A stretch of 64,000 bases of DNA from Caldilineae bacterium. Lineage in GTDB: Bacteria; Chloroflexota; Anaerolineae; JAAEKA01. Made by a program: the position numbers and the translations under genes. Below the pieces are notes generated by a model. The model was not told where the DNA came from and ran no database searches. It saw only the letters and a list, made by a program, of their open reading frames with translations. Positions 1-64,000 of the stretch are shown one piece after another. Every line of letters starts with the position of its first letter. Position 1 is the first letter of the stretch. The stretch covers positions 46,140 to 110,139 of the forward strand of contig JACKBK010000009.1 in assembly GCA_020634555.1 (NCBI GenBank), in the 5' to 3' direction.

Positions 1-205
1 CATCCTCGCTAATCTCGACCGAGACCAATGTCGCGCGCATCGGGCCACGCATCACGGTCTCAGCGCGCAGCGACCACGAGCCGTCAGGCATGGACAACGT
101 TGCCAGCGCCACCTTTAGGTCTTCAAGCGACAGGCCAGCATCTACCAGACAGCCAAGAAACATGTCGCCGGAAAGGCCGGCCGGGAGATCAAGATAGGCG
201 ATCAT
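1..205 (-). CDS. larC: LarC-like nickel insertion protein (DUF111 family), N-terminal 68 codons only; gene continues past the left edge
   Basis: Own translation of the reverse strand from the ATG at 205-203 gives MIAYLDLPAGLSGDMFLGCLVDAGLSLEDLKVALATL..., a typical LarC/DUF111 N-terminus. It is missing from the ORF track because no stop lies in the window. It sits downstream of larB-larE on the same strand. Confidence 0.7.
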   Translation of the reverse strand, partial: MIAYLDLPAGLSGDMFLGCLVDAGLSLEDLKVALATLSMPDGSWSLRAETVMRGPMRATLVSVEISED

Positions 206-246
206 AGTCAATGGTAAAATGGTTATTGGTCAATGGTTGACGGCTA

Positions 247-369
247 GTAACTGCTCACCTGTCATTCCCGCGGAGGCGGGAATCCAAGTCTTCACAGGCG
301 CTAGACTCCCGCTTCCGCGGGAGTGACGCCTCCGCGGGAGTGACGCTACAGTGAGGGCTTAGCAGTGAC
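247..369. repeat. Palindromic MITE/REP-like dispersed repeat, copy 1 (between larE and larC)
   Basis: GTAACTGCTCA terminus, then arms GTCATTCCCGCGGAGGCGGGAATCC and CTAGACTCCCGCTTCCGCGGGAGTGAC. The right arm is partly duplicated. Same family as the 13559, 16182, 47600 and 50778 copies. Confidence 0.8.
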
Positions 370-466
370 GACGGCTATTCGATAAGTTGGGGAGTGGGCA
401 AGCGTTGTTGAACGTTCTGACCGCGTTCTCAGGCTGGCTTGTCGAGCACCGACCACTGGGAACCGC

Positions 467-1306
467 TCACAGCTCCAGCAGCGGGATCGCAGTTGCGGAG
501 TGTCCGTTCGTACCGTTCAACGATCCGCTGCGAAAACCAGCTAAATCCAGCGTGACATAACGATAACCGGCGGCCAGGACACCCGTGGTGATTTCGCTGT
601 GCAGACTGGCTGCCCGAGCCAGGTCTGCCAGCGGTAGCTCGATGCGAGCGATCTCATCGTGATGGCGGACACGGAACTGCGTGAATCCCAGCGCAACCAG
701 ACAGTCCTCGGCCGTCTCTATCTGGCGCAGCAGGGCCGGGGTGATGGCAGTGCCGTGGGGGACACGCGACGAAAGGCACGCCATGGCGGGTTTGTCCCAC
801 ACAGGCAGGTCCAACTGGCGGGCCAACGCACGCACTTCCTCCTTGGTGATCCCTGCCTCCAGCAGCGGCGAGCGGACGTTGTGCTCGCGGGCGGCTGTCA
901 TCCCCGGTCGAAAATCGCCCACATCGCTGGCGTTGTTGCCATCCAACACCGCGGACCAGCCCTCAGTGATAGCAACAACTTGCAGGCGATCGTGCAGCTC
1001 GGTCTTGCAGAAGTAGCAGCGGTCGAGCGGATTGGCGGCGTAGTTCGGGTCCAGGTGTTCCTCGGTGTCGATCAGGCGATATGGAACCGCCAGTTGTTCG
1101 GCCAGGTCGATCGCGGCGCGCATCTCGCGCGTCGGATAGCTGGGTGATACGCCGATGCAGGCCAGCGCGCGCGCTTGCAGCTCCTGGTGGGCGATGACCA
1201 TCACCAGCGCGCTGTCCACGCCGCCGGAGTAAGCCACCAGCACCGAGTCGCAACTGCGGATGATCTGCCGCAGGTTGACCAGCTTCTCGTTCAACTCAGG
1301 AGTCAT
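467..1306 (-). CDS. larE: ATP-dependent sacrificial sulfur transferase LarE (PP-loop ATPase)
   Basis: 279 aa with PP-loop motif VAYSGGVDSA near the N-terminus and a conserved Cys region (ACLSSR). Its ATG overlaps the larB stop in an ATGA. Confidence 0.85.
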   Translation of the reverse strand: MTPELNEKLVNLRQIIRSCDSVLVAYSGGVDSALVMVIAHQELQARALACIGVSPSYPTREMRAAIDLAEQLAVPYRLIDTEEHLDPNYAANPLDRCYFCKTELHDRLQVVAITEGWSAVLDGNNASDVGDFRPGMTAAREHNVRSPLLEAGITKEEVRALARQLDLPVWDKPAMACLSSRVPHGTAITPALLRQIETAEDCLVALGFTQFRVRHHDEIARIELPLADLARAASLHSEITTGVLAAGYRYVTLDLAGFRSGSLNGTNGHSATAIPLLEL

Positions 1307-2124
1307 TCGTTTCTTTCCCCCGCGGGAGGCTCTGCTTGCTGCGACTGGTCGTTGATGACCGCCGCCAGATGCCCGGCTCCGTATCCGTTGTCAATGTTGA
1401 CCACGGCAACGCCGGTCGCGCAGCTGTTGAGCATGGCCAGCAAGGCTGCCAGCCCGCCGAAGCTGGCGCCGTAGCCGACTGAAGTAGGTACGGCGATCAC
1501 CGGACAGCGCACCAGTCCACCCAGCACGCTGGCCAGCGCACCCTCCATACCCGCCACCGCGATAACGACGTTCGCGCCTTGCAGCGTTGCCACATGCGGC
1601 GTCAGCCGGTGCAGCCCGGCTACGCCGACATCGTAAACGCGGGTAACGGCATGGCCCATCAGGTCGGCGGTCAGCGCGGCTTCCTCGGCCACCGGCAGGT
1701 CGCTGGTGCCCGCGGCGCACAGAACGACCCCTGGTTTACGTGCTCGTTGTGGATTGCGATCCAGCCAAATTGCCCGCGCCAGGCTGTGATATTGCAAATC
1801 GGGTGTCAGCGCTTGAGCCGCTTCGTACTGGGCCGGCGTGGCGCGGGTTGCCAGCACCTGCGCGCTGCGCTCCGCCAGCCGATTGCAGATCAGGGCGACC
1901 TGCTCCGCTGTCTTGCCAGGGCAAAAGACAACTTCGGGGAAACCCCAACGCAGCCCGCGGTGATGGTCCAGCGTCGCGAACCCCATGTCTTCGAAGGGCA
2001 GCGCTCGCAGGTCATCCACCGCGGCGTCGATGGACACCCGTCCGTCGGCCACCATCCCCAGCAAGACGCGGATACTTTGTTCGTTCATGGGCAACAGGAT
2101 AGCCGGGCCGATCTCCTTTGTCAA
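1303..2124 (-). CDS. larB: Nickel-pincer cofactor biosynthesis protein LarB (PurE-like)
   Basis: 273 aa with a C-terminal PurE/AIR-carboxylase-like fold pattern (VVLCAAGTSDLPVAEEA..., VIAVAGMEGALASV). Start is uncertain: TTG at 2124 or ATG at 2088. Confidence 0.8.
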   Translation of the reverse strand: MTKEIGPAILLPMNEQSIRVLLGMVADGRVSIDAAVDDLRALPFEDMGFATLDHHRGLRWGFPEVVFCPGKTAEQVALICNRLAERSAQVLATRATPAQYEAAQALTPDLQYHSLARAIWLDRNPQRARKPGVVLCAAGTSDLPVAEEAALTADLMGHAVTRVYDVGVAGLHRLTPHVATLQGANVVIAVAGMEGALASVLGGLVRCPVIAVPTSVGYGASFGGLAALLAMLNSCATGVAVVNIDNGYGAGHLAAVINDQSQQAEPPAGERNE

Positions 2125-2474
2125 GGATTCCCTACGCGAGAATCAAGACAGCCGCCCGGACGGGCGGACCCGGCACTCCGATCAATGAAAATGAGCGGGA
2201 CTCGGTCGGAGACCGGCCCGAGCGAAGCTTTATTTTCGAAGCAGAGGCGGCGTCCAATATCCGGTTAAGTCAGAGCTGCGGGGCAATCTGGCCAGTATGT
2301 TACCAGATTGCCCCGCCTTTCGGTCAGTTGCCCGTAAGAAACTACTCAACCTGCCGGCACGGCGACTTCGGAAGTCGCTGCAAACCTCAGAAAGGTACAA
2401 TGTCCTGTGAAAGGGGCGCTTTCTCATCGAGTCGGCGACTTCCGAAGTCTTGGCCTGAGCAGTTATGCCCGGGA

Positions 2475-3092
2475 CTATGACTCGGGCGTCCCCAAAGACT
2501 CTATCAGCAAACGCAGGTCGGCATGGATGGCGTCCAGTTTCTCCATCAATGCCTCGTAGGTCGGATTGGGGTCGCCACCGCCCGGATCGCCACCGGTGCC
2601 GGGGTCACCGCCTTCGTCACTTATCTGGAAGGTGAGGAAGAGTGGTCCGATATGGTTGGTGCCGCCCAGCATGCCGATTCCAGACATTCCATCGCTGGGC
2701 AGGGACGGACTTAGAACCCAGACGGTGTGTGGACCGCCTTGAGCCAGGTCCCGAATGTAGGAGCCGGTGCCCAGGCCGAAACCGGTAAATCCGGCGCCGT
2801 CGGTGGACTGGTTGACAGCGCGGTCTTTCCACAGGGTCTTGAGGCCCTGATTCCGCAGGTCGGGAAGCGAGTTGTCGGGCCAACTGTTGGCTACCGGCTG
2901 GCTCGATTTGGCGAGTCCTTGTTCGTCGATTACCCGTACCTTGAGTGTGGCAGGTCCCTCAGTTTCATCCAACCGTACGAGTTTGAACTTGCGCCCCGCG
3001 CCGGCATCCAAAAACTGCACGTTGCCAAATTTGCTGTGCAGCCAGGCCATATCGCGGCGATTACCCTCTTTGTCATAGATCTCCGGTGGCAT
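2475..3092 (-). CDS. Hypothetical protein, no signal peptide, Gly/Asp/Pro linker plus short C-terminal helix
   Basis: Start trimmed to the ATG at 3092 (MPPEIYDKEGN...), preceded by AAGGAG. The longer track ORF would overlap the upstream gene. No family recognised. Last gene of the CHAT cassette. Confidence 0.6.
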   Translation of the reverse strand: MPPEIYDKEGNRRDMAWLHSKFGNVQFLDAGAGRKFKLVRLDETEGPATLKVRVIDEQGLAKSSQPVANSWPDNSLPDLRNQGLKTLWKDRAVNQSTDGAGFTGFGLGTGSYIRDLAQGGPHTVWVLSPSLPSDGMSGIGMLGGTNHIGPLFLTFQISDEGGDPGTGGDPGGGDPNPTYEALMEKLDAIHADLRLLIESLGTPES

Positions 3093-3162
3093 GAAGTTGC
3101 TCCTTCTTTGTGGATAGTTGCCAATCACAGTTCGGTCGGTTCGGCGTCGACGGGATTGGGCG

Positions 3163-4383
3163 TCAAACCAGCGCTTCGCCGGTTGTTGATGGGCTTTCGT
3201 AGGCGATGTTGCCCCAGTCACCAACCGGCACATAGTAGACCCGCACCTCTCCTGTTTCCAGGTTTTCGGCGCGCTGGGCGACGTAAGCAATGCCTTCATG
3301 GGACAGTTCGAACTCAGGTGAATTGGGTACAAACCCGGCGGCGAAAATCTGCTTCTGCAAAGCCGCGTTGGGGTTGAATTCGATCACCTGGCGGCGCTGG
3401 GCTTCTGCCAGCAGCGCCTGCTCCAAAGTTTCGGCCGGTTCAGGGTCTGGCGTTGGATCGGGATCGGGGATCGGTGTTGGCGTCGGAACTGGCTCCTGAG
3501 TCTGCAAGGTTGCCAGCCGGTCGATGATGCCGCCGAGGTGCTCGAAGCTCTCCCATTTCGGCCAGCCGCCCGAAGCGCCGACCACAAACAGCAGCGCGGC
3601 ATCCACGAAGTCGTCCTCCATCAGGTGCTCGTTGTACCACAGCAGCGACTTCCAGTAGTCGTCCTCGGATACCTCAGGATCGGCCAGCCAGCCGACGTCG
3701 TTTCGACCGACCACGCCCTGCGTCATGCCGCATTCGGTGATGATTACCCGGTGCTGGTTCCCATAGACCCGGCGTACATCGGTCATGACACGGCGGTAGC
3801 GCAGGGTGAGCCACATGCCGCCCTCGTTCTTCTCTTCGATGTTTTCCTTGTGCAGCCGCCACATGGTCGGCCAGTCGTACTCGTGGAAGCCGAGATAGGT
3901 GTGGGTCTCCAGTGTGCCGGGGAAATAGTCCACAAAATCCTTGCCCAGCATGTTGCCGGTCGCGAAGTTCATGGCGATGGGTTCGAAGCCGGCAGCTTTG
4001 ATCTTCTCGCCGAACGCGACCTGGAATTCGTCGTATTTGCGCTTACGGTCCGGGCTGGCGCTCTCCGGGAAAACCTCGTTGTACGACTCCCAGGCGTCAA
4101 ACAGCGGCTTGCCCTGGAAGGTCGTCTTGGCAGCTTCCTGCCGCAGGATGCGATCGGCGAACGCTCGTCCGTTCTCCCTGGGGTTGTCGGCGAAGCGCTC
4201 CTGCTCCGCCAGATCCGCGACGATGCGTCCGATCAGAAACGCGTCGGGGTGGACGGCGCGCACCCGGGTCCAGAAACCGACGTTGGAGTCCAGCGCCTTG
4301 ATCACCGCTGGTTTGATGCGCTTGATAGCTTCCAGCACGTCGTCGCCCGTGCGGTTGACGTGGAAGCCATATTTGTGGTTCAT
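3163..4383 (-). CDS. Clan GH-A-like (beta/alpha)8 glycoside-hydrolase-like protein with Pro-rich linker and unknown C-terminal domain
   Basis: Start at the ATG at 4383 (MNHKYGFHVNRTG...) with GGAGA upstream. WESYNEV (acid/base-like NE) and VIITECG (nucleophile-like TE) are spaced as in clan GH-A. Linker PVPTPTPIPDPDPTPDPEP. No signal peptide. Confidence 0.5.
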   Translation of the reverse strand: MNHKYGFHVNRTGDDVLEAIKRIKPAVIKALDSNVGFWTRVRAVHPDAFLIGRIVADLAEQERFADNPRENGRAFADRILRQEAAKTTFQGKPLFDAWESYNEVFPESASPDRKRKYDEFQVAFGEKIKAAGFEPIAMNFATGNMLGKDFVDYFPGTLETHTYLGFHEYDWPTMWRLHKENIEEKNEGGMWLTLRYRRVMTDVRRVYGNQHRVIITECGMTQGVVGRNDVGWLADPEVSEDDYWKSLLWYNEHLMEDDFVDAALLFVVGASGGWPKWESFEHLGGIIDRLATLQTQEPVPTPTPIPDPDPTPDPEPAETLEQALLAEAQRRQVIEFNPNAALQKQIFAAGFVPNSPEFELSHEGIAYVAQRAENLETGEVRVYYVPVGDWGNIAYESPSTTGEALV

Positions 4384-4402
4384 GGTGTGTCTCCAGAAGC
4401 TG

Positions 4403-5536
4403 CTACTGTGGCTTGCCGCCCAGAAGCTTTCTGATCCAGTCAATGAGTGAGTTGTTGCCTGGCTTGGGCTGATCCGGTTTCGGGTCAGGGGTGGGCGTGT
4501 CGGGCGTTGGTTCCGGCTTGGGTGCGGCGCCAGTAATGGTGAACGCCGAGCGGCCGTTGTCGGCGATGTACTTGTAGGGCAGACGCGCGTAACCGGCAGC
4601 CAGGTCGCTCTCGCTGGCCCAGCCCTCGCCCCAACTGTTGCGCACGATGAAATAGCCGCCGCCTGGTACCGCCGTATCGTCCTGGTAGCCCACCATGATC
4701 ATCGCGTGCCCGCCGATGTTGGGGTCAGATGAGAGCGGCACCCGGATGTTGCCGTCCAGTTTGGCCGGTTCTGTCAGCCAGTAGCGGAAAACCGGCACGG
4801 AAAAGGCGACCGGTTTGTCCTCAGCCAGTTTCTTTTTGAGGGTGTCAACCCAGCGCGGCTGGAGCTTTTCACTGCCCTCGACCTTGTAGTCAGCCGCTGC
4901 TTCGGCTGCCCCTTCGGGCGGTGGACCCTGGCCTTCGTTGCCCGCGATCTTATCCGGGTTGTACGGCCAGACCTTCTCGACACAGACGCCGGTGTCCTTC
5001 AGCACGTCCATGGCGATATTGATCCACGTTCCCTCGCCCGGCCATTTGTCGCGATCCTTGCACGCCCAGTAGAGAAACTGCTCCGACAGATTGGCGCTTG
5101 TGCTGTCCTCGCCTTCCAGGAACTCGCGCACGCCGGCGCAGGCATGGGCGACGCAGGTGCCGCGGCTGCGTTGGTTGCGCACCGCCGGCATTCTGGCGAT
5201 CAGGTTGACGCTGGGTGGCGTCACGACGCGGGCCGCCCTGGGCGGTTCGTCGGCGGGATCCGCACCCTCCATTTCGTCCAGCGCGCCGGTGCCGAAGACC
5301 TCCAGCACATCGCGCACCGGCGCAAAGTCAGGCACGGCGGCCTGTGCCTGCGCCACCAGCGCCGCCGTTTCGTCGGGGGTGGCGTTCAGATACTCAGCCA
5401 GCCCGCTGACGCCATCACCTTCCGCGGCGGCAATCAACTCCTCGGCCGTGGTGATCCACAGGCCGGCCAGTTGCTCAGCAGCGTCCGCCGGAAATCCATC
5501 GATACTTGTCAACAATGTCCCTAGTTTATCGGCCAT
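4403..5536 (-). CDS. Papain-like cysteine peptidase (family C1) with N-terminal helix-hairpin-helix-like domain
   Basis: NQRSRGTCVAHA (catalytic Cys128 at nt 5153-5155), GGHAMIMVGY (His), VRNSWGEGW (Asn-Ser-Trp). No signal peptide. Pro-rich tail PKPEPTPDTPTPDPKPDQPKP, then NNSLIDWIRKLLGGKPQ. Confidence 0.85.
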   Translation of the reverse strand: MADKLGTLLTSIDGFPADAAEQLAGLWITTAEELIAAAEGDGVSGLAEYLNATPDETAALVAQAQAAVPDFAPVRDVLEVFGTGALDEMEGADPADEPPRAARVVTPPSVNLIARMPAVRNQRSRGTCVAHACAGVREFLEGEDSTSANLSEQFLYWACKDRDKWPGEGTWINIAMDVLKDTGVCVEKVWPYNPDKIAGNEGQGPPPEGAAEAAADYKVEGSEKLQPRWVDTLKKKLAEDKPVAFSVPVFRYWLTEPAKLDGNIRVPLSSDPNIGGHAMIMVGYQDDTAVPGGGYFIVRNSWGEGWASESDLAAGYARLPYKYIADNGRSAFTITGAAPKPEPTPDTPTPDPKPDQPKPGNNSLIDWIRKLLGGKPQ

Positions 5537-5706
5537 CGGTGTGTTCCTTTCTGTCGGCTGGCTATTCAGCCTCGCGTCCCGTCTCTCCCAAGTTAAACGG
5601 AAACTCGCCGCTTATTCATGCACGTAACGTGCTCATGCTTGACCAAGTGTATCGACAAGCGCTTGCAGGAGCGTGTTGATTCCGTTGAAGGGCTGAAGAA
5701 CAATTT

Positions 5707-8700
5707 TCATGACCTTACTCTCAGTGTCAGCCCGTCGTCGCGGTACTGCCGCCAGAAGATCTCCTCGCTGGTGCGGTAGAGCGCTTGTTCCAGATCCTGG
5801 TTCCAGCCGGCTGGGCCGCCCCGGCGTTGGCGCAGGTTTGCCAGGCTGTCCTCGTTGCCCAGACTGGCCAGCGCGTCGATGGCCTTGCGCCGCAGGTATT
5901 GCTGGTTGGGTGCGCTGAAACTGGCGAAGTGGGGCGCCGCATCGGCCGGCGGCTCGCCCTGCGCGATTGCTTCCATCAGCAGCCGGTCGCGGGTGTCGGC
6001 CAGGCGGGCCAGCGCGTCGATAGCCACCGCCATCAGATTAGGGTCGGCCGCGTCGCGAATGCAGCGTTCCAGCAAGAACGCGCGCGCTTCCGGGCTCTGC
6101 CAACGCACCAGTCCGATCAGGTAGGCCAGACACTTCAGTTGTTGCAAACCTCTCGCGCCGGGCGGCAGCAGTGTGTCCAGGTTGTTGAGTAACGGGATCA
6201 GCACCGCCTGGCGCACGGTGGGCAGATCCACGGTTGCCAGCGCGTAGGCAACTGCCCAGTGGGTCGCCTCGTCCATCTCGCCGTGGAGAAACTTGTCGGC
6301 CAATGCATCGATGGCCTGCTGGGCCGCCGGTTGCCCCTCGGGCGAGAGCTTCAGTTGCATGTGCAGGTCGCCCAGGGCCATGGCTGCCAGGCCCTGGGCG
6401 CTGGTGTTAACGTCCTGGTCCAGCCATTCAATCAGCAGCGGCACGTCGCGGCTTTGCCAGAGGTAGAGCAGCTCCGTCAGCACCAGGTCGATCCCGGCCA
6501 GTAACTCCTCCTGGTCGGTCTCGCCCATGCGCAGCAGGCCGATGATGGCAGCCATGCGCACGTTGCTGTAGTCGTAAGCCGCGCCGCCGCGCCGGTCGAG
6601 TCGCGTTTGGTAGTAAGCGGTCTTGGCCAGTTGTTCGACGGCTCTGGGACTGGCGATCTGGCCGAGCAGCTCAGCCGCGCGGCTGCGTTGGGCTGAGTCA
6701 GGCTCGTTGGTGCTCTGCAATCGCCAGATCAGGGCCGCGGTCACGGTGTCGTTGAGGCTGGCGATCTCCTCCGGAGGCGGCTGGTTAGCCGCCTCCGACA
6801 GACAGCGTGCGGCCAGGAAGGTACGTTCGCTCTCCAGCAGGTTCATGCCGTAGACCATGATCTCCAGAAACGGGGCCACGGCGTCCGCGTCTCCCGCCAA
6901 CAAACCGGCGCTGAACACCAACGTTTCCTCCCACCAGTGCAACCGGGAGAGGCGTCCCAGGGTCGAGGTGATGTCGTCCAGCGACTCTTCCCGGTCGGGA
7001 CGGGCGATGATCTCTCGTGCGCAGCAATAGGCCTGGATGCGGCCGTAGGCAAAGCGCAGCGAGTCGATGCCGTAGGTGGTCAGGAGGCGGTTGGCGACCA
7101 GCGCCTCCACCATTCGCTCCAGGCTGTACTCGCGGTCGCCCCGCACCGCTTTCATGATGGCAAACGCGTCGGCCAGCGACAGCTCGCGCACTCGCCCGGT
7201 CTGCAACCGCCAGGCCAGCGCGTTCAAAATCTGGTCAATATGGCTGTGCAGCCCCTGGCGATTCAGGGTCGGCGTCTGGCTGCTGCGGGTCATCCGGTCA
7301 ACCGTGCCGGCCACGGCGTCGTCCACGATCTTGCCCAGCATCTGTGTGCGCGACTCAGGATACGTTCCGTCGCGCGCGTGGGACAACAGCTTCACCATGA
7401 ACCAGGGCACCGCGGCCAGGTCGTAGATGCCGAAGCGGTCCAGGCGCTCCAGTAGGGGCAGTCCGCCGCGGTCATTGGCAGGTAGGTGTTGCAGGAAGTG
7501 GCGGATGCGGCGGCGTGACATGGGCTGCAGGATGAGGAGGTGCTGGTCCAGCCCGGCAAACCAACGTGCGTCGAATGTTTCCAGGTTGGCCCCAACGACG
7601 TACTGGTGCTGTGGATGCTGGATGATAAACTGGCGCAGCCGGTTCAGCCAGGCGGCCTGCTCGCGTTCCGGCAAGCTGTCGTCGGTGTTGAAAACGAAGC
7701 GCAGCAGCGGCTCACGGCCTGCCAGCAGACCGGACGTCACTGCCGCCGCGCCCGGCCAGATGGCCTCCAACTTTTCGGCTACGAGCTTTTCGATCAGATC
7801 GTTGGAAGCCAGCGAGGTGCTGGGCATCGTCTCCAGATCGATGTACACCGGCAGCACGAAGTCCGCTTCGCCTGGATTCAGCGACATCCTGGCGGTATTC
7901 CAGACGATGCGCTTGAGCTGTGTCCCCCGGTTGCTGCCATAGCCGCCCAGCAGCGCAAGCACCCGCGGCCCGTCGCCGTGCCCATCGTGAGGCGTATGTC
8001 GTTCAAGGACCTCTTCCAGGGCGTTCCAGATGTCGATGGATGCTGTCGACTCGCCGCCGGCGGCCTGAAACTGGCTCAGGTCCTGATGGCCGGTGATGTG
8101 GACTGCTTCCACCGGCAGCGGGATGTACTTGCCGTTGGCCGGATCGAAGAAGCTGAACCGCGGGTCAGCCAGGATGTTTTCCAACGCTGTGCGGGCCGGG
8201 TTGGGCGCCAGCAACTGGCCGTCGGTCAGGCGCATGAACAGGACAGGCACATGGGCGGCCGGCCACCGGCCGGAGAGCAGAGCGGCCCGCGCCTGGTTGC
8301 TGGCCAGGTCCACTTCCCCGTGCCGAAGAAGCTGGCGATAGAAGGCTTGTGTGAAGGCGCGCGCTGTGTTGATGGGCACCAGGTCTTGCATAGCCAACAC
8401 GGCCGGCACGCCGGCCTGTACCAGCCGCGGCGCAAACGCGCGGAAGGCGTCGGTCGGGTCAGCTGTGGCGCTCTGGCAGCTTGCCAGGAAGACCAGCCGC
8501 AGCGCATCGGGCCGTTGAGCCGCGTCGCGCGCGTGCAGCGCCAGCAGGCCGGCGTGCTCGTCGGCGTAGATGTGGCGAACCTGGTTGTTGCGATTGGCCA
8601 GCAGAATCACTGCACGGCCATGGCGGCTGAGCGCCCCGTGCGCGATCAGGTGCAGGACGTGTGCACCGTTGCTCAGCGCGGCGTCGATGGCCTCCAGCGT

Positions 8701-9273
8701 ACACGGTTGGGGGATGCGGATCAACTCAACGGGCAGACCATCGACCGCTACCTGCAAAGCGTCATACTCCTGATCAGGGTCGATTTCCATCAACCCTCCG
8801 GGGTAGTCGCTGAGGTTGGCCGGGCTGGCCACGGCGACGACGATCTTGAGCGGGTAGGCGCGCACCGGCTCGCCGTACTCCTGCGACAGCGCGATATAGC
8901 GGGAGAAGGGGGTCGCATCGCTCGCGGCCAGATTGACGCCGATGCCGCCTTCGCCGACTTCCTGCATGAGTTCCCAGGGAACTGCATACAGATTCGGCGC
9001 GCTGCTGTCGATGCTCAGCCGGATGCGGCGCTGCGGACGCGCACCGCGGATCAGATCCCAGGCGCTGCGCACGAGGTCGTCCTGCACCAGCAGGTTGAAT
9101 AGCTCGCGGCCTGCCTCAGCGTCCAGCCGCCGCGGCGTCCAGTCCGCGATGTCGGGGGTGATGAAGCCGCCGCGGAACATACGCTGGTTGTCCAGCGAAA
9201 GTTCGACCGGATAGCCGGCCGGCTCGCGTTTCAGTAAGCGAATCTCGAGGTCGGCGTGAGTGAGTGGTGTCAT
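5707..9273 (-). CDS. CHAT (caspase-fold) protease domain - NACHT-like STAND module with degenerate Walker A - HEAT repeat protein
   Basis: 1188 aa. HLIAHG (His212, nt 8638-8640) and FLASCQSA (Cys266, nt 8476-8478) form the CHAT dyad. Central LLGGYGSNRGT (nt 7921-7947) sits where a P-loop would be, followed by FVFNTDDS and an LILQPMSRRRIRHFL pattern. C-terminal HEAT/PBS-lyase-like repeats (AAELLGQIASPRAVEQL, AIDALASLGNEDSLANL). Confidence 0.8.
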   Translation of the reverse strand: MTPLTHADLEIRLLKREPAGYPVELSLDNQRMFRGGFITPDIADWTPRRLDAEAGRELFNLLVQDDLVRSAWDLIRGARPQRRIRLSIDSSAPNLYAVPWELMQEVGEGGIGVNLAASDATPFSRYIALSQEYGEPVRAYPLKIVVAVASPANLSDYPGGLMEIDPDQEYDALQVAVDGLPVELIRIPQPCTLEAIDAALSNGAHVLHLIAHGALSRHGRAVILLANRNNQVRHIYADEHAGLLALHARDAAQRPDALRLVFLASCQSATADPTDAFRAFAPRLVQAGVPAVLAMQDLVPINTARAFTQAFYRQLLRHGEVDLASNQARAALLSGRWPAAHVPVLFMRLTDGQLLAPNPARTALENILADPRFSFFDPANGKYIPLPVEAVHITGHQDLSQFQAAGGESTASIDIWNALEEVLERHTPHDGHGDGPRVLALLGGYGSNRGTQLKRIVWNTARMSLNPGEADFVLPVYIDLETMPSTSLASNDLIEKLVAEKLEAIWPGAAAVTSGLLAGREPLLRFVFNTDDSLPEREQAAWLNRLRQFIIQHPQHQYVVGANLETFDARWFAGLDQHLLILQPMSRRRIRHFLQHLPANDRGGLPLLERLDRFGIYDLAAVPWFMVKLLSHARDGTYPESRTQMLGKIVDDAVAGTVDRMTRSSQTPTLNRQGLHSHIDQILNALAWRLQTGRVRELSLADAFAIMKAVRGDREYSLERMVEALVANRLLTTYGIDSLRFAYGRIQAYCCAREIIARPDREESLDDITSTLGRLSRLHWWEETLVFSAGLLAGDADAVAPFLEIMVYGMNLLESERTFLAARCLSEAANQPPPEEIASLNDTVTAALIWRLQSTNEPDSAQRSRAAELLGQIASPRAVEQLAKTAYYQTRLDRRGGAAYDYSNVRMAAIIGLLRMGETDQEELLAGIDLVLTELLYLWQSRDVPLLIEWLDQDVNTSAQGLAAMALGDLHMQLKLSPEGQPAAQQAIDALADKFLHGEMDEATHWAVAYALATVDLPTVRQAVLIPLLNNLDTLLPPGARGLQQLKCLAYLIGLVRWQSPEARAFLLERCIRDAADPNLMAVAIDALARLADTRDRLLMEAIAQGEPPADAAPHFASFSAPNQQYLRRKAIDALASLGNEDSLANLRQRRGGPAGWNQDLEQALYRTSEEIFWRQYRDDGLTLRVRS

Positions 9274-9395
9274 AGGACTCGCATTTTCTTGCTGATCTGC
9301 CGTACGACAGGGTCTGGTGTCTATCCGATGCTGCTAATCCATTGCAGGTTAAAGCCCTGTGCCCGTTCGGGAGTTCCCGGAGCGCCCACAAGGGG

Positions 9396-10436
9396 CTATT
9401 CCCGCGCGATCTCTAAAAGATCCCCCAGCACTGCATACCCCGTCTCCATTCGCCCCGCACCGGGACCGACCAGTGTCACGTCGCCCAGCAGGTCGGTGGT
9501 GTAGGTTACAGCGTTGACGGCGCCGCCGACGCCGGCCAGTGGATGGCTCAGCGGTACACGGGTTGGGGTTACACTGGCTTTGGTGGTTCCATCCGAGTGC
9601 CACACCTTGGCGATCAATTTCCAGCGTTCGCCGGCCGCCCGCGCTGCATCTACGTCGGCCAACGTTAGCTTGCTGATCCCGGTGCGGTCTACGGCAGCAA
9701 CCTGCAAGTCGCCGCCCATCAGCACGTTGGCCAGAATTACAGCTTTGCCGGCCGCGTCCCATCCCTCCACGTCTGCGGTGGGGTCGGCCTCTGCGTAGCC
9801 CAGCCGTTGCGCCTCAGCCAGCGCGCTGGCATAGCTTTGACCGGTTTCCATCTGCGTCAGGATGTAGTTGGTGGTGCCGTTGAGAATGCCCTGAATTTGG
9901 CTGATCGTGCAGCCGGCCAACGCGCGCTGGGCCAGGCGGATGGCCGGCGTGCCGCTCATCACCGTGCCCTCGAAACGAAACTGGACGCCCTGCGCGGCCG
10001 CCAGGCCGGCCAGTTCCTGGTATGCCAGCGCGACCGGTCCCTTGTTGGTCAGCACCGCGTTCTTGCCGTTCTCGAATGCTGCCTTGACGTGATCGATGGC
10101 CGGCTGGCCCGTCTGTACGTCTGTCCAACTGATCTCGACCACCGTGTCGGCATTGCTGCGGCGGATGGTCTCCAGGCTGTCCAGGCCGGTGAACAGGCCG
10201 CGGTTGACAGGGTATTCTTCCAGCTTGCCGGTGCGCCGGACCACCTCCAGCAGGGCTGCTGCGTCCAGACCGGTTGCCTGATAGAGACTGCCTTTCAGCA
10301 GATCGCTGACTGCGACGATCTGGAAACGGACGCCGTGCTGCTGCTCCAGACTGTCGCCTTTGTCGACGAGAATCTCGGCTAGTCCCTGACCGACGGTACC
10401 GAAGCCGATCAGGGCGATGCGGTGGGTGATTGTCAT
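9396..10436 (-). CDS. hom: Homoserine dehydrogenase
   Basis: 346 aa. N-terminal Rossmann motif IALIGFGTVGQG. Central GILNGTTNYIL and AEADPTADVEGWDAA motifs are typical of homoserine dehydrogenase. GAGGAGG lies upstream of the ATG. Confidence 0.9.
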   Translation of the reverse strand: MTITHRIALIGFGTVGQGLAEILVDKGDSLEQQHGVRFQIVAVSDLLKGSLYQATGLDAAALLEVVRRTGKLEEYPVNRGLFTGLDSLETIRRSNADTVVEISWTDVQTGQPAIDHVKAAFENGKNAVLTNKGPVALAYQELAGLAAAQGVQFRFEGTVMSGTPAIRLAQRALAGCTISQIQGILNGTTNYILTQMETGQSYASALAEAQRLGYAEADPTADVEGWDAAGKAVILANVLMGGDLQVAAVDRTGISKLTLADVDAARAAGERWKLIAKVWHSDGTTKASVTPTRVPLSHPLAGVGGAVNAVTYTTDLLGDVTLVGPGAGRMETGYAVLGDLLEIARE

Positions 10437-10475
10437 GAGGTGTCCTCCTCTTCGGTATTCATCGTTTATCGTTCA

Positions 10476-12296
10476 TCATTCAAGGTTCTCCGCCCCGCTG
10501 CGCTTGATGACGACGAATGTCACGTCATCTGACTGTTCAGCCTCTTCGGTGAAACGGTTGTAGGCGTCGACGATCTCGTTGGCGATTGTGTGCGCCGAAC
10601 CGCCGGCGCTGCTTCGGAGGATTTCCATTAGCCGCTGGGTTCCAAACATGCCGTCGTCCCGATCCAGTGCCTCGGTGACTCCGTCGGTGTAGAGCACCAG
10701 CACGTCCTCCCTGCCAAGCTGGATGCGCCGCTCTTCGATGGTGATGTCATCAAAGACGCCCAGAATGATTCCCTTGGCGCGCAGTTCCTTGACCGTTGCC
10801 TTGGATGCATTGTACCACAGGGGCCGGTTATGGCCGCCGTTGGCAAACAGGAAACGGCCGGTTTCGGTCTCCAGAATGCCATAGAAGGCGCTCAGGAAAA
10901 GGTCGCTGGCGCTGTCGTTCAGGATCAAGCGATTGGCGCGCTTCAGGGCTGCGGCCGCTCCGCGGCCACTGAGGGCGGTGGTGCGAATAATCGTGCGGCT
11001 GAGCGCCATGAAAAGCGCAGCGGGTATCCCCTTGTCAGCCACGTCGGCAACCAGGATGCCCAGGCGCTCACGGTTGCCAGGCAGTTCGAAGAAGTCGTAG
11101 AAGTCGCCGCCCACCGTGCGCGCTGCTTGATAGACGGCCACGATCTCCCAGCCGGGGATCGACGGGCAGGCTTTGGGCAGCATACTGAGCTGGATCTGCC
11201 GTCCCACCGCCAGTTCCTCGTCCAGCCGCTGGCGGCGCGCTTCTGCCTGGCGCAGATGGGCGCCTTCGATAGCGATGGCGGCCTGGTTAGCCATCAACTG
11301 CAGCAAGCGCAGCTCATCTTCGTCGATGAGGCGCGGACGGCGCATTCCGATCATCAACGCACCGGCGGCGCCTCCCTCGGAGATCAGCGGAATGACGGCA
11401 AAACCGCGAAAGTCTTCGGCTGCGAACCAACTGGCCTCACCCAGCGGCACTGTTACCTCGCTCAGGTCTTCGAGAATGATCGGAAGCTGCGAACGCATGG
11501 CGCGGCTGGCGCTGTTCAACCCGTCGTCGCGCAGCGTGCGGCCGCGGCTCACCGGATCGTCCCGCCAACCGGCTGCCGCGCTGAACATCAAAAATCCCTC
11601 GGCGTCGGACGGCAGAATCACTGCGCAGGCGTCGACCTTCAGCAGGCGCAGCGTCTCCAGCGCCAAATACTCCATCAGGTCTTCCAGCCGCGGGCGCTCC
11701 AGCAGTTGATTGGTGAACTCCAGCAGCGTTGCCTGCTCGTCGATGCGTCGTTCGCGCAGCATGTCGAACAACCGGGCGCGCTCCAGGGCAATGCCGATCA
11801 GCGTGCCGGCGTTGGTCAGCAACGCCAGCCGTTCCGGTGTGAACGACTCCCAGTCCGGCGCGGCAACGTTCATGATTCCGAGAACCTCATCCCCGGAACG
11901 CAACGGCGTTGAGGCGTGGATCACCAAACCCTGGCGGTCGGCTGGGCGCGCTTCGGCCAGCCGCGAGCAGCGGACCTCGTTGTAGGCCTCGGTCAGCTTG
12001 TCACGGTTGCAGAGCGCCTGGCAATCGCAGCCTCCCTTCCAGGGTTTGGCGCGATGCAGCGCCAGACCCGGCGGCAGGTTATGGTGCGCCGCCAAGTGAT
12101 AGTTGCGGCCGGCCCATTGGTTTTTCGAAGTCTCATCGCGCAGAAAGATCCAGCCGGTCTCCAGCCCCATCAGCTCGATGATGTGCGCCAGCGCCGAGTC
12201 CAGTGCGCTTTGGACGTCCACTGCCCGGTTCAGGGTATCGGCGATCTGGTTGAGTGCGGTCAGGCTGGCGATCAAGTCTTGTGTGTCGGTGGTCAT
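10476..12296 (-). CDS. GAF-GAF sensor fused to PP2C-type (SpoIIE/RsbU-like) serine phosphatase
   Basis: Start trimmed to the ATG at 12296 (MTTDTQDLIASL...), just after the queG stop. C-terminal GGDFYDFF, ADVADKGIPAALFMA and YTDGVTEA motifs indicate a PPM phosphatase. Confidence 0.8.
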   Translation of the reverse strand: MTTDTQDLIASLTALNQIADTLNRAVDVQSALDSALAHIIELMGLETGWIFLRDETSKNQWAGRNYHLAAHHNLPPGLALHRAKPWKGGCDCQALCNRDKLTEAYNEVRCSRLAEARPADRQGLVIHASTPLRSGDEVLGIMNVAAPDWESFTPERLALLTNAGTLIGIALERARLFDMLRERRIDEQATLLEFTNQLLERPRLEDLMEYLALETLRLLKVDACAVILPSDAEGFLMFSAAAGWRDDPVSRGRTLRDDGLNSASRAMRSQLPIILEDLSEVTVPLGEASWFAAEDFRGFAVIPLISEGGAAGALMIGMRRPRLIDEDELRLLQLMANQAAIAIEGAHLRQAEARRQRLDEELAVGRQIQLSMLPKACPSIPGWEIVAVYQAARTVGGDFYDFFELPGNRERLGILVADVADKGIPAALFMALSRTIIRTTALSGRGAAAALKRANRLILNDSASDLFLSAFYGILETETGRFLFANGGHNRPLWYNASKATVKELRAKGIILGVFDDITIEERRIQLGREDVLVLYTDGVTEALDRDDGMFGTQRLMEILRSSAGGSAHTIANEIVDAYNRFTEEAEQSDDVTFVVIKRSGAENLE

Positions 12297-12315
12297 CGGA
12301 ATCAACGGCCGTCTT

Positions 12316-13476
12316 TCACGTTTTACGAGATTCCAAAGCGTCAATGAGTTCCTCGCGCACAGTACTATCCGTCTCAACTATCAGACGTTGTGAGAGCGCT
12401 TGGCTCGCCTTCGCGTTGTCTATGCGGCCCAGCGCCCAGGCTGCGTGCTGCCGGATCAACGGCTCGGCATCGGCCAGCGTTGTGGTCAGCGGGCCGATGG
12501 CTGCCGGATCGCCCCAGTTGCCAAGGGCCACGCAGACGTTGCGCAGCAGGCCACGGCGTTTGGCGCGGCGTACGGGCGAGTTCCTGAAGCGCCGGCGAAA
12601 TGCATCCTCGTCCAGCGCCAGCAGATCCAGCAACAGTGGTGCACTCATTTCCGGGCGTACCTGCAACACTGCGCGCTGGGCAGGGCGGGCAAAGCGGCGA
12701 TTCCACGGACACACGTCCTGACACAGGTCGCAGCCAAAAATCCAGTTGCCCATCAGCGGTCGCAGCTCGCGCGGGATGGCGCCTTTTGCCTCGATGGTCA
12801 GGTAGCTGATGCAGCGGCGGGCGTCCAGCAGGTACGGCTTTGGCAGCGCGCCGGTGGGACACACATCCAGGCAACGAGTGCATCGCCCGCACGTTCCCGG
12901 CTGTGCCGATGGGGACGTTCGCTCAGCCATCTCCTCAGGTACCACCAGCCCGGCTAAAAACAACCATGAGCCGCGCGCCGGCGAGATCAGACAGGTGTTC
13001 TTGCCGACGAATCCCAGCCCGGCAGCCTGTGCCCAGCTTCGTTCCAGCACCGGGGCTGTATCGATGAAGACTCTGCCGCGAGTCGTCCGGCCAGACACGG
13101 CACGGATGGCCGCGTCGAGGCGGAAGAGCAACGGCTTCAGCGCCTCGTGGTAGTCGTCGCTCCACGCGTAGGCTGCTATCTGGCCGCGCGCCGGGTCGCG
13201 ACGCAGCGCGGCCGGCAGGATCTCGCGGAAGTAGCTGACGCCGACCAGTACCAGGGAACGGGCCTCGGGAACCCAGACGCGCACGTCGGCTCGCTCGGCA
13301 ACTCGTTTGGCCAGATAGGCCATCTCGCCGTGATGACCGCCCGACAACCAATCATCGAATCGGCCAAAGTCAGGCGCCGGCCCGGCTGCCGTCACACCTA
13401 CCAGGTCGAACCCCAGATCGTGCGCGGCGGCTACTGCAAGGTCGGTAAGGGAAGCGGGGTTCACACCGGCTATCAT
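12316..13476 (-). CDS. queG: Epoxyqueuosine reductase QueG
   Basis: GHHGEMAYL motif, two 4Fe-4S ferredoxin motifs (CGRCTRCLDVCP, CDLCQDVCPWN) and a C-terminal HEAT-like tail. ATG at 13476 preferred; the track start at 13500 is a TTG. Confidence 0.85.
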   Translation of the reverse strand: MIAGVNPASLTDLAVAAAHDLGFDLVGVTAAGPAPDFGRFDDWLSGGHHGEMAYLAKRVAERADVRVWVPEARSLVLVGVSYFREILPAALRRDPARGQIAAYAWSDDYHEALKPLLFRLDAAIRAVSGRTTRGRVFIDTAPVLERSWAQAAGLGFVGKNTCLISPARGSWLFLAGLVVPEEMAERTSPSAQPGTCGRCTRCLDVCPTGALPKPYLLDARRCISYLTIEAKGAIPRELRPLMGNWIFGCDLCQDVCPWNRRFARPAQRAVLQVRPEMSAPLLLDLLALDEDAFRRRFRNSPVRRAKRRGLLRNVCVALGNWGDPAAIGPLTTTLADAEPLIRQHAAWALGRIDNAKASQALSQRLIVETDSTVREELIDALESRKT

Positions 13477-13558
13477 GCCAGAAGCACGGGCAGTTGTCAA
13501 ACGGTTCCGCGGCGCGAAAAAGCCGCCAGCGTCGGCCGGCGGCTTTGGTAATTCTAAC

Positions 13559-13939
13559 GTATACTGTTCAGCCTACATTGTTGTGTCACTCCCGCGAAGG
13601 CGGGAGTCTAGCGCCGGTGAAGATGTGGATTCCCGCCTTCGCGGGAATGACGGATCAGCCTACATTGTCGTGTCACTCCCGCGAAGGCGGGAGTCTAGCG
13701 CCGGTGAAGATGTGGATTCCCGCCTTCGCGGGAATGACGGATCAGCCTACATTGTCGTGTCACTCCCGCGAAGGCGGGAGTCTAGCGCCGGTGAAGATGT
13801 GGATTCCCGCCTTCGCGGGAATGACGGATCAGCCTACATTGTCGTGTCACTCCCGCGAAGGCGGGAGTCTAGCGCCGGTGAAGATGTGGATTCCCGCCTT
13901 CGCGGGAATGACGCGTATGTGCGACGGGTGATCAGTTAC
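13559..13939. repeat. Composite MITE/REP-like element: one pair of termini enclosing 4 tandem 87-bp core units
   Basis: The unit CAGCCTACATTGTCGTGTCACTCCCGCGAAGGCGGGAGTCTAGCGCCGGTGAAGATGTGGATTCCCGCCTTCGCGGGAATGACGGAT repeats four times from 13569, nearly perfectly. Flanks are GTATACTGTTCA ... TGATCAGTTAC. It produces the artefactual 29-aa-repeat ORF 13475..14041. Confidence 0.9.
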
Positions 13940-13977
13940 CTGTTTGAAAGGCGTCCAAGCGACTTCGCAAACAGATT

Positions 13978-14694
13978 CTACTCGGCGGGTTCTGTGACGG
14001 CAGCTTCGATTTGCGCCAGAGTTGCTGAGTCGATCCGATAATCCTTGGAGCGCTGCCGAAGCAATGCCTTCAGGCCCTTTGACTGCACCACGGGGATGGC
14101 GGGGTTGCTCAGTTGCAGATCCACGTTGGGATTGGTGAACAGCGCCAACGGCTGCACTTCGATGCTTGCCTCAGGCAGGTGGGCATCCAGAAATTTCTGC
14201 ACCTTGTTGGCATCCTCGATAGCGTCAGCGGTAGGGTTGCCGATGCCGTCGCCGCTGAAGGCCGCCAGGAATCGCATCACGCCACCTTTCTGGCTCCAGC
14301 GATTGCCGGTGTTGCTGACCTTGCCGCCTTGCTCGCGCAGCGCAAACGTGTAGACGCCGCTGGGACCGACGAAAACGTAGGAGGCCGGCAGCGTGAACGA
14401 GTAAAGGACGTAGCGGTCGTCGAAGCCCTTGAGCTCCTTGGCGAGACGCTCATCCGGGCGCGGGCTGCGGCCAAAACGGCGCATGTTGTGCGAACCGACG
14501 TTGGCCAGGATGAAGCCCAGGATCAGACAGGCAAAAGAACCCATCAGCGTGATCTGGTAGTTTTGAGTGTTGGTTGGATTGGCGCGAAAGCTAAGAACCA
14601 TGCCGACGCCCAACACGGCTAAGCCGCCCCAACTGGCATATTTGCCCAGCCTGGCGCGGCGTGCGATCAGTTTTTCGTTTGTGTATGCTCGCAT
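13978..14694 (-). CDS. Membrane protein: two N-terminal TM helices plus NERD-like soluble domain (tentative)
   Basis: 238 aa. Hydrophobic segments WGGLAVLGVGMVLSF and LMGSFACLILGFILANV. YVFVGPSGVYTFALREQGGKV resembles the NERD core strand pattern. Family call is weak. Confidence 0.4.
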   Translation of the reverse strand: MRAYTNEKLIARRARLGKYASWGGLAVLGVGMVLSFRANPTNTQNYQITLMGSFACLILGFILANVGSHNMRRFGRSPRPDERLAKELKGFDDRYVLYSFTLPASYVFVGPSGVYTFALREQGGKVSNTGNRWSQKGGVMRFLAAFSGDGIGNPTADAIEDANKVQKFLDAHLPEASIEVQPLALFTNPNVDLQLSNPAIPVVQSKGLKALLRQRSKDYRIDSATLAQIEAAVTEPAE

Positions 14695-14710
14695 AATCTC
14701 GTTGTATTCG

Positions 14711-14743
14711 AGTGCCAGTCACTTTCCGAAAGTGACTGGCACT
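14711..14743 (-). terminator. 33-nt perfect palindrome just downstream of the fabF stop
   Basis: AGTGCCAGTCACTTTCCGAAAGTGACTGGCACT gives a stem of about 14-15 bp. No clear U-tract, so it may be a terminator or an RNA-stability hairpin. Confidence 0.4.
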
Positions 14744-14748
14744 TCTCG

Positions 14749-16161
14749 TTATTCGCGGAACTTGCCGACGATCAGGGTGGCGTTCTGCCCGCCCAAACCA
14801 AAGGAGTTTGAGAGAGCCGCGTTGACCTCGGCCTTGCGCGCTACGTGCGGCACATAGTCCAGGTCGCACTCGGGGTCGGGAAAATCAAGATTGATGGTTG
14901 GGTGAATGTTGTCGGTGTAAACAGTCCTTACACACGCCATGGCTTCCACTGCCCCGGCGCCGCCGAACAGGTGGCCGATCATCGATTTGGTTGAGCTGAT
15001 CGGAATCTGATAGGCGCGCGGGCCGAATACGTCCTTGATCGCCTTGGTCTCATGGGCGTCTCCCAAAGGAGTACCGGCGGCGTGGGCGTTGATATACTCG
15101 ATAGCGTCGGGGCTGATCTCGGCGTCGGCCAGCGCAGCGTGCATAGCCAGGGCTGCGCCGATGGCCTTCGGGTCAGGTGCGGCGATGTGGTAGGCGTCGG
15201 CGGACTGGCCCCAGCCCAGCACTTCGGCGTAGATTCGCGCGCCGCGGCCGAGAGCATGTTCCAGGCTTTCCAGCACAAACACCCCTGCGCCTTCACCGAT
15301 GACGAAACCGTCTCGCTTGGCGTCAAAGGGCCGGCTGGCTTTGGATGGTTCGTCGTTGTTCTTGGTGACGGCGCGCATAGCCTCGAAGCTGGCGTAGAAC
15401 AGATCGACGATCAGCCCCTCGACCCCACCGGCGAACATCACGTCGGCCGAGCCGCGCCGGATCTCCTCGGTGGCTGTGCCGATGGCCTGGGTTCCGGCCG
15501 CACAGGCGGTGACGATGGTGTTCAACGGGCCTTGCGCGCCAAAAGTCTGGCTGATGTGAAAGGCAGGCATGTTTGGCAATCCGTTGATCGCCTCCAGCGG
15601 CCGGCTTTTGACACGGTTCTCGCCGGAACGCACCGACTCGGTGATCATGTTGTTGTACTGATCCATGCCGCCCAGTCCGGTTCCCATGATGACGCCGACG
15701 CGGCTCTTGTCCAGGCCCTCCACGTCGAGACCGGAATCCTCCACGGCATCGTATGCCGCGACAACGGACAACTGCGAGCAGCGCGCCATGCGCCGGGCTT
15801 CCTTGCGCGGAATGCGGAGGGTGGGATCGAAGTTCTTTACCTCACCGCCGACCTGGCTGGAGTATGGTGTGACGTCGAACTGAGTCACTCGTGTAACGCC
15901 AGACTTGCCGGCCAGCAGCGCTTCCCATGTCTCAGCTGATGTATTGCCAACAGGAGTCACCGCGCCGAGACCGGTCACCACAACTCGGCGTCGTTGATGT
16001 CCCGAACCACTGACCGCCGAGCGGAGCGCTGTGAGCAGCGCTGTTTCGTTTGTAGCGGCAAGATCGGTGGGGGTTTGGCCGTTGAGGCCCTGCAACTCGC
16101 CGATCAAGGCGTGACGCATGTTGGGGGATAGCCGTTGAAGCAGTTCGCGTAATTCTGACAT
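14749..16161 (-). CDS. fabF: Beta-ketoacyl-ACP synthase II with about 55-aa N-terminal extension
   Basis: RRVVVTGLGAVTPVG onward is a canonical KAS II, with active-site Cys (TACAAG) and His residues (HGTPLGD-like AHAAGTPLGD, GHLFGGAG). The extension has no alternative in-frame start nearer than Met15. Confidence 0.9.
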   Translation of the reverse strand: MSELRELLQRLSPNMRHALIGELQGLNGQTPTDLAATNETALLTALRSAVSGSGHQRRRVVVTGLGAVTPVGNTSAETWEALLAGKSGVTRVTQFDVTPYSSQVGGEVKNFDPTLRIPRKEARRMARCSQLSVVAAYDAVEDSGLDVEGLDKSRVGVIMGTGLGGMDQYNNMITESVRSGENRVKSRPLEAINGLPNMPAFHISQTFGAQGPLNTIVTACAAGTQAIGTATEEIRRGSADVMFAGGVEGLIVDLFYASFEAMRAVTKNNDEPSKASRPFDAKRDGFVIGEGAGVFVLESLEHALGRGARIYAEVLGWGQSADAYHIAAPDPKAIGAALAMHAALADAEISPDAIEYINAHAAGTPLGDAHETKAIKDVFGPRAYQIPISSTKSMIGHLFGGAGAVEAMACVRTVYTDNIHPTINLDFPDPECDLDYVPHVARKAEVNAALSNSFGLGGQNATLIVGKFRE

Positions 16162-16181
16162 GATCTCACTCTCTCTTTGTC

Positions 16182-16291
16182 GTAACTGCTCAGCCTACAC
16201 AGTGTCGTCATTCCCGCGAAGGCGGGAATCCATTTCTCTCAGACTTGGATTCCCGCCTTCGCGGCGCGAAGCGTGACGGGTGAGCAGTTAC
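16182..16291. repeat. Palindromic MITE/REP-like dispersed repeat, single unit with clear terminal inverted repeats
   Basis: GTAACTGCTCA...GTCATTCCCGCGAAGGCGGGAATCC...GGATTCCCGCCTTCGCGG...TGAGCAGTTAC. Lies between plsX and fabF. Confidence 0.85.
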
Positions 16292-16332
16292 ACTTTGCCT
16301 TGGAAAATCCTGTGTTCAAGGTTGCTTCAAGC

Positions 16333-17370
16333 TCATTCGCTTTCAGTTGCGTTCAGGTTGGCCGGCTGGCTGGCGAGACCCTGGCGAATCTTGCCGACAA
16401 CGTCGGCCTGGACTGCGTCGCGGGCGACCCGGATTGCGCTGCGCACAGCTCGCTGGTTGGAGCGTCCGTGGCCTACGATGCAAACGTGGTTCAATCCCAA
16501 CAGCACAGCGCCGCCATACTCAGCGTAGTCCAGCTTGTTGCTGACGGCAGTAAGAGCTGGCTTGACCAGCAGCGCGCCGGCCATTGCCAGCTTGCGGCTG
16601 GTGATCTCCTCACGCAAGGTGGCGGCAATCAACGAGGCGACGCCTTCCGATAGTTTGATGATGACGTTGCCGGTGAAGCCGTCGGTAATTACCACGTCCG
16701 CCTTGCCGGCCGGAATATCCTTGCCTTCGACGTTACCGACGAAATTGAGGCCGGGCGTTGCCTTGATAAGCTCATAGGCCTCGCGCACCTCGATGGTGCC
16801 CTTGCCTTCCTCCTCGCCAATGGAGACAAGACCAACCCGCGGGTCAGGCACATGGAGCACAGTCTCGGCGTAGATGCTGCCCATCACCGCGAACTGTTGC
16901 AGGTAGATCGGCTTCCAGTCGGTGTTGGCGCCGATGTCCATCAGGAAACAAAAGCCGGTTCGGGTTGGGAACAAGGTTGCCAGCGTCGGTCGGTGAATGC
17001 GCCGCTGGCTGTCAACCTTGATGCGACCGAGCTTGAACAGAGCGATTGCCAGCGCGCCGCCGGTGTTGCCGCAGGTCACGAAAGCGTCGGCTTCGCCCTG
17101 GCGCACCATCTCCATGCCGATGTGCATGGAGGACTGTGGCTTGCTGCGCAGTACTTCAGCCGGTTTGTCGTGCATGTCCACGACTTCAGGCGCGTCGACA
17201 ATCGACAGGTTCAGCCCGGTCCAGTCGCGCTTGGCCAGCTCGCCGCGGACGACGGCTTCCTGCCCGACCAACACGATAGGGATGCCGAACTCCTTTGCAG
17301 CATCGATGGCTCCGGCGACGGTGACCTCCGGTGCGTGGTCGCCGCCCATGACGTCAAAGACAATCTTCAT
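16333..17370 (-). CDS. plsX: Phosphate acyltransferase PlsX
   Basis: 345 aa, MKIVFDVMGGDHAPE... is the canonical PlsX N-terminus. Confidence 0.92.
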   Translation of the reverse strand: MKIVFDVMGGDHAPEVTVAGAIDAAKEFGIPIVLVGQEAVVRGELAKRDWTGLNLSIVDAPEVVDMHDKPAEVLRSKPQSSMHIGMEMVRQGEADAFVTCGNTGGALAIALFKLGRIKVDSQRRIHRPTLATLFPTRTGFCFLMDIGANTDWKPIYLQQFAVMGSIYAETVLHVPDPRVGLVSIGEEEGKGTIEVREAYELIKATPGLNFVGNVEGKDIPAGKADVVITDGFTGNVIIKLSEGVASLIAATLREEITSRKLAMAGALLVKPALTAVSNKLDYAEYGGAVLLGLNHVCIVGHGRSNQRAVRSAIRVARDAVQADVVGKIRQGLASQPANLNATESE

Positions 17371-18224
17371 TCCACGACTTCGAGCGTTCCCAACGCCATC
17401 AAGCCCGGCCCCGCCAGGGCAGCGAGCACAGGTCCCAACTCCACTACGTACAACTCCTGTACGTTGAGCCCGGCACGCACCACAGGCACAAAGGCTTCAG
17501 CCTCCTCACGGACGTTGGCGTGCGCCAGAGTGACGCGCACTGGCTTATCGCCGACCCGCTCGCGAGTCAGGTTGAGGAGCGCGTTCTTGGCAGTCTTGCG
17601 GCCCCGTTCGCGTCCCAACGGTTTGAGCAGGCCGTCTTCGATGGCCAGCATGGGCTTGACGTTGAGCAAGGTGCCCATCATGCCTTGAATAGGGGACAGG
17701 CGGCCGCCGGCGACCAGGAACTTCAGCGTGTCTACGGTGAAGAAGGTGTTGATGCGCCGTTGAATGGCCGGCAGTGCGGCGGCGACCTCCTCGAGTGAGG
17801 CTCCGGCGCTGACCATTTCGGCTGCCGCAATGGTTTGCCAGCCGCCGCCGATGGACGCGCTCAACGTGTCCCAGACCTCGACAGGAACCTCGCTCTCCTG
17901 CGCTGCTGCCTGCACGGCTGAGTTGTAGGTGCCGCTGAGATGGGACGATACCGCAGTGATCACAATGCCAGTCGCGCCCTCGGCCTTGGCCTGTTCTATG
18001 GCGCTGATGAACTGGCCTGGTGTGGGCTGTGTAGTTGTCGGCAGTGGATCGCCTTTGGGGAGCGCGGACAGACGCCTGTAAAATTCCTGATCGGATAGTT
18101 CGACCTTGTTGAGATAGACCTCGTCGCCGAAGATCACGCTGGCGGGAACCTCGATCAGATTCAAGCTAGAAAGAAGCGACTCGGGCACGTTCTGGCTCGA
18201 GTCGCAGATCACGCGAATGCTCAT
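17367..18224 (-). CDS. DegV family fatty-acid-binding protein
   Basis: Start trimmed to the ATG at 18224 (MSIRVICDSSQNVPE...). TTQPTPGQF, SSHLSGTYNSA and LVAGGRLS motifs fit DegV. Its stop overlaps the plsX start. Confidence 0.85.
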   Translation of the reverse strand: MSIRVICDSSQNVPESLLSSLNLIEVPASVIFGDEVYLNKVELSDQEFYRRLSALPKGDPLPTTTQPTPGQFISAIEQAKAEGATGIVITAVSSHLSGTYNSAVQAAAQESEVPVEVWDTLSASIGGGWQTIAAAEMVSAGASLEEVAAALPAIQRRINTFFTVDTLKFLVAGGRLSPIQGMMGTLLNVKPMLAIEDGLLKPLGRERGRKTAKNALLNLTRERVGDKPVRVTLAHANVREEAEAFVPVVRAGLNVQELYVVELGPVLAALAGPGLMALGTLEVVE

Positions 18225-18493
18225 GGAAATTAAATGCTCCTGTGCCTGGTGGTCGGACCGGTGGGAACGTCCGGAAAATCGGTCACGACACTGTTCAAAG
18301 CTAAAAACACGGCGCCTGGCCGTAAGTTGCGCAATGCCACCCCGACCGGCGCCAAATGTCCAGTATCCACAGTTCAAAGTTTCTGTCAAAACAGGTTAGA
18401 CAGTTGGGTGAAACGCTCAATCGATTTGCACGTATTGCATGTTGTGGTGACAATTTTCTGGCTGCAACAATGGCAACAAAGAAAGGTACAATC

Positions 18494-18727
18494 ATGACCA
18501 AGAAACTTTACAGGTCGAGCAACGACCGCGTTATCTCCGGCGTTTGCGGCGGATTTGGTGAATATCTGGGTATCGATCCGACTCTGGTGCGCGTCGTCGC
18601 AGCTCTGTTGGCTCTCGGGTCGTTCGGTACCGCGGTGCTGGTCTACCTGTTGCTGGCGATCATCATACCGCTGGCGCCTCAGCAGAACGTGGCAACTCGC
18701 GCGGGTGACGACGTGTTGGCGCAATGA
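18494..18727 (+). CDS. PspC-domain membrane protein
   Basis: MTKKLYRSSNDRVISGVCGGFGEYLGIDPTLVRVVAALL... is a PspC domain followed by a TM helix. The ATG at 18494 was chosen over the longer track ORF. Confidence 0.8.
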   Translation: MTKKLYRSSNDRVISGVCGGFGEYLGIDPTLVRVVAALLALGSFGTAVLVYLLLAIIIPLAPQQNVATRAGDDVLAQ

Positions 18728-19911
18728 TCGACATCGATGCCGTTCGCGCCGGCATTCCTGCGCTGGCCAACAGCGTTTATCTGAACACAGGAACTTTCGG
18801 GCCGCTCCCTACCGTTGCCGCCGACGAGATTCGCCGGGCGTACAGCGAGGTGGAGCGGCTCGGCACGTTCTCGCCGCCCATCTTTGCCGAGATGGAGCTG
18901 CAGGGCTTTGAGGCGGTGCGCGGGCAGGTTGCAGCCTTGCTGGGCGCGTCCCCGGCTGAGGTCGCGCTGACGCGCAATGTCACCGACGGCATCAACATTG
19001 TGCTGCACGGCATCGATTGGCAGGCGGGCGACGAGGTGATCCTGACCGACCAGGAACACCCGGCCGGCACAGTGCCGTGGCTGGCGCTGGCCCAGCGGGC
19101 CGGCGTTGTGCTGCGCTGGTTGGAGCTGTCGCTGGACAGTGATGCTGTGATGCGTCGCTTCGAGGCGCTGTTGACGCCAAAGACGCGGCTGGCGCAGCTT
19201 AGCCACGTGTCGTGTCTGACCGGGTTCCGTTTGCCGGTCGGGAGACTCTGCGCAACCGCCCGGCAGGCCGGTGTGCTGACGTTGATCGACGGCGCTCACG
19301 CCGAGGGCCAGTTCAGCGTCGATTTTCAGACGCTGGGCTGCGATTTCTACGCTGCCTGTGGGCACAAGTGGCTGCTGGGTCCCCAGGGTGTGGGCATGGT
19401 GGCCATCCGTCGCGAGTTGGTGGAAATGCTGCGGCCGCTTTGGTTGGGCTGGGATGTCCAGCAATCGTATGACCGCGGCGAGCGGCGCTACCAGCTTCAA
19501 ACGACGGCGGCTCGGTTCGAGCAAAGCACGCGGCCGTGGCCGCTTTATCTGGCCTTTGGCAAGTCCATCGACTTTGTTACAAGAGTTGGCCTGGACAAGA
19601 TCGAGACGCGCGTGCAGGCTCTGCGCTCCCGATTTGTCGCCGCGCTCTCGAACTTGCCTGGTGTCACAGTTCTCAGTCCGGTGGCGGGGGCCAGGGGTAC
19701 CGGACTGATCACCGCGCGGGTCGAGGGATGGTCCTGTGAGGCCTTGCAGGAACGCCTCTGGAAGCGGCATCGAGTGATCACCAACATCATTCGTGAGTTC
19801 AACGCTCTGCGGTTTTCCATCGCGTTTTTCACCACGGAGGCCGAGTTGGAGTTAGCTCTCGACGCGATCAATTTGGCGGTTCGGGGCGAGTCGCCAAAAA
19901 TTGATACTTGA
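18724..19911 (+). CDS. Class V aminotransferase / cysteine-desulfurase-like PLP enzyme
   Basis: 395 aa. LNTGTFGP, DGAHA and CGHKWLLGPQGVG (PLP lysine) motifs. ATGA overlap with the pspC-domain gene. Confidence 0.8.
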   Translation: MIDIDAVRAGIPALANSVYLNTGTFGPLPTVAADEIRRAYSEVERLGTFSPPIFAEMELQGFEAVRGQVAALLGASPAEVALTRNVTDGINIVLHGIDWQAGDEVILTDQEHPAGTVPWLALAQRAGVVLRWLELSLDSDAVMRRFEALLTPKTRLAQLSHVSCLTGFRLPVGRLCATARQAGVLTLIDGAHAEGQFSVDFQTLGCDFYAACGHKWLLGPQGVGMVAIRRELVEMLRPLWLGWDVQQSYDRGERRYQLQTTAARFEQSTRPWPLYLAFGKSIDFVTRVGLDKIETRVQALRSRFVAALSNLPGVTVLSPVAGARGTGLITARVEGWSCEALQERLWKRHRVITNIIREFNALRFSIAFFTTEAELELALDAINLAVRGESPKIDT

Positions 19912-19936
19912 CAAACCGCGCCGTTCGTGCTACTAT
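19908..19936 (+). promoter_or_regulatory. Sigma-70-like promoter candidate for rpoBC
   Basis: TTGACA (19908-19913), 17-nt spacer, TACTAT (19931-19936). Followed by a leader of about 180 nt. Confidence 0.5.
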
Positions 19937-20119
19937 TGCCCTTCGCGGTGCGGGCACTGCAGCTGACGCATCCCCAAAACAAACAAGTACCACCAACACA
20001 ATCGCGTGGGTCCCGCTAAGCCAGGTTGAACCCTTCATCCAATGGTTGATTGCAGGGTTCATCTTTGTATTGGTTGGGATATTTTCGCGTTTACAGGCAC
20101 CCTTTTTCGGAGGTAAACT

Positions 20120-24100
<3,981 letters not shown>

Positions 24101-24175
24101 TCAGTAATCAGTAGTCAGTAATCAGGTAACTGGTCATTGACAACTGGTAACTGTTCACTGCACAAGAGGTGAACT

Positions 24176-27100
24176 GTGGAAGTCAACGATTTTGATGCCA
24201 TCCGTATTTCCCTGGCTTCTCCTGACCAGATCAGGGAGTGGAGCCACGGCGAAGTATTAAAGCCTGAAACTATCAACTACCGCACGCTGCGGCCAGAACG
24301 GGACGGGCTGTTCTGTGAGCGAATCTTCGGACCTACCAAGGACTGGGAATGCTACTGCGGCAAGTACAAGCGGGTGCGCTACAAGGGCATCGTGTGCGAT
24401 AAGTGCGGCGTTGAGGTGGCTCCCAGTCGCGTGCGCCGTGAACGCATGGGACATATCGAGTTGGCCAGCCCCGTCAGCCATATCTGGTACGTCAAAGGTG
24501 TGCCCAGCCGCCTGGGCTTGTTGCTGGACATTTCGCCGCGCAACCTGGAGCGCGTGCTCTACTTTGCTCAATACATCATCACGGTTGTGGACGAGGATGC
24601 CCGCAGCCGCACGTTGGCGCGCCATGAGCGTGACCTTGCAGCGCGGCTGGCTAAGCTAAACAGCGATTTTGATACCAAGATCCTGACCATCGAAGAGCGG
24701 CGCGATAGCGCGATCCGCCAGATCGACCGCGAATACGACGAACAGAATGACAGCCTGTCAGCTCAGCTTGAGCAGCGTTCCAACGCCGTTATCACTGAAC
24801 TGCGTAACCTGACCACGCGGCTGGAGAACCGGCTTGGTCAGGGACTGGACGAGGACATCGTTCTTCCCTGGCAATCTGAGCCATTCCTGAAGAAGGGTGT
24901 GACCATTCAGCGGTCACAGCTGGACCTGCTCAATACCGCAGCGCAGGAACAGTTGAGCGAGATCGACGCCCAGGTTGAGGAAGAACGCTCCCTTTTGGTG
25001 GACTCTGTCTCTGTCAAGCGCGACCACGAACGGCACATCGCCGAGCAGGAGCTGCTGGGCGTTCACGAGCAGCGAGAGATGCAAGCTGACCGCCTGCGTA
25101 TGCAGATGGAAGACGATCTTCAGGAGCTGAAGTCGCTGCGCACGCGGCAACTGCTGACCGAGTCGCGCTTTCGCGAGTTGGCCGAGCGCTGGGGCAACGT
25201 TTTCGACGCCGATATGGGCGCCGAAGCGATCCGAAAAATCGTCGCTCACATGGATCTGGACAAGCTGGCCGTTGAGTTGCGTCAGGAGATCAAGACCAGC
25301 CGTTCGAAGCAGCGCCGCAAAAAGGCTGCTAAGCAACTGCGTGTCGTGGAGTCGTTCCGCAAGTCAGGCAATCATCCGGAGTGGATGATCCTGAAATTGC
25401 TGCCGGTGATTCCCCCCGATCTGCGCCCGATGGTGCAACTGGACGGTGGCCGCTTTGCTACCAGCGACTTGAACGACCTCTATCGCCGCGTCATCAATCG
25501 CAACAATCGCCTGCGCCGGCTGTTGGAACTTGGCGCGCCGGACGTCATTGTGCGCAACGAGAAGCGCATGTTGCAAGAAGCAGTCGATAGCTTGATCGAC
25601 AACGGACGCCGCGGGCGGGCCGTCAGCCGTAGCGGCAAGCGCAAGCTCAAGTCGCTGTCGGACATGCTCAAGGGCAAGCAGGGCCGGTTCCGCCGCAACC
25701 TGTTGGGCAAGCGCGTCGACTATTCCGGTCGGTCAGTCATCGTCATTGGACCGCAGCTCAAGCTGCATCAGTGTGGCCTGCCCAAGAAGATGGCGCTGGA
25801 GCTGTTCAAGCCCTTCGTCATGCATCGTCTGGTGGACCACAACCACGCGCACAATATCAAGAGCGCCAAGCGCATGGTGGACCGGGTTGATCCCGCAGTG
25901 TGGGACGTTCTCGACGACATCATCAAAGAGCGGCCGGTGCTGCTCAACCGCGCGCCGACGCTGCACCGTCTGGGTATCCAGGCCTTTGAGGTGGTGCTCA
26001 TCGAGGGCAACGCGATCCAGCTTCATCCGCTCTCTTGTGCCGCCTTTAACGCAGACTTCGACGGCGACCAGATGGCGGTCCATGTGCCGTTGAGCGAGAT
26101 GGCGGTGACGGAAGCGCGCAATCTGATGCTTTCGACCCGCAACCTGCTCAAGCCGGCCAGCGGCGAGCCTATCGTTGGCCCCTCCAAGGATATGGTGCTG
26201 GGCGTCTACTACATGACCACCGTGCAGAAGGGCGCCAAGGGCGAGGGCAAGACCTTCTCTGGCTTTGACGAAGTTCTCATGGCGTATCATCTGGGATTTC
26301 TGGATATCCGCGCCCCCATCAAGACACGCTTTACCTCGCCGCTGGACACTGTGCTGCTGGACACGGTCGAACTCAGTGATCGGGTGCGCAACGCGCTCAC
26401 CGCGGCCGGAATCGTCACTGTCGGACAGGTCCTGGATCGCCTGGCCCAACTGAGCGACCGCAAGTTCATCGAGGAGGTGACCGATTTCGGCGCCAAGGGG
26501 CTGGAAGAACTGAAGATTCAGATGCGGCTGCATGGCTATTCAGCCGCGCACTGGCCGGAGAATCGACTGATCGAGACCACTGCCGGTCGGGTGCTCTTCA
26601 ACCTTGGACTGCCGCCGAACCTGCATTTCGTCAACGAGGTGATGGACAAAAAGGCCGTCAATGTGCTCGTGGGAGAGTGCTACAAGCTGATCGGCTCCGA
26701 GGCGACTGCGGTTACTGTCGATGTCATCAAGGAGATGGGCTTCCGCTACGCAACGCAAAGCGGGTTCACCATTGCCGTCAGCGACATTCAGGTGCCCGAA
26801 GTCAAGACGCAGATCCTCGACAACACGACGCGGGAGGTGGACCAGGCGGAGCGCCAGTATCGCCGCGGCCTCATCACCGAGGAAGAGCAGTACAACCGGG
26901 TTGTCGAACTGTGGACCCGCGCCACGGACGACATTACTCAGGCAGTGCAGACGCAGCTTGATCCGTTGGAAGGTATCGGCGCCATGGCGACCAGCGGTGC
27001 GACCAAGGGCGGCGTGACACCGATCCGCCAGTTGGCTGGCATGCGCGGTCTGATGGCTGATCCGTCAGGACGCATTATCGCTCTGCCCATCCGCTCCAAC

Positions 27101-28702
27101 TTCCGCGAGGGACTGACCGCTCTGGAGTACTTCCTCAGTACCCACGGCGCCCGTAAGGGACTCGCCGACACTGCTCTGCGAACGGCTGACGCGGGCTATC
27201 TAACCCGCCGGCTGGTGGACGTGGCGCAGGATGTGATCATCACCGAGAACGATTGCGGCACCAACGCCGGAATCTGGGTGGATGACGAAGGCAGCCGCGG
27301 CATGAACGAGAAGCTCACCGAGCGTCTCGTGGGCCGGGTCGCCGGCGCTGCGGTTATCGATCCGCAGACCGGAGAAGTTATCGTCGAACGCAACCAGATG
27401 ATGGAAGAAGACGAATGCGACCTGATCACCCAGGCTGGTGTGAAGCGCGTCTATGTGCGATCACCGCTGACCTGTGAGACCAGGGTCGGCCTGTGTAAGG
27501 CCTGCTATGGCCGTGATCTCGGGCGCGGGCGGCTGGTGGAACAGGGCGAAGCGGTGGGTATCATCGCCGCCCAGTCGATCGGCGAGCCGGGCACACAGCT
27601 AACCCTGCGCACGTTCCATACAGGTGGCGTGGCTGGCGGTGAGGACATCACCCAGGGTCTGCCGCGTGTCGAAGAGCTTTTCGAAGCGCGCAACCCCAAG
27701 GGTGAGGCGGTCATCAGCGAAATTGACGGTGTATTGGATGTCTACTGGGACGGCGAGCAACGGATGATCAAGGTCACCAACAGCCGGATCATCAAGCGAC
27801 AGCACATGGTGCCCGCTGAGGCGGAGATGGTGGTCAAAGACCGCGATCGTGTTCAGGAAGGGACTGTGTTGGCCCGCTATGAGGACGGCCGTGAGATTAC
27901 GGCCGTGACTGACGGTGCGGCCTATGTGGACAAGCTGGACGATGGATCGAGCCTGGTGATTGTGCGCCGGGAGGAAACAGATGAATGGTCCCAGCCCATT
28001 CCGCCGTCTGCACGGGTTGAGCCGGAGCGCGGCGACCGCGTCCAGGCTGGCCAGCAGTTGACCGTTGGTTCCAAGAACCCGCGCGAGGTGCTTCGTATCC
28101 AGGGCATTGATGCCTGCCAGATGTATCTGCTGCAAGAGGTCCAAAAGGTCTATCGGTCCCAGGGCGTTGGCATCCACGATAAGCACATTGAGGTAGTGAT
28201 CCGGCAGATGATCCGCAAGGCGCAGATTCGCACGGCGGGTGACTCCGGGTTCCTGCCGGGCGAGTTGGTTGATCGCTTCGAGTTGGAGGACGTCAACAGC
28301 GCTCTGCTTGAGGACAGCAAGCAACCCGCTCGTGCCGATACAGTGTTGTTAGGCGTTACCAAAGCGTCGCTCAACACCGACAGCTTCCTGGCAGCGGCCT
28401 CCTTCCAGGAGACGACCCGGGTGCTGACCGAAGCTGCTGTCAAAGGTAAGACCGATCCGCTGCGCGGCCTGAAGGAGAACGTCATTATCGGCAAGCTGAT
28501 CCCGGTCGGGACCGGTTTTCTTGCGCGGCGCGCCCGCCCGATGACGATCGAGCCTATCGAACCGGTGGAAGGCGACTACGACGATGAGTTGTCCAGCGAG
28601 GACCAACTGTCCGCCCAGGACCGGCAGTTTGCGGAGGCCTTTGGGCTGCTGGGGCAAATGCCAGACTTCGGCGACTTTGGTGACGACGAATACGACGATT
28701 AG
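24176..28702 (+). CDS. rpoC: DNA-directed RNA polymerase subunit beta-prime, with two insertions
   Basis: 1508 aa. GTG start. Zn motif [23 protein letters not shown] and catalytic [12 protein letters not shown]. Confidence 0.98.
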
Positions 28703-28716
28703 TTTGGCGCTGTGAT

Positions 28717-28745
28717 TTGACCCGTCGTAGCACCTGTGCTAGAAT
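28717..28745 (+). promoter_or_regulatory. Sigma-70-like promoter candidate upstream of rpsL
   Basis: TTGACC (28717-28722), 17-nt spacer, TAGAAT (28740-28745). Confidence 0.5.
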
Positions 28746-28753
28746 GTCACGAA

Positions 28754-28785
28754 GTAGGCCGAGCCTATCAAGCGGCTCGGCCTAC
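28754..28785 (+). promoter_or_regulatory. 12-bp perfect hairpin in the rpoC-rpsL spacer / str leader
   Basis: GTAGGCCGAGCC-8 nt-GGCTCGGCCTAC, followed by GCTTGTGGTTTGTG. Could be the rpoC terminator or a leader structure. Confidence 0.4.
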
Positions 28786-28849
28786 GCTTGTGGTTTGTGA
28801 CTGATTAGCCAGGTTCACAAAACGACTGAACCGACAAAGGAAGAGAACT

Positions 28850-29296
28850 TTGCCTACTATCAACCAACTTGTTCGACACGGTCGCAAGCCGAAGCCTAAG
28901 AAGGAAACGGCGCCGGCCCTTCGATACACGCATAATTCGCTCAAATCCCGCACGCGCAGGATGCCCAAAGGCTCCCCGCAAAAGCGCGGCGTTTGCACCC
29001 AGGTTCGCACGACGACACCCAAAAAGCCGAATTCGGCTATGCGCAAGATTGCCCGTGTGCGTCTCAGCAACGGCGTTGAGGTCACGGCCTACATCCCCGG
29101 TGAGGGGCATCGCCTGCAGGAGCACTCGGTGGTTCTGGTGCGCGGTGGTCGTGTCAAGGACCTGCCCGGCGTGCGCTATCATATCGTGCGAGGTGCTCTG
29201 GACAGCACCGGCGTTGACAAGCGGCGCAGAGGTCGTTCCAAGTATGGGGCCAAGCGCCCGAAGTCGGGTGCGGCCGCGCCGGCCCGCCGTCGATAG
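28850..29296 (+). CDS. rpsL: 30S ribosomal protein S12
   Basis: [13 protein letters not shown]..., [13 protein letters not shown] start. Confidence 0.97.
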
Positions 29297-29314
29297 GCGA
29301 AGGAGTAGCACATC

Positions 29315-29791
29315 ATGCGAAGAAACCGCGCGCCCATTCGTGTCATAGCGCCCGATCCCAAGTACAACAACGTGGCGCTGGCGAAGTTCATCAACCGTAT
29401 CATGTTGAACGGCAAGAAGAGCACCGCCCAGGGTATCGTCTACGATTCGTTGGAGATCCTGGAAAAGCGTACCGGCAAGCCCGCCATCGAGGTGTTCGAG
29501 CAGGCGATCAACAACGCTTCGCCCGCGGTGGAAGTGAAGCCGCGACGCGTTGGCGGGGCAACCTATCAGGTGCCGCTGGAAGTGCCCGCAAGCCGCCGCC
29601 AGGCGCTGGCGCACCGCTGGCTGATCGCCAATGCGCGCAAGCGTAGCGGCAAGTCGATGGCGCAAAAACTGGCTGCTGAGTTGCTCGACGCAGCCAACAA
29701 CACGGGCACAACCATAAAACGAAAAGAAGATACACACAAGATGGCCGAAGCCAACCGTGCCTTTGCCCACTATCGCTGGGGTGGCCGGTAG
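29315..29791 (+). CDS. rpsG: 30S ribosomal protein S7
   Basis: 158 aa, [23 protein letters not shown]... AAGGAG upstream. Confidence 0.97.
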
Positions 29792-29846
29792 GTTTAGTCC
29801 CTCGAAAACGATTCTTTCAGGCATATCAGCCTGTCGCCAACCCTTG

Positions 29847-29881
29847 CGACGGGCGGCTGAAAGTAGTTCAGCCGCCCGTCG
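29847..29881 (+). terminator. 15-bp perfect hairpin between rpsG and fusA (attenuator/terminator-like)
   Basis: CGACGGGCGGCTGAA-AGTAG-TTCAGCCGCCCGTCG, followed by TTGGTTGTT. Confidence 0.4.
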
Positions 29882-29930
29882 TTGGTTGTTCAAGACCAGG
29901 GTATTTTTCTCCACGTAAAGTATAAAAGTA

Positions 29931-32003
29931 ATGGCAGACAACAGCGCGTTGCAGCGTACTCGTAACATCGGAATTATCGCCCACATCGACGCGGGCAAGA
30001 CCACGACCACCGAACGAATCCTGTTCTACACCGGGCGCACCTATCGGCTCGGCAATGTAGACGAGGGGACGACGGTCATGGACTGGATGGAGCAGGAGCG
30101 AGAGCGCGGCATCACTATCACCGCCGCGGCCATCTCGGCCAATTGGCGCGACTACAAGGTCAACATCATCGACACCCCCGGCCACATCGATTTTACTGCC
30201 GAGGTGCAGCGCAGCTTGCGCGTGCTGGATGGCGGTGTGGTCGTGTTCGACGCTGTTGCCGGCGTTGAACCCCAGTCGGAGACGGTCTGGCGCCAGGCGG
30301 ATCGCTATCGTGTGCCAAGAATCTGTTTCATCAACAAGATGGATCGCACGGGCGCGAACTTCTGGCGCACGATCCAGATGATCCGTGATCGCTTGAACGG
30401 TAAGCCGATACCAATCCAGTTGCCCATCGGTGTTGAAGACACCTTTCAGGGTGTAGTGGATCTGATCGAGCAGAAAGCGTGGTATTTCACCGACCAATTG
30501 GGTGCGCAGCCGGATATCCGGCCGATTCCCGCTGAGATGCTGGAGGATGTTGCCGAACATCGCGAGCATTTGTTGGTTGCGCTGGCTGAGACCGACGACC
30601 AGTTGATGGAAAAATATGTCCACAGCGAGCCAATTTCCAGCGAGGAGATTGTGGACGCCCTGCGGCGAGCCAGCATCGGTCTGGAACTGGTGCCTGTTCT
30701 CTGTGGCACAGCTCTGCGCAACAAGGGGATTCAGCCTCTGCTGGATGCTGTAGTTGCATTTCTGCCATCGCCGCTGGACATTCCGCCTATGGAGGGGCTG
30801 AACCCCTACACCGATACGATGGAGCCGCGACCGGCAGATCCTGACGGACCGCTGGCTGCGCTGTGCTTCAAGATCGTCGGAGATCCTTACATGGGCCGCC
30901 TGGCCTATCTGCGCATCTACTCAGGCACGCTGCGCAACGGATCGGTGTATCAGAACGCCAACAAAGAAAAGAAGGAACGCATCGGACAACTGGTGCGAAT
31001 GCGTGCCAATCAGCGCGAGGAGATGTCCGAGGTTTCTGCCGGTGACATTGCCGCAGTGCTGGGCCTGAAGCAGACATTTACGGGCGACACGATCTGCGAT
31101 TTGAAGTCGCCGATCATCCTGGAAACCATCGCGTTTCCCGAGCCGGTCATCTCGATTGCCATCGAGCCGCGCACCAAAGCGGACCAGGACAAGCTGAGCA
31201 ACGCCTTGCAGCGACTGGCTGAAGAGGATCCAACATTCCGGGTGCGTTACGACAACGAAACTGGCCAGACCCTGATTCAAGGCATGGGCGAGTTGCACCT
31301 GGAGGTGTTGATCGACCGCATGTTGCGCGAGTACGGTGTGCGGGCCAACGTAGGCCGGCCGCAGGTTTCATTCCGTGAGACGATTTCGCGCCGCGTCGAA
31401 CACGAGGGCCGTTTTGTCCGCCAGTCCGGCGGCCGCGGCCAGTTTGGTGTGGTGAACATCGTGCTGGAACCGCTGGAGCGCGGCGAAGGCGTCGTTTTCG
31501 AGAACAAGATCGTGGGTGGAGCGATCCCGCGCGAGTTTTTCGCCGCGGTGGAGCAGGGCATCCGCGAGGCCATGGAGGCCGGCGGCGCAACAGGCTATCC
31601 CCTGGTAGACATCAAGGCGACCTTGGTGGACGGCAAGTATCACGACGTAGACTCCTCGGAGCTGGCGTTCAAGATTGCCGGATCGATGGCGGTGCGCGAG
31701 GGCGTGCAACGGGCCGGCAGCACGCTGCTGGAGCCGATGATGAAGGTCGATATCGTGGTGCCGGACAGCTATGCCGGCGATGTCATCGGTGACGTGGCCT
31801 CGCGCCGCGGCAAGATCGATGGCATGGAGCCGCATTCTCAAGGTATGCAGGCCATCGTAGCTCACATTCCGTTGGCCGAGATGTTTGGCTACGCTACTGG
31901 GCTGCGTTCTTCGACCCAGGGGCGTGGCACTTTCAACATGGAGTTCGACCACTACGAGGAAGTTAGTCCTGAGATTGCCAAACGGATTCTAGGCACCAAT
32001 TGA
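29931..32003 (+). CDS. fusA: Elongation factor G
   Basis: 690 aa, NIGIIAHIDAGKTTTTERIL, DTPGHIDF. Confidence 0.98.
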   Translation: MADNSALQRTRNIGIIAHIDAGKTTTTERILFYTGRTYRLGNVDEGTTVMDWMEQERERGITITAAAISANWRDYKVNIIDTPGHIDFTAEVQRSLRVLDGGVVVFDAVAGVEPQSETVWRQADRYRVPRICFINKMDRTGANFWRTIQMIRDRLNGKPIPIQLPIGVEDTFQGVVDLIEQKAWYFTDQLGAQPDIRPIPAEMLEDVAEHREHLLVALAETDDQLMEKYVHSEPISSEEIVDALRRASIGLELVPVLCGTALRNKGIQPLLDAVVAFLPSPLDIPPMEGLNPYTDTMEPRPADPDGPLAALCFKIVGDPYMGRLAYLRIYSGTLRNGSVYQNANKEKKERIGQLVRMRANQREEMSEVSAGDIAAVLGLKQTFTGDTICDLKSPIILETIAFPEPVISIAIEPRTKADQDKLSNALQRLAEEDPTFRVRYDNETGQTLIQGMGELHLEVLIDRMLREYGVRANVGRPQVSFRETISRRVEHEGRFVRQSGGRGQFGVVNIVLEPLERGEGVVFENKIVGGAIPREFFAAVEQGIREAMEAGGATGYPLVDIKATLVDGKYHDVDSSELAFKIAGSMAVREGVQRAGSTLLEPMMKVDIVVPDSYAGDVIGDVASRRGKIDGMEPHSQGMQAIVAHIPLAEMFGYATGLRSSTQGRGTFNMEFDHYEEVSPEIAKRILGTN

Positions 32004-32073
32004 GCACACTATACGCAAAGCTGCGCATTCGTGATAGCGACGCCCTAAAATGCACGATTCTTGGATGAGAAAT

Positions 32074-32102
32074 TTGGCGCATTGAAGGGTGTATGCTATA
32101 CT
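32074..32102 (+). promoter_or_regulatory. Sigma-70-like internal promoter candidate upstream of tuf
   Basis: TTGGCG (32074-32079), 17-nt spacer, TATACT (32097-32102), within the 283-nt fusA-tuf spacer. Confidence 0.4.
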
Positions 32103-32205
32103 AGCTTGGTTGCCGCCGGAGTGTAATGCCAATACCTGGCAGGCATTGGGTGTCCCCCACGGGTTACCGTGCGAGCGAGGCGCCTGCGTAGAACATTGTA
32201 CTCGG

Positions 32206-32250
32206 GAGTAACCCGAAGTACCACCAACATGTGGCTGCTTCGGGTTACTC
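32206..32250 (+). promoter_or_regulatory. 13-bp perfect hairpin in the tuf leader
   Basis: GAGTAACCCGAAG-19 nt-CTTCGGGTTACTC, ending 36 nt before the tuf ATG. Confidence 0.4.
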
Positions 32251-32286
32251 ATTGTCTTGGAGATAGAGAAAAAACGAGGAGCAGAC

Positions 32287-33486
<1,200 letters not shown>

Positions 33487-33525
33487 ATCCGTCTCATTGA
33501 GACTTGTTACTTGAAACGCAACCCA

Positions 33526-33556
33526 AAAGGAGAGAGGGCGCGACCCTCTCTCCTTT
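33526..33556 (+). terminator. Hairpin after tuf (terminator or S10 leader structure)
   Basis: AAAGGAGAGAGGG-CGCGA-CCCTCTCTCCTTT. Confidence 0.45.
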
Positions 33557-33578
33557 GAGCGAAAACACAGGAACAACC

Positions 33579-33887
33579 ATGGCGAAAAAGCCGCTTCGTA
33601 TCAAGCTCAAGGCATACGATCATCGGGTTCTCGACAACTCGGTGCGTCAAATCGTGGACGCAGCAGAACGCACGGGCGCGACAGTTGTCGGCCCTGTGCC
33701 GTTGCCAACACGAATCGAGAAGTTCACGGTCATGCGCAGTACCTTTATCGACAAGGACTCGCGTGAGCAGTTCGAGATGCGCACTCACAAGCGGTTGATC
33801 GACATTCTCGAACCGAGCGCTAAAACCATCGACAGCTTGATGCGATTGCATCTGCCAGCCGGTGTCGATATCGAGATCAAGCTTTAA
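33579..33887 (+). CDS. rpsJ: 30S ribosomal protein S10
   Basis: [19 protein letters not shown]... ATG at 33579. Confidence 0.97.
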
Positions 33888-33954
33888 CTAAGCAACGCTT
33901 TCCGGGATGATGGGACTCGCCCAGAGTCTTCAGTCCCCTAAAGGATGGACAACC

Positions 33955-34590
33955 ATGAAGGGTATACTGGGCCGTAAGGTCGGTATGACGCAGGTGTTTG
34001 AAGAGGGCCTGGCCATACCAGTGACCGTTATCGAAGTCGGGCCGTGTTACGTTACTCAAAAGAAAGACAGAAAAACCGACGGCTACACGGCCATTCAAAT
34101 AGGCTTCGACGAAACCTCCCACAAGCGGATCAGCAACGGCGAGTTGCAGCACTTGAAGCGCAACCAGCTCCCTCCGTTGCGGCATCTCAGTGAGCTGCGG
34201 GTCAAGGAAGAGGATCTGGCGGGCTATACCGTTGGCCAGAAACTCGATGCTGAGATCTTCGCAGCCGGCGAGTTGGTGGATGTTATCGGCACGTCCAAGG
34301 GGCGGGGTTTTCAGGGCGGCATCAAACGCCATGGCTTCAATCGGCAACCGAAGACCCACGGTGCTTCCGATCGCGTGCGTGCCCCCGGTTCTGCCGGCTC
34401 TGGTACCACGCCTGGGCGCACAATGAAGGGGCAGCGCGGGCCTGGTCACATGGGCAACCGCCGCGTGACCGTTCAAAGCCTGTTGGTGGTCCGTGTTGAC
34501 GCTGAGCGCAACATGTTGGTTGTACGTGGCGCAATTCCTGGTCCCAAGGGCGGTCTCGTGTTTGTGCGCGAGGCGAGAAAGCAAGGGTAA
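33955..34590 (+). CDS. rplC: 50S ribosomal protein L3
   Basis: MKGILGRKVGMTQVF... ATG at 33955. Confidence 0.97.
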   Translation: MKGILGRKVGMTQVFEEGLAIPVTVIEVGPCYVTQKKDRKTDGYTAIQIGFDETSHKRISNGELQHLKRNQLPPLRHLSELRVKEEDLAGYTVGQKLDAEIFAAGELVDVIGTSKGRGFQGGIKRHGFNRQPKTHGASDRVRAPGSAGSGTTPGRTMKGQRGPGHMGNRRVTVQSLLVVRVDAERNMLVVRGAIPGPKGGLVFVREARKQG

Positions 34591-34595
34591 GCAAG

Positions 34596-35216
34596 ATGTT
34601 AGTACCAGTAGTGAACATGGCCGGTGAGCGCGTCGATGAGATTGAACTGCGCGATGATGTTTTTGCAGTTCCGGTGAACAAGACGGTGATGCATCAGGCC
34701 TTGGTTCGGCAACTTGCCAACGCTCGCCGCGGCACGCACAAGGTTAAGGGCCGCAGCGAGGTGCGCGGCGGCGGCCGCAAGCCGTGGCGACAAAAGGGCA
34801 CGGGCCGGGCGCGGCAGGGAAGCATCCGGTCTCCCCAGTGGCGTGGTGGTGGTGTGGTATTTGGACCCACGCCCCGATCCTACGAGAAGAAGATGCCGCG
34901 CAAGATGCGCCGCATTGCCATGCGTTCGGCGCTCTCCATGAAGGCGTCCAACAATCAGTTAGTGATTGTCAAAGACCTTAGCCTTGGGCAGCCGAAAACC
35001 CGGGATTTTGTGGATTTTCTGGCCAAACTCGACCTGCACGACAGCGTCTTGGTACTGCTGCCGGCTCGCAACGAAAACATCGAGCTTTCGGCCCGCAACG
35101 TGTCCGATGTCAAGACCCTGTTGGCCGGCTATGTGAACGTGCGCGACGTGCTTGGGCATCAGGCTCTGGTGCTGACGCCGGACACCGTTGCAGAGATCGA
35201 ACGAATCCTTGGATAG
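34596..35216 (+). CDS. rplD: 50S ribosomal protein L4
   Basis: 206 aa, KGRSEVRGGGRKPWRQKGTGRARQGS. Confidence 0.97.
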   Translation: MLVPVVNMAGERVDEIELRDDVFAVPVNKTVMHQALVRQLANARRGTHKVKGRSEVRGGGRKPWRQKGTGRARQGSIRSPQWRGGGVVFGPTPRSYEKKMPRKMRRIAMRSALSMKASNNQLVIVKDLSLGQPKTRDFVDFLAKLDLHDSVLVLLPARNENIELSARNVSDVKTLLAGYVNVRDVLGHQALVLTPDTVAEIERILG

Positions 35217-35238
35217 CGCAAAATAGGCGAGGTAACCA

Positions 35239-35529
35239 ATGCACCTACGAGAAGTATTGCGCCGGCCGCTCATGACGGAAAAAACTGGCATTCAAGCTGA
35301 TTATTGGAACCAGTATTCTTTCGAGGTAGATCGGCGCGCTAACAAGCACATGATCAAGGATGCCGTAGAGGCTTGCTTCGATGTCACAGTCGAGAGCGTG
35401 CGGGTGATCAATCTCCCGGCGCGCATCGGCACTCGCGGCCGCAGGGTCGTGATCAAGAAACCGGCCTGGAAGAAGGCGGTTGTGACCTTGAAAAAGGGCG
35501 ATAGCATCACCTGGGTCGAAGGCGTTTGA
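35239..35529 (+). CDS. rplW: 50S ribosomal protein L23
   Basis: 96 aa. Position and sequence fit L23. Confidence 0.95.
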   Translation: MHLREVLRRPLMTEKTGIQADYWNQYSFEVDRRANKHMIKDAVEACFDVTVESVRVINLPARIGTRGRRVVIKKPAWKKAVVTLKKGDSITWVEGV

Positions 35530-35560
35530 TCCAGGAAACTGATGAAGTGAGGAGTTAACC

Positions 35561-36400
35561 ATGGGTATCCGGGTTTACAAGCCCACATCGCCCGGTCGCC
35601 GCGGCATGAGCGTGCTGACCTTCGATGAGATCACCAAGACACGGCCGGAACGCTCCCTTGTGGAGCCGTTGAACCGCAGTGCTGGCCGCAACAACCGTGG
35701 CAGGATCACCGTACGGCAACGCGGCGGTGGCCACAAGCGGTTGTATCGTATCATCGATTTCAAGCGCGACAAGTTCGGTGTGCCGGCACGTGTTGCTTCT
35801 ATTGAATATGATCCGAACCGGACGGCGCGCATCGCGCTGCTGGTTTACGCCGACGGCGCCAAACGCTACATCCTGGCTCCATTGGGACTCACCGTGGGTG
35901 ACACGGTGCAGTCTGGCCCCGATTCTGACATCCGCGTCGGCAATGCGCTGCCTCTGCACCGCATTCCGCTCGGTACGGTGGTGCACAACGTCGAGTTGCA
36001 GCCCGGACGCGGCGGCCAGATGGCGCGCTCAGCCGGCACATCAGCTCAGTTGATGGCCAAGGAAGGCGACTACGCCACGCTGCGGCTGCCCAGCGGTGAG
36101 ATGCGCAAGGTGCATTTGAACTGCCTGGCCACCATTGGCCAGGTCGGCAATACCGACCATGCCAACATCAAGCTCGGTAAGGCTGGACGCAAGCGCTGGA
36201 TGGGACGTCGCCCCGAGGTTCGCGGTGTGGCTATGGATCCCTCGTCGCACCCGCACGGCGGCGGCGAAGGCAGGTCGCCTATCGGTATGCCTGGGCCGAA
36301 GACGCCTTGGGGCAAGCCGACTCTGGGCTTCAAAACGCGCCGCAACAAGACAACAGGCAAATACATCGTTCGCCGCCGTGGCAAGCGCCGGGGACGGTAG
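35561..36400 (+). CDS. rplB: 50S ribosomal protein L2
   Basis: 279 aa, [32 protein letters not shown]. Confidence 0.98.
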
Positions 36401-36452
36401 GATTAAGTCAGTTCGCAGCGACTGCGGGCTGGGCAAGATGCGAGGTTGAACC

Positions 36453-36734
36453 ATGTCACGATCGGTAAAAAAGGGGCCGTTTATCTCCCCGAAACTGCTC
36501 AAGAAAATTGAGAACATGAATCGCACCGGCGAGAAGCGTATCATCAAAACCTGGTCGCGCGCCTCCACCGTCTTTCCCCAGATGGTCGGGCACACGATTG
36601 CGGTGCATGATGGCCGCCGGCACGTGCCGGTCTATGTGTCTGAGAACATGGTCGGCCACAAGCTGGGCGAATTCGCGCCGACGCGTTTCTTCCGCGGTCA
36701 CGTCGCGAAGGACAAGCGAGCCAAGCGGCGCTAG
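36453..36734 (+). CDS. rpsS: 30S ribosomal protein S19
   Basis: [16 protein letters not shown]... Confidence 0.97.
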
Positions 36735-36767
36735 CCGGCAAATCGGGATAGGATAGAGGCTGATTTT

Positions 36768-37136
36768 ATGAGCACTATGATTGGCAACGAGGTGCAGGCG
36801 CAGCGGAAGCACGTTGGTATACCGGCCCAGAAGGTTCGTCTGGTGATCAACCAGGTGCGCGGTATGCGCGCTGAAGACGCCCTGGCGACCCTGAGGTTTA
36901 TGCCCCAGGCCGCAGCTCAGGAAGTTTTCAAGACGATCAACTCGGCGCTGGCCAATGCAGAACAAAACGAAGGCCTGGCGCGCGAGGATATGTGGATCAG
37001 CGAGATCTACGCTGACGTGGGCCCCACTCGCAAGTGGCGGCGGTTTGGCGCTCGTGGCCGTTTCAAGCCGATCTTAAAGCGGTCGTCGCACATTACCGTT
37101 GTGTTGAGTGAACGCATGCAGTTCAGTGACCGGTAA
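36768..37136 (+). CDS. rplV: 50S ribosomal protein L22
   Basis: 122 aa, SPQKVRLV-like IPAQKVRLVINQVRG. Start could be the second Met. Confidence 0.95.
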   Translation: MSTMIGNEVQAQRKHVGIPAQKVRLVINQVRGMRAEDALATLRFMPQAAAQEVFKTINSALANAEQNEGLAREDMWISEIYADVGPTRKWRRFGARGRFKPILKRSSHITVVLSERMQFSDR

Positions 37137-37213
37137 GCAGTTGCGACAGCACTGCGTTACGGAACAACGGTTTCTGATCACTGTTCACTAGCTACTGATC
37201 ACAGGAGGACATC

Positions 37214-37864
37214 TTGGGTCGCAAAGTACATCCCTACGGCTTTCGCCTTGGGTTTATCAAAGATTGGCAGTCTCGTTGGTATGCGGAGCGAGATCGATAT
37301 ACGACTCTTTTGGAAGAAGATCGCAAGATTCGTACCTTGATTCGCAGGGACATTCCGAGGGCTTCGATCTCCGCTATTGAGATCGAGCGGCAGCGGAACT
37401 ATGTTCATGTGTGGATCCACACGGCCAAGCCGGGCATCATCATTGGACGCAAGGGCGCCAATGTAAATCAACTGCGCAGCACCTTGCAGGAAGTTACCGG
37501 CAAGCGGGTCAAGGTTGATGTGACTGAGATCACGCGACCGGAGATCGACGCCTATTTGGTGGCGGAAAGCATCGCCGAGCAACTCGAACGGCGTATCTCG
37601 CACAAGCGCGCCATGCGCCAGGCCGTCACCCGTGCCATGCGCCAGGGCGCCGAAGGCATCATGATTACCTGCGCCGGCCGGCTTTCTGGTTCAGAAATGG
37701 CACGCAGGGACAGCCAGCGCGAGGGCCAGGTGCCCCGGCACACGTTGCGCGCCGACATCGACTACGCGACAGCCGAGGCTTTGACTACCTTCGGTCGCAT
37801 CGGCGTCAAGGTGTGGATCTATAAAGGCGAGATTCTGCCGCCCAAGACGGCTGTCGCCAGCTAA
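37214..37864 (+). CDS. rpsC: 30S ribosomal protein S3
   Basis: MGRKVHPYGFRLG... TTG start with AGGAGG upstream. Confidence 0.97.
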   Translation: MGRKVHPYGFRLGFIKDWQSRWYAERDRYTTLLEEDRKIRTLIRRDIPRASISAIEIERQRNYVHVWIHTAKPGIIIGRKGANVNQLRSTLQEVTGKRVKVDVTEITRPEIDAYLVAESIAEQLERRISHKRAMRQAVTRAMRQGAEGIMITCAGRLSGSEMARRDSQREGQVPRHTLRADIDYATAEALTTFGRIGVKVWIYKGEILPPKTAVAS

Positions 37865-37963
37865 GAACTAAGCAAGCAATAATGGCACTTCCGGGCGCCG
37901 TTGTTGGCAGCGCAAGGCCAAAGCGCCGGCGCTGCTTGGCTCGCGGAACAGGAGAGCAAAGAG

Positions 37964-38383
37964 ATGTTGATTCCAAAGCGTGCGAAGTACCGAAAGCAGT
38001 TTCGTGGCCGAATGCGCGGCTACAGCTGGCGCGGCAGCACGGTTTCTCACGGTGAATACGGTCTTCAGGCGCTGGAACCTTGCTGGATGACCTCGCGCCA
38101 GATCGAGGCGGCCCGCCGCGCGATCGTGCGCTATGTCCGGCGTGGCGGCAAGGTCTGGATCAAAATCTTCCCCGATAAGCCGGTAACGGCCAAGGCTGCT
38201 GAAACCCGTATGGGTAGCGGCAAGGGTTCTGTGGAGCACTGGGTTGCCGTTGTTCGTCCGGGACGGGTGTTGTTCGAGATCGCTGGCGTTGAAGAGGATG
38301 TAGCTCGCGAGGCCATGCAGCGTGCGGCTTTCAAGCTGCCGATCCGTACACAGTTCGTCAAGCGCGAGAGTATGGAGGGCTAG
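37964..38383 (+). CDS. rplP: 50S ribosomal protein L16
   Basis: [19 protein letters not shown]... ATG at 37964; the track ORF is longer. Confidence 0.97.
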
Positions 38384-38386
38384 ATC

Positions 38387-38602
38387 ATGCGGCCAGAAGA
38401 GATTCGAAGTTACACTACTCCTGAAATCGGCCAGCGGCTTGATGAAGCCTATGAAGAGCTGTTCAACCTGCGCTTTCAGCGGACAACTGGACAGATGAAG
38501 AACACCGCTCGGATGGGCGAGGTTACCCGCGATATCGCCCGCATGAAAACGATCCTGCGTGAGCGTGAGCTGGCTGCCTGGCTGGCAAGCGAGGAGAACT
38601 AG
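38387..38602 (+). CDS. rpmC: 50S ribosomal protein L29
   Basis: 71 aa, ELFNLRFQ motif. Confidence 0.95.
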
Positions 38603-38604
38603 CG

Positions 38605-38859
38605 ATGCGTGAACAGCGAAAGCAGTTGATTGGTCGTGTGACCAGCAACAAGATGGACAAATCTGTGGTGGTCGAGGTGACCCGTGTCAGCCGCCATCCA
38701 CTGTACGGCAAGGTTGTGCGCAACCACAATCGGTTCATGGCCCACGACGAGGGCAATACGTGCGCCATCGGCGACGTTGTACGCATTGTCGAGGCGCGTC
38801 CGATGAGCCGCCGTAAGCGGTGGGCTGTTGAGGCAATCCTGGAGCACAGCGAGGCTTAA
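38605..38859 (+). CDS. rpsQ: 30S ribosomal protein S17
   Basis: 84 aa, GRVTSNKMDKSVVV. Confidence 0.96.
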   Translation: MREQRKQLIGRVTSNKMDKSVVVEVTRVSRHPLYGKVVRNHNRFMAHDEGNTCAIGDVVRIVEARPMSRRKRWAVEAILEHSEA

Positions 38860-38895
38860 ACCCGCCCGCGCCCGCAGCGGGCAGGAGTTCAGACA

Positions 38896-39264
38896 ATGAT
38901 CCAAAGAGAAAGCCGGCTCAAGGTAGCCGACAACACTGGCGCAAAAGTAATTTTGTGCATCCAGGTCCGAGGAGGCACTGGACGCCGCTATGGACGTGTC
39001 GGCGATGTCATCGTCGCCACCGTCAAGCAGGCTGCGCCGCACAGCAGCGTGAAGAAGGGCGACATCGTCAGGGCAGTCATCGTTCGCACGGCCAAAGAAT
39101 ATGGCCGTCCCGATGGCAGCCACATTCGTTTCGACGACAACGCTGCCGTGATCATCGACGACCACAAGAACCCGAGAGGCACACGTATCTTTGGCCCGGT
39201 GGCCCGAGAACTGCGTGAGCAAGGATATATGAAGATTGTATCGCTGGCTCCGGAGGTGCTCTGA
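38896..39264 (+). CDS. rplN: 50S ribosomal protein L14
   Basis: [17 protein letters not shown]... Confidence 0.98.
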
Positions 39265-39623
39265 TGCATATTCGAACTGGAGATACCGTTGTAGTCATTC
39301 GCGGTGAGCAGTTGGGCGAGCGCGGCGAAGTGCAGCGCGTTTTGCGTGGCCGCTATAGCGGGCGCATGTCCGGCAAGCCCAACCCCAACGACGTGCGCAT
39401 CATTGTGGCTGGCGTGAACCTGATCACCAAGCACCAGCGCAGGACCGGCAACGTTCGGACGCAGACTGGCCGGATCGAGCGCGAGGCGCCGATTCACATC
39501 AGCAACGTGATGTTGGTTTGTCCGCATTGCGGAGAGCCAACGCGGGTCGGCCACCAGATCCTGGAGGACGGCACGAAGGTGCGGCAGTGCAAGAACGAGG
39601 AATGTCGCCAGACAATGGACTGA
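39264..39623 (+). CDS. rplX: 50S ribosomal protein L24 with C-terminal Cys4 zinc-ribbon
   Basis: 119 aa, KOW motif GDTVVVIRGEQLG. CPHCGEPTRV...RQCKNEEC tail, as seen in Thermus-type L24. Confidence 0.95.
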   Translation: MHIRTGDTVVVIRGEQLGERGEVQRVLRGRYSGRMSGKPNPNDVRIIVAGVNLITKHQRRTGNVRTQTGRIEREAPIHISNVMLVCPHCGEPTRVGHQILEDGTKVRQCKNEECRQTMD

Positions 39624-39685
39624 TGGGCTGATCGACAGGCTACAGACCAGGAAGTTCCACAAAGCATTGGCTGGCAGGAGTGAAT

Positions 39686-40240
39686 ATGCCCAGGCTAAAA
39701 GAACGTTATCGCACCGAGGTTACCTCGGCGCTCCACGAAGAGTTTAAATACGACAACCCGATGCAGGTGCCGCGGCTTGAGAAGATCGTGGTCAATATCG
39801 GCATGGGCGAAGCCTTGCAGAACGCCAAATCATTGGACGCGGCAGTTTCTGACCTGACCCAGATCGTTGGGCAGAAGCCGGTCACGACCAAGGCGCGCAA
39901 GTCCATCGCCACCTACAAGCTGCGCGAGGGCAATACCATCGGCGTCGCGGTGACGCTGCGAGGCGATCGCATGTGGGATTTCCTGGATCGCCTGTGTAAC
40001 GTGGCTCTGCCGCGCGTGCGTGACTTCAGCGGCGTCTCGCCCGACAGTTTCGACGGGCGCGGCAACTACAGCCTGGGGTTGCGCGAGCAGTTGATGTTCC
40101 CGGAGATCGATTACGACAAGATCGACAAGGTGCGTGGCATGTCAGTCACTATCGTGACGACTGCCAAGACTGATGAGGAAGGTCGCCGGCTGTTGCACCA
40201 TCTGGGTGTTCCGTTTCGTCGACCGGGCCAACGGCGCTAG
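39686..40240 (+). CDS. rplE: 50S ribosomal protein L5
   Basis: [12 protein letters not shown]... ATG at 39686 preferred over the GTG at 39680. Confidence 0.97.
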
Positions 40241-40294
40241 GCGCTGGCTGGTCAGTAATTGACATGGATTTGAAGAAACGAAGAGGCAAGAACC

Positions 40295-40477
40295 TTGGCT
40301 AAGACATGCATGACCTATCGTGAGCAGCGGCGCAAGTATCCTGTTCGGGAACACAATCGCTGCACTATCTGTGGGCGACCGCGCGGCTATATCCGCAGGT
40401 TTAAACTCTGCCGCATCTGTTTTCGCAAGGAAGCACTGGAAGGCCGTCTGCCAGGCGTTGTCAAGTCCAGTTGGTAA
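40295..40477 (+). CDS. rpsN: 30S ribosomal protein S14 type Z (zinc-binding)
   Basis: 60 aa, [23 protein letters not shown] start. Confidence 0.95.
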
Positions 40478-40522
40478 CAAAGCCATAACGAATCTGAAGA
40501 AGTCGATGGAGTTCAGAACGCC

Positions 40523-40918
40523 ATGATGACCGATCCTATTGCGGATATGCTGAATCGAATCAGCAACGGGCTTAATGCTCACCATAAACAAGTACTGATG
40601 CCAAGTTCCAAGGTGAAGGTTGCCATCGCCCGCATTCTTAAGGAAGAGGGCTATGTGAAGAACTACCAGGTCACCCGTGATGAACCACAGGCGAATCTGC
40701 GTGTCACCTTGAAATATGACGAGGAGCGCCAACCGATCCTGACCACGGTCAAGCGCGTTAGCAAGCCTGGTTGCCGCGTGTATGTGGGCCGTAACGAGAT
40801 TCCGTGGGTGTTGAGCGGCATGGGAATCGCTATTCTTTCCACACCGCGTGGCATCATGACCGGGCAGCAAGCTAGACGATTACGTGTGGGCGGCGAGGTG
40901 ATCTGCTACGTGTGGTAG
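40523..40918 (+). CDS. rpsH: 30S ribosomal protein S8
   Basis: MMTDPIADMLNRISNG... Confidence 0.97.
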   Translation: MMTDPIADMLNRISNGLNAHHKQVLMPSSKVKVAIARILKEEGYVKNYQVTRDEPQANLRVTLKYDEERQPILTTVKRVSKPGCRVYVGRNEIPWVLSGMGIAILSTPRGIMTGQQARRLRVGGEVICYVW

Positions 40919-41012
40919 CTGTCAGGCTTCTCACCGACCGTTTCGCCCCAAGCGATTGCGCCGGGCGAAACAACGCCAGCAGATAATTCTCGTCACTCAT
41001 GGAGGTTATAGT

Positions 41013-41555
41013 ATGTCACGAATTGGACGATTGCCCATTTCAGTTCCCAAGAACGTTACCGTCGATGTCAAGCCGGGCAACGAGGTGGTCGTCAAGGGGC
41101 CAAAGGGCCAGCTCACGCGGACTCTCAACAAGGATATGGTGATTAGCCTTGAAGATGGTACGCTGGGCGTCAGCCGGCCTACTGATGGCCGCATTCACCG
41201 TATGCAGCATGGATTGACCCGGTCGTTGCTCAACAACATGGTCCTGGGCGTCAGCACGGGCTTCAGGCGTGAGTTGGAGATCCAGGGTGTCGGTTACCGC
41301 GCTGAGGTAACAGGCACAGGGATGACGCTCTACATGGGATACTCCAACCCGGTTGAGATGCCTGCTCCTGATGGCATTACGTTCTCGGTTGCGGATCGTG
41401 GCTCCCGGATTATTGTAGAGGGCTACGACAAGGAGCTGGTTGGCCTGGTGGCTGCCAGAATCCGCTCGGTGCGCCCGCCGGAGCCTTACCACGGCAAGGG
41501 CATTCGCTATGCAGGCGAGAGAGTCCGTCGCAAGCAGGGCAAGACCGGCAAATAA
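41013..41555 (+). CDS. rplF: 50S ribosomal protein L6
   Basis: MSRIGRLPISVPKNV... ATG at 41013 with GGAGG upstream. Confidence 0.97.
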   Translation: MSRIGRLPISVPKNVTVDVKPGNEVVVKGPKGQLTRTLNKDMVISLEDGTLGVSRPTDGRIHRMQHGLTRSLLNNMVLGVSTGFRRELEIQGVGYRAEVTGTGMTLYMGYSNPVEMPAPDGITFSVADRGSRIIVEGYDKELVGLVAARIRSVRPPEPYHGKGIRYAGERVRRKQGKTGK

Positions 41556-41684
41556 TCCCGGGTATGGGTGTCGCGGATTGGGCTTACAAACAAGAAATTA
41601 CTGGACAGGCAGATTGTCCAGTCTGGTAAGCGCTTTTTACCTGTAAAAGTCCTCGGCATCTGAGCAGTTACGAACTAGGAGAAA

Positions 41685-42056
41685 ATGGTTATGGCGAAGG
41701 AAAGTCGAGCTGTATTGCGTGATAGACGCCATGCCCGGGTGCGCCGGCGTGTTCAAGGCACGTCAGACCGGCCGCGGCTGAACGTTTTTCGCAGCTTGAG
41801 CCACATCTATGCGCAGGTGATCGACGACGAGAAAGGTCTGACGCTGGTAGCTGCTTCGACGCTGGACAGCGAAATCCGCGGCCAGGCACAGAGTGTAAAC
41901 AAGACGGAGCAGGCCAAGCTGGTTGGCACGCTCGTAGCCGAACGGGCGCTGGCCCAGGGAATCAAGCAGGTCGTATTCGACCGTGGCGGCTATCCCTATC
42001 ATGGCCGGGTGCGCGCGCTGGCAGAGGCCAGCCGCGAGGGCGGGTTGGACTTCTAG
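41685..42056 (+). CDS. rplR: 50S ribosomal protein L18
   Basis: [20 protein letters not shown]. Confidence 0.96.
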
Positions 42057-42127
42057 CCGCCCCGCTTTTGGCTCATCTGATATCAAGCAACACACAACGC
42101 CTGCAAGGCTACGTCGCAGGAGGACTA

Positions 42128-42688
42128 ATGGCAGCACAGCAGCAACGTGAACGAAGACGACAACCGCGAGGTCGTGAAGCCGAAGAGCGCGAGGAACTGG
42201 ACGAGCGTGTGGTACACCTGGCTCGTACAGCCAAGGTTGTCAAGGGCGGTCGCCGGTTTGCCTTCCGCGCCGTGGTCGTAGTTGGCGACAACAACGGCAG
42301 CGTCGGCGTCGGCGTCGGCAAAGCGCGCGAGGTACCTGAAGCGATCCGCAAGGGCAGCGAACGGGCGCGGCGCAACATGCGCAAGATACCGATGCAGGGG
42401 ACGACTATCCCGCATCAGGTGGTTGCCACCTACAGCGCGGCGCGCGTACTTCTCAAGCCGGCCTCGCCGGGCACCGGCGTGATCGCCGGCGGCGGCGTGC
42501 GCGCCGTGGTTGAGGCGGCCGGCATCAAGGACATCCTGACGAAATCGATGGGCAGCGCCAACATCTTGAATGTGGTTAAGGCAACCAATGTTGGCCTGCG
42601 TTCGCTGAAGAGCCCCGAAGAGGAGGCCCAGCGTCGCGGAAAGCCAATCGAAAGCATCATGCCCTTCTGGAGTCGAAATGCACAGTAA
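42128..42688 (+). CDS. rpsE: 30S ribosomal protein S5
   Basis: Start at the ATG at 42128 ([11 protein letters not shown]...) with AGGAGG upstream. [18 protein letters not shown]. Confidence 0.96.
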
Positions 42689-42887
42689 GAACATCGATCC
42701 CAAGGCAAAGAAGGTGCGCATCACCTACGTCCGCAGCGTCATCGGGTACGACAAGACCCAGAAAGGGACGATCAAGGCGTTGGGATTGCGCAAGCTTGGC
42801 CAAACGGTCGAGCAGATCAATAACCCGGCGGTTCGTGGCATGATCGACAGTGTCGGCCACCTCGTCGAGGTTGAAGCCATCAAATAA
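42678..42887 (+). CDS. rpmD: 50S ribosomal protein L30
   Basis: 69 aa, [28 protein letters not shown]. Overlaps the rpsE end by 11 nt. Confidence 0.93.
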
Positions 42888-43004
42888 GGTGCGTGCCAAG
42901 AAACACCTTAGCGGATTGGCCCGGTTGCCCCACTTCGGGGTGCAAGCAAGGACCGGTCAATGCGTGGGCTTGTTTCGAGGCAGGTACTCTAAAGGGAGTT
43001 GACT

Positions 43005-43454
43005 ATGCGTTTGCATGACCTGGGCCCGGCAGAAGGGTCAAAGAAGAGCCGCAAGCGCGTTGGCCGCGGCATCGCCGCTGGCCAGGGCAAGACCGCTGGC
43101 CGCGGCACCAAAGGACAAAACAGCCGTTCCGGCGGCGGCGTGCGCCCCTATTTCGAGGGTGGCCAGCTTCCGCTGGTGCGCCGCTTGCCGCACATGCGCG
43201 GGTTCACCAATATCTGGCGCGTGGAGTTCCGGCCAGTGAACCTGAATCGGCTGGCGGATTTCGCTGCTGACAGCGAGGTTTCCCCGGAAACTCTGGCGGC
43301 TGCCGGCATCATCAAGAAAGCCACGGATCGGGTGGCCATTCTGGCTGACGGTGACATCGATCGCCCGCTCAAGGTAAAGGCCCATCGTGTCTCCAAGAAC
43401 GCGCGGAGCAAGATCGAAGCTGCCGGCGGCGCTGTGGAGATCATCGAGGCATAA
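43005..43454 (+). CDS. rplO: 50S ribosomal protein L15
   Basis: [41 protein letters not shown] at 43005. Confidence 0.96.
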
Positions 43455-43526
43455 TTCAGAGGCTTTGTCAGGACTTGTTCCTGGCATTGTCTGCTGCTGG
43501 CTCGATCCAGGAGGATAATACACACC

Positions 43527-44837
43527 ATGCTAACTGCTGTGCGCAATGCCATGCGCCTGCCAGACCTGCGGACCAAGATCCTGATTACGCTGGGCATTCT
43601 AGCGCTCTATCGGGCGGCGGCGGCTGTGCCGGTTCCGACGGTCAACTTGAGTGCCATGCAGTCGTTGTTTGAGAACAACGCGCTTCTTGGCTTCTTCGAT
43701 ATGTTGTCTGGCGGTGCTCTGAAGAACTTTTCGGTGATGGCGATGGGGGTGTATCCCTACATCACGGCCACCATTATCCTCCAGTTGCTGATCCCGATCA
43801 TTCCCGCGCTCGATGCCTTGAGCAAAGAAGGCGAGCAGGGGCGCCAGAAGATGAACCAGTATACGATCTGGCTCATGATCCCGCTGGCGGCTTTGCAGGC
43901 CTTCGGCCAGGCAACGATTATGCAGCGGGCAGGCGCACTGCCTGGCTTCGGGTTCTCCGCCGACACCTGGCTCAGCACTCTCACTATCATGGTGACACTG
44001 GTAGGTGGATCGATGTTCGCATTGTGGCTGGGTGAATTGATCTCCCAGCACGGCATCGGCAACGGTGTTTCTCTGATCATCTTCGGTGGCATCGTGTCCG
44101 AAATGCCGCGCAACATCGGCCAGTTGATTCAGACCCAGCAATGGATTATGTTGGGCATGTTCATCCTGATCACTATCGTGACGGTAGGGGTTATCGTCTA
44201 CGTGCAGGAAGGGCAGCGGCGAATTCCGGTGCAGTATGGCAAGCGCGTCCGGGCGATGCGCGGCAACCGGCTGATGGTGGTCGGAGGACAGAACACGTTT
44301 GTTCCGTTGCGGGTCAACTCGGCCGGCATGATCCCGCTGATTTTTGCGCAGAGCTTGTTGCTGTTTCCCAGCACCATCGCCAGCTACTTCGTGAGTCAGC
44401 CGGGCATCATCGGCTCGGTCGCGACCTTCATCTCGACCGCCTTTGCACCGACCAGCCCCTGGTACTGGATCCTGTATTTCCTGATGGTGATCGGGTTCAC
44501 CTACTTCTACACCGATGTGATCTTCCGGCAGCAGAATCTGGCCGAGACACTGCAGCGCCAGGGCGGCTTCATTCCTGGCATTCGGCCTGGCAAGCGTACT
44601 GAGGATTATCTCAACGCAGTCATGAGCCGCATCACATTGGTCGGCGCCCTGTTCCTGGGTATCATCGCGATCCTGCCCTGGTTGGTGAGCCTGGTTACAC
44701 GGCAGAACATGGCCTCCAACACGCAGTTGCTGATCTCCAGCGCCGGCTTGCTGATCGTGGTCGGTGTTGTGTTGGATACGATGAAACAACTCGAGGCGCA
44801 GTTGCTCATGCGTCACTACGAAGGGTTCATTCGCTAG
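43527..44837 (+). CDS. secY: Preprotein translocase subunit SecY
   Basis: 436 aa, multi-TM, canonical SecY motifs (GVYPYITATII, GNGVSLIIFGGIV). Confidence 0.98.
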   Translation: MLTAVRNAMRLPDLRTKILITLGILALYRAAAAVPVPTVNLSAMQSLFENNALLGFFDMLSGGALKNFSVMAMGVYPYITATIILQLLIPIIPALDALSKEGEQGRQKMNQYTIWLMIPLAALQAFGQATIMQRAGALPGFGFSADTWLSTLTIMVTLVGGSMFALWLGELISQHGIGNGVSLIIFGGIVSEMPRNIGQLIQTQQWIMLGMFILITIVTVGVIVYVQEGQRRIPVQYGKRVRAMRGNRLMVVGGQNTFVPLRVNSAGMIPLIFAQSLLLFPSTIASYFVSQPGIIGSVATFISTAFAPTSPWYWILYFLMVIGFTYFYTDVIFRQQNLAETLQRQGGFIPGIRPGKRTEDYLNAVMSRITLVGALFLGIIAILPWLVSLVTRQNMASNTQLLISSAGLLIVVGVVLDTMKQLEAQLLMRHYEGFIR

Positions 44838-44997
44838 TGTTAAGGTAGCTTCTTAGTTCTGCTGGGTTGTGGCCGGTTTTCGATTGAGCCAGAGCAACTC
44901 CGGTTAAATGAGAAGATACGTCGCAAGAGCCTGACGATCAACGTCTCGACCACTAGGACGAAATCATGGGTTCTCGCATTTCAGGGAGAGAGTGACA

Positions 44998-45669
44998 ATG
45001 GCGTCAGCGTATCCCGTTCATCTCGTGTTAGTAGGACCGCCAGGAGCCGGCAAAGGCACCCAGGCTGTCATGTTGGAAAGAGAACTTGGCCTGAAGCAGA
45101 TCTCCTCAGGAGACCTGTTTCGAGAGAACTTGAAAAACCAGACGGAGCTTGGTCAGCTTGCCCAGGCATACATGGATCGTGGCGAACTGGTGCCCGACAA
45201 CGTCACCATTGCCATGGTTGCTGAACGCATCCAGCGATCCGACTGCGCCAAGGGTGTCATCTTTGATGGCTTCCCGCGTACGTTGGAGCAGGCCAAGGCG
45301 CTGGATGAGATGCTGGCATTGCAAGACAGCGAAATCAGGCTGGTGCCTGCGCTGGTCAGTTCAGACGAGGTCGTCATCGACCGCATGACCGGACGACGCG
45401 TCTGTCGCAACTGCGGCGCGGTGTATCAAATCTCTTACAATCCGCCCAAGGTTGAGGGCGTTTGTGATGTCTGCAGCGGCGAGCTGTATCAGCGGTCTGA
45501 CGACTCGCCCGAGACGGTGCGCAACCGGCTTTACGTCTACTACAAGCAGACATCGCCGTTGATCGGTTACTACTTCGCCAAGAATCTGCTGGTCCGCGTC
45601 AATGCCGATCAGCCAATCGATGCGGTGAATCAGGCGATGCTGCAAGCGGTCAAAGTTGTGATAGAGTAA
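44998..45669 (+). CDS. adk: Adenylate kinase (Cys4 zinc lid)
   Basis: LVGPPGAGKGTQA. Lid CRNCGAVY...CDVCSG. Confidence 0.96.
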   Translation: MASAYPVHLVLVGPPGAGKGTQAVMLERELGLKQISSGDLFRENLKNQTELGQLAQAYMDRGELVPDNVTIAMVAERIQRSDCAKGVIFDGFPRTLEQAKALDEMLALQDSEIRLVPALVSSDEVVIDRMTGRRVCRNCGAVYQISYNPPKVEGVCDVCSGELYQRSDDSPETVRNRLYVYYKQTSPLIGYYFAKNLLVRVNADQPIDAVNQAMLQAVKVVIE

Positions 45670-45682
45670 CTGCCCTGAGTAG

Positions 45683-46525
45683 ATGCGTGATAGACTAGAG
45701 ATGTTGTTTTCGAGGCATACCAACGGAATTCGAATCAAGACTGCCCGTGAGCTTGATCTGATGCGCACAGCCGGCCGCATTGTGGCCGAAGTGCACGCCA
45801 AGATGAGCGAGATGGTGCAGCCAGGCGTCAGCACCGCGGATCTGGATGCGGCTGCCGAGGCGATCATTCGCGGGTACGATGCGATTCCTGCCTTTGTCAA
45901 CTATCCTAACGCCCGCCAAGGCGGCCCGGTGTTTCCGGCGACGCTTTGCACCTCTATCAACGAGGAGCTGGTGCATGGCATTCCCAGCCAGCAGCGGGTG
46001 CTGGCGGAAGGTGATATTATCAGCATCGATGTCGGCGTGATCTACAATGGCTATGTGGGCGATTCGGGCTGGACTTACCCGGTTGGCCAGGTGAGCGCCG
46101 AAGCGCAGCGGCTGCTGGAGACTACCGAAGGCAGTCTTTGGGCCGGCATCGCCCAGGCCAAAAGCAACAATCGCTTTGTGGATGTCTCACGGGCCGTTCA
46201 GGAATATGTCGAAGAACGCGGCTTTGCTGTCGTGCGAGAATATACCAGCCACGGTGTTGGCAGCAAGATGCACGAAGAACCGCAGATACTGAATTTCGTG
46301 CCGACCGACCGCCGCGATGCGGCGCGCAGCTATCCGGCCATGAACCGCAGGCTGGTGTCTGGCATGACCTTTGCGCTGGAGCCAATGGTTAACGCCGGCG
46401 TCTGGGAGACGCGGATCCACGACGATGAGTGGACGGTGTCAACAAAAGATGGCAGTCTGTCGGCGCATTTCGAACACACCATCGCCATCACCAATGGTGA
46501 GCCAGAGATATTGACAACGCTCTAG
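45683..46525 (+). CDS. map: Type I methionine aminopeptidase
   Basis: [40 protein letters not shown] and FEHT metal-ligand pattern. Start is 45683 or 45701. Confidence 0.95.
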
Positions 46526-46547
46526 TGCTGCAAAAGGAGTCCCAATC

Positions 46548-46661
46548 ATGAAGGTTAAGCCGTCGGTTAAGCGACGATGTGAAAACTGCAAAATCATCAA
46601 ACGCAGAGGCGTGGTGCGGGTCATCTGCACCAACCCCCGGCACAAGCAGCGCCAGGGATAG
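46548..46661 (+). CDS. rpmJ: 50S ribosomal protein L36
   Basis: Own translation gives [37 protein letters not shown]. Below the ORF-track size cutoff. AAGGAG upstream. Confidence 0.95.
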
Positions 46662-46794
46662 CAGACAGTGGACAGTAATCAGTAATCAGAAGACAAGTAG
46701 ACAGTGGATAATCGCCGCCGTCTTGCGAGCACTGATAACCGATAACTGCCTACTGATCACTGATTTGCAGCGACGAACAAGGAGCAGAGAGTAA

Positions 46795-47172
46795 ATGGCA
46801 CGTATTGCCGGAATTGACCTGCCCCGCGACAAGCGGGTTGTGATTGGACTGACCTATATCTTCGGGATCGGTCGGTCTACCAGCGCGCAGATTCTGCGCC
46901 AGCTTGATATTGATGAGAGCGTGCGAGTTCGCGACCTGACCGAGGCCGACGTGGCCAAGCTGCGCGAGACTATCGACCGGGAGCATCAGGTGGAAGGCGA
47001 TTTGCGCCGCGAGGTGAATATGAACATCAAGCGGCTGCAGGAGATCAACTGCTACCGCGGCATTCGCCATCGCCTGAACCTGCCGACGCGCGGCCAACGC
47101 ACGCGCACCAACGCACGCACACGGCGTGGCTCCCGTAAGACGGTGCCCGGCAAGAAGCGCGCACGCAAGTAA
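46795..47172 (+). CDS. rpsM: 30S ribosomal protein S13
   Basis: [15 protein letters not shown]... Confidence 0.98.
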
Positions 47173-47187
47173 CAGAGGAGATAGTCA

Positions 47188-47586
47188 ATGGGAAATCCAC
47201 GACGCACCGTTCGCCGCGGGCCGCGACGCGAGAAGCGCACTGTTCCCCATGGCCAGGCATTCATCCAGGCCAGCTTCAACAACACCATCGTTACCATCAC
47301 TGATCAGCAGGGTAACACGGTGGCCTGGAGCAGTTCCGGCAGTGTGGGCTTCAAAGGCTCACGCAAGAGCACACCCTACGCCGCACAATTGGCCGGCGTA
47401 TCGTCCGGCCGGCAGGCCATGGACATGGGAATGCGCGAGATCGATGTCTTCGTCAAGGGCCCCGGTCCTGGGCGCGAGTCGGCAATTCGATCGTTGCAGG
47501 CCGCCGGTTTGAAGGTGACAAGCATCACCGACATCACACCGCTGCCGCACAACGGGTGCCGCCCACCCAAGAAACGTCGCGTATAG
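47188..47586 (+). CDS. rpsK: 30S ribosomal protein S11
   Basis: [19 protein letters not shown]... Confidence 0.98.
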
Positions 47587-47599
47587 GTTCGTAGCAGCT

Positions 47600-47721
47600 A
47601 GCTGTTCAGCTTTTTTTACTATCTCATCATTCCCGCGGAGGTGGGAAGCCACTCGTCACGGGCGCTAGACTCCCGCCTTCGCGGGAGTGACGAAAAAGTG
47701 AACGTTGAGCGAGATAGTAAA
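47600..47721. repeat. Palindromic MITE/REP-like dispersed repeat, diverged copy between rpsK and rpsD
   Basis: CATCATTCCCGCGGAGGTGGGAAGCC...CTAGACTCCCGCCTTCGCGGGAGTGAC. Its own flanking inverted repeat is TTTACTATCTC / GAGATAGTAAA. Confidence 0.75.
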
Positions 47722-47812
47722 GGCTAAGTAGATATAAAGATTCGACCGTGAGAGGGACGAAGGTTGCCAAGCCGTAAACCTCTCCAAAACCAGAATCCAG
47801 GAGGATTAGAAT

Positions 47813-48448
47813 TTGGCACGTCACACGGATGCAGTATGCAGGCTTTGCCGACGCGAGGGTCAGAAGCTCTATCTTAAAGGCGATCGCTGCCTCTCGCCGA
47901 AGTGCGCCTTCGAGCGCCGGCCTTTCCCGCCAGGCATGCACGCACAAAAAAGACAGTTCCGGCGCACTTCAAGCGATTACTCGCAGCAGTTGCGCGAAAA
48001 GCAAAAAGTAAAGCGAATCTACGGCGTGATGGAGCGCCAGTTCCGTCGTTATTTCCGCTTCGCCCAGCGGTCCAAAGGACTCACCGGCGCCACCCTGTTG
48101 GTGGTATTGGAATCGCGCCTCGATAACGTCGTGTATCGGCTTGGTCTGGCGCAGTCACGACCCCAGGCGCGACAGATCGTTCGCCACGGGCACATCACCG
48201 TCAACGGCCGTAAGACCGACGTGCCGTCCTATCTTGTCAAGCCCAACGATGTGATCGCAGTGCGGCCGGAGAGCCGCAGCCGCGCCTACTTCCGCGGTCT
48301 GAGCGAGACCATGGGCGAACGGGCCGCGCCTGGTTGGCTGAGTATGGACGCGGCCGCGATGCAGGGGCGGGTTCTGGTCCGGCCCTCGCGCGATGACATC
48401 GATATTGCTGTCAACGAGCAGTTGGTCGTCGAGTTCTACAGCCGATAG
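47813..48448 (+). CDS. rpsD: 30S ribosomal protein S4 (Cys-rich N-terminus)
   Basis: [31 protein letters not shown]... TTG start with GGAGGA upstream. Confidence 0.97.
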
Positions 48449-48510
48449 CGCTGGCGCCTCGTGAGACGGCATTGTTAGCCGTCAGATCGGGGAGAAAAGG
48501 AAGGTGACCC

Positions 48511-49587
48511 TTGCTCAACCTTAGTATTGTATTACCAAAAATTGAATGCGAAGCCAAGTCGCAACAGTACGGCCGGTTTGTGATCGGTCCGCTGGAGAGC
48601 GGCTATGGTGTGACGCTTGGCAACGCGCTGCGCCGGGTCTTGCTGTCATCGCTGCCGGGCGCAGCGGTCACGTCGGTTCACATCGATGGCGTACACCACG
48701 AGTTCTCGACGATTCCGTTTGTGCGCGAGGACACCACGGCGTTCATCTTGAACGTTAAACAGCTGCGCGTTCGCTCGGTGACCGATGATCCGGTGCGAGC
48801 TGTGCTTCAGGTCAACGCCGAAGGTCCAGTCACTGCCGGCGACCTCCAGGTTCCACCTGAGATCGAGATAATCAACCCGGAATTGTTGCTGCTGAACGCA
48901 GACAGCAATGACGTTGATCTGTTTGTTGAGATGATCATCAGGCGCGGCCGCGGCTACTCACCGGCTGAGGAGCGCGGCAAACTGCCACTGGGCGAGATTC
49001 CGGTGGATGCGATCTACAACCCCGTGCGCCAGGCTTCTTTCCGTGTCGAGCGCGCCCGTATCGGCCAGCAGACCGACTATGACCGGTTGGTCATGGAGAT
49101 CTGGACCGATGGAGCGCTCAATCCCGAGGTTGCTCTCAGCGAGGCGGCCAAGCTGCTGGTGCAGCATTTGGTGCTTGTAGCCGGAGTTGAGGCCGTGGCG
49201 CTGCCAGAACAGCAGGTGGAGGAGGAACGCATTCCTTCCCACATCTACGACGTGCCAATCGAGGACCTGGAACTGTCGGTTCGGGCCTACAATTGTCTGA
49301 AGCGCGCCGGGATCGTTCTTGTTGGCGAGGTGATCGAGCGGCTGGAGCGCGGCCCCGAAGAGTTGCTCAGCATCCGCAACTTCGGCCAGAAATCGCTGGA
49401 CGAACTGATGGAACAGTTGGCTGTCAAAGGCTTCCTGGAACATGTGCGTTTGCCAGACCAACAGCTTGACGACGAGGTCGAACCCGAAGAAGAGTTAAGC
49501 GACGAAGACCTGGGCGACGACTCCAGCATCGACATTGACGTGGACGCCCTGTTGGCCGCGATGACCTCTGGCGGCGAAGCCAGCTAG
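48511..49587 (+). CDS. rpoA: DNA-directed RNA polymerase subunit alpha
   Basis: 358 aa, GNALRRVLLSSLPG. Alpha-CTD LELSVRAYNCLKRAGI...IRNFGQKSLDEL. TTG start. Confidence 0.97.
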   Translation: MLNLSIVLPKIECEAKSQQYGRFVIGPLESGYGVTLGNALRRVLLSSLPGAAVTSVHIDGVHHEFSTIPFVREDTTAFILNVKQLRVRSVTDDPVRAVLQVNAEGPVTAGDLQVPPEIEIINPELLLLNADSNDVDLFVEMIIRRGRGYSPAEERGKLPLGEIPVDAIYNPVRQASFRVERARIGQQTDYDRLVMEIWTDGALNPEVALSEAAKLLVQHLVLVAGVEAVALPEQQVEEERIPSHIYDVPIEDLELSVRAYNCLKRAGIVLVGEVIERLERGPEELLSIRNFGQKSLDELMEQLAVKGFLEHVRLPDQQLDDEVEPEEELSDEDLGDDSSIDIDVDALLAAMTSGGEAS

Positions 49588-49613
49588 CCTGACGACAAGT
49601 TCGGAGATACCCT

Positions 49614-49991
49614 ATGAGACACAGAAGGTCAGGGCGACGGTTGAGCCGCAGCAGCGGCCACCGCAAAGCCTTGTTTCGTAACCTAACTAAAGAACTGTTC
49701 GCCCACGAGGTGATCCACACCACCGAAGCCAAGGCCAAGGCGGTGCGGCCGCATGCCGAGAAGCTGATCACCCTGGCCAAGCGCGGCACTGCCGGGTCGC
49801 TCGAATACCAGATTCATACACGACGCCTGGCGCAAGCCCGCTTGAACGATCCAGAGGTCGTCAGGAAGCTGTTCGACGTGCTTGCACCGCGTTACGCCAC
49901 ACGTCCGGGCGGCTACGTTCGCATCACCAAGCTGGGCCAGCGCAAAGGCGACGGCGCCGAGATGGTCCAGATCGAACTGCTCGAGGAGTAG
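49614..49991 (+). CDS. rplQ: 50S ribosomal protein L17
   Basis: MRHRRSGRRLSRSSGHRKALFRNL... Confidence 0.97.
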   Translation: MRHRRSGRRLSRSSGHRKALFRNLTKELFAHEVIHTTEAKAKAVRPHAEKLITLAKRGTAGSLEYQIHTRRLAQARLNDPEVVRKLFDVLAPRYATRPGGYVRITKLGQRKGDGAEMVQIELLEE

Positions 49992-50769
49992 GCCAACGCT
50001 CGCCACTGCCGGACAACCGGACGACAAGGTTGTAACGCATTCCGTTCGCGCACTGGCCGAATACGACGGTACCGACTATCTGGGCTTCCAGGTGCAGCGA
50101 GATGCTCCCACTGTTCAGGGGACTCTCGAGCAGGCGTTGCAGCGGCTGACGGGTGAACCCACCCGCATCCGCTATGCCGGCCGCACCGATGCCGGCGTTC
50201 ATGCCAGCGGGCAGGTGATCGCGGCGGAGGCGCGTTGGCGACACAGCCTGGAAGATCTTGAGCGGGCCTGGAACGCGGTGTTGCCGCAGGATGTGGCCGT
50301 TCGGGAGTTGAAACAGGTCGACGATTCGACGTTTCATCCGCGTTACAGCGCACTGAGCCGGCTGTATCGCTACACAGTCTGGACAGCGCCGTGGCGGTCG
50401 CCCTTGCATCAACGTTACGCACATCACGAGCCGAGGCCGTTGGATGTGGTAGCGATGAACCGGGCGGCCAGCATTCTGACCGGCTCCCACGACTTCGCCA
50501 GCTTTGGCCAGCCAACCCAGGGCGAGGTGACAGTGCGCCGGGTTGACAGCGCCGAATGGCGGCAGGACGGACCGCTGCTGACCTTTGAGATCGAAGCCAA
50601 TGCTTTCTTGCGGCGCATGGTGCGCACGATCGTAGCAACGCTGTTGGAAGTTGGCGTCGGACGCCGTAGCGTGGCTGATGTGAGCGCAGTCCTGGCGGCC
50701 CGCGAGCGATCCAAAGCAGCGCCTCCCGCACCGGCATGTGGCCTTTGTCTGGTCGCAGTGACCTACTAA
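49882..50769 (+). CDS. truA: tRNA pseudouridine(38-40) synthase TruA; real start probably downstream of 49991
   Basis: EYDGTDYLGFQVQ, RYAGRTDAGVHASGQV (catalytic Asp) and FHPRYSA motifs. The only ATG/GTG/TTG in frame is the TTG at 49882, which would overlap rplQ by 110 nt. Confidence 0.8.
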   Translation: MHRVTPHVRAATFASPSWASAKATAPRWSRSNCSRSRPTLATAGQPDDKVVTHSVRALAEYDGTDYLGFQVQRDAPTVQGTLEQALQRLTGEPTRIRYAGRTDAGVHASGQVIAAEARWRHSLEDLERAWNAVLPQDVAVRELKQVDDSTFHPRYSALSRLYRYTVWTAPWRSPLHQRYAHHEPRPLDVVAMNRAASILTGSHDFASFGQPTQGEVTVRRVDSAEWRQDGPLLTFEIEANAFLRRMVRTIVATLLEVGVGRRSVADVSAVLAARERSKAAPPAPACGLCLVAVTY

Positions 50770-50777
50770 AGAAAAAG

Positions 50778-50885
50778 GTAACTACTTAGCTATCACTGTT
50801 GCGTCACTCCCGCGGAGGCGGGAGTCTAGTGCCCGTGAAGAGTAGATTCCCGTCTCCGCGGGAATGACGACGGGTAAGCAGTTAC
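50778..50885. repeat. Palindromic MITE/REP-like dispersed repeat between truA and rplM
   Basis: GTAACTACTTAGC...GTCACTCCCGCGGAGGCGGGAGTCTAG...GATTCCCGTCTCCGCGGGAATGAC...GTAAGCAGTTAC. Confidence 0.85.
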
Positions 50886-50908
50886 AGAGAAGTACCAGGA
50901 GACTTACA

Positions 50909-51337
50909 GTGAGAACTTATACACCCAAGGCTGAGGATATTCAGCGCGAGTGGTTCGTCATCGACGCATCAGGGCAGACCCTGGGGCGGCTGGCGTCCCA
51001 GATCTCCAGCGTTCTGCGCGGCAAGCATAAGCCGACCTACGCGCCTCACGTGGACTGCGGCGACTTTGTGGTTGTAGTCAACGCACACAAGATCCGCGTT
51101 ACGGGCCGCAAGCTGGATCAGAAATTCTATTATCGCCACTCAGGCTATCCCAGCGGATTGACGGCAGTCTCGCTGCGTGACCAGCTTGATCGTCATCCGG
51201 ATCGAGTGATTCGCCTGGCTGTGCGCGGTATGTTGCCCAAGAACCGGCTCGGCAGGCAGATGATCAAAAAGCTCAAGATCTATGCCGCGCCTGATCATCC
51301 GCATGAGGCACAGCAGCCCAAGCCGCTCCAGTTGTAG
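50909..51337 (+). CDS. rplM: 50S ribosomal protein L13
   Basis: GTG at 50909 ([20 protein letters not shown]...) with AGGAG 7 nt upstream. The track ATG at 50864 lies inside the repeat element. Confidence 0.95.
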
Positions 51338-51351
51338 TCGGAGGACAATCA

Positions 51352-51786
51352 ATGTCAGAAAACGAAAAGTATTACCAGGGTCTTGGCCGGCGCAAGCGCG
51401 CCAGCGCCCGTGTACGAATGATGTCCGGCAGTGGCGCGATCACCGTCAACGATCTGCCTTTCGAGGCTTACTTCACGCGGTTGGCCGACCAGAAGGCGGT
51501 TCTTGAACCGCTGGAGATCACGGGGCTGCGTGATAGCTTCGACGTGTCGGTCAAGGTCATCGGCGGCGGCGTCAGCGGCCAGGCTGGAGCGACGCGCATG
51601 GGCATCGCGCGGGCGATTTGCCATCGCGACGAGGAACTGCCCGAGGCAGTGCCCGGCGTTGAGAGCCAGCGCCAGCGCCCAATCTTGCGCAAAGGCGGCT
51701 ATCTGACCCGCGACCCGCGCGAGAAGGAACGCAAGAAGCCCGGCCTCAAGCGGGCACGCAAGGCTCCTCAGTACACCAAGCGCTAA
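51352..51786 (+). CDS. rpsI: 30S ribosomal protein S9
   Basis: 144 aa, GGGVSGQAGATRMGIARA..., C-terminal KKPGLKRARKAPQYTKR. Carries a small internal insertion (EELPEAVPGVESQRQ). Confidence 0.96.
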   Translation: MSENEKYYQGLGRRKRASARVRMMSGSGAITVNDLPFEAYFTRLADQKAVLEPLEITGLRDSFDVSVKVIGGGVSGQAGATRMGIARAICHRDEELPEAVPGVESQRQRPILRKGGYLTRDPREKERKKPGLKRARKAPQYTKR

Positions 51787-51813
51787 AGCACGGTGTCTGG
51801 TTTTGATCACCTC

Positions 51814-51840
51814 ACAAGGGATGGCGACCCCATCCCTTGT
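51814..51840 (+). terminator. Intrinsic terminator after rpsI
   Basis: ACAAGGGATGG-CGACC-CCATCCCTTGT, followed by TTGCGTT. Confidence 0.6.
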
Positions 51841-51969
51841 TTGCGTTAAGATCCAGACTTCGAAAGTCGCCAGGCTGGCAACTGGCTCACTTGCGTGCTG
51901 AGGACCGGGTGTCCCAGCCAGTTGGCGACTTCCCAAGTCTTCCCAAACAGCTTCCAAACGAGGCAACCC

Positions 51970-52494
51970 ATGATTCGACTAGGAGTATTGACAATCAGCG
52001 ACCGGGCGGCGCACGGTGAAGCTGAAGACCGCAGTGGGCCCTTGATCGCGCAGACTCTGGTTCAGCAGCTTGCAGCGGAGGTGGTCGTTCAGGCAGTGGT
52101 GCCCGACGAGCGCCCGAGCATAGAGAACTTGCTGGTGCAATGGGCCGATGGCGGCCAAGTCGACCTGGTGCTGACTACCGGCGGCACGGGGTTTGCGCCG
52201 CGCGATGTGACCCCGGAGGCAACGATTTCTGTCATCCAGCGTCGCGCGCCTGGTTTTGCAGAGGCCATGCGGGCCGCCAGCATGAGAATCACCCCCCACG
52301 CCATGTTGAGCCGCGCCACTGCCGGCATCCGCGGCCGCACGCTGATCATCAACCTGCCTGGCAGTCCCAAGGCAGTTGCAGAGAACCTGGCGGTCATTCT
52401 GCCCGCTCTGTCTCACGCAGTGGAGCTTTTGCAGCAGGAGGAGACACCGGCAGCCTATGAACATGCGCTGCCAGGGGAACACCAGCCACGCTGA
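51970..52494 (+). CDS. mog: Molybdopterin adenylyltransferase MogA/MoaB family
   Basis: MIRLGVLTISDRAAHGEAEDRSGP..., LVLTTGGTGFAPRDVTPEA, INLPGSPKA. Confidence 0.88.
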   Translation: MIRLGVLTISDRAAHGEAEDRSGPLIAQTLVQQLAAEVVVQAVVPDERPSIENLLVQWADGGQVDLVLTTGGTGFAPRDVTPEATISVIQRRAPGFAEAMRAASMRITPHAMLSRATAGIRGRTLIINLPGSPKAVAENLAVILPALSHAVELLQQEETPAAYEHALPGEHQPR

Positions 52495-52497
52495 GTG

Positions 52498-52539
52498 ACT
52501 CAAAGCGGCCCGCAGATCGATCTGCGGGCCGCTTTGAGT
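52498..52539. terminator. Bidirectional hairpin between the convergent mog and lipoprotein genes
   Basis: Perfect 21-bp palindrome ACTCAAAGCGGCCCGCAGATC/GATCTGCGGGCCGCTTTGAGT. Confidence 0.6.
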
Positions 52540-52560
52540 TAGGTATCGCCGTGTTTGTCG

Positions 52561-53586
52561 TCAGCGCGGGATAAAGGATCGCGGGGTGGCAGGCTGTTCA
52601 CCGGATTGCGTCGGCAGGAAAAGCGCCAATTCCATGTCAGCCGGTTGGATGTAGGGCGCCAGGAAGCGCAGGATCGGCAGGTAAGGGCTGTCTGGCTCCA
52701 ACTGGCTGTACAGCGCGATGGCGTTGTCGATGCGTTCCTGATCCCAGGCGACGTTGGGCAGCGTCGAGCCATTGAGGTAGAGATACAGCCCTTCCGGCTC
52801 GGTCTCGGCCTGGACAATCTGAATATCGGCGGCGGCCAGTGAGGCAACGACAGTCGGGTCAAGCCGCGCGCTGCTGAGATCGACCGGCAGGCCGGCTACC
52901 TCAAACGCTTCCTGGTACTCGGTCATCGAGCTGCCGGCGATGGTGGGCACGCCCGCTGCATCCAACGCCACATCGACGTGGGCAATCAGCAGCGGCGCGG
53001 TGACAGCGGCACGCTCCTGTTCGGTGTCCACCAGCGGCAGCGTGTCTTTGTCACGCAACGGCGCTTCTGTGGCGCCGGCCGCAAGCGGGAAACGCACGAC
53101 GATGGGAATGCCCAGCTTGGAAATGATGTCGTTGGTCAGCAGCTTTTGCAATCGGCTCGCGGTGGTGTCATCCACACCGGCCAGCTTGAGCAATGCTCCC
53201 AGATTGTCGCGGGTCTCCTGGTCCAGCTCGATGTAGGGTAACGCCTGGCCGTTGACGAAGGGCACCAGGCCCTCGCCGCGGATCACCAGTTCGACACTCT
53301 GGATGTCGGCGTTTTCCAGCATCTGCAGCGTGTCGGCCGGCAGGCTGAAGGCCGCCGGGTCTTGTCCCAGGACGCCGGCAACCTTGGACACGGGGATACC
53401 GAAGAACTTGGGAGAACCGTCTTCGGCAATATTGACAGTGACACGGGGCAGCAGGAACGGCTTCTTGGCAGACTCCTGAGTCTGTTCCTCTTTATTCCCG
53501 CCGCATCCGGCCAGCGCCAGCATGGTGATCAGCAAAACGACAAAAAGTATGAAGGGGGTCCGGCGAGTACGGTTCCTTTGGGTCAT
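52561..53586 (-). CDS. Hypothetical lipoprotein
   Basis: Start at the ATG at 53586 (MTQRNRTRRTPFILFVVLLITMLALAGCGG...) with GAGGAG upstream. Lipobox LAGC. No family recognised. Confidence 0.65.
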   Translation of the reverse strand: MTQRNRTRRTPFILFVVLLITMLALAGCGGNKEEQTQESAKKPFLLPRVTVNIAEDGSPKFFGIPVSKVAGVLGQDPAAFSLPADTLQMLENADIQSVELVIRGEGLVPFVNGQALPYIELDQETRDNLGALLKLAGVDDTTASRLQKLLTNDIISKLGIPIVVRFPLAAGATEAPLRDKDTLPLVDTEQERAAVTAPLLIAHVDVALDAAGVPTIAGSSMTEYQEAFEVAGLPVDLSSARLDPTVVASLAAADIQIVQAETEPEGLYLYLNGSTLPNVAWDQERIDNAIALYSQLEPDSPYLPILRFLAPYIQPADMELALFLPTQSGEQPATPRSFIPR

Positions 53587-53767
53587 ACCAGGCTCCTCAT
53601 AGGACTCATCAACGGGGAAACTTGCGCGCCTTGGCAAGCATATGATACCGTCGCGATTATAACACAGCCCGCGCGGACGCGCAATTGAAACGATTTGCTC
53701 CTTCATCCACAAGACGCTTTTTGTGCGTTGCAAGTTACGGCCTGGCGGATTTCACAGGAGGCTGCCG

Positions 53768-54304
53768 TTGAACAGTTTCACATCACATTCATCATCGTTG
53801 GATTTCACGTTCCATTCCAGCCAGATTGCTTCTGACGCGCTGATCGCGCCCGGCGCCGTGGTTGTAGGCGATGTGACGCTGGCTGCCGGGAGCAGCGTCT
53901 GGTTCAATGCCACGGTGCGCGGCGATGTAGAGCGCATCGTCGTCGGTCGGGGCAGCAACATCCAGGAGGGCTGCATCCTGCACGCTGATCCGGGCTTTCC
54001 GTGCGAGATCGGCGCCGGTGTCACCGTTGGACACGGCGCAGTGGTGCATGGCGCGCAGGTGGGCGACAACTGCCTCATCGGTATCCGCGCGGTGCTGCTC
54101 AACGGCGCGGTGGTAGGCGAGAACAGCATCGTTGGCGCCTGTGCGCTGCTGACCGAGGGCAGGGTCTACCCGCCCAACTCGCTGATTCTGGGCGTCCCCG
54201 CCAGGGTTGTGCGCCAATTGACGCCGGAAGAGATAGAAGCCAACTACAGCGCGGCAGCGCGCTATATACAGCGCGCTGCCGCGTTCAGGACGAGCCAGGT
54301 CTAG
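53768..54304 (+). CDS. Gamma-carbonic-anhydrase-like hexapeptide-repeat protein (YrdA/PaaY family)
   Basis: VWFNATVRGDVERIVVG..SNIQEGCILHAD...GHGAVVHGAQVGDNCLIG left-handed beta-helix pattern. TTG at 53768 with AGGAGG 7 nt upstream. Confidence 0.8.
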   Translation: MNSFTSHSSSLDFTFHSSQIASDALIAPGAVVVGDVTLAAGSSVWFNATVRGDVERIVVGRGSNIQEGCILHADPGFPCEIGAGVTVGHGAVVHGAQVGDNCLIGIRAVLLNGAVVGENSIVGACALLTEGRVYPPNSLILGVPARVVRQLTPEEIEANYSAAARYIQRAAAFRTSQV

Positions 54305-54382
54305 TGCCCTGGTGAGATGGTTACGAGAGAGGGCACAGTGGTTCCCTAACCAGCACGATAACGAAGAGGACTTTCTGCTGTT

Positions 54383-54428
54383 TTGAATCAAAGACGAGGC
54401 GTGCTGCCACGCCTCGTCTTTGATTCAA
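54383..54428. terminator. Bidirectional hairpin between convergent genes
   Basis: TTGAATCAAAGACGAGGCGTG-CTGC-CACGCCTCGTCTTTGATTCAA. Confidence 0.6.
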
Positions 54429-54440
54429 GTACCTGTTGAA

Positions 54441-54905
54441 TTACTTCAATGTCATCAAATAGGCGATCAGGTTGTTGATCTCGTCCTCGGACAACTTCTG
54501 TGCCCAGTCCTGGGGCATCAACCCGGTTGCGCAAGCCGCACTGGGATCGGCCGCGTTGCAGCCGGTTGCCAGGTGTGCGTTGGGATCGACGATGGATTGG
54601 TGTAGATACTGTTGTGCATCCTCGCCCTCCACTGTACTGCCGGCGCGACTGGCGATGCCGGCCAGTGAGGGGCCAACAAGAACCTTTCCGGCTTCCAGAG
54701 AGTGGCAGGTTACACATCCGGCGTTGCCGTTGATAAGCTGTTGTTCAAACAGAGCCTTTCCAGCGGCTGCATCGCCGCTGGGGGCAGCGCCCGGTTGACT
54801 GGCCGAATTTGACTCGGCAGGCGTTGACTGGCTACCACCGCCACCGCAGGCGGCCAATACGAGAGCTGCTGCCAAAATCAGCACCAGCAAGACAAGTTTA
54901 CGCAC
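54441..54905 (-). CDS. Lipoprotein-anchored mono-haem c-type cytochrome
   Basis: GTG at 54905 (MRKLVLLVLILAAALVLAACGG...) with AAAGGAG upstream. CVTCH haem motif and a distal Met (GLMPQ). Confidence 0.8.
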   Translation of the reverse strand: MRKLVLLVLILAAALVLAACGGGGSQSTPAESNSASQPGAAPSGDAAAGKALFEQQLINGNAGCVTCHSLEAGKVLVGPSLAGIASRAGSTVEGEDAQQYLHQSIVDPNAHLATGCNAADPSAACATGLMPQDWAQKLSEDEINNLIAYLMTLK

Positions 54906-55117
54906 GGTACATCTCCTTTTGTTGTTGTCGCAGGTGACCGCTTCACCTGTGAAAAATCTAACGGTATGAGCATTGTACTCCAATATGGGGTAGTTGTGAA
55001 GAATATTGCTTGCAATTCCAGCAATCCAGGTTGGTTTCATTGATCTCCAGTTGCTTCAAAATGCGAACGCCCACCGGACTGCTGGTGGGCGAAAAAAGAA
55101 GGTGGAGAACGGACCTG

Positions 55118-55990
55118 TCAGAACAGCAGGATAGCAAGCTGTGGCCGGTATTCCAGCGTCAACTCGTTTTCATCGCCCAGCACGGTGAACAGTGCCAGCA
55201 TGTCTCGGCGTGCATGATCACGGAAGGCCCCGCGGTCGCGGCGCACCACTTCCAGGTAGCCCTCCAGGGCCTCGCGGTAGCTGCCTTTTGCGGCCATAGC
55301 CGACGCCAGCGCCAGCCGCGCATCGAGATCGTCAGGATTGGCGGCCAGCTTGCGGCGCGCCTCAACCTCGCCGCCGGTCAGGTCGGACTGCTGGCGGAAG
55401 CTGGCCTTGGCGATCAGGCTTTCCGCCTCGGCGCGCTCCGGCTTGCCAAAGGGGACGCGCTGCAAGGTTGAGACGGCTTCCTGGTATTGGTCTTGCTTCA
55501 CCAGCAACCGGCCCAGTCCCAGCAGCGCAGCCGGATGGTTCGGGTTGGAGACCAGCGCGCGGCGATAGGCTGCCATGGCACTGGCGTCCTGGCCGGCGGC
55601 CTCGAACTGCTGGCCCTGTTTGGCCATAATGTCGGCAGCGCTGGGCACCAGTTGATCGATGAAGCGGCGTATCTGCGGCTCCGGCACCGCGCCCACGAAC
55701 TCCGATACCACTTGTCCGTCGCGGAAGCCCTTGACCGCGGGGATGCCCTGGATGCCGTAGCGGGCGGCCGTCTGCTGGTTGTTGTCCACGTTTAACTTGG
55801 CCAGCACCCATGCGCCGTTGGCCTCGCTGGCCAGCCGCTCCAGCACCGGCCCGATCATGCGGCACGGCCCGCACCATGGCGCCCAGAAATCGACTACCAC
55901 CGGCACCCGCCGCGACTGTTCGATGACTGTGCGCGCGAAATCCTGGTCGGTTACTTCGATGATGGCGTTGACTGCGTCAGTAGTTGGCAT
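55118..55990 (-). CDS. Thioredoxin-domain plus TPR protein (YbbN/CnoX-like) with intact CGPC
   Basis: ATG at 55990 (MPTTDAVNAIIEV...) with GAGGAG upstream. FWAPWCGPCRM. C-terminal TPR-like helices. Confidence 0.85.
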   Translation of the reverse strand: MPTTDAVNAIIEVTDQDFARTVIEQSRRVPVVVDFWAPWCGPCRMIGPVLERLASEANGAWVLAKLNVDNNQQTAARYGIQGIPAVKGFRDGQVVSEFVGAVPEPQIRRFIDQLVPSAADIMAKQGQQFEAAGQDASAMAAYRRALVSNPNHPAALLGLGRLLVKQDQYQEAVSTLQRVPFGKPERAEAESLIAKASFRQQSDLTGGEVEARRKLAANPDDLDARLALASAMAAKGSYREALEGYLEVVRRDRGAFRDHARRDMLALFTVLGDENELTLEYRPQLAILLF

Positions 55991-56039
55991 GAATGGTCTC
56001 CTCATCTGCGTTGTTCACCTGCTTAGATGCTACAAAACG

Positions 56040-56915
56040 CCAAGATGTTACGCCACCGCCACCACCTTCACCTACGACGCCGAGAATCGGCTGGTGAGCG
56101 TCAGCGGCGCGGACACCTTCGTCTACGACGCCGACGGCGGACGGGTCAAGGCAACCTTCGGAAGCACGACCACCATCTACGTCGGCACGCACTATCAGAA
56201 GGTCAACGGGACGGTCATCAAATACTACTACGCCGGCGGCCGCCGCGTCGCGATGCGCACCGGCGGACAGACGTACTACCTGTTCCCAGACCACCTCGGC
56301 GGCACGCACATCACCGCCAACAGCAGCGGCGCGGAGTTGGGCCGGCTGCTGTACCGGCCCTGGGGCGAGACGCGCGTCAACACCGGCACGACGCTGACCA
56401 CGTGGCGCTTTACAGGCCAGCGGGAAGATGCTACAATCGGGCTGTACTACTACGGCGCTCGCTACTATGACAGCGTTTTGGGACGATTCGCGCAGGCGGA
56501 TACCATCGTCCCCGATCCGGGCGATCCACAGGCGCTGAACAGGTACTCTTATGCGCTGAACAACCCGCTCAGATACTCCGATCCCACTGGCATGTTCAGC
56601 GAGGACGAGATCATGAAATATCTGGGCGTAACCACATGGGACGATGTGCTGGCATTCTTTTATCCAGGGAATCTCGATGGAAATCCGATAGCTCTGTGGC
56701 ATACCGCAGAAGCTGCCGGAATGGGAACTGCACTGTATGCATTAGGTATAGGAATGGCTGGGATTGGTGTTGGCCTATGTACTACTCCTGTAGGATGTGT
56801 TGCTGGGGCCGAAATGATAATAGGTAGTGGAGCCTCTATTGGTTCTGGCCTCATGATTCACTATGGCTTGATTCTAGAACTCGAACACCAACACGTATTC
56901 GAATATGGTCCGTAG
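56040..56915 (+). CDS. Orphan Rhs/YD-repeat C-terminal fragment with toxin tip (5' truncated, start unclear)
   Basis: TFTYDAENRLVSV, FVYDADGGRV, YYYGARYYDSVLGRFAQAD and NRYSYALNNPLRYSDPTGM (Rhs core-end motif), then a 106-aa Gly/Ala-rich hydrophobic tail. The only in-frame ATG (55989) overlaps the divergent trx start. Confidence 0.65.
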   Translation, partial: PRCYATATTFTYDAENRLVSVSGADTFVYDADGGRVKATFGSTTTIYVGTHYQKVNGTVIKYYYAGGRRVAMRTGGQTYYLFPDHLGGTHITANSSGAELGRLLYRPWGETRVNTGTTLTTWRFTGQREDATIGLYYYGARYYDSVLGRFAQADTIVPDPGDPQALNRYSYALNNPLRYSDPTGMFSEDEIMKYLGVTTWDDVLAFFYPGNLDGNPIALWHTAEAAGMGTALYALGIGMAGIGVGLCTTPVGCVAGAEMIIGSGASIGSGLMIHYGLILELEHQHVFEYGP

Positions 56916-57071
56916 ACTGGTGGGCAGCAAGGACTACCAGATGAATGGAAGGCTACTTGGCATGACAAACCGGATTCGGCATGATTCGCAGCTTTTGTCT
57001 TAACACAGGCAGCATGCTAGGTCGGGGCCAAAGGCCGTTTGCATTGCCAAGGACTGCAAGGAGACAACCTA

Positions 57072-57344
57072 ATGAACGCAGCCTCTGTAATCAAAGCACT
57101 GGCGTTGCTTTTAACAGCGACAGTTGTGACCATGATAATTGCCTACCTTTCGAATACTCATCGGCTACCTTCCTGGTGCAAGGACGTATGGCTCATACTA
57201 GTGTTCGTGGGTCTAGCGATATACCTTGGAATCAATCTTGGCGTTAGTGCTCCTGGCATCGCTTGCGTAACATCGATCTTTGCCGTTACTGGCATTTCTG
57301 TACTCGTTATTCTTCGCCGAGGACAAAGGAAGCATCTTCAGTGA
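57072..57344 (+). CDS. Small 3-TM membrane protein, candidate immunity protein
   Basis: ATG at 57072 with AAGGAG 8 nt upstream. 90 aa, hydrophobic. Follows the Rhs toxin tip after a 156-nt spacer. Confidence 0.55.
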   Translation: MNAASVIKALALLLTATVVTMIIAYLSNTHRLPSWCKDVWLILVFVGLAIYLGINLGVSAPGIACVTSIFAVTGISVLVILRRGQRKHLQ

Positions 57345-57371
57345 TAGGTTGCTTGGCTTGAGGCGGGCCCA

Positions 57372-57848
57372 ATGCATCAGATTCCTTCTCCATGGTTGGC
57401 TAAGCTTGTGTGGCGGCGCTTCATCGTTATCAGTGGATTGCTGGCCCTGGCGGCTGGCAGTGGTCTGTTCAGGCTGGGCCTGGACCTCGTTACCGGACCC
57501 AATTGGCAGCCGCCAGTTCGCCAGCCCTTTGCTGCAAACGCTCTATTCGCGTTCCTTTTCGTCTACAGCATCGTGTGGATCGGCGGATCTCTTGGCGGGT
57601 TACGTTCTTTGGCCAAAGATTCTAGTCTCAGGCATAAGATCGAAAGTCAGTGGTGGTCCGTTCCCCTGTTGATACAAATTATAGTTCTGACGGAGTTTTG
57701 GGTTGTCGCCACGTTCTATGTACTACTGACAGCAGATATATGCAAGGGTGTGCTTCTGGGAATGTTATTCATTCTGAACGCGCTGGGTGTGTTTCTTTTT
57801 GGTCCTGTACTTACGACTTACAATCGTGGCCATGAAGCTGGCGGATAA
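57372..57848 (+). CDS. Multi-TM membrane protein (second candidate immunity protein)
   Basis: 158 aa with four or more hydrophobic segments, in AT-richer sequence. Confidence 0.5.
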   Translation: MHQIPSPWLAKLVWRRFIVISGLLALAAGSGLFRLGLDLVTGPNWQPPVRQPFAANALFAFLFVYSIVWIGGSLGGLRSLAKDSSLRHKIESQWWSVPLLIQIIVLTEFWVVATFYVLLTADICKGVLLGMLFILNALGVFLFGPVLTTYNRGHEAGG

Positions 57849-57912
57849 ACGACGATCCCATCGGTTCGTAGGCAACTTCTGTTCCGTTCACGTTTGGTAC
57901 GATCTTAGGTGA

Positions 57913-58341
57913 GCAGGTAGTGTCAAAATACTTGGCCGCGAGGCGCTGGGCAAGCCGCACGCCGTCGTCGCGGCCGGCAGCAACTACCTGTCCTACTGCT
58001 ACGACCAGAACGGCAACATGCGCCAGCGCAAGGTGGGTACGACCGCCACCACCTTCACCTACGACGCCGAGAACCGGCTGGTAAACGTCAACGGCTCGGA
58101 CACCTTCGTCTACGACGCCGACGGCGGACGGGTCAAGGCAACCTTCGGAAGCGCGACCACTATCTACGTCGGCACGCATTTCGAGAAGGTCAACGGAACC
58201 GTGGTTAAGTACTACTACGTCGGCAACCGTAGGATCGCCATGCGCACCGGCAGGCAGACGTACTACCTGTTCCCGGATCACCTGGGCGGCATGCACATCA
58301 CGGCCAACAGCAGCGGCGCGGAGCTGGGCCGGCTGCTGTAG
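57913..58341 (+). pseudogene. Truncated Rhs/YD-repeat fragment (no start, no toxin tip)
   Basis: Open frame from 57913: ...NYLSYCYDQNGNMRQRKVGTTATTFTYDAENRLVNV...AELGRLL, then stop. Nucleotides 58034-58338 closely match 56052-56352. Confidence 0.7.
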
Positions 58342-58507
58342 TGTGCAGCCTTCTTGCGTAGCACGCCGGAGTGGGTAGCCCGATCCGTTTTACGGTCGGG
58401 CGGCTGCACACCCACAGAATCCGATAGAACCAGCAGCATACGACTATCTGAGATTCAGCGGCGCATAGGATTCAACTCGCATCGTCATTTAATGATGGGT
58501 CTCCACC

Positions 58508-58858
58508 ATGTCAGATCAAGCTATCGAGTTTACTCCCACCTCTTGGGTTCTGTTGATTACGTGGATTGTGTTCAATCTTGTAGTGATCATAGCTATAGCC
58601 TATACATCAGTTACGGTTCTTCGTCAGCCGGACCACGTTTACGGCCGATTGAGGATGCAGTTCAACAAGGTGCTGGGGTTAGGTGTCATTGATGTCCTTT
58701 GGCTCACGGCAGTGTTATTTAGCGCCGGTGTTAACGATCTCAACCTTATTTGTCTTCCTGTCATATTCGCGTTTGTTCTGGTTCCGATATGGCTAATCTA
58801 TCGTCGTTTCTTCAGAAAGATGATAGAAAAGGAACGTGAACAATCGGCTACTCGCTAA
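58508..58858 (+). CDS. Small 3-TM membrane protein, candidate orphan immunity protein
   Basis: 116 aa, hydrophobic, AT-richer. Follows the truncated Rhs fragment. Confidence 0.5.
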   Translation: MSDQAIEFTPTSWVLLITWIVFNLVVIIAIAYTSVTVLRQPDHVYGRLRMQFNKVLGLGVIDVLWLTAVLFSAGVNDLNLICLPVIFAFVLVPIWLIYRRFFRKMIEKEREQSATR

Positions 58859-59381
58859 CTCCCAAGCGCGCCAACTCCTCGTCGACGCGGATCGCGAACT
58901 TGTGGACGGTCATGTTGGGCGCTTTGAGGTTGAAATCGCGGATCTCGCGGTTGAGACGCTCCACAGTCTGGCGGAACTCGCCAAGCGCGGCCTGCCATGA
59001 CCCCTCAACCCACTGGTGGCCGGCGCAGATCTGGGCACCGCGCTTCTCTGCGTAATCATCGCGGGCGCGCTCCAACTTCGTGCGCGCCGCCGCCAGTTCG
59101 TTGTCGATCTTGCGGCCATCCTCGATCCAGGGGAGGGTGAAGCCGGCGTTTCTGAGCAGCGAGTTGGCCAGCTCCTCCCCTTCGTCCGCGTAGGGGTTGC
59201 GGTTCAGATTGAGCGGCTTGCCCTTGCCGGGCAATGTGTCTATGTCGATCAGCGCGGCCTGTTCGTCGATGATGGCTTGCCAGTCGCGCGGCTCCTTCGG
59301 CTTGGATGGCGCCCGCAGTTCGTCGTATTTGCGCCGGGCATCCTCTGGCGCGCGCGGTGGAAGATCTTCCTGTCTGGTCAT
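58848..59381 (-). CDS. DUF1992 / DnaJ-homologue-C28-like protein
   Basis: ATG at 59381 (MTRQEDLPP...). LPGKGKPLNLNRNPY motif. ATGA overlap with the upstream LysM gene. Confidence 0.7.
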   Translation of the reverse strand: MTRQEDLPPRAPEDARRKYDELRAPSKPKEPRDWQAIIDEQAALIDIDTLPGKGKPLNLNRNPYADEGEELANSLLRNAGFTLPWIEDGRKIDNELAAARTKLERARDDYAEKRGAQICAGHQWVEGSWQAALGEFRQTVERLNREIRDFNLKAPNMTVHKFAIRVDEELARLGVSE

Positions 59382-60172
59382 GATTGCCTCATGGTAAGCG
59401 TGGCGATCAGATCGCCTGATGGATCGAGCAGTTCGACGACCGTCGGCAGCGTCCAAGCCGCCTCGGTCTGGCCCCAGAAGAGGTTCTGCGGATCGTCGAC
59501 GCCGATGCGGGTGTTGACAACGACCTGTCCACCCGGCGCGAGGGTGAAACGGGGCAGCCGGTAGCGCCGTCCGTCCGCGCTGGCCAGCGACCAGTTGAGC
59601 AGCGACAACGGATCGGCCGTGTCGTTGCCCAGCACCACCGCCTCCTCCTCGATGACGCCCGGCGCCAGGATCTCCACGATGGTTGGCGCGGCGACACTGC
59701 TGGTGGTTGCCAGCAGCGCGCGCACCACAATGGGCGTCGTCGTGGGTGTTGGGGTCGGTGTGGTGGCGACGGTTGGGCTGGGTTCAACCGTAACCGTCGG
59801 CGTGGCGGTGGGCAGGCTGCCCAGCGGCACCAGCAGTTCCTGGCCGACAAACAGCCGGTCGGGGTTGACGGAGCCGTTCAGCGCCCGCAGCACGTCCAGA
59901 TCGACGCCCAGTTGCAGCGCGATGCCGAGAAAGGTATCGCCCGACTGCACCTGGTAGACCTCGGTCGCCATGGACGGCATCGGCAGCGGCGTGGGCGTGC
60001 CGGTGGCCGGCGGCGCAGGCGTGGCCGTCGATGCCACGATGACGTACGGCGTCGGCGCTGTAAACGTCCTCGTCAGTCCGAGGTTGAACGCGACCAGCAC
60101 CACGGCTATCGAGATGGCGCACGACAGCAGCGTGTTGATGATGATGACTACCAGCATCTGGCGACGGGTCAT
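59378..60172 (-). CDS. Membrane-anchored LysM plus lamin-tail-domain (LTD) protein
   Basis: N-terminal TM helix. LysM YQVQSGDTFLGIALQLGVDLDVLRALNG. Thr/Pro linkers. C-terminal LTD-like VEILAPG...LLNWSLASADGRRYRLPRFTLAPGG. Confidence 0.75.
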   Translation of the reverse strand: MTRRQMLVVIIINTLLSCAISIAVVLVAFNLGLTRTFTAPTPYVIVASTATPAPPATGTPTPLPMPSMATEVYQVQSGDTFLGIALQLGVDLDVLRALNGSVNPDRLFVGQELLVPLGSLPTATPTVTVEPSPTVATTPTPTPTTTPIVVRALLATTSSVAAPTIVEILAPGVIEEEAVVLGNDTADPLSLLNWSLASADGRRYRLPRFTLAPGGQVVVNTRIGVDDPQNLFWGQTEAAWTLPTVVELLDPSGDLIATLTMRQS

Positions 60173-62724
60173 GGGGTTCCGTACAGCCTTTGGTAGTTGG
60201 CCAGGTGTGCAAGGACGCGGCGGACGTAGAGCTTGGGCTCGCTAAGGGTGATCTCCTCGACATAGAGGTCGTTGTCGTCGGTGGCCGCCTCGTCCAGCCA
60301 GTACCCGGCGTTGCCCGGCCCTGAGTTGTAGCCAACCAGCGCCGGATACATGTTGCCGTCGAACATCTCCAGCCCTGCGAAGAGGTAGTACGTCCCGAAC
60401 TTGATGTTGAGATACGGCTTGTAGATGTCGTCGGGCTGGAAATTGGGCCAGCCGATGGCGTTGGCGATCCACTCGGCCGTGCTGGGGATGACCTGTGTCA
60501 GGCCCTGGGCGGCGGCAAAGGAACGAGCGCCGCGCTCGAAGAAGCTCTCCTGGCGGATCAGCGCATAGACCAGCAGCGGATCGATGCCGCGGCTGGCCGC
60601 TTCCGCCTCCACCACGTCGGAGAAGTAGGTCGGGTAGGCCATGCGCTGGATGAAAAGCGGCGAGCCGAACAGCCCGTCAGGGCTGAGCGCACCGGTGCGC
60701 ACGGCTGCCAGCGTCGCGTCGCGGTACAGACCCAGGTCGCGGAAATAGAGCGCCAGCGCGTACTGTGCCAGCGGCGAATCGGCGTAGCGTTCGCGCACCT
60801 CGTCCATCTCCCGCAGCGCCTCGCCGCGCATCCCGGCGCGCAGATATGCCTCGCCGCGGGCAAGCTGCGGATCGGCAGCGACCTCAGCAGGCAGCGCGCG
60901 CAGGCTGGCCGGGTCGCTGCCCGGCGCCGCCCAGCCGGCCAGCCACTGTTCCGCCTCCGCCTGCAAATCGCTGTCCGTAACATCCGCTTTCGCCGTCCCT
61001 TGACTTTGCCACTGATCACTGATCACCGATAACTGGTCACTGCCCGCAGCGATCTCAGCCGCCCGCGCCGTGTAGTAGCTGTCGGCGGCCTCGGCGGCCA
61101 GCCCCTGCCACAGTTGCGCCGCGCGCGCCGCGTCGCCCAGCTCCAGCGCGCCCTTGCCGGCCCAGAAACGGCCCGCGTGGGCGTAGGTGTTGTTGGGGTA
61201 GCCGTCCACCAGCCGTTGCCAGCTTGCCACCGCGGCTTCGACCTGGCCAAGCTCGTACTGGCAGACGCCGCCCCGGTAGAGCGCCTCGCCGGCGTCGGCA
61301 GCCGCGGGGTAGAGCCGCGCGATGTCGAGGTATTCGGCGGCCGCGGTCTGGCAGTCCCCGTCGCGCTCGGCGACGCGGGCGGCCTCCAGCAGCGCGGCCG
61401 GCGTGCCTGCTTGTTTGTACAACGAGCGGGCGGTGGCCGCGTTGCCCAGCCGACTGTTGGCGACGGCCATGCGGATCAGCACGGTTGTGCGGTCGCCGTA
61501 CTCAGGATGTGTGTCCAGCAAGTTCTGCCATTCGGCCAGCGCGCTGGTGTACTCGCGCTGGTTGAAATACGCCTCGGCCACCTGAAGGTGCGGCTCGGCC
61601 GGGTGGTCGGGGACGGCGTCGAAATAGCGATAGATCGTCGCGATGCCGTCGGCGTACAGCCCGTTGCCCAGCAGGATGCGGGCGTAGGCAAGGTCGTCCA
61701 ACGGCTGGCCGGCGGCTGCCAGCGCATTGGCGGCAGTGAGAGCGCCCGGGCTGGCGTCGTCCTCGGCGATTGCACGCCGGTAGCGATCCAGCGCGGCGTC
61801 GGCCTGGCCGTCATCAGCCAGCCATTGGCCGGCGCGTGTTTGCAACTCAGCCCGGTAACGGGCGAACTGGCTGCGGCCCAGGATCGCGTCCAGTTGTGCG
61901 ACGGCCGCGCCGGTGTCGCCACGGTCGCGGTAGATGTCGGCCAGTTCTTCCTGGGCGGCGAAGAGCACGAAGTTGTCGGTCGCAGCCGCAACGGCCTGAT
62001 CCAGCGCGGCCAGCGCGCCGTCTGTGTCCTCAGCCTGCAGCAGCAGCCGGCCGATGCGCAGGTTGACCTCGCCGGCCAGCGTGTCGTCGTTGGCCAGATA
62101 GCGCCGATAGGCATCCACCGCTCCCGCCGGGTTACCGACCTGCGCCAGCGCATCGCCAAGCCAGAAGTCAAGCTCTACGGGCAGCGCCTCTTCGGGAACC
62201 TGCTCACGGGCCAGTCCCAACGCTACGACTGCTTCGGTCGGTTGTTCGTCCTCCAGATAAGCCTGGCCCAGCCGCCAGCGCGCTTCGTAGCCTTCTGGGC
62301 TGTCGGGCTGCGCCTGGACGATGGCGGCGTAGCGCTGGCGGGCATCGACGTAATCGCCGTTGTCGTGCAGGCGGCGCGCCTCGGCCAGGGCCTGGCTGGG
62401 CGGGACCGTAGGCGTGGCTGTGGGGGTGGGTGTGTTGGTCGGCGTGGCCGTCGGCGACGGCGTGGATGTCGCGGTGTTGGTGGGTGTGGCCGTTGGCGGG
62501 TCGGTCGGCGGGGCCGCGATGGCATCGGTTGGCGCGGTTGCAGCCGCCGGCTCGACCGTGGTTGGCGCAGCCTGTGGCGTTTCAGCCGGCGCGGCGGTTG
62601 TGGCCGTGGCTGCTGCGGCCGGCGTCTCGTCACCCCGGTTGCACGCAGCCAGCGCGATCACGAGGACCGCGATCAGCGCGACCAACGCGAGGCGGGGAAG
62701 CAGGTTCTGGTGTTTCCGTTGCAT
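60169..62724 (-). CDS. Lipoprotein with Pro/Thr/Ala-rich linker, long TPR region and C-terminal lytic transglycosylase (SLT) domain
   Basis: ATG at 62724 (MQRKHQNLLPRLALVALIAVLVIALAAC...). SLT motif ALIRQESFFERGARSFAAAQGLTQVIPSTA...GYNSGPGN. Confidence 0.85.
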   Translation of the reverse strand: MQRKHQNLLPRLALVALIAVLVIALAACNRGDETPAAAATATTAAPAETPQAAPTTVEPAAATAPTDAIAAPPTDPPTATPTNTATSTPSPTATPTNTPTPTATPTVPPSQALAEARRLHDNGDYVDARQRYAAIVQAQPDSPEGYEARWRLGQAYLEDEQPTEAVVALGLAREQVPEEALPVELDFWLGDALAQVGNPAGAVDAYRRYLANDDTLAGEVNLRIGRLLLQAEDTDGALAALDQAVAAATDNFVLFAAQEELADIYRDRGDTGAAVAQLDAILGRSQFARYRAELQTRAGQWLADDGQADAALDRYRRAIAEDDASPGALTAANALAAAGQPLDDLAYARILLGNGLYADGIATIYRYFDAVPDHPAEPHLQVAEAYFNQREYTSALAEWQNLLDTHPEYGDRTTVLIRMAVANSRLGNAATARSLYKQAGTPAALLEAARVAERDGDCQTAAAEYLDIARLYPAAADAGEALYRGGVCQYELGQVEAAVASWQRLVDGYPNNTYAHAGRFWAGKGALELGDAARAAQLWQGLAAEAADSYYTARAAEIAAGSDQLSVISDQWQSQGTAKADVTDSDLQAEAEQWLAGWAAPGSDPASLRALPAEVAADPQLARGEAYLRAGMRGEALREMDEVRERYADSPLAQYALALYFRDLGLYRDATLAAVRTGALSPDGLFGSPLFIQRMAYPTYFSDVVEAEAASRGIDPLLVYALIRQESFFERGARSFAAAQGLTQVIPSTAEWIANAIGWPNFQPDDIYKPYLNIKFGTYYLFAGLEMFDGNMYPALVGYNSGPGNAGYWLDEAATDDNDLYVEEITLSEPKLYVRRVLAHLANYQRLYGTP

Positions 62725-62939
62725 GGGTCGATGATAGCCTGCGCGCGACACGATGTCAAGTAGAGGTTGTCCAGTTTTCAGGCAAGCAAATCCTCCTGCG
62801 TTCCGGCTGGTCTCCTGACCGCCCGGAACGCAGGTAGGCGCGTTGTGAGGCAAACGGACTTGTGATGGCTGTCTACCTGTGGTAAGCTACGACAACCACC
62901 GACCTATCCACTATTCTCCTCTAAGATAGGAACATCGCC

Positions 62940-64000
62940 ATGTCAGATAACAGCACAACAGGCTGGAACGTTCCAGCCGATTACTTCAGAGAATTCCACG
63001 TCTCAAGAGAGGCGCGCGATCTGTATCAGTTCGACGAGTCGCTTTTCTCGCTGCGGGGCACCGTCGTCATTCCCAACTTCCGCGCCGCGCGCCAGTTCGC
63101 CGACCAGATGAACGAGCGCCGCGATCTGGTGCGTTTCCCCGAACAGGCGGTCAAGGCAGGCCAGATCAACGCGATGGCGCTGATCCACGAGATCCTGCAC
63201 CTGATGGTCGTCTCGTATCGCCAGCAGAAGAACCCCGGCGCGCTGAAGGACGCCCTGGACCATCTGGACGAGACGCTCTCGGCCGAGCCGGTGGAGACCA
63301 CGTTGACGGAGTTCGTCGACGACTTTCCTGCCCAGACGGTCTACAAGGGCGAGATAACTGTGCCCGACTATCTGGCCAGCGACACCGCGGGCGATCCTAA
63401 CCCGCAAGTCTCGCTGGAGGAAATGCTGCTGCTGTGGTTGTCCAACACCAACCCGGCCTTTGAGCCGTACCGCGAGCTGTTCGACGACACGCCACTGGAG
63501 CGCGACACCGAGTACGAGCGCATGATTGGCGAGCTGCGCCAGTTCTTCGCCAGCCAGCCCGGCTTCGGCGAGGGCAACGTCAGCCTGATGGACATGCTGG
63601 AGGCGCCGGCCAAGGCATCGCCCTACTCGCTGGAAGGCCAGCTCGAGTTCATCCGCCAGAACTGGGCGCAGTTTCTGGGCAAGCACATCTTCCGCCTGCT
63701 GGCCGGGCTGGACCTGATCGCCGAGGAGGAAAAACCGGTCTTCTTTGGCCCCGGACCGTCCGAGGCGCCCGACTTTGGCCACCTGACTGTCGAGCCGGAG
63801 CGTTTCAGCCCCGACCGCGATTGGATGCCCAAGGTCGTGATGATGGCCAAGAACGCCTACGTCTGGCTGGACCAACTCTCGCGCAAGTACGGCATGGAAC
63901 TGCGCTACCTGAACCAGATACCGGACGAGGAACTTGATTTTCTGGCGCAGGGCGGCTTTACCGGCCTCTGGCTGATCGGGCTGTGGGAGCGCAGCACTGC
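62940..64000 (+). CDS. Alpha-amylase-family-like protein, N-terminal 353 codons; continues past the right edge
   Basis: Own translation from the ATG at 62940: MSDNSTTGWNVPADYFREFHVSREARDLYQFDESLF...FSPDRDWMPKVVMMAKNAYVWLDQLSRKYGMELRYLNQIPDEELDFLAQGGFTGLWLIGLWERS. No stop to the window end, so it is absent from the track. Family call is from memory of similar large glucan-enzyme N-termini. Confidence 0.6.
   Translation, partial: MSDNSTTGWNVPADYFREFHVSREARDLYQFDESLFSLRGTVVIPNFRAARQFADQMNERRDLVRFPEQAVKAGQINAMALIHEILHLMVVSYRQQKNPGALKDALDHLDETLSAEPVETTLTEFVDDFPAQTVYKGEITVPDYLASDTAGDPNPQVSLEEMLLLWLSNTNPAFEPYRELFDDTPLERDTEYERMIGELRQFFASQPGFGEGNVSLMDMLEAPAKASPYSLEGQLEFIRQNWAQFLGKHIFRLLAGLDLIAEEEKPVFFGPGPSEAPDFGHLTVEPERFSPDRDWMPKVVMMAKNAYVWLDQLSRKYGMELRYLNQIPDEELDFLAQGGFTGLWLIGLWERST

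Follow-up and report, generated by a model that had tools for sequence, protein, structure and literature searches.

Four adjacent genes on contig JACKBK010000009.1 of a filamentous Caldilineae bacterium, analysed within a stretch of 64,000 nt (the window, to whose positions all coordinates refer) and called G1 to G4 here (Table 1), comprise an NLR-like protease pair (G1 and G2) beside a phage-related lysin pair (G3 and G4) whose products have no signal peptides. We read this arrangement tentatively, with somewhat less than even confidence, as a protease-gated lysis pathway; the setting suggests a protease-triggered self-lysis device and does not prove one. As the initial annotation had described, the genes share one strand with gaps of 170, 19 and 70 nt, and the flanking hom and lar genes were recovered with Pfam as homoserine dehydrogenase on one side and AIRC/NAD-synthase-like (larB/larE-like) genes on the other. 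The locus belongs to the core chromosome and lies close to rpoBC; PADLOC matched no system, and the window holds no holin-like gene. Screening G1-G4 in 19-residue windows at a mean Kyte-Doolittle hydropathy threshold of 1.5, together with inspection of the N-termini, identified no window above the threshold and no signal-like N-terminus, in agreement with the earlier statement that none of the products has a signal peptide or transmembrane (TM) helix.

Table 1 Features of the G1-G4 locus and its lar-side flank, with positions in the window.
Feature	Position	Strand	Basis or property
G1, 1188-aa CHAT / NACHT-derived (degenerate P-loop) / HEAT-repeat protein	5707..9273	-	ORF, Pfam, MCB9153512.1
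G1 CHAT caspase-fold domain, residues 53-336, catalytic H212 and C266	8266..9117	-	Pfam CHAT E 1.4e-26
G1 NACHT-derived NTPase-like region, approximately residues 437-610	7444..7965	-	Pfam NACHT matches of collinear homologues
G1 C-terminal HEAT/alpha-solenoid region, residues 801-1188	5710..6873	-	Pfam HEAT_2, two stretches
G2, 377-aa papain-family (C1) cysteine peptidase	4403..5536	-	ORF, Pfam, MCB9153511.1
G2 N-terminal helical domain, residues 1-95	5252..5536	-	46-52% identity kept in orthologues
G2 C-terminal amphipathic cationic helix NNSLIDWIRKLLGGKPQ, after Pro/Glu/Lys-rich linker	4406..4456	-	hydrophobic moment 0.63
G3, 406 aa counted from ATG	3163..4383	-	ORF
G3 catalytic domain, clan GH-A-like (beta/alpha)8 barrel, residues 1-295	3499..4383	-	AF2, Foldseek
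G3 C-terminal alpha/beta domain (Cdom), residues 319-396, after Pro-rich linker	3196..3429	-	phage G4-like proteins
G4, 205 aa counted from ATG	2475..3092	-	ORF
G4 core, conserved beta-sandwich, residues 1-160	2613..3092	-	AF2 pLDDT 91
G4 C-terminal helix, residues 179-199, ...LMEKLDAIHADLRLLIESLG, after Gly/Asp/Pro linker	2496..2558	-	AF2 helix
Highly structured intergenic RNA between G4 and larB	2255..2474	-	MFE -97.8 kcal/mol, z = -6.2 vs shuffles
larB-like (AIRC) and larE-like (NAD-synthase-like) genes, downstream neighbours of G3-G4	467..2124	-	Pfam; context

G1, which NCBI names 'CHAT domain-containing protein', has more than 400 homologues. Its CHAT domain retains the His/Cys dyad noted previously, with H212 and C266 invariant in 23 homologues and the neighbouring G213 likewise invariant in the G1 homologue alignment (A2), and shares approximately 50% identity with the equivalent domain of CHAT-SIR2_2 proteins. 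The proposed NACHT-like middle holds by descent only: the collinear full-length homologues P0136, P0138 and P0141 exceed the Pfam NACHT gathering score and keep GxxGMGKS, whereas the region in G1 itself has no Pfam match even at E ≤ 1, and both its Walker A (GGYGSNRGT, residues 443-451) and Walker B equivalent (FVFNTDD, 526-532, with Asn replacing the Walker B aspartate) are degenerate. Judged by these motifs, the NTPase switch of G1 is degenerate. The HEAT repeats are well supported (Pfam HEAT_2 E 1.7e-11), and this region, presumably a sensor or docking domain, keeps 58-62% identity across species and is more conserved than the middle region. The layout is thus effector-NOD-repeat, as in bacterial NLR-like proteins and as the initial annotation had classed it; in multicellular bacteria, CHAT is a common effector at the N-terminus of NLRs (Dyrka et al., bioRxiv 10.1101/2020.01.06.895854). 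Relatives of G1 were found in islands rich in CHAT-SIR2_2 and nSTAND1 genes; the SIR2_2, nSTAND1-trypsin and TPR-CHAT genes with which they cluster are typical of conflict islands.

The assignment of G2 to the C1 cysteine peptidases is borne out by a Pfam Peptidase_C1 match (residues 116-309, E 1.4e-14, 55 bits; cutoff 20.7), with Q122, C128, H277 and N300 in the expected motifs NQRSRGTC(128), GGH(277)AM and RN(300)SWG. Residues 1-95 have no significant Pfam match; they may form a pro- or regulatory domain, and the role as prodomain is one that we only infer. At the opposite end, the amphipathic helix is predicted from its sequence to be a membrane-targeting tail, and the pattern SNW[FL]xx[IL][LF][RH]KLF[RQ][RK]PP is kept in loci L007, L019, L031 and L037 behind a linker of variable length. 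Upstream of G2 lies, in seven loci, either G1 or G1 together with a C25 caspase-like peptidase (X).

For G3, the AF2 model (pLDDT 80) matched GH51, GH26, GH128, GH17 and GH5 structures at Foldseek E-values of 1e-6 to 1e-4, consistent with the earlier clan GH-A-like call; N102-E103 and E217, invariant among homologues, are the predicted acid/base and nucleophile, respectively. The C-terminal Cdom, a predicted wall-binding module with no Pfam match, is also the terminal domain of phage G4-like proteins (55% identity) and of M23-...-G4 and barrel-G4 fusion proteins, and the genes adjoining G3 homologues include M23, Muramidase and SH3_3. G4, previously taken for an orphan, proved to have 91 close homologues and at least 738 cluster representatives at E ≤ 1e-3, and most of its homologues are on phage-like contigs that lack G1 and G2. 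Foldseek found no match to its core at E < 1e-3 in PDB or BFVD. Among the fusion proteins scanned, this core was joined to M23 in 5 of 20, to Amidase_2 in 3 and to SLT in 1, and at least 14 representatives have a G3-like barrel fused straight to it; the core could be a catalytic or a wall-binding part of lysins. The G4 tail motif is kept in 21 homologues, phage copies among them, and other homologues carry Cdom in its place. None of G2, G3 and G4 is of a housekeeping family.

Phage contigs carry the same modules. In a 549-aa phage protein, a barrel homologous to that of G3 is joined to Amidase_2 and a Cdom-like tail; this protein adjoins one made of G4 core and Cdom. In three phage lineages, small CHAT proteases whose C-terminal tails are amphipathic or TM (membrane-associated) are separated from G4 by a few genes at most. 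These architectures place G3 and G4 in a modular toolkit of cell-wall lysins that is common to Chloroflexota and their phages. Of the original picture of latent cytosolic partners that degrade protein and glycan from inside, the cytosolic hydrolases stand; because G3 and G4 are wall-directed, they are not generic degraders within the cell. The presence of G3-like, G4 and Cdom modules and of CHAT and C1 peptidases on phage contigs would also fit a prophage lysis cassette that is decaying and serves no function today, as would the slightly low GC3 of G4 (0.69, neighbours 0.75-0.82), but we consider this very improbable: none of the four ORFs is disrupted, their catalytic residues are conserved, the block is kept between species at 47-76% protein identity (73-76% for G3/G4), several MAGs carry identical cassettes, and the DNA near the locus contains no integrase, tRNA, attachment repeat or further phage genes.

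The block G1-G2-G3-G4-larB-larE, whose co-occurrence had been put forward for checking, is present on the core chromosome of at least four Chloroflexota species and recurs beyond the window in L007, L012 and L019, so its synteny is not confined to one genome. G1-G2-G3-G4 is the order in the window and L007, and G1-X-G2-G3-G4 that in L012 and L019; no partner of the G1 family is more widespread than X, which the window lacks, and distant G1 relatives have X or no partner. Two further contigs (of lengths 107345 and 68669) probably carry both G1 and G3, as judged by equal-sized contigs among the matches to each. The cassette is nevertheless not one fixed unit, since its modules separate across loci. 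G1-G2 occurs with no G3-G4 downstream in L031 and L037; in L013, a CHAT-SIR2_2 gene precedes G3-G4-larB-larE; and L050 and L051 have G3 with M23 or muramidase genes and without G1, G2 and G4. On the other side of the block, larB and larE follow G4 in L007, L012, L013, L018 and L019 (72-91% identity), and their synteny holds in all 6 bacterial G3-G4 loci.

This modularity speaks for a rival explanation, in which G3-G4, together with larB-larE, is a conserved chromosomal pair of autolysins that remodel the wall (in septum splitting, breakage of filaments or turnover) and reach it by an unrecognised route, and a separate NLR-like module of several proteases, G1-(X)-G2, with a conflict or regulatory function, landed upstream in a variable spot. 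Besides the constant G3-G4-larB-larE with its changing upstream occupant and the loci with G1-G2 alone, the gene immediately 5' of G1 differs between the window (hom) and the close relative L012 (a PPC-domain protein), G3 (more than 426 homologues) is spread far more widely than the G1 clade, and G1 relatives reside in the STAND-rich islands. Compared with L007, G3/G4 are 74-76% identical, like larB/larE (74-75%), and G1/G2 47-65%. By these identities G3/G4 evolve as slowly as larB/larE and G1/G2 faster, which poorly fits a single co-evolving unit, and this conservation on a core chromosome is unlike a mobile defence island. Given the larB/larE synteny and the core-chromosome setting, the genes could be neighbours by inheritance and not through selection, and CHAT genes are so numerous in these genomes that a degree of adjacency should arise by chance; no adaptor motif common to G1 and the partner tails was found. 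We regard juxtaposition without coupling as possible, if rather doubtful. G3, G4 and their homologues lack both signal peptides and TM segments, so in ordinary remodelling they would depend on an unknown route of export; the G2-G3 gap is just 19 nt; and pure chance does not easily explain why clan-CD proteases repeatedly lie beside lysin modules in unrelated arrangements, phages included. From gene order, this coupling of clan-CD protease and lysin recurs in G1-(X)-G2-G3-G4, L013, L051 (G3, two muramidases, a C25-like peptidase and a patatin), L032 (G1, CHAT-TPR, X, X ... Muramidase) and phages.

The preferred reading, self-lysis gated by proteases, would make the locus a chromosomal two-module composite inherited vertically in Anaerolineae/Caldilineae. 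It builds on established domain identities, intact catalytic residues, the degenerate P-loop, lysin fusions, phage homologues and recurrent synteny; G1/G2 are plausibly coupled to G3/G4, and each arrow between proteins is one that we infer. Module A would combine G1, as an NLR-like scaffold of active CHAT protease, NACHT without NTPase motifs and HEAT solenoid, with G2, anchored to the inner membrane face via its C-terminal amphipathic helix; X, the third protease of this module in relatives, would have been lost in the window. Module B would consist of split lysin pieces, with G3 a GH-A-type glycanase barrel bearing a wall-binding C-domain and G4 a lysin-associated beta-sandwich with a C-terminal helix. 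Without export signals, these would remain in the cytoplasm until a breach of the membrane gives them access to the wall, as with phage endolysins and pneumococcal LytA. A cue sensed or bound by the HEAT region would assemble or unmask the CHAT protease without an NTP cycle; CHAT would then cleave and activate G2 (possibly by removing its N-terminal domain), act on the G3/G4 linkers, or both; proteolysis near the membrane would compromise the envelope, and the stored lysins would dissolve the wall, killing the cell within its filament. Such self-lysis could serve abortive infection or developmental fragmentation. Abortive infection through a proteolytic cascade from CHAT to a second caspase has a precedent (Steens et al., bioRxiv 10.1101/2023.06.23.546230), and for multicellular bacteria both peptidoglycan-directed effectors and inactive STAND components have been predicted as parts of conflict systems (Kaur et al. 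2020, PMC7159879).

With an endogenous cue (filament fragmentation, sacrificial cells or nutrient stress), the same mechanism would have a developmental use, which we think unlikely. A parallel is HetF, a CHAT protease that acts in cyanobacterial division and differentiation. The G1 CHAT domain is weakly similar to it (NCBIfam E 6e-12), but at the level of that domain only and far under the cutoff (44.7 bits vs 1200). Core-chromosome location, vertical inheritance and slow G3/G4 evolution fit this use, as do a HEAT region that is conserved rather than hypervariable, a degenerate NTPase more in keeping with a scaffold than with a fast switch, and hosts that are all filamentous Chloroflexota; the locus holds no developmental regulator, however, and the conflict-type company of G1 relatives also counts against it. 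The intergenic stretch between G4 and larB contains two 17-nt palindromic repeats (family D17), and its structured RNA is possibly a terminator or processing element that would separate transcription units.

The four minus-strand genes, G1 to G4, are consecutive intact open reading frames separated by gaps of 170 nt (G1-G2), 19 nt (G2-G3) and 70 nt (G3-G4). They come from a Caldilineae metagenome-assembled genome, in which MCB9153509-MCB9153512 (G4 to G1) are annotated as 'hypothetical', 'hypothetical', 'C1 family peptidase' and 'CHAT domain-containing protein'. The surroundings are core chromosome, with hom (homoserine dehydrogenase) upstream of G1, an AIRC (larB-like) gene and an NAD-synthase-like (larE-like) gene downstream of G4, and queG, fabF, plsX, rpoB, rpoC and fusA in the wider window. 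No mark of a mobile defence island or prophage was found: tRNA genes and Rfam families gave no match in the locus or the window, no flanking repeats mark mobile-element boundaries around the locus, integrase, phage and mobile genes are absent, and composition is typical (GC 0.60-0.66 in the locus vs 0.61 in the window). All four proteins lack hydrophobic stretches and export-like N-termini, and a promoter and terminator scan was uninformative, its counts being at or below shuffle expectation.

Coordinates of the features discussed (L, fetched loci or contigs; X, C25 caspase-like peptidase gene of relatives)
Feature	Sequence	Position	Strand	Remark
G1	window	5707-9273	minus	intact ORF, 1188 aa
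G2	window	4403-5536	minus	intact ORF, 377 aa
G3	window	3163-4383	minus	intact ORF, 406 aa counted from ATG
G4	window	2475-3092	minus	intact ORF, 205 aa counted from ATG
Homoserine dehydrogenase	window	9396-10436		upstream of G1
larB/larE-like genes	window	467-2124		
G4-larB intergenic RNA	window	2255-2474	minus	
17-nt palindromic repeats	window	2360-2376; 2433-2449		
G1-G2 gap	window	5537-5706		X absent
NERD-like protein	window	13978-14694	minus	238 aa
TPR-SLT lytic transglycosylase	window	60169-62853	minus	894 aa
G3 (beta/alpha)8 barrel	G3 protein	residues 1-295		AF2 model
G3 disordered Pro-rich linker	G3 protein	between barrel and Cdom		AF2 model
G3 Cdom, small alpha/beta domain	G3 protein	residues 320-396 (about)		AF2 model
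X	L012	5798-7426		
X	L019	5093-7327		
X	L035	3769-3969		
G1, two overlapping ORFs	L012	2147-5801		
G2, matches in several frames	L012	7471-8600		
Small phage CHAT protease	L003	10875-11591		next to/near G4-type modules
Small phage CHAT protease	L008	10615-11328		next to/near G4-type modules
Small phage CHAT protease	L001	14980-15609		next to/near G4-type modules
3002-aa protein, then Acb5-family protein	L001	1-3248		
Island around G1 orthologue	L031	15583-23660		
Island around G1 orthologue	L032	1-16385		

The initial annotation described G1 as a CHAT-NACHT(like)-HEAT protein with an intact His/Cys dyad. Pfam assigned residues 53-336 to the caspase-fold CHAT domain of clan CD (E = 1.4e-26; 94.1 bits against a gathering score of 24) and identified HEAT_2 repeats from residue 842 onward, and the dyad was borne out by an alignment of 23 full-length homologues in which H212, G213 and C266 are invariant. 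No Pfam match to NACHT was obtained for G1, even at E<=1 over residues 351-800. Because collinear full-length homologues (33-36% identity, 99% coverage) pass the NACHT gathering score of 26.7 (P0136, 32.7 bits; P0141, 31.6 bits; P0138, 27.6 bits), G1 appears to descend from a NACHT protein whose domain, at about residues 437-610, has degenerated. The alignment displays this decay in stages, with a P-loop that reads GDAGMGKS in NACHT-positive relatives, has become GGYGSNKST in intermediates and is GGYGSNRGT in the clade of the window, and the Walker B segment shifts from LLIDGSD in relatives to FVFNTDD in G1. Neither a GxxxxGK[ST] Walker A motif nor the Walker B acidic residue is present in G1, the changes in its clade being K to R, G to N and D to N. 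The CHAT and HEAT_2 assignments and the tripartite effector-NOD-repeat layout therefore stand, whereas the NACHT part holds through the homologues only. As read from its sequence, G1 is NLR-like by descent and layout; with Walker A and B degenerate, the NTP switch that defines such proteins has probably been lost in the G1 clade, and G1 is probably a nucleotide-independent scaffold for a CHAT protease predicted from its intact dyad to be active.

The CHAT domain of G1 is about 50% identical to that of the abundant CHAT-SIR2_2 proteins of about 690 aa. When we searched PADLOC-DB v2, no system matched G2, G3 or G4, and G1 returned domain-level matches only (SAVED_CHAT, E = 2.6e-8; Avs2, E = 0.03); PDB sequence searches with G1 and with an X profile returned nothing informative. 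Orthologues of G1 on L031 and L032 lie in dense islands with genes for CHAT-SIR2_2, nSTAND1-WD40, nSTAND1-Trypsin_2, nSTAND1-pentapeptide-Tricorn and CHAT-TPR proteins, and L031 carries a tyrosine integrase 8 kb upstream.

G2 is a C1 (papain-family) cysteine peptidase, as had been proposed, with a Pfam score of 55.1 bits (cutoff 20.7) and with Q122 (oxyanion), C128, H277 and N300 in canonical C1 motifs. Its helical N-terminal domain of about 95 aa is without a family match, neither an I29-type inhibitory propeptide nor any other significant Pfam match being found in the N-terminal 105 residues; we hypothesise a prodomain-like role for it. At the other end, a linker of variable length rich in Pro, Glu, Lys and Gln precedes a conserved cationic amphipathic tail (NNSLIDWIRKLLGGKPQ in the window; SNW[FL]xx[IL][LF][RH]KLF[RQ][RK]PP in orthologues). 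This tail is similar to the helices that target MinD or FtsA to the membrane, and by analogy with these we infer that it may hold G2 at the inner face of the membrane.

G3 matched no Pfam, NCBIfam or PHROG family and by sequence belongs to no named CAZy/Pfam glycoside hydrolase (GH) family; neither its own sequence nor a profile of 53 sequences matched any PDB sequence. The AF2 model built from 53 homologues (pLDDT 80) comprises a barrel, a linker and a small C-terminal domain (Cdom), predicted to be a wall-binding module. Foldseek matched the barrel to members of GH51, GH26, GH128, GH17 and GH5 (E 1e-6 to 1e-4, probability 1.0). Eight beta/alpha units, an invariant N102-E103 following strand 97-99 (strand 4) and an invariant E217 within strand 212-219 (strand 7) place the predicted structure in clan GH-A, in keeping with the GH-A-like TIM barrel initially suspected; in the model these residues fit the predicted acid/base and nucleophile, and H167-x-Y169 presumably corresponds to the strand-6 motif of GH5-type enzymes. 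More than 426 homologues of G3 were identified, of which the best 120 all share at least 56% identity and a length of about 400 aa.

G4, by contrast with its earlier description as an orphan, has 91 close homologues, and an exhaustive search gave 738 cluster representatives at E<=1e-3. Its highly conserved core of 160 aa, with W125, S133, D134, T145 and H147 among the invariant residues, is followed by a low-complexity linker and then by alternative tails, namely an amphipathic helix (as in the window), a two-helix tail or the same Cdom as in G3. In P0352, P0355, P0375 and P0395 two cores occur in tandem in one polypeptide, a repetition that is commoner among binding modules than among catalytic domains. 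AF2 predicts the core confidently as a beta-sandwich (pLDDT 91), for which Foldseek identified no significant structural neighbour in the PDB or BFVD; intradiol dioxygenase, transthyretin and tail-fibre folds were rejected as too weak (best E 5e-3 to 9e-3, TM about 0.3). PHROGs and NCBIfam searches gave trivial or low-complexity matches only, and GenBank phages gave no match to G3 or G4.

The function of G3 and G4 is indicated by the company that their domains keep. Among 20 long representatives scanned, the G4 core is fused to Peptidase_M23 in five, to Amidase_2 in three and to SLT in one, and in at least 14 representatives a G3-like barrel is joined directly to the G4 core, some of these also carrying Cdom (e.g. 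P0396). The domains thus recombine with bona fide peptidoglycan hydrolases and wall-binding modules in the manner of modular lysins, which argues that G3 and G4 are split pieces of one predicted wall-lysin toolkit, with the G4 core as either a catalytic or a binding module.

Homologues of G4 also occur on phage-like contigs, including six from IMG/VR, beside tape-measure, DnaB, Thy1, GIY-YIG and Gp53-like baseplate genes, large beta-helix/GH141/Disaggregatase proteins, and DUF5060 or Cellulase proteins. One phage protein of 549 aa combines a G3-like barrel (WEGPNEP, LLITECG) with Amidase_2 (E = 1.6e-14) and a Cdom-like tail. Despite this kinship with phage genes, it is unlikely that G1-G4 are a dead prophage remnant, a reading we rejected because the four open reading frames are intact and conserved in core chromosome. 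Within a few genes of G4 homologues, three phage lineages encode a small CHAT protease (209-238 aa) with an intact dyad and a C-terminal amphipathic helix (…KLIKLLNGG) or TM helix, and one phage encodes a C1 peptidase whose N-terminus bears a hydrophobic segment. A second viral scan gave no new contigs with the small CHAT. A caspase-fold protease in a phage lysis/tail region seems to be undescribed. On L001 a 3002-aa protein is followed by a 70-aa Acb5-family (anti-CBASS) protein, which points to a large phage of Chloroflexota equipped with counter-defence genes. Two short contigs binned outside Chloroflexota, L014 with Ignavibacteriaceae and L022 with Gammaproteobacteria, are probably mis-binned phage fragments: their G4 and barrel-Amidase_2 genes are almost the same in type as those of Chloroflexota phages.

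Gene order around homologues of G1-G4
Sequence	Gene order
window, L007	G1-G2-G3-G4-larB-larE
L012 (Caldilineales, 82-95% identical), L019 (Anaerolinea)	G1-X-G2-G3-G4-larB-larE
L013	CHAT-SIR2_2, then G3-G4-larB-larE
L018	G3-G4-larB
L036	G1-G2, contig end
L031, L037	G1-G2; G3-G4 absent downstream
L035	G1-X, contig end
L032	G1, CHAT-TPR, X, X, ... Muramidase
L040, L042, L044 (distant G1 relatives, 33-40% identity)	X adjacent
L043, L049 (distant G1 relatives)	X nearby
L033, L034 and others (distant G1 relatives)	G1 without partner
L050	G3 homologue beside M23
L051	G3 homologue beside two Muramidase/SH3 proteins, X-like peptidase, patatin, S8 peptidase

When the window's domains were compared by tblastn with every fetched locus, the four-gene block was found in at least four species, and probably in six if hits on contigs of equal length are taken to share a contig. 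The proposal that the genes recur together is upheld to that extent; they are not a fixed unit, since G1-G2 and G3-G4 also occur apart. Between G1 and G2 the close relatives (G1 82-86% identical) carry X, a member of the Peptidase_C25 family (L040 copy, 34 bits against 23) with an invariant SHG...FACYGAGTP dyad, and no partner of the G1 family is more widely conserved than X. It looks to have been lost recently from the window, where no remnant was detected in the G1-G2 gap or elsewhere. The broken G1 and G2 of L012, in which G3 and G4 are intact, reflect either assembly frameshift errors or decay of the protease genes into pseudogenes.

An NLR-derived CHAT protease scaffold, a predicted membrane-tethered papain-family protease and two phage-related lysins without signal peptides are firmly identified; the link between proteases and lysins is circumstantial. 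Coupling is favoured by the recurrence of the block, by the short G2-G3 gap and, most strongly, by the repeated adjacency of caspase-fold proteases and lysin modules in phages and where gene orders are unrelated. Against it, the modules demonstrably occur apart, the constant lar synteny downstream points to inheritance, evolutionary rates differ between modules (identity to L007 is 53-62% for G1 and 47-65% for G2, vs 73-76% for G3, 76% for G4 and 74-75% for larB and larE), CHAT genes are abundant in these genomes, and no adaptor motif is common to G1 and the partner tails. Local alignments of the G2, G3 and G4 tails with the G1 termini were no better than shuffles for a shared short motif of the BASS amyloid or EAD adaptor kind; a 'HADL' common to the G1 N-terminus and the G4 tail, and a resemblance of the X and G4 tails (hhalign E 0.26), were not significant. 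Weighing these points, we rank protease-gated autolysis first, as a tentative reading that falls somewhat short of probable. A simple juxtaposition of the two modules, to which the points against coupling lend themselves and for which the repeated adjacency would be coincidental, is possible if rather doubtful; the same autolysis pathway answering to a developmental cue seems distinctly unlikely.

Protease-gated autolysis may be put more broadly. Chloroflexota and their phages would share an undescribed lysis logic whose gate, in place of or beside a holin, consists of caspase-fold or papain proteases associated with the membrane: G1/X/G2 in hosts and, in phages, the small CHAT proteins with a tail anchor. 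The gate would free or activate a hitherto unrecognised family of cytoplasmic wall lysins, made up of the GH-A-like barrel, the novel G4 beta-sandwich and Cdom, and hosts would have wired this machinery, taken from phages, to a nucleotide-independent NLR-like sensor. We consider this broader proposal rather improbable; if true, a multicellular bacterium would have a genuine death pathway leading from caspase to dissolution of the cell wall. Were the coupling real, an NLR-like scaffold would act through a protease relay to dissolve the cell's own wall with stored lysins, an end-point that differs from those known for bacterial NLRs (nucleases, NADases, pore-formers) and is apparently common to phages of the same hosts. 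With or without coupling, the analysis defines three unannotated domain families (the GH-A-like barrel, the G4 beta-sandwich and the C-terminal wall-module) as a large predicted lysin toolkit for Chloroflexota, and an NLR-like clade without NTPase motifs and with its protease intact that offers a test case for nucleotide-independent NLR signalling. To our knowledge, the envelopes of Chloroflexota are poorly understood and almost none of their phages has been characterised.

Among known systems, G1 is closest in its CHAT-NACHT-derived-HEAT layout to bacterial NLR/STAND proteins with CHAT effectors (bNACHT, Avs-type), and it shares with such conflict systems a filamentous Chloroflexota host and relatives in islands with CHAT-SIR2_2 and nSTAND1 proteins. 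NLR/STAND proteins with N-terminal CHAT belong to the conflict systems described for multicellular bacteria (Dyrka et al. 2020, bioRxiv 10.1101/2020.01.06.895854; Kaur et al. 2020, PMC7159879), and CHAT and TIR are key effector domains in the literature. Unlike these, the G1 clade has degenerate Walker motifs, nearer to the 'inactive STAND' components that Kaur et al. 2020 (PMC7159879) predicted alongside peptidoglycan-directed effectors; it matches PADLOC Avs/bNACHT models no better than the Avs2 value, its C-terminal repeats are conserved rather than diversifying, and its partners are separate protease and lysin genes, not a fused nuclease or TIR.

The SAVED-CHAT/PCaspase system is a CRISPR/CBASS hybrid of type III-B in which a proteolytic cascade runs from CHAT to another caspase and leads to abortive infection (bioRxiv 10.1101/2023.06.23.546230, Steens et al.). 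The pairing of G1 with X in L012, L019, L040, L042 and L044 similarly sets a CHAT gene beside a second caspase-fold gene, the SAVED_CHAT match of G1 is weak, and the likeness in concept is that one protease activates another to cause cell death. In contrast, the G1 locus is without a SAVED domain, cyclic-oligonucleotide signalling or CRISPR context, its sensor is NACHT-derived plus HEAT, and the window is without a second caspase-like gene, the adjoining protease being the papain-family G2.

An endolysin with a C-terminal amphipathic helix is known from an Acinetobacter prophage (PMC6024848). G3 and G4 resemble phage endolysins in combining a catalytic or accessory domain, a flexible linker and a C-terminal targeting module without a signal peptide, and in that modules homologous to theirs are fused to Amidase_2, M23 and SLT and occur on phage contigs near tail and lysis genes; they differ in residing in core chromosome without a prophage or holin, in a barrel that is GH-A-like rather than a classical muramidase or glucosaminidase, and in a G4 fold without a known structural relative. 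Pneumococcal LytA is likewise a chromosomal, conserved, phage-related wall hydrolase that is cytoplasmic, has no export signal, carries a C-terminal wall-binding module and needs membrane perturbation to act. The likeness is only functional: the catalytic and binding domains differ, and LytA is not known to have an associated caspase-like or NLR-like protease. Already known, then, are the G1-type architecture, a CHAT-to-caspase cascade, signal-less lysins and C-terminal helices on endolysins. What seems new is the gene combination, the decayed P-loop with retained protease, the three lysin domain families, one without a structural relative, and the host-phage parallel.

The larB/larE-like genes trail G3-G4 in every non-phage locus seen (the window, L007, L012, L013, L018 and L019). 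Lactate racemase supplies D-lactate for peptidoglycan in some bacteria (some Firmicutes), and a cell-wall theme behind the association is conceivable. The intergenic RNA between G4 and larB has a minimum free energy of -97.8 kcal/mol (z = -6.2; no shuffle equals it) and no Rfam match, and contains two 17-nt palindromic repeats (CGGCGACTTCGGAAGTC) in long-range pairing, beside which lies a perfect 15-bp hairpin (GGGGCAATCTGG...). This structure argues for separate transcription units; a functional link to larB/larE, which we considered, gained no support. Between G4 and larB the close relative L012 has a far shorter gap (about 130 nt). Elsewhere in the window are a protein with a weak match to the NERD nuclease-related domain (E = 2e-3, below cutoff) and a TPR-SLT lytic transglycosylase.
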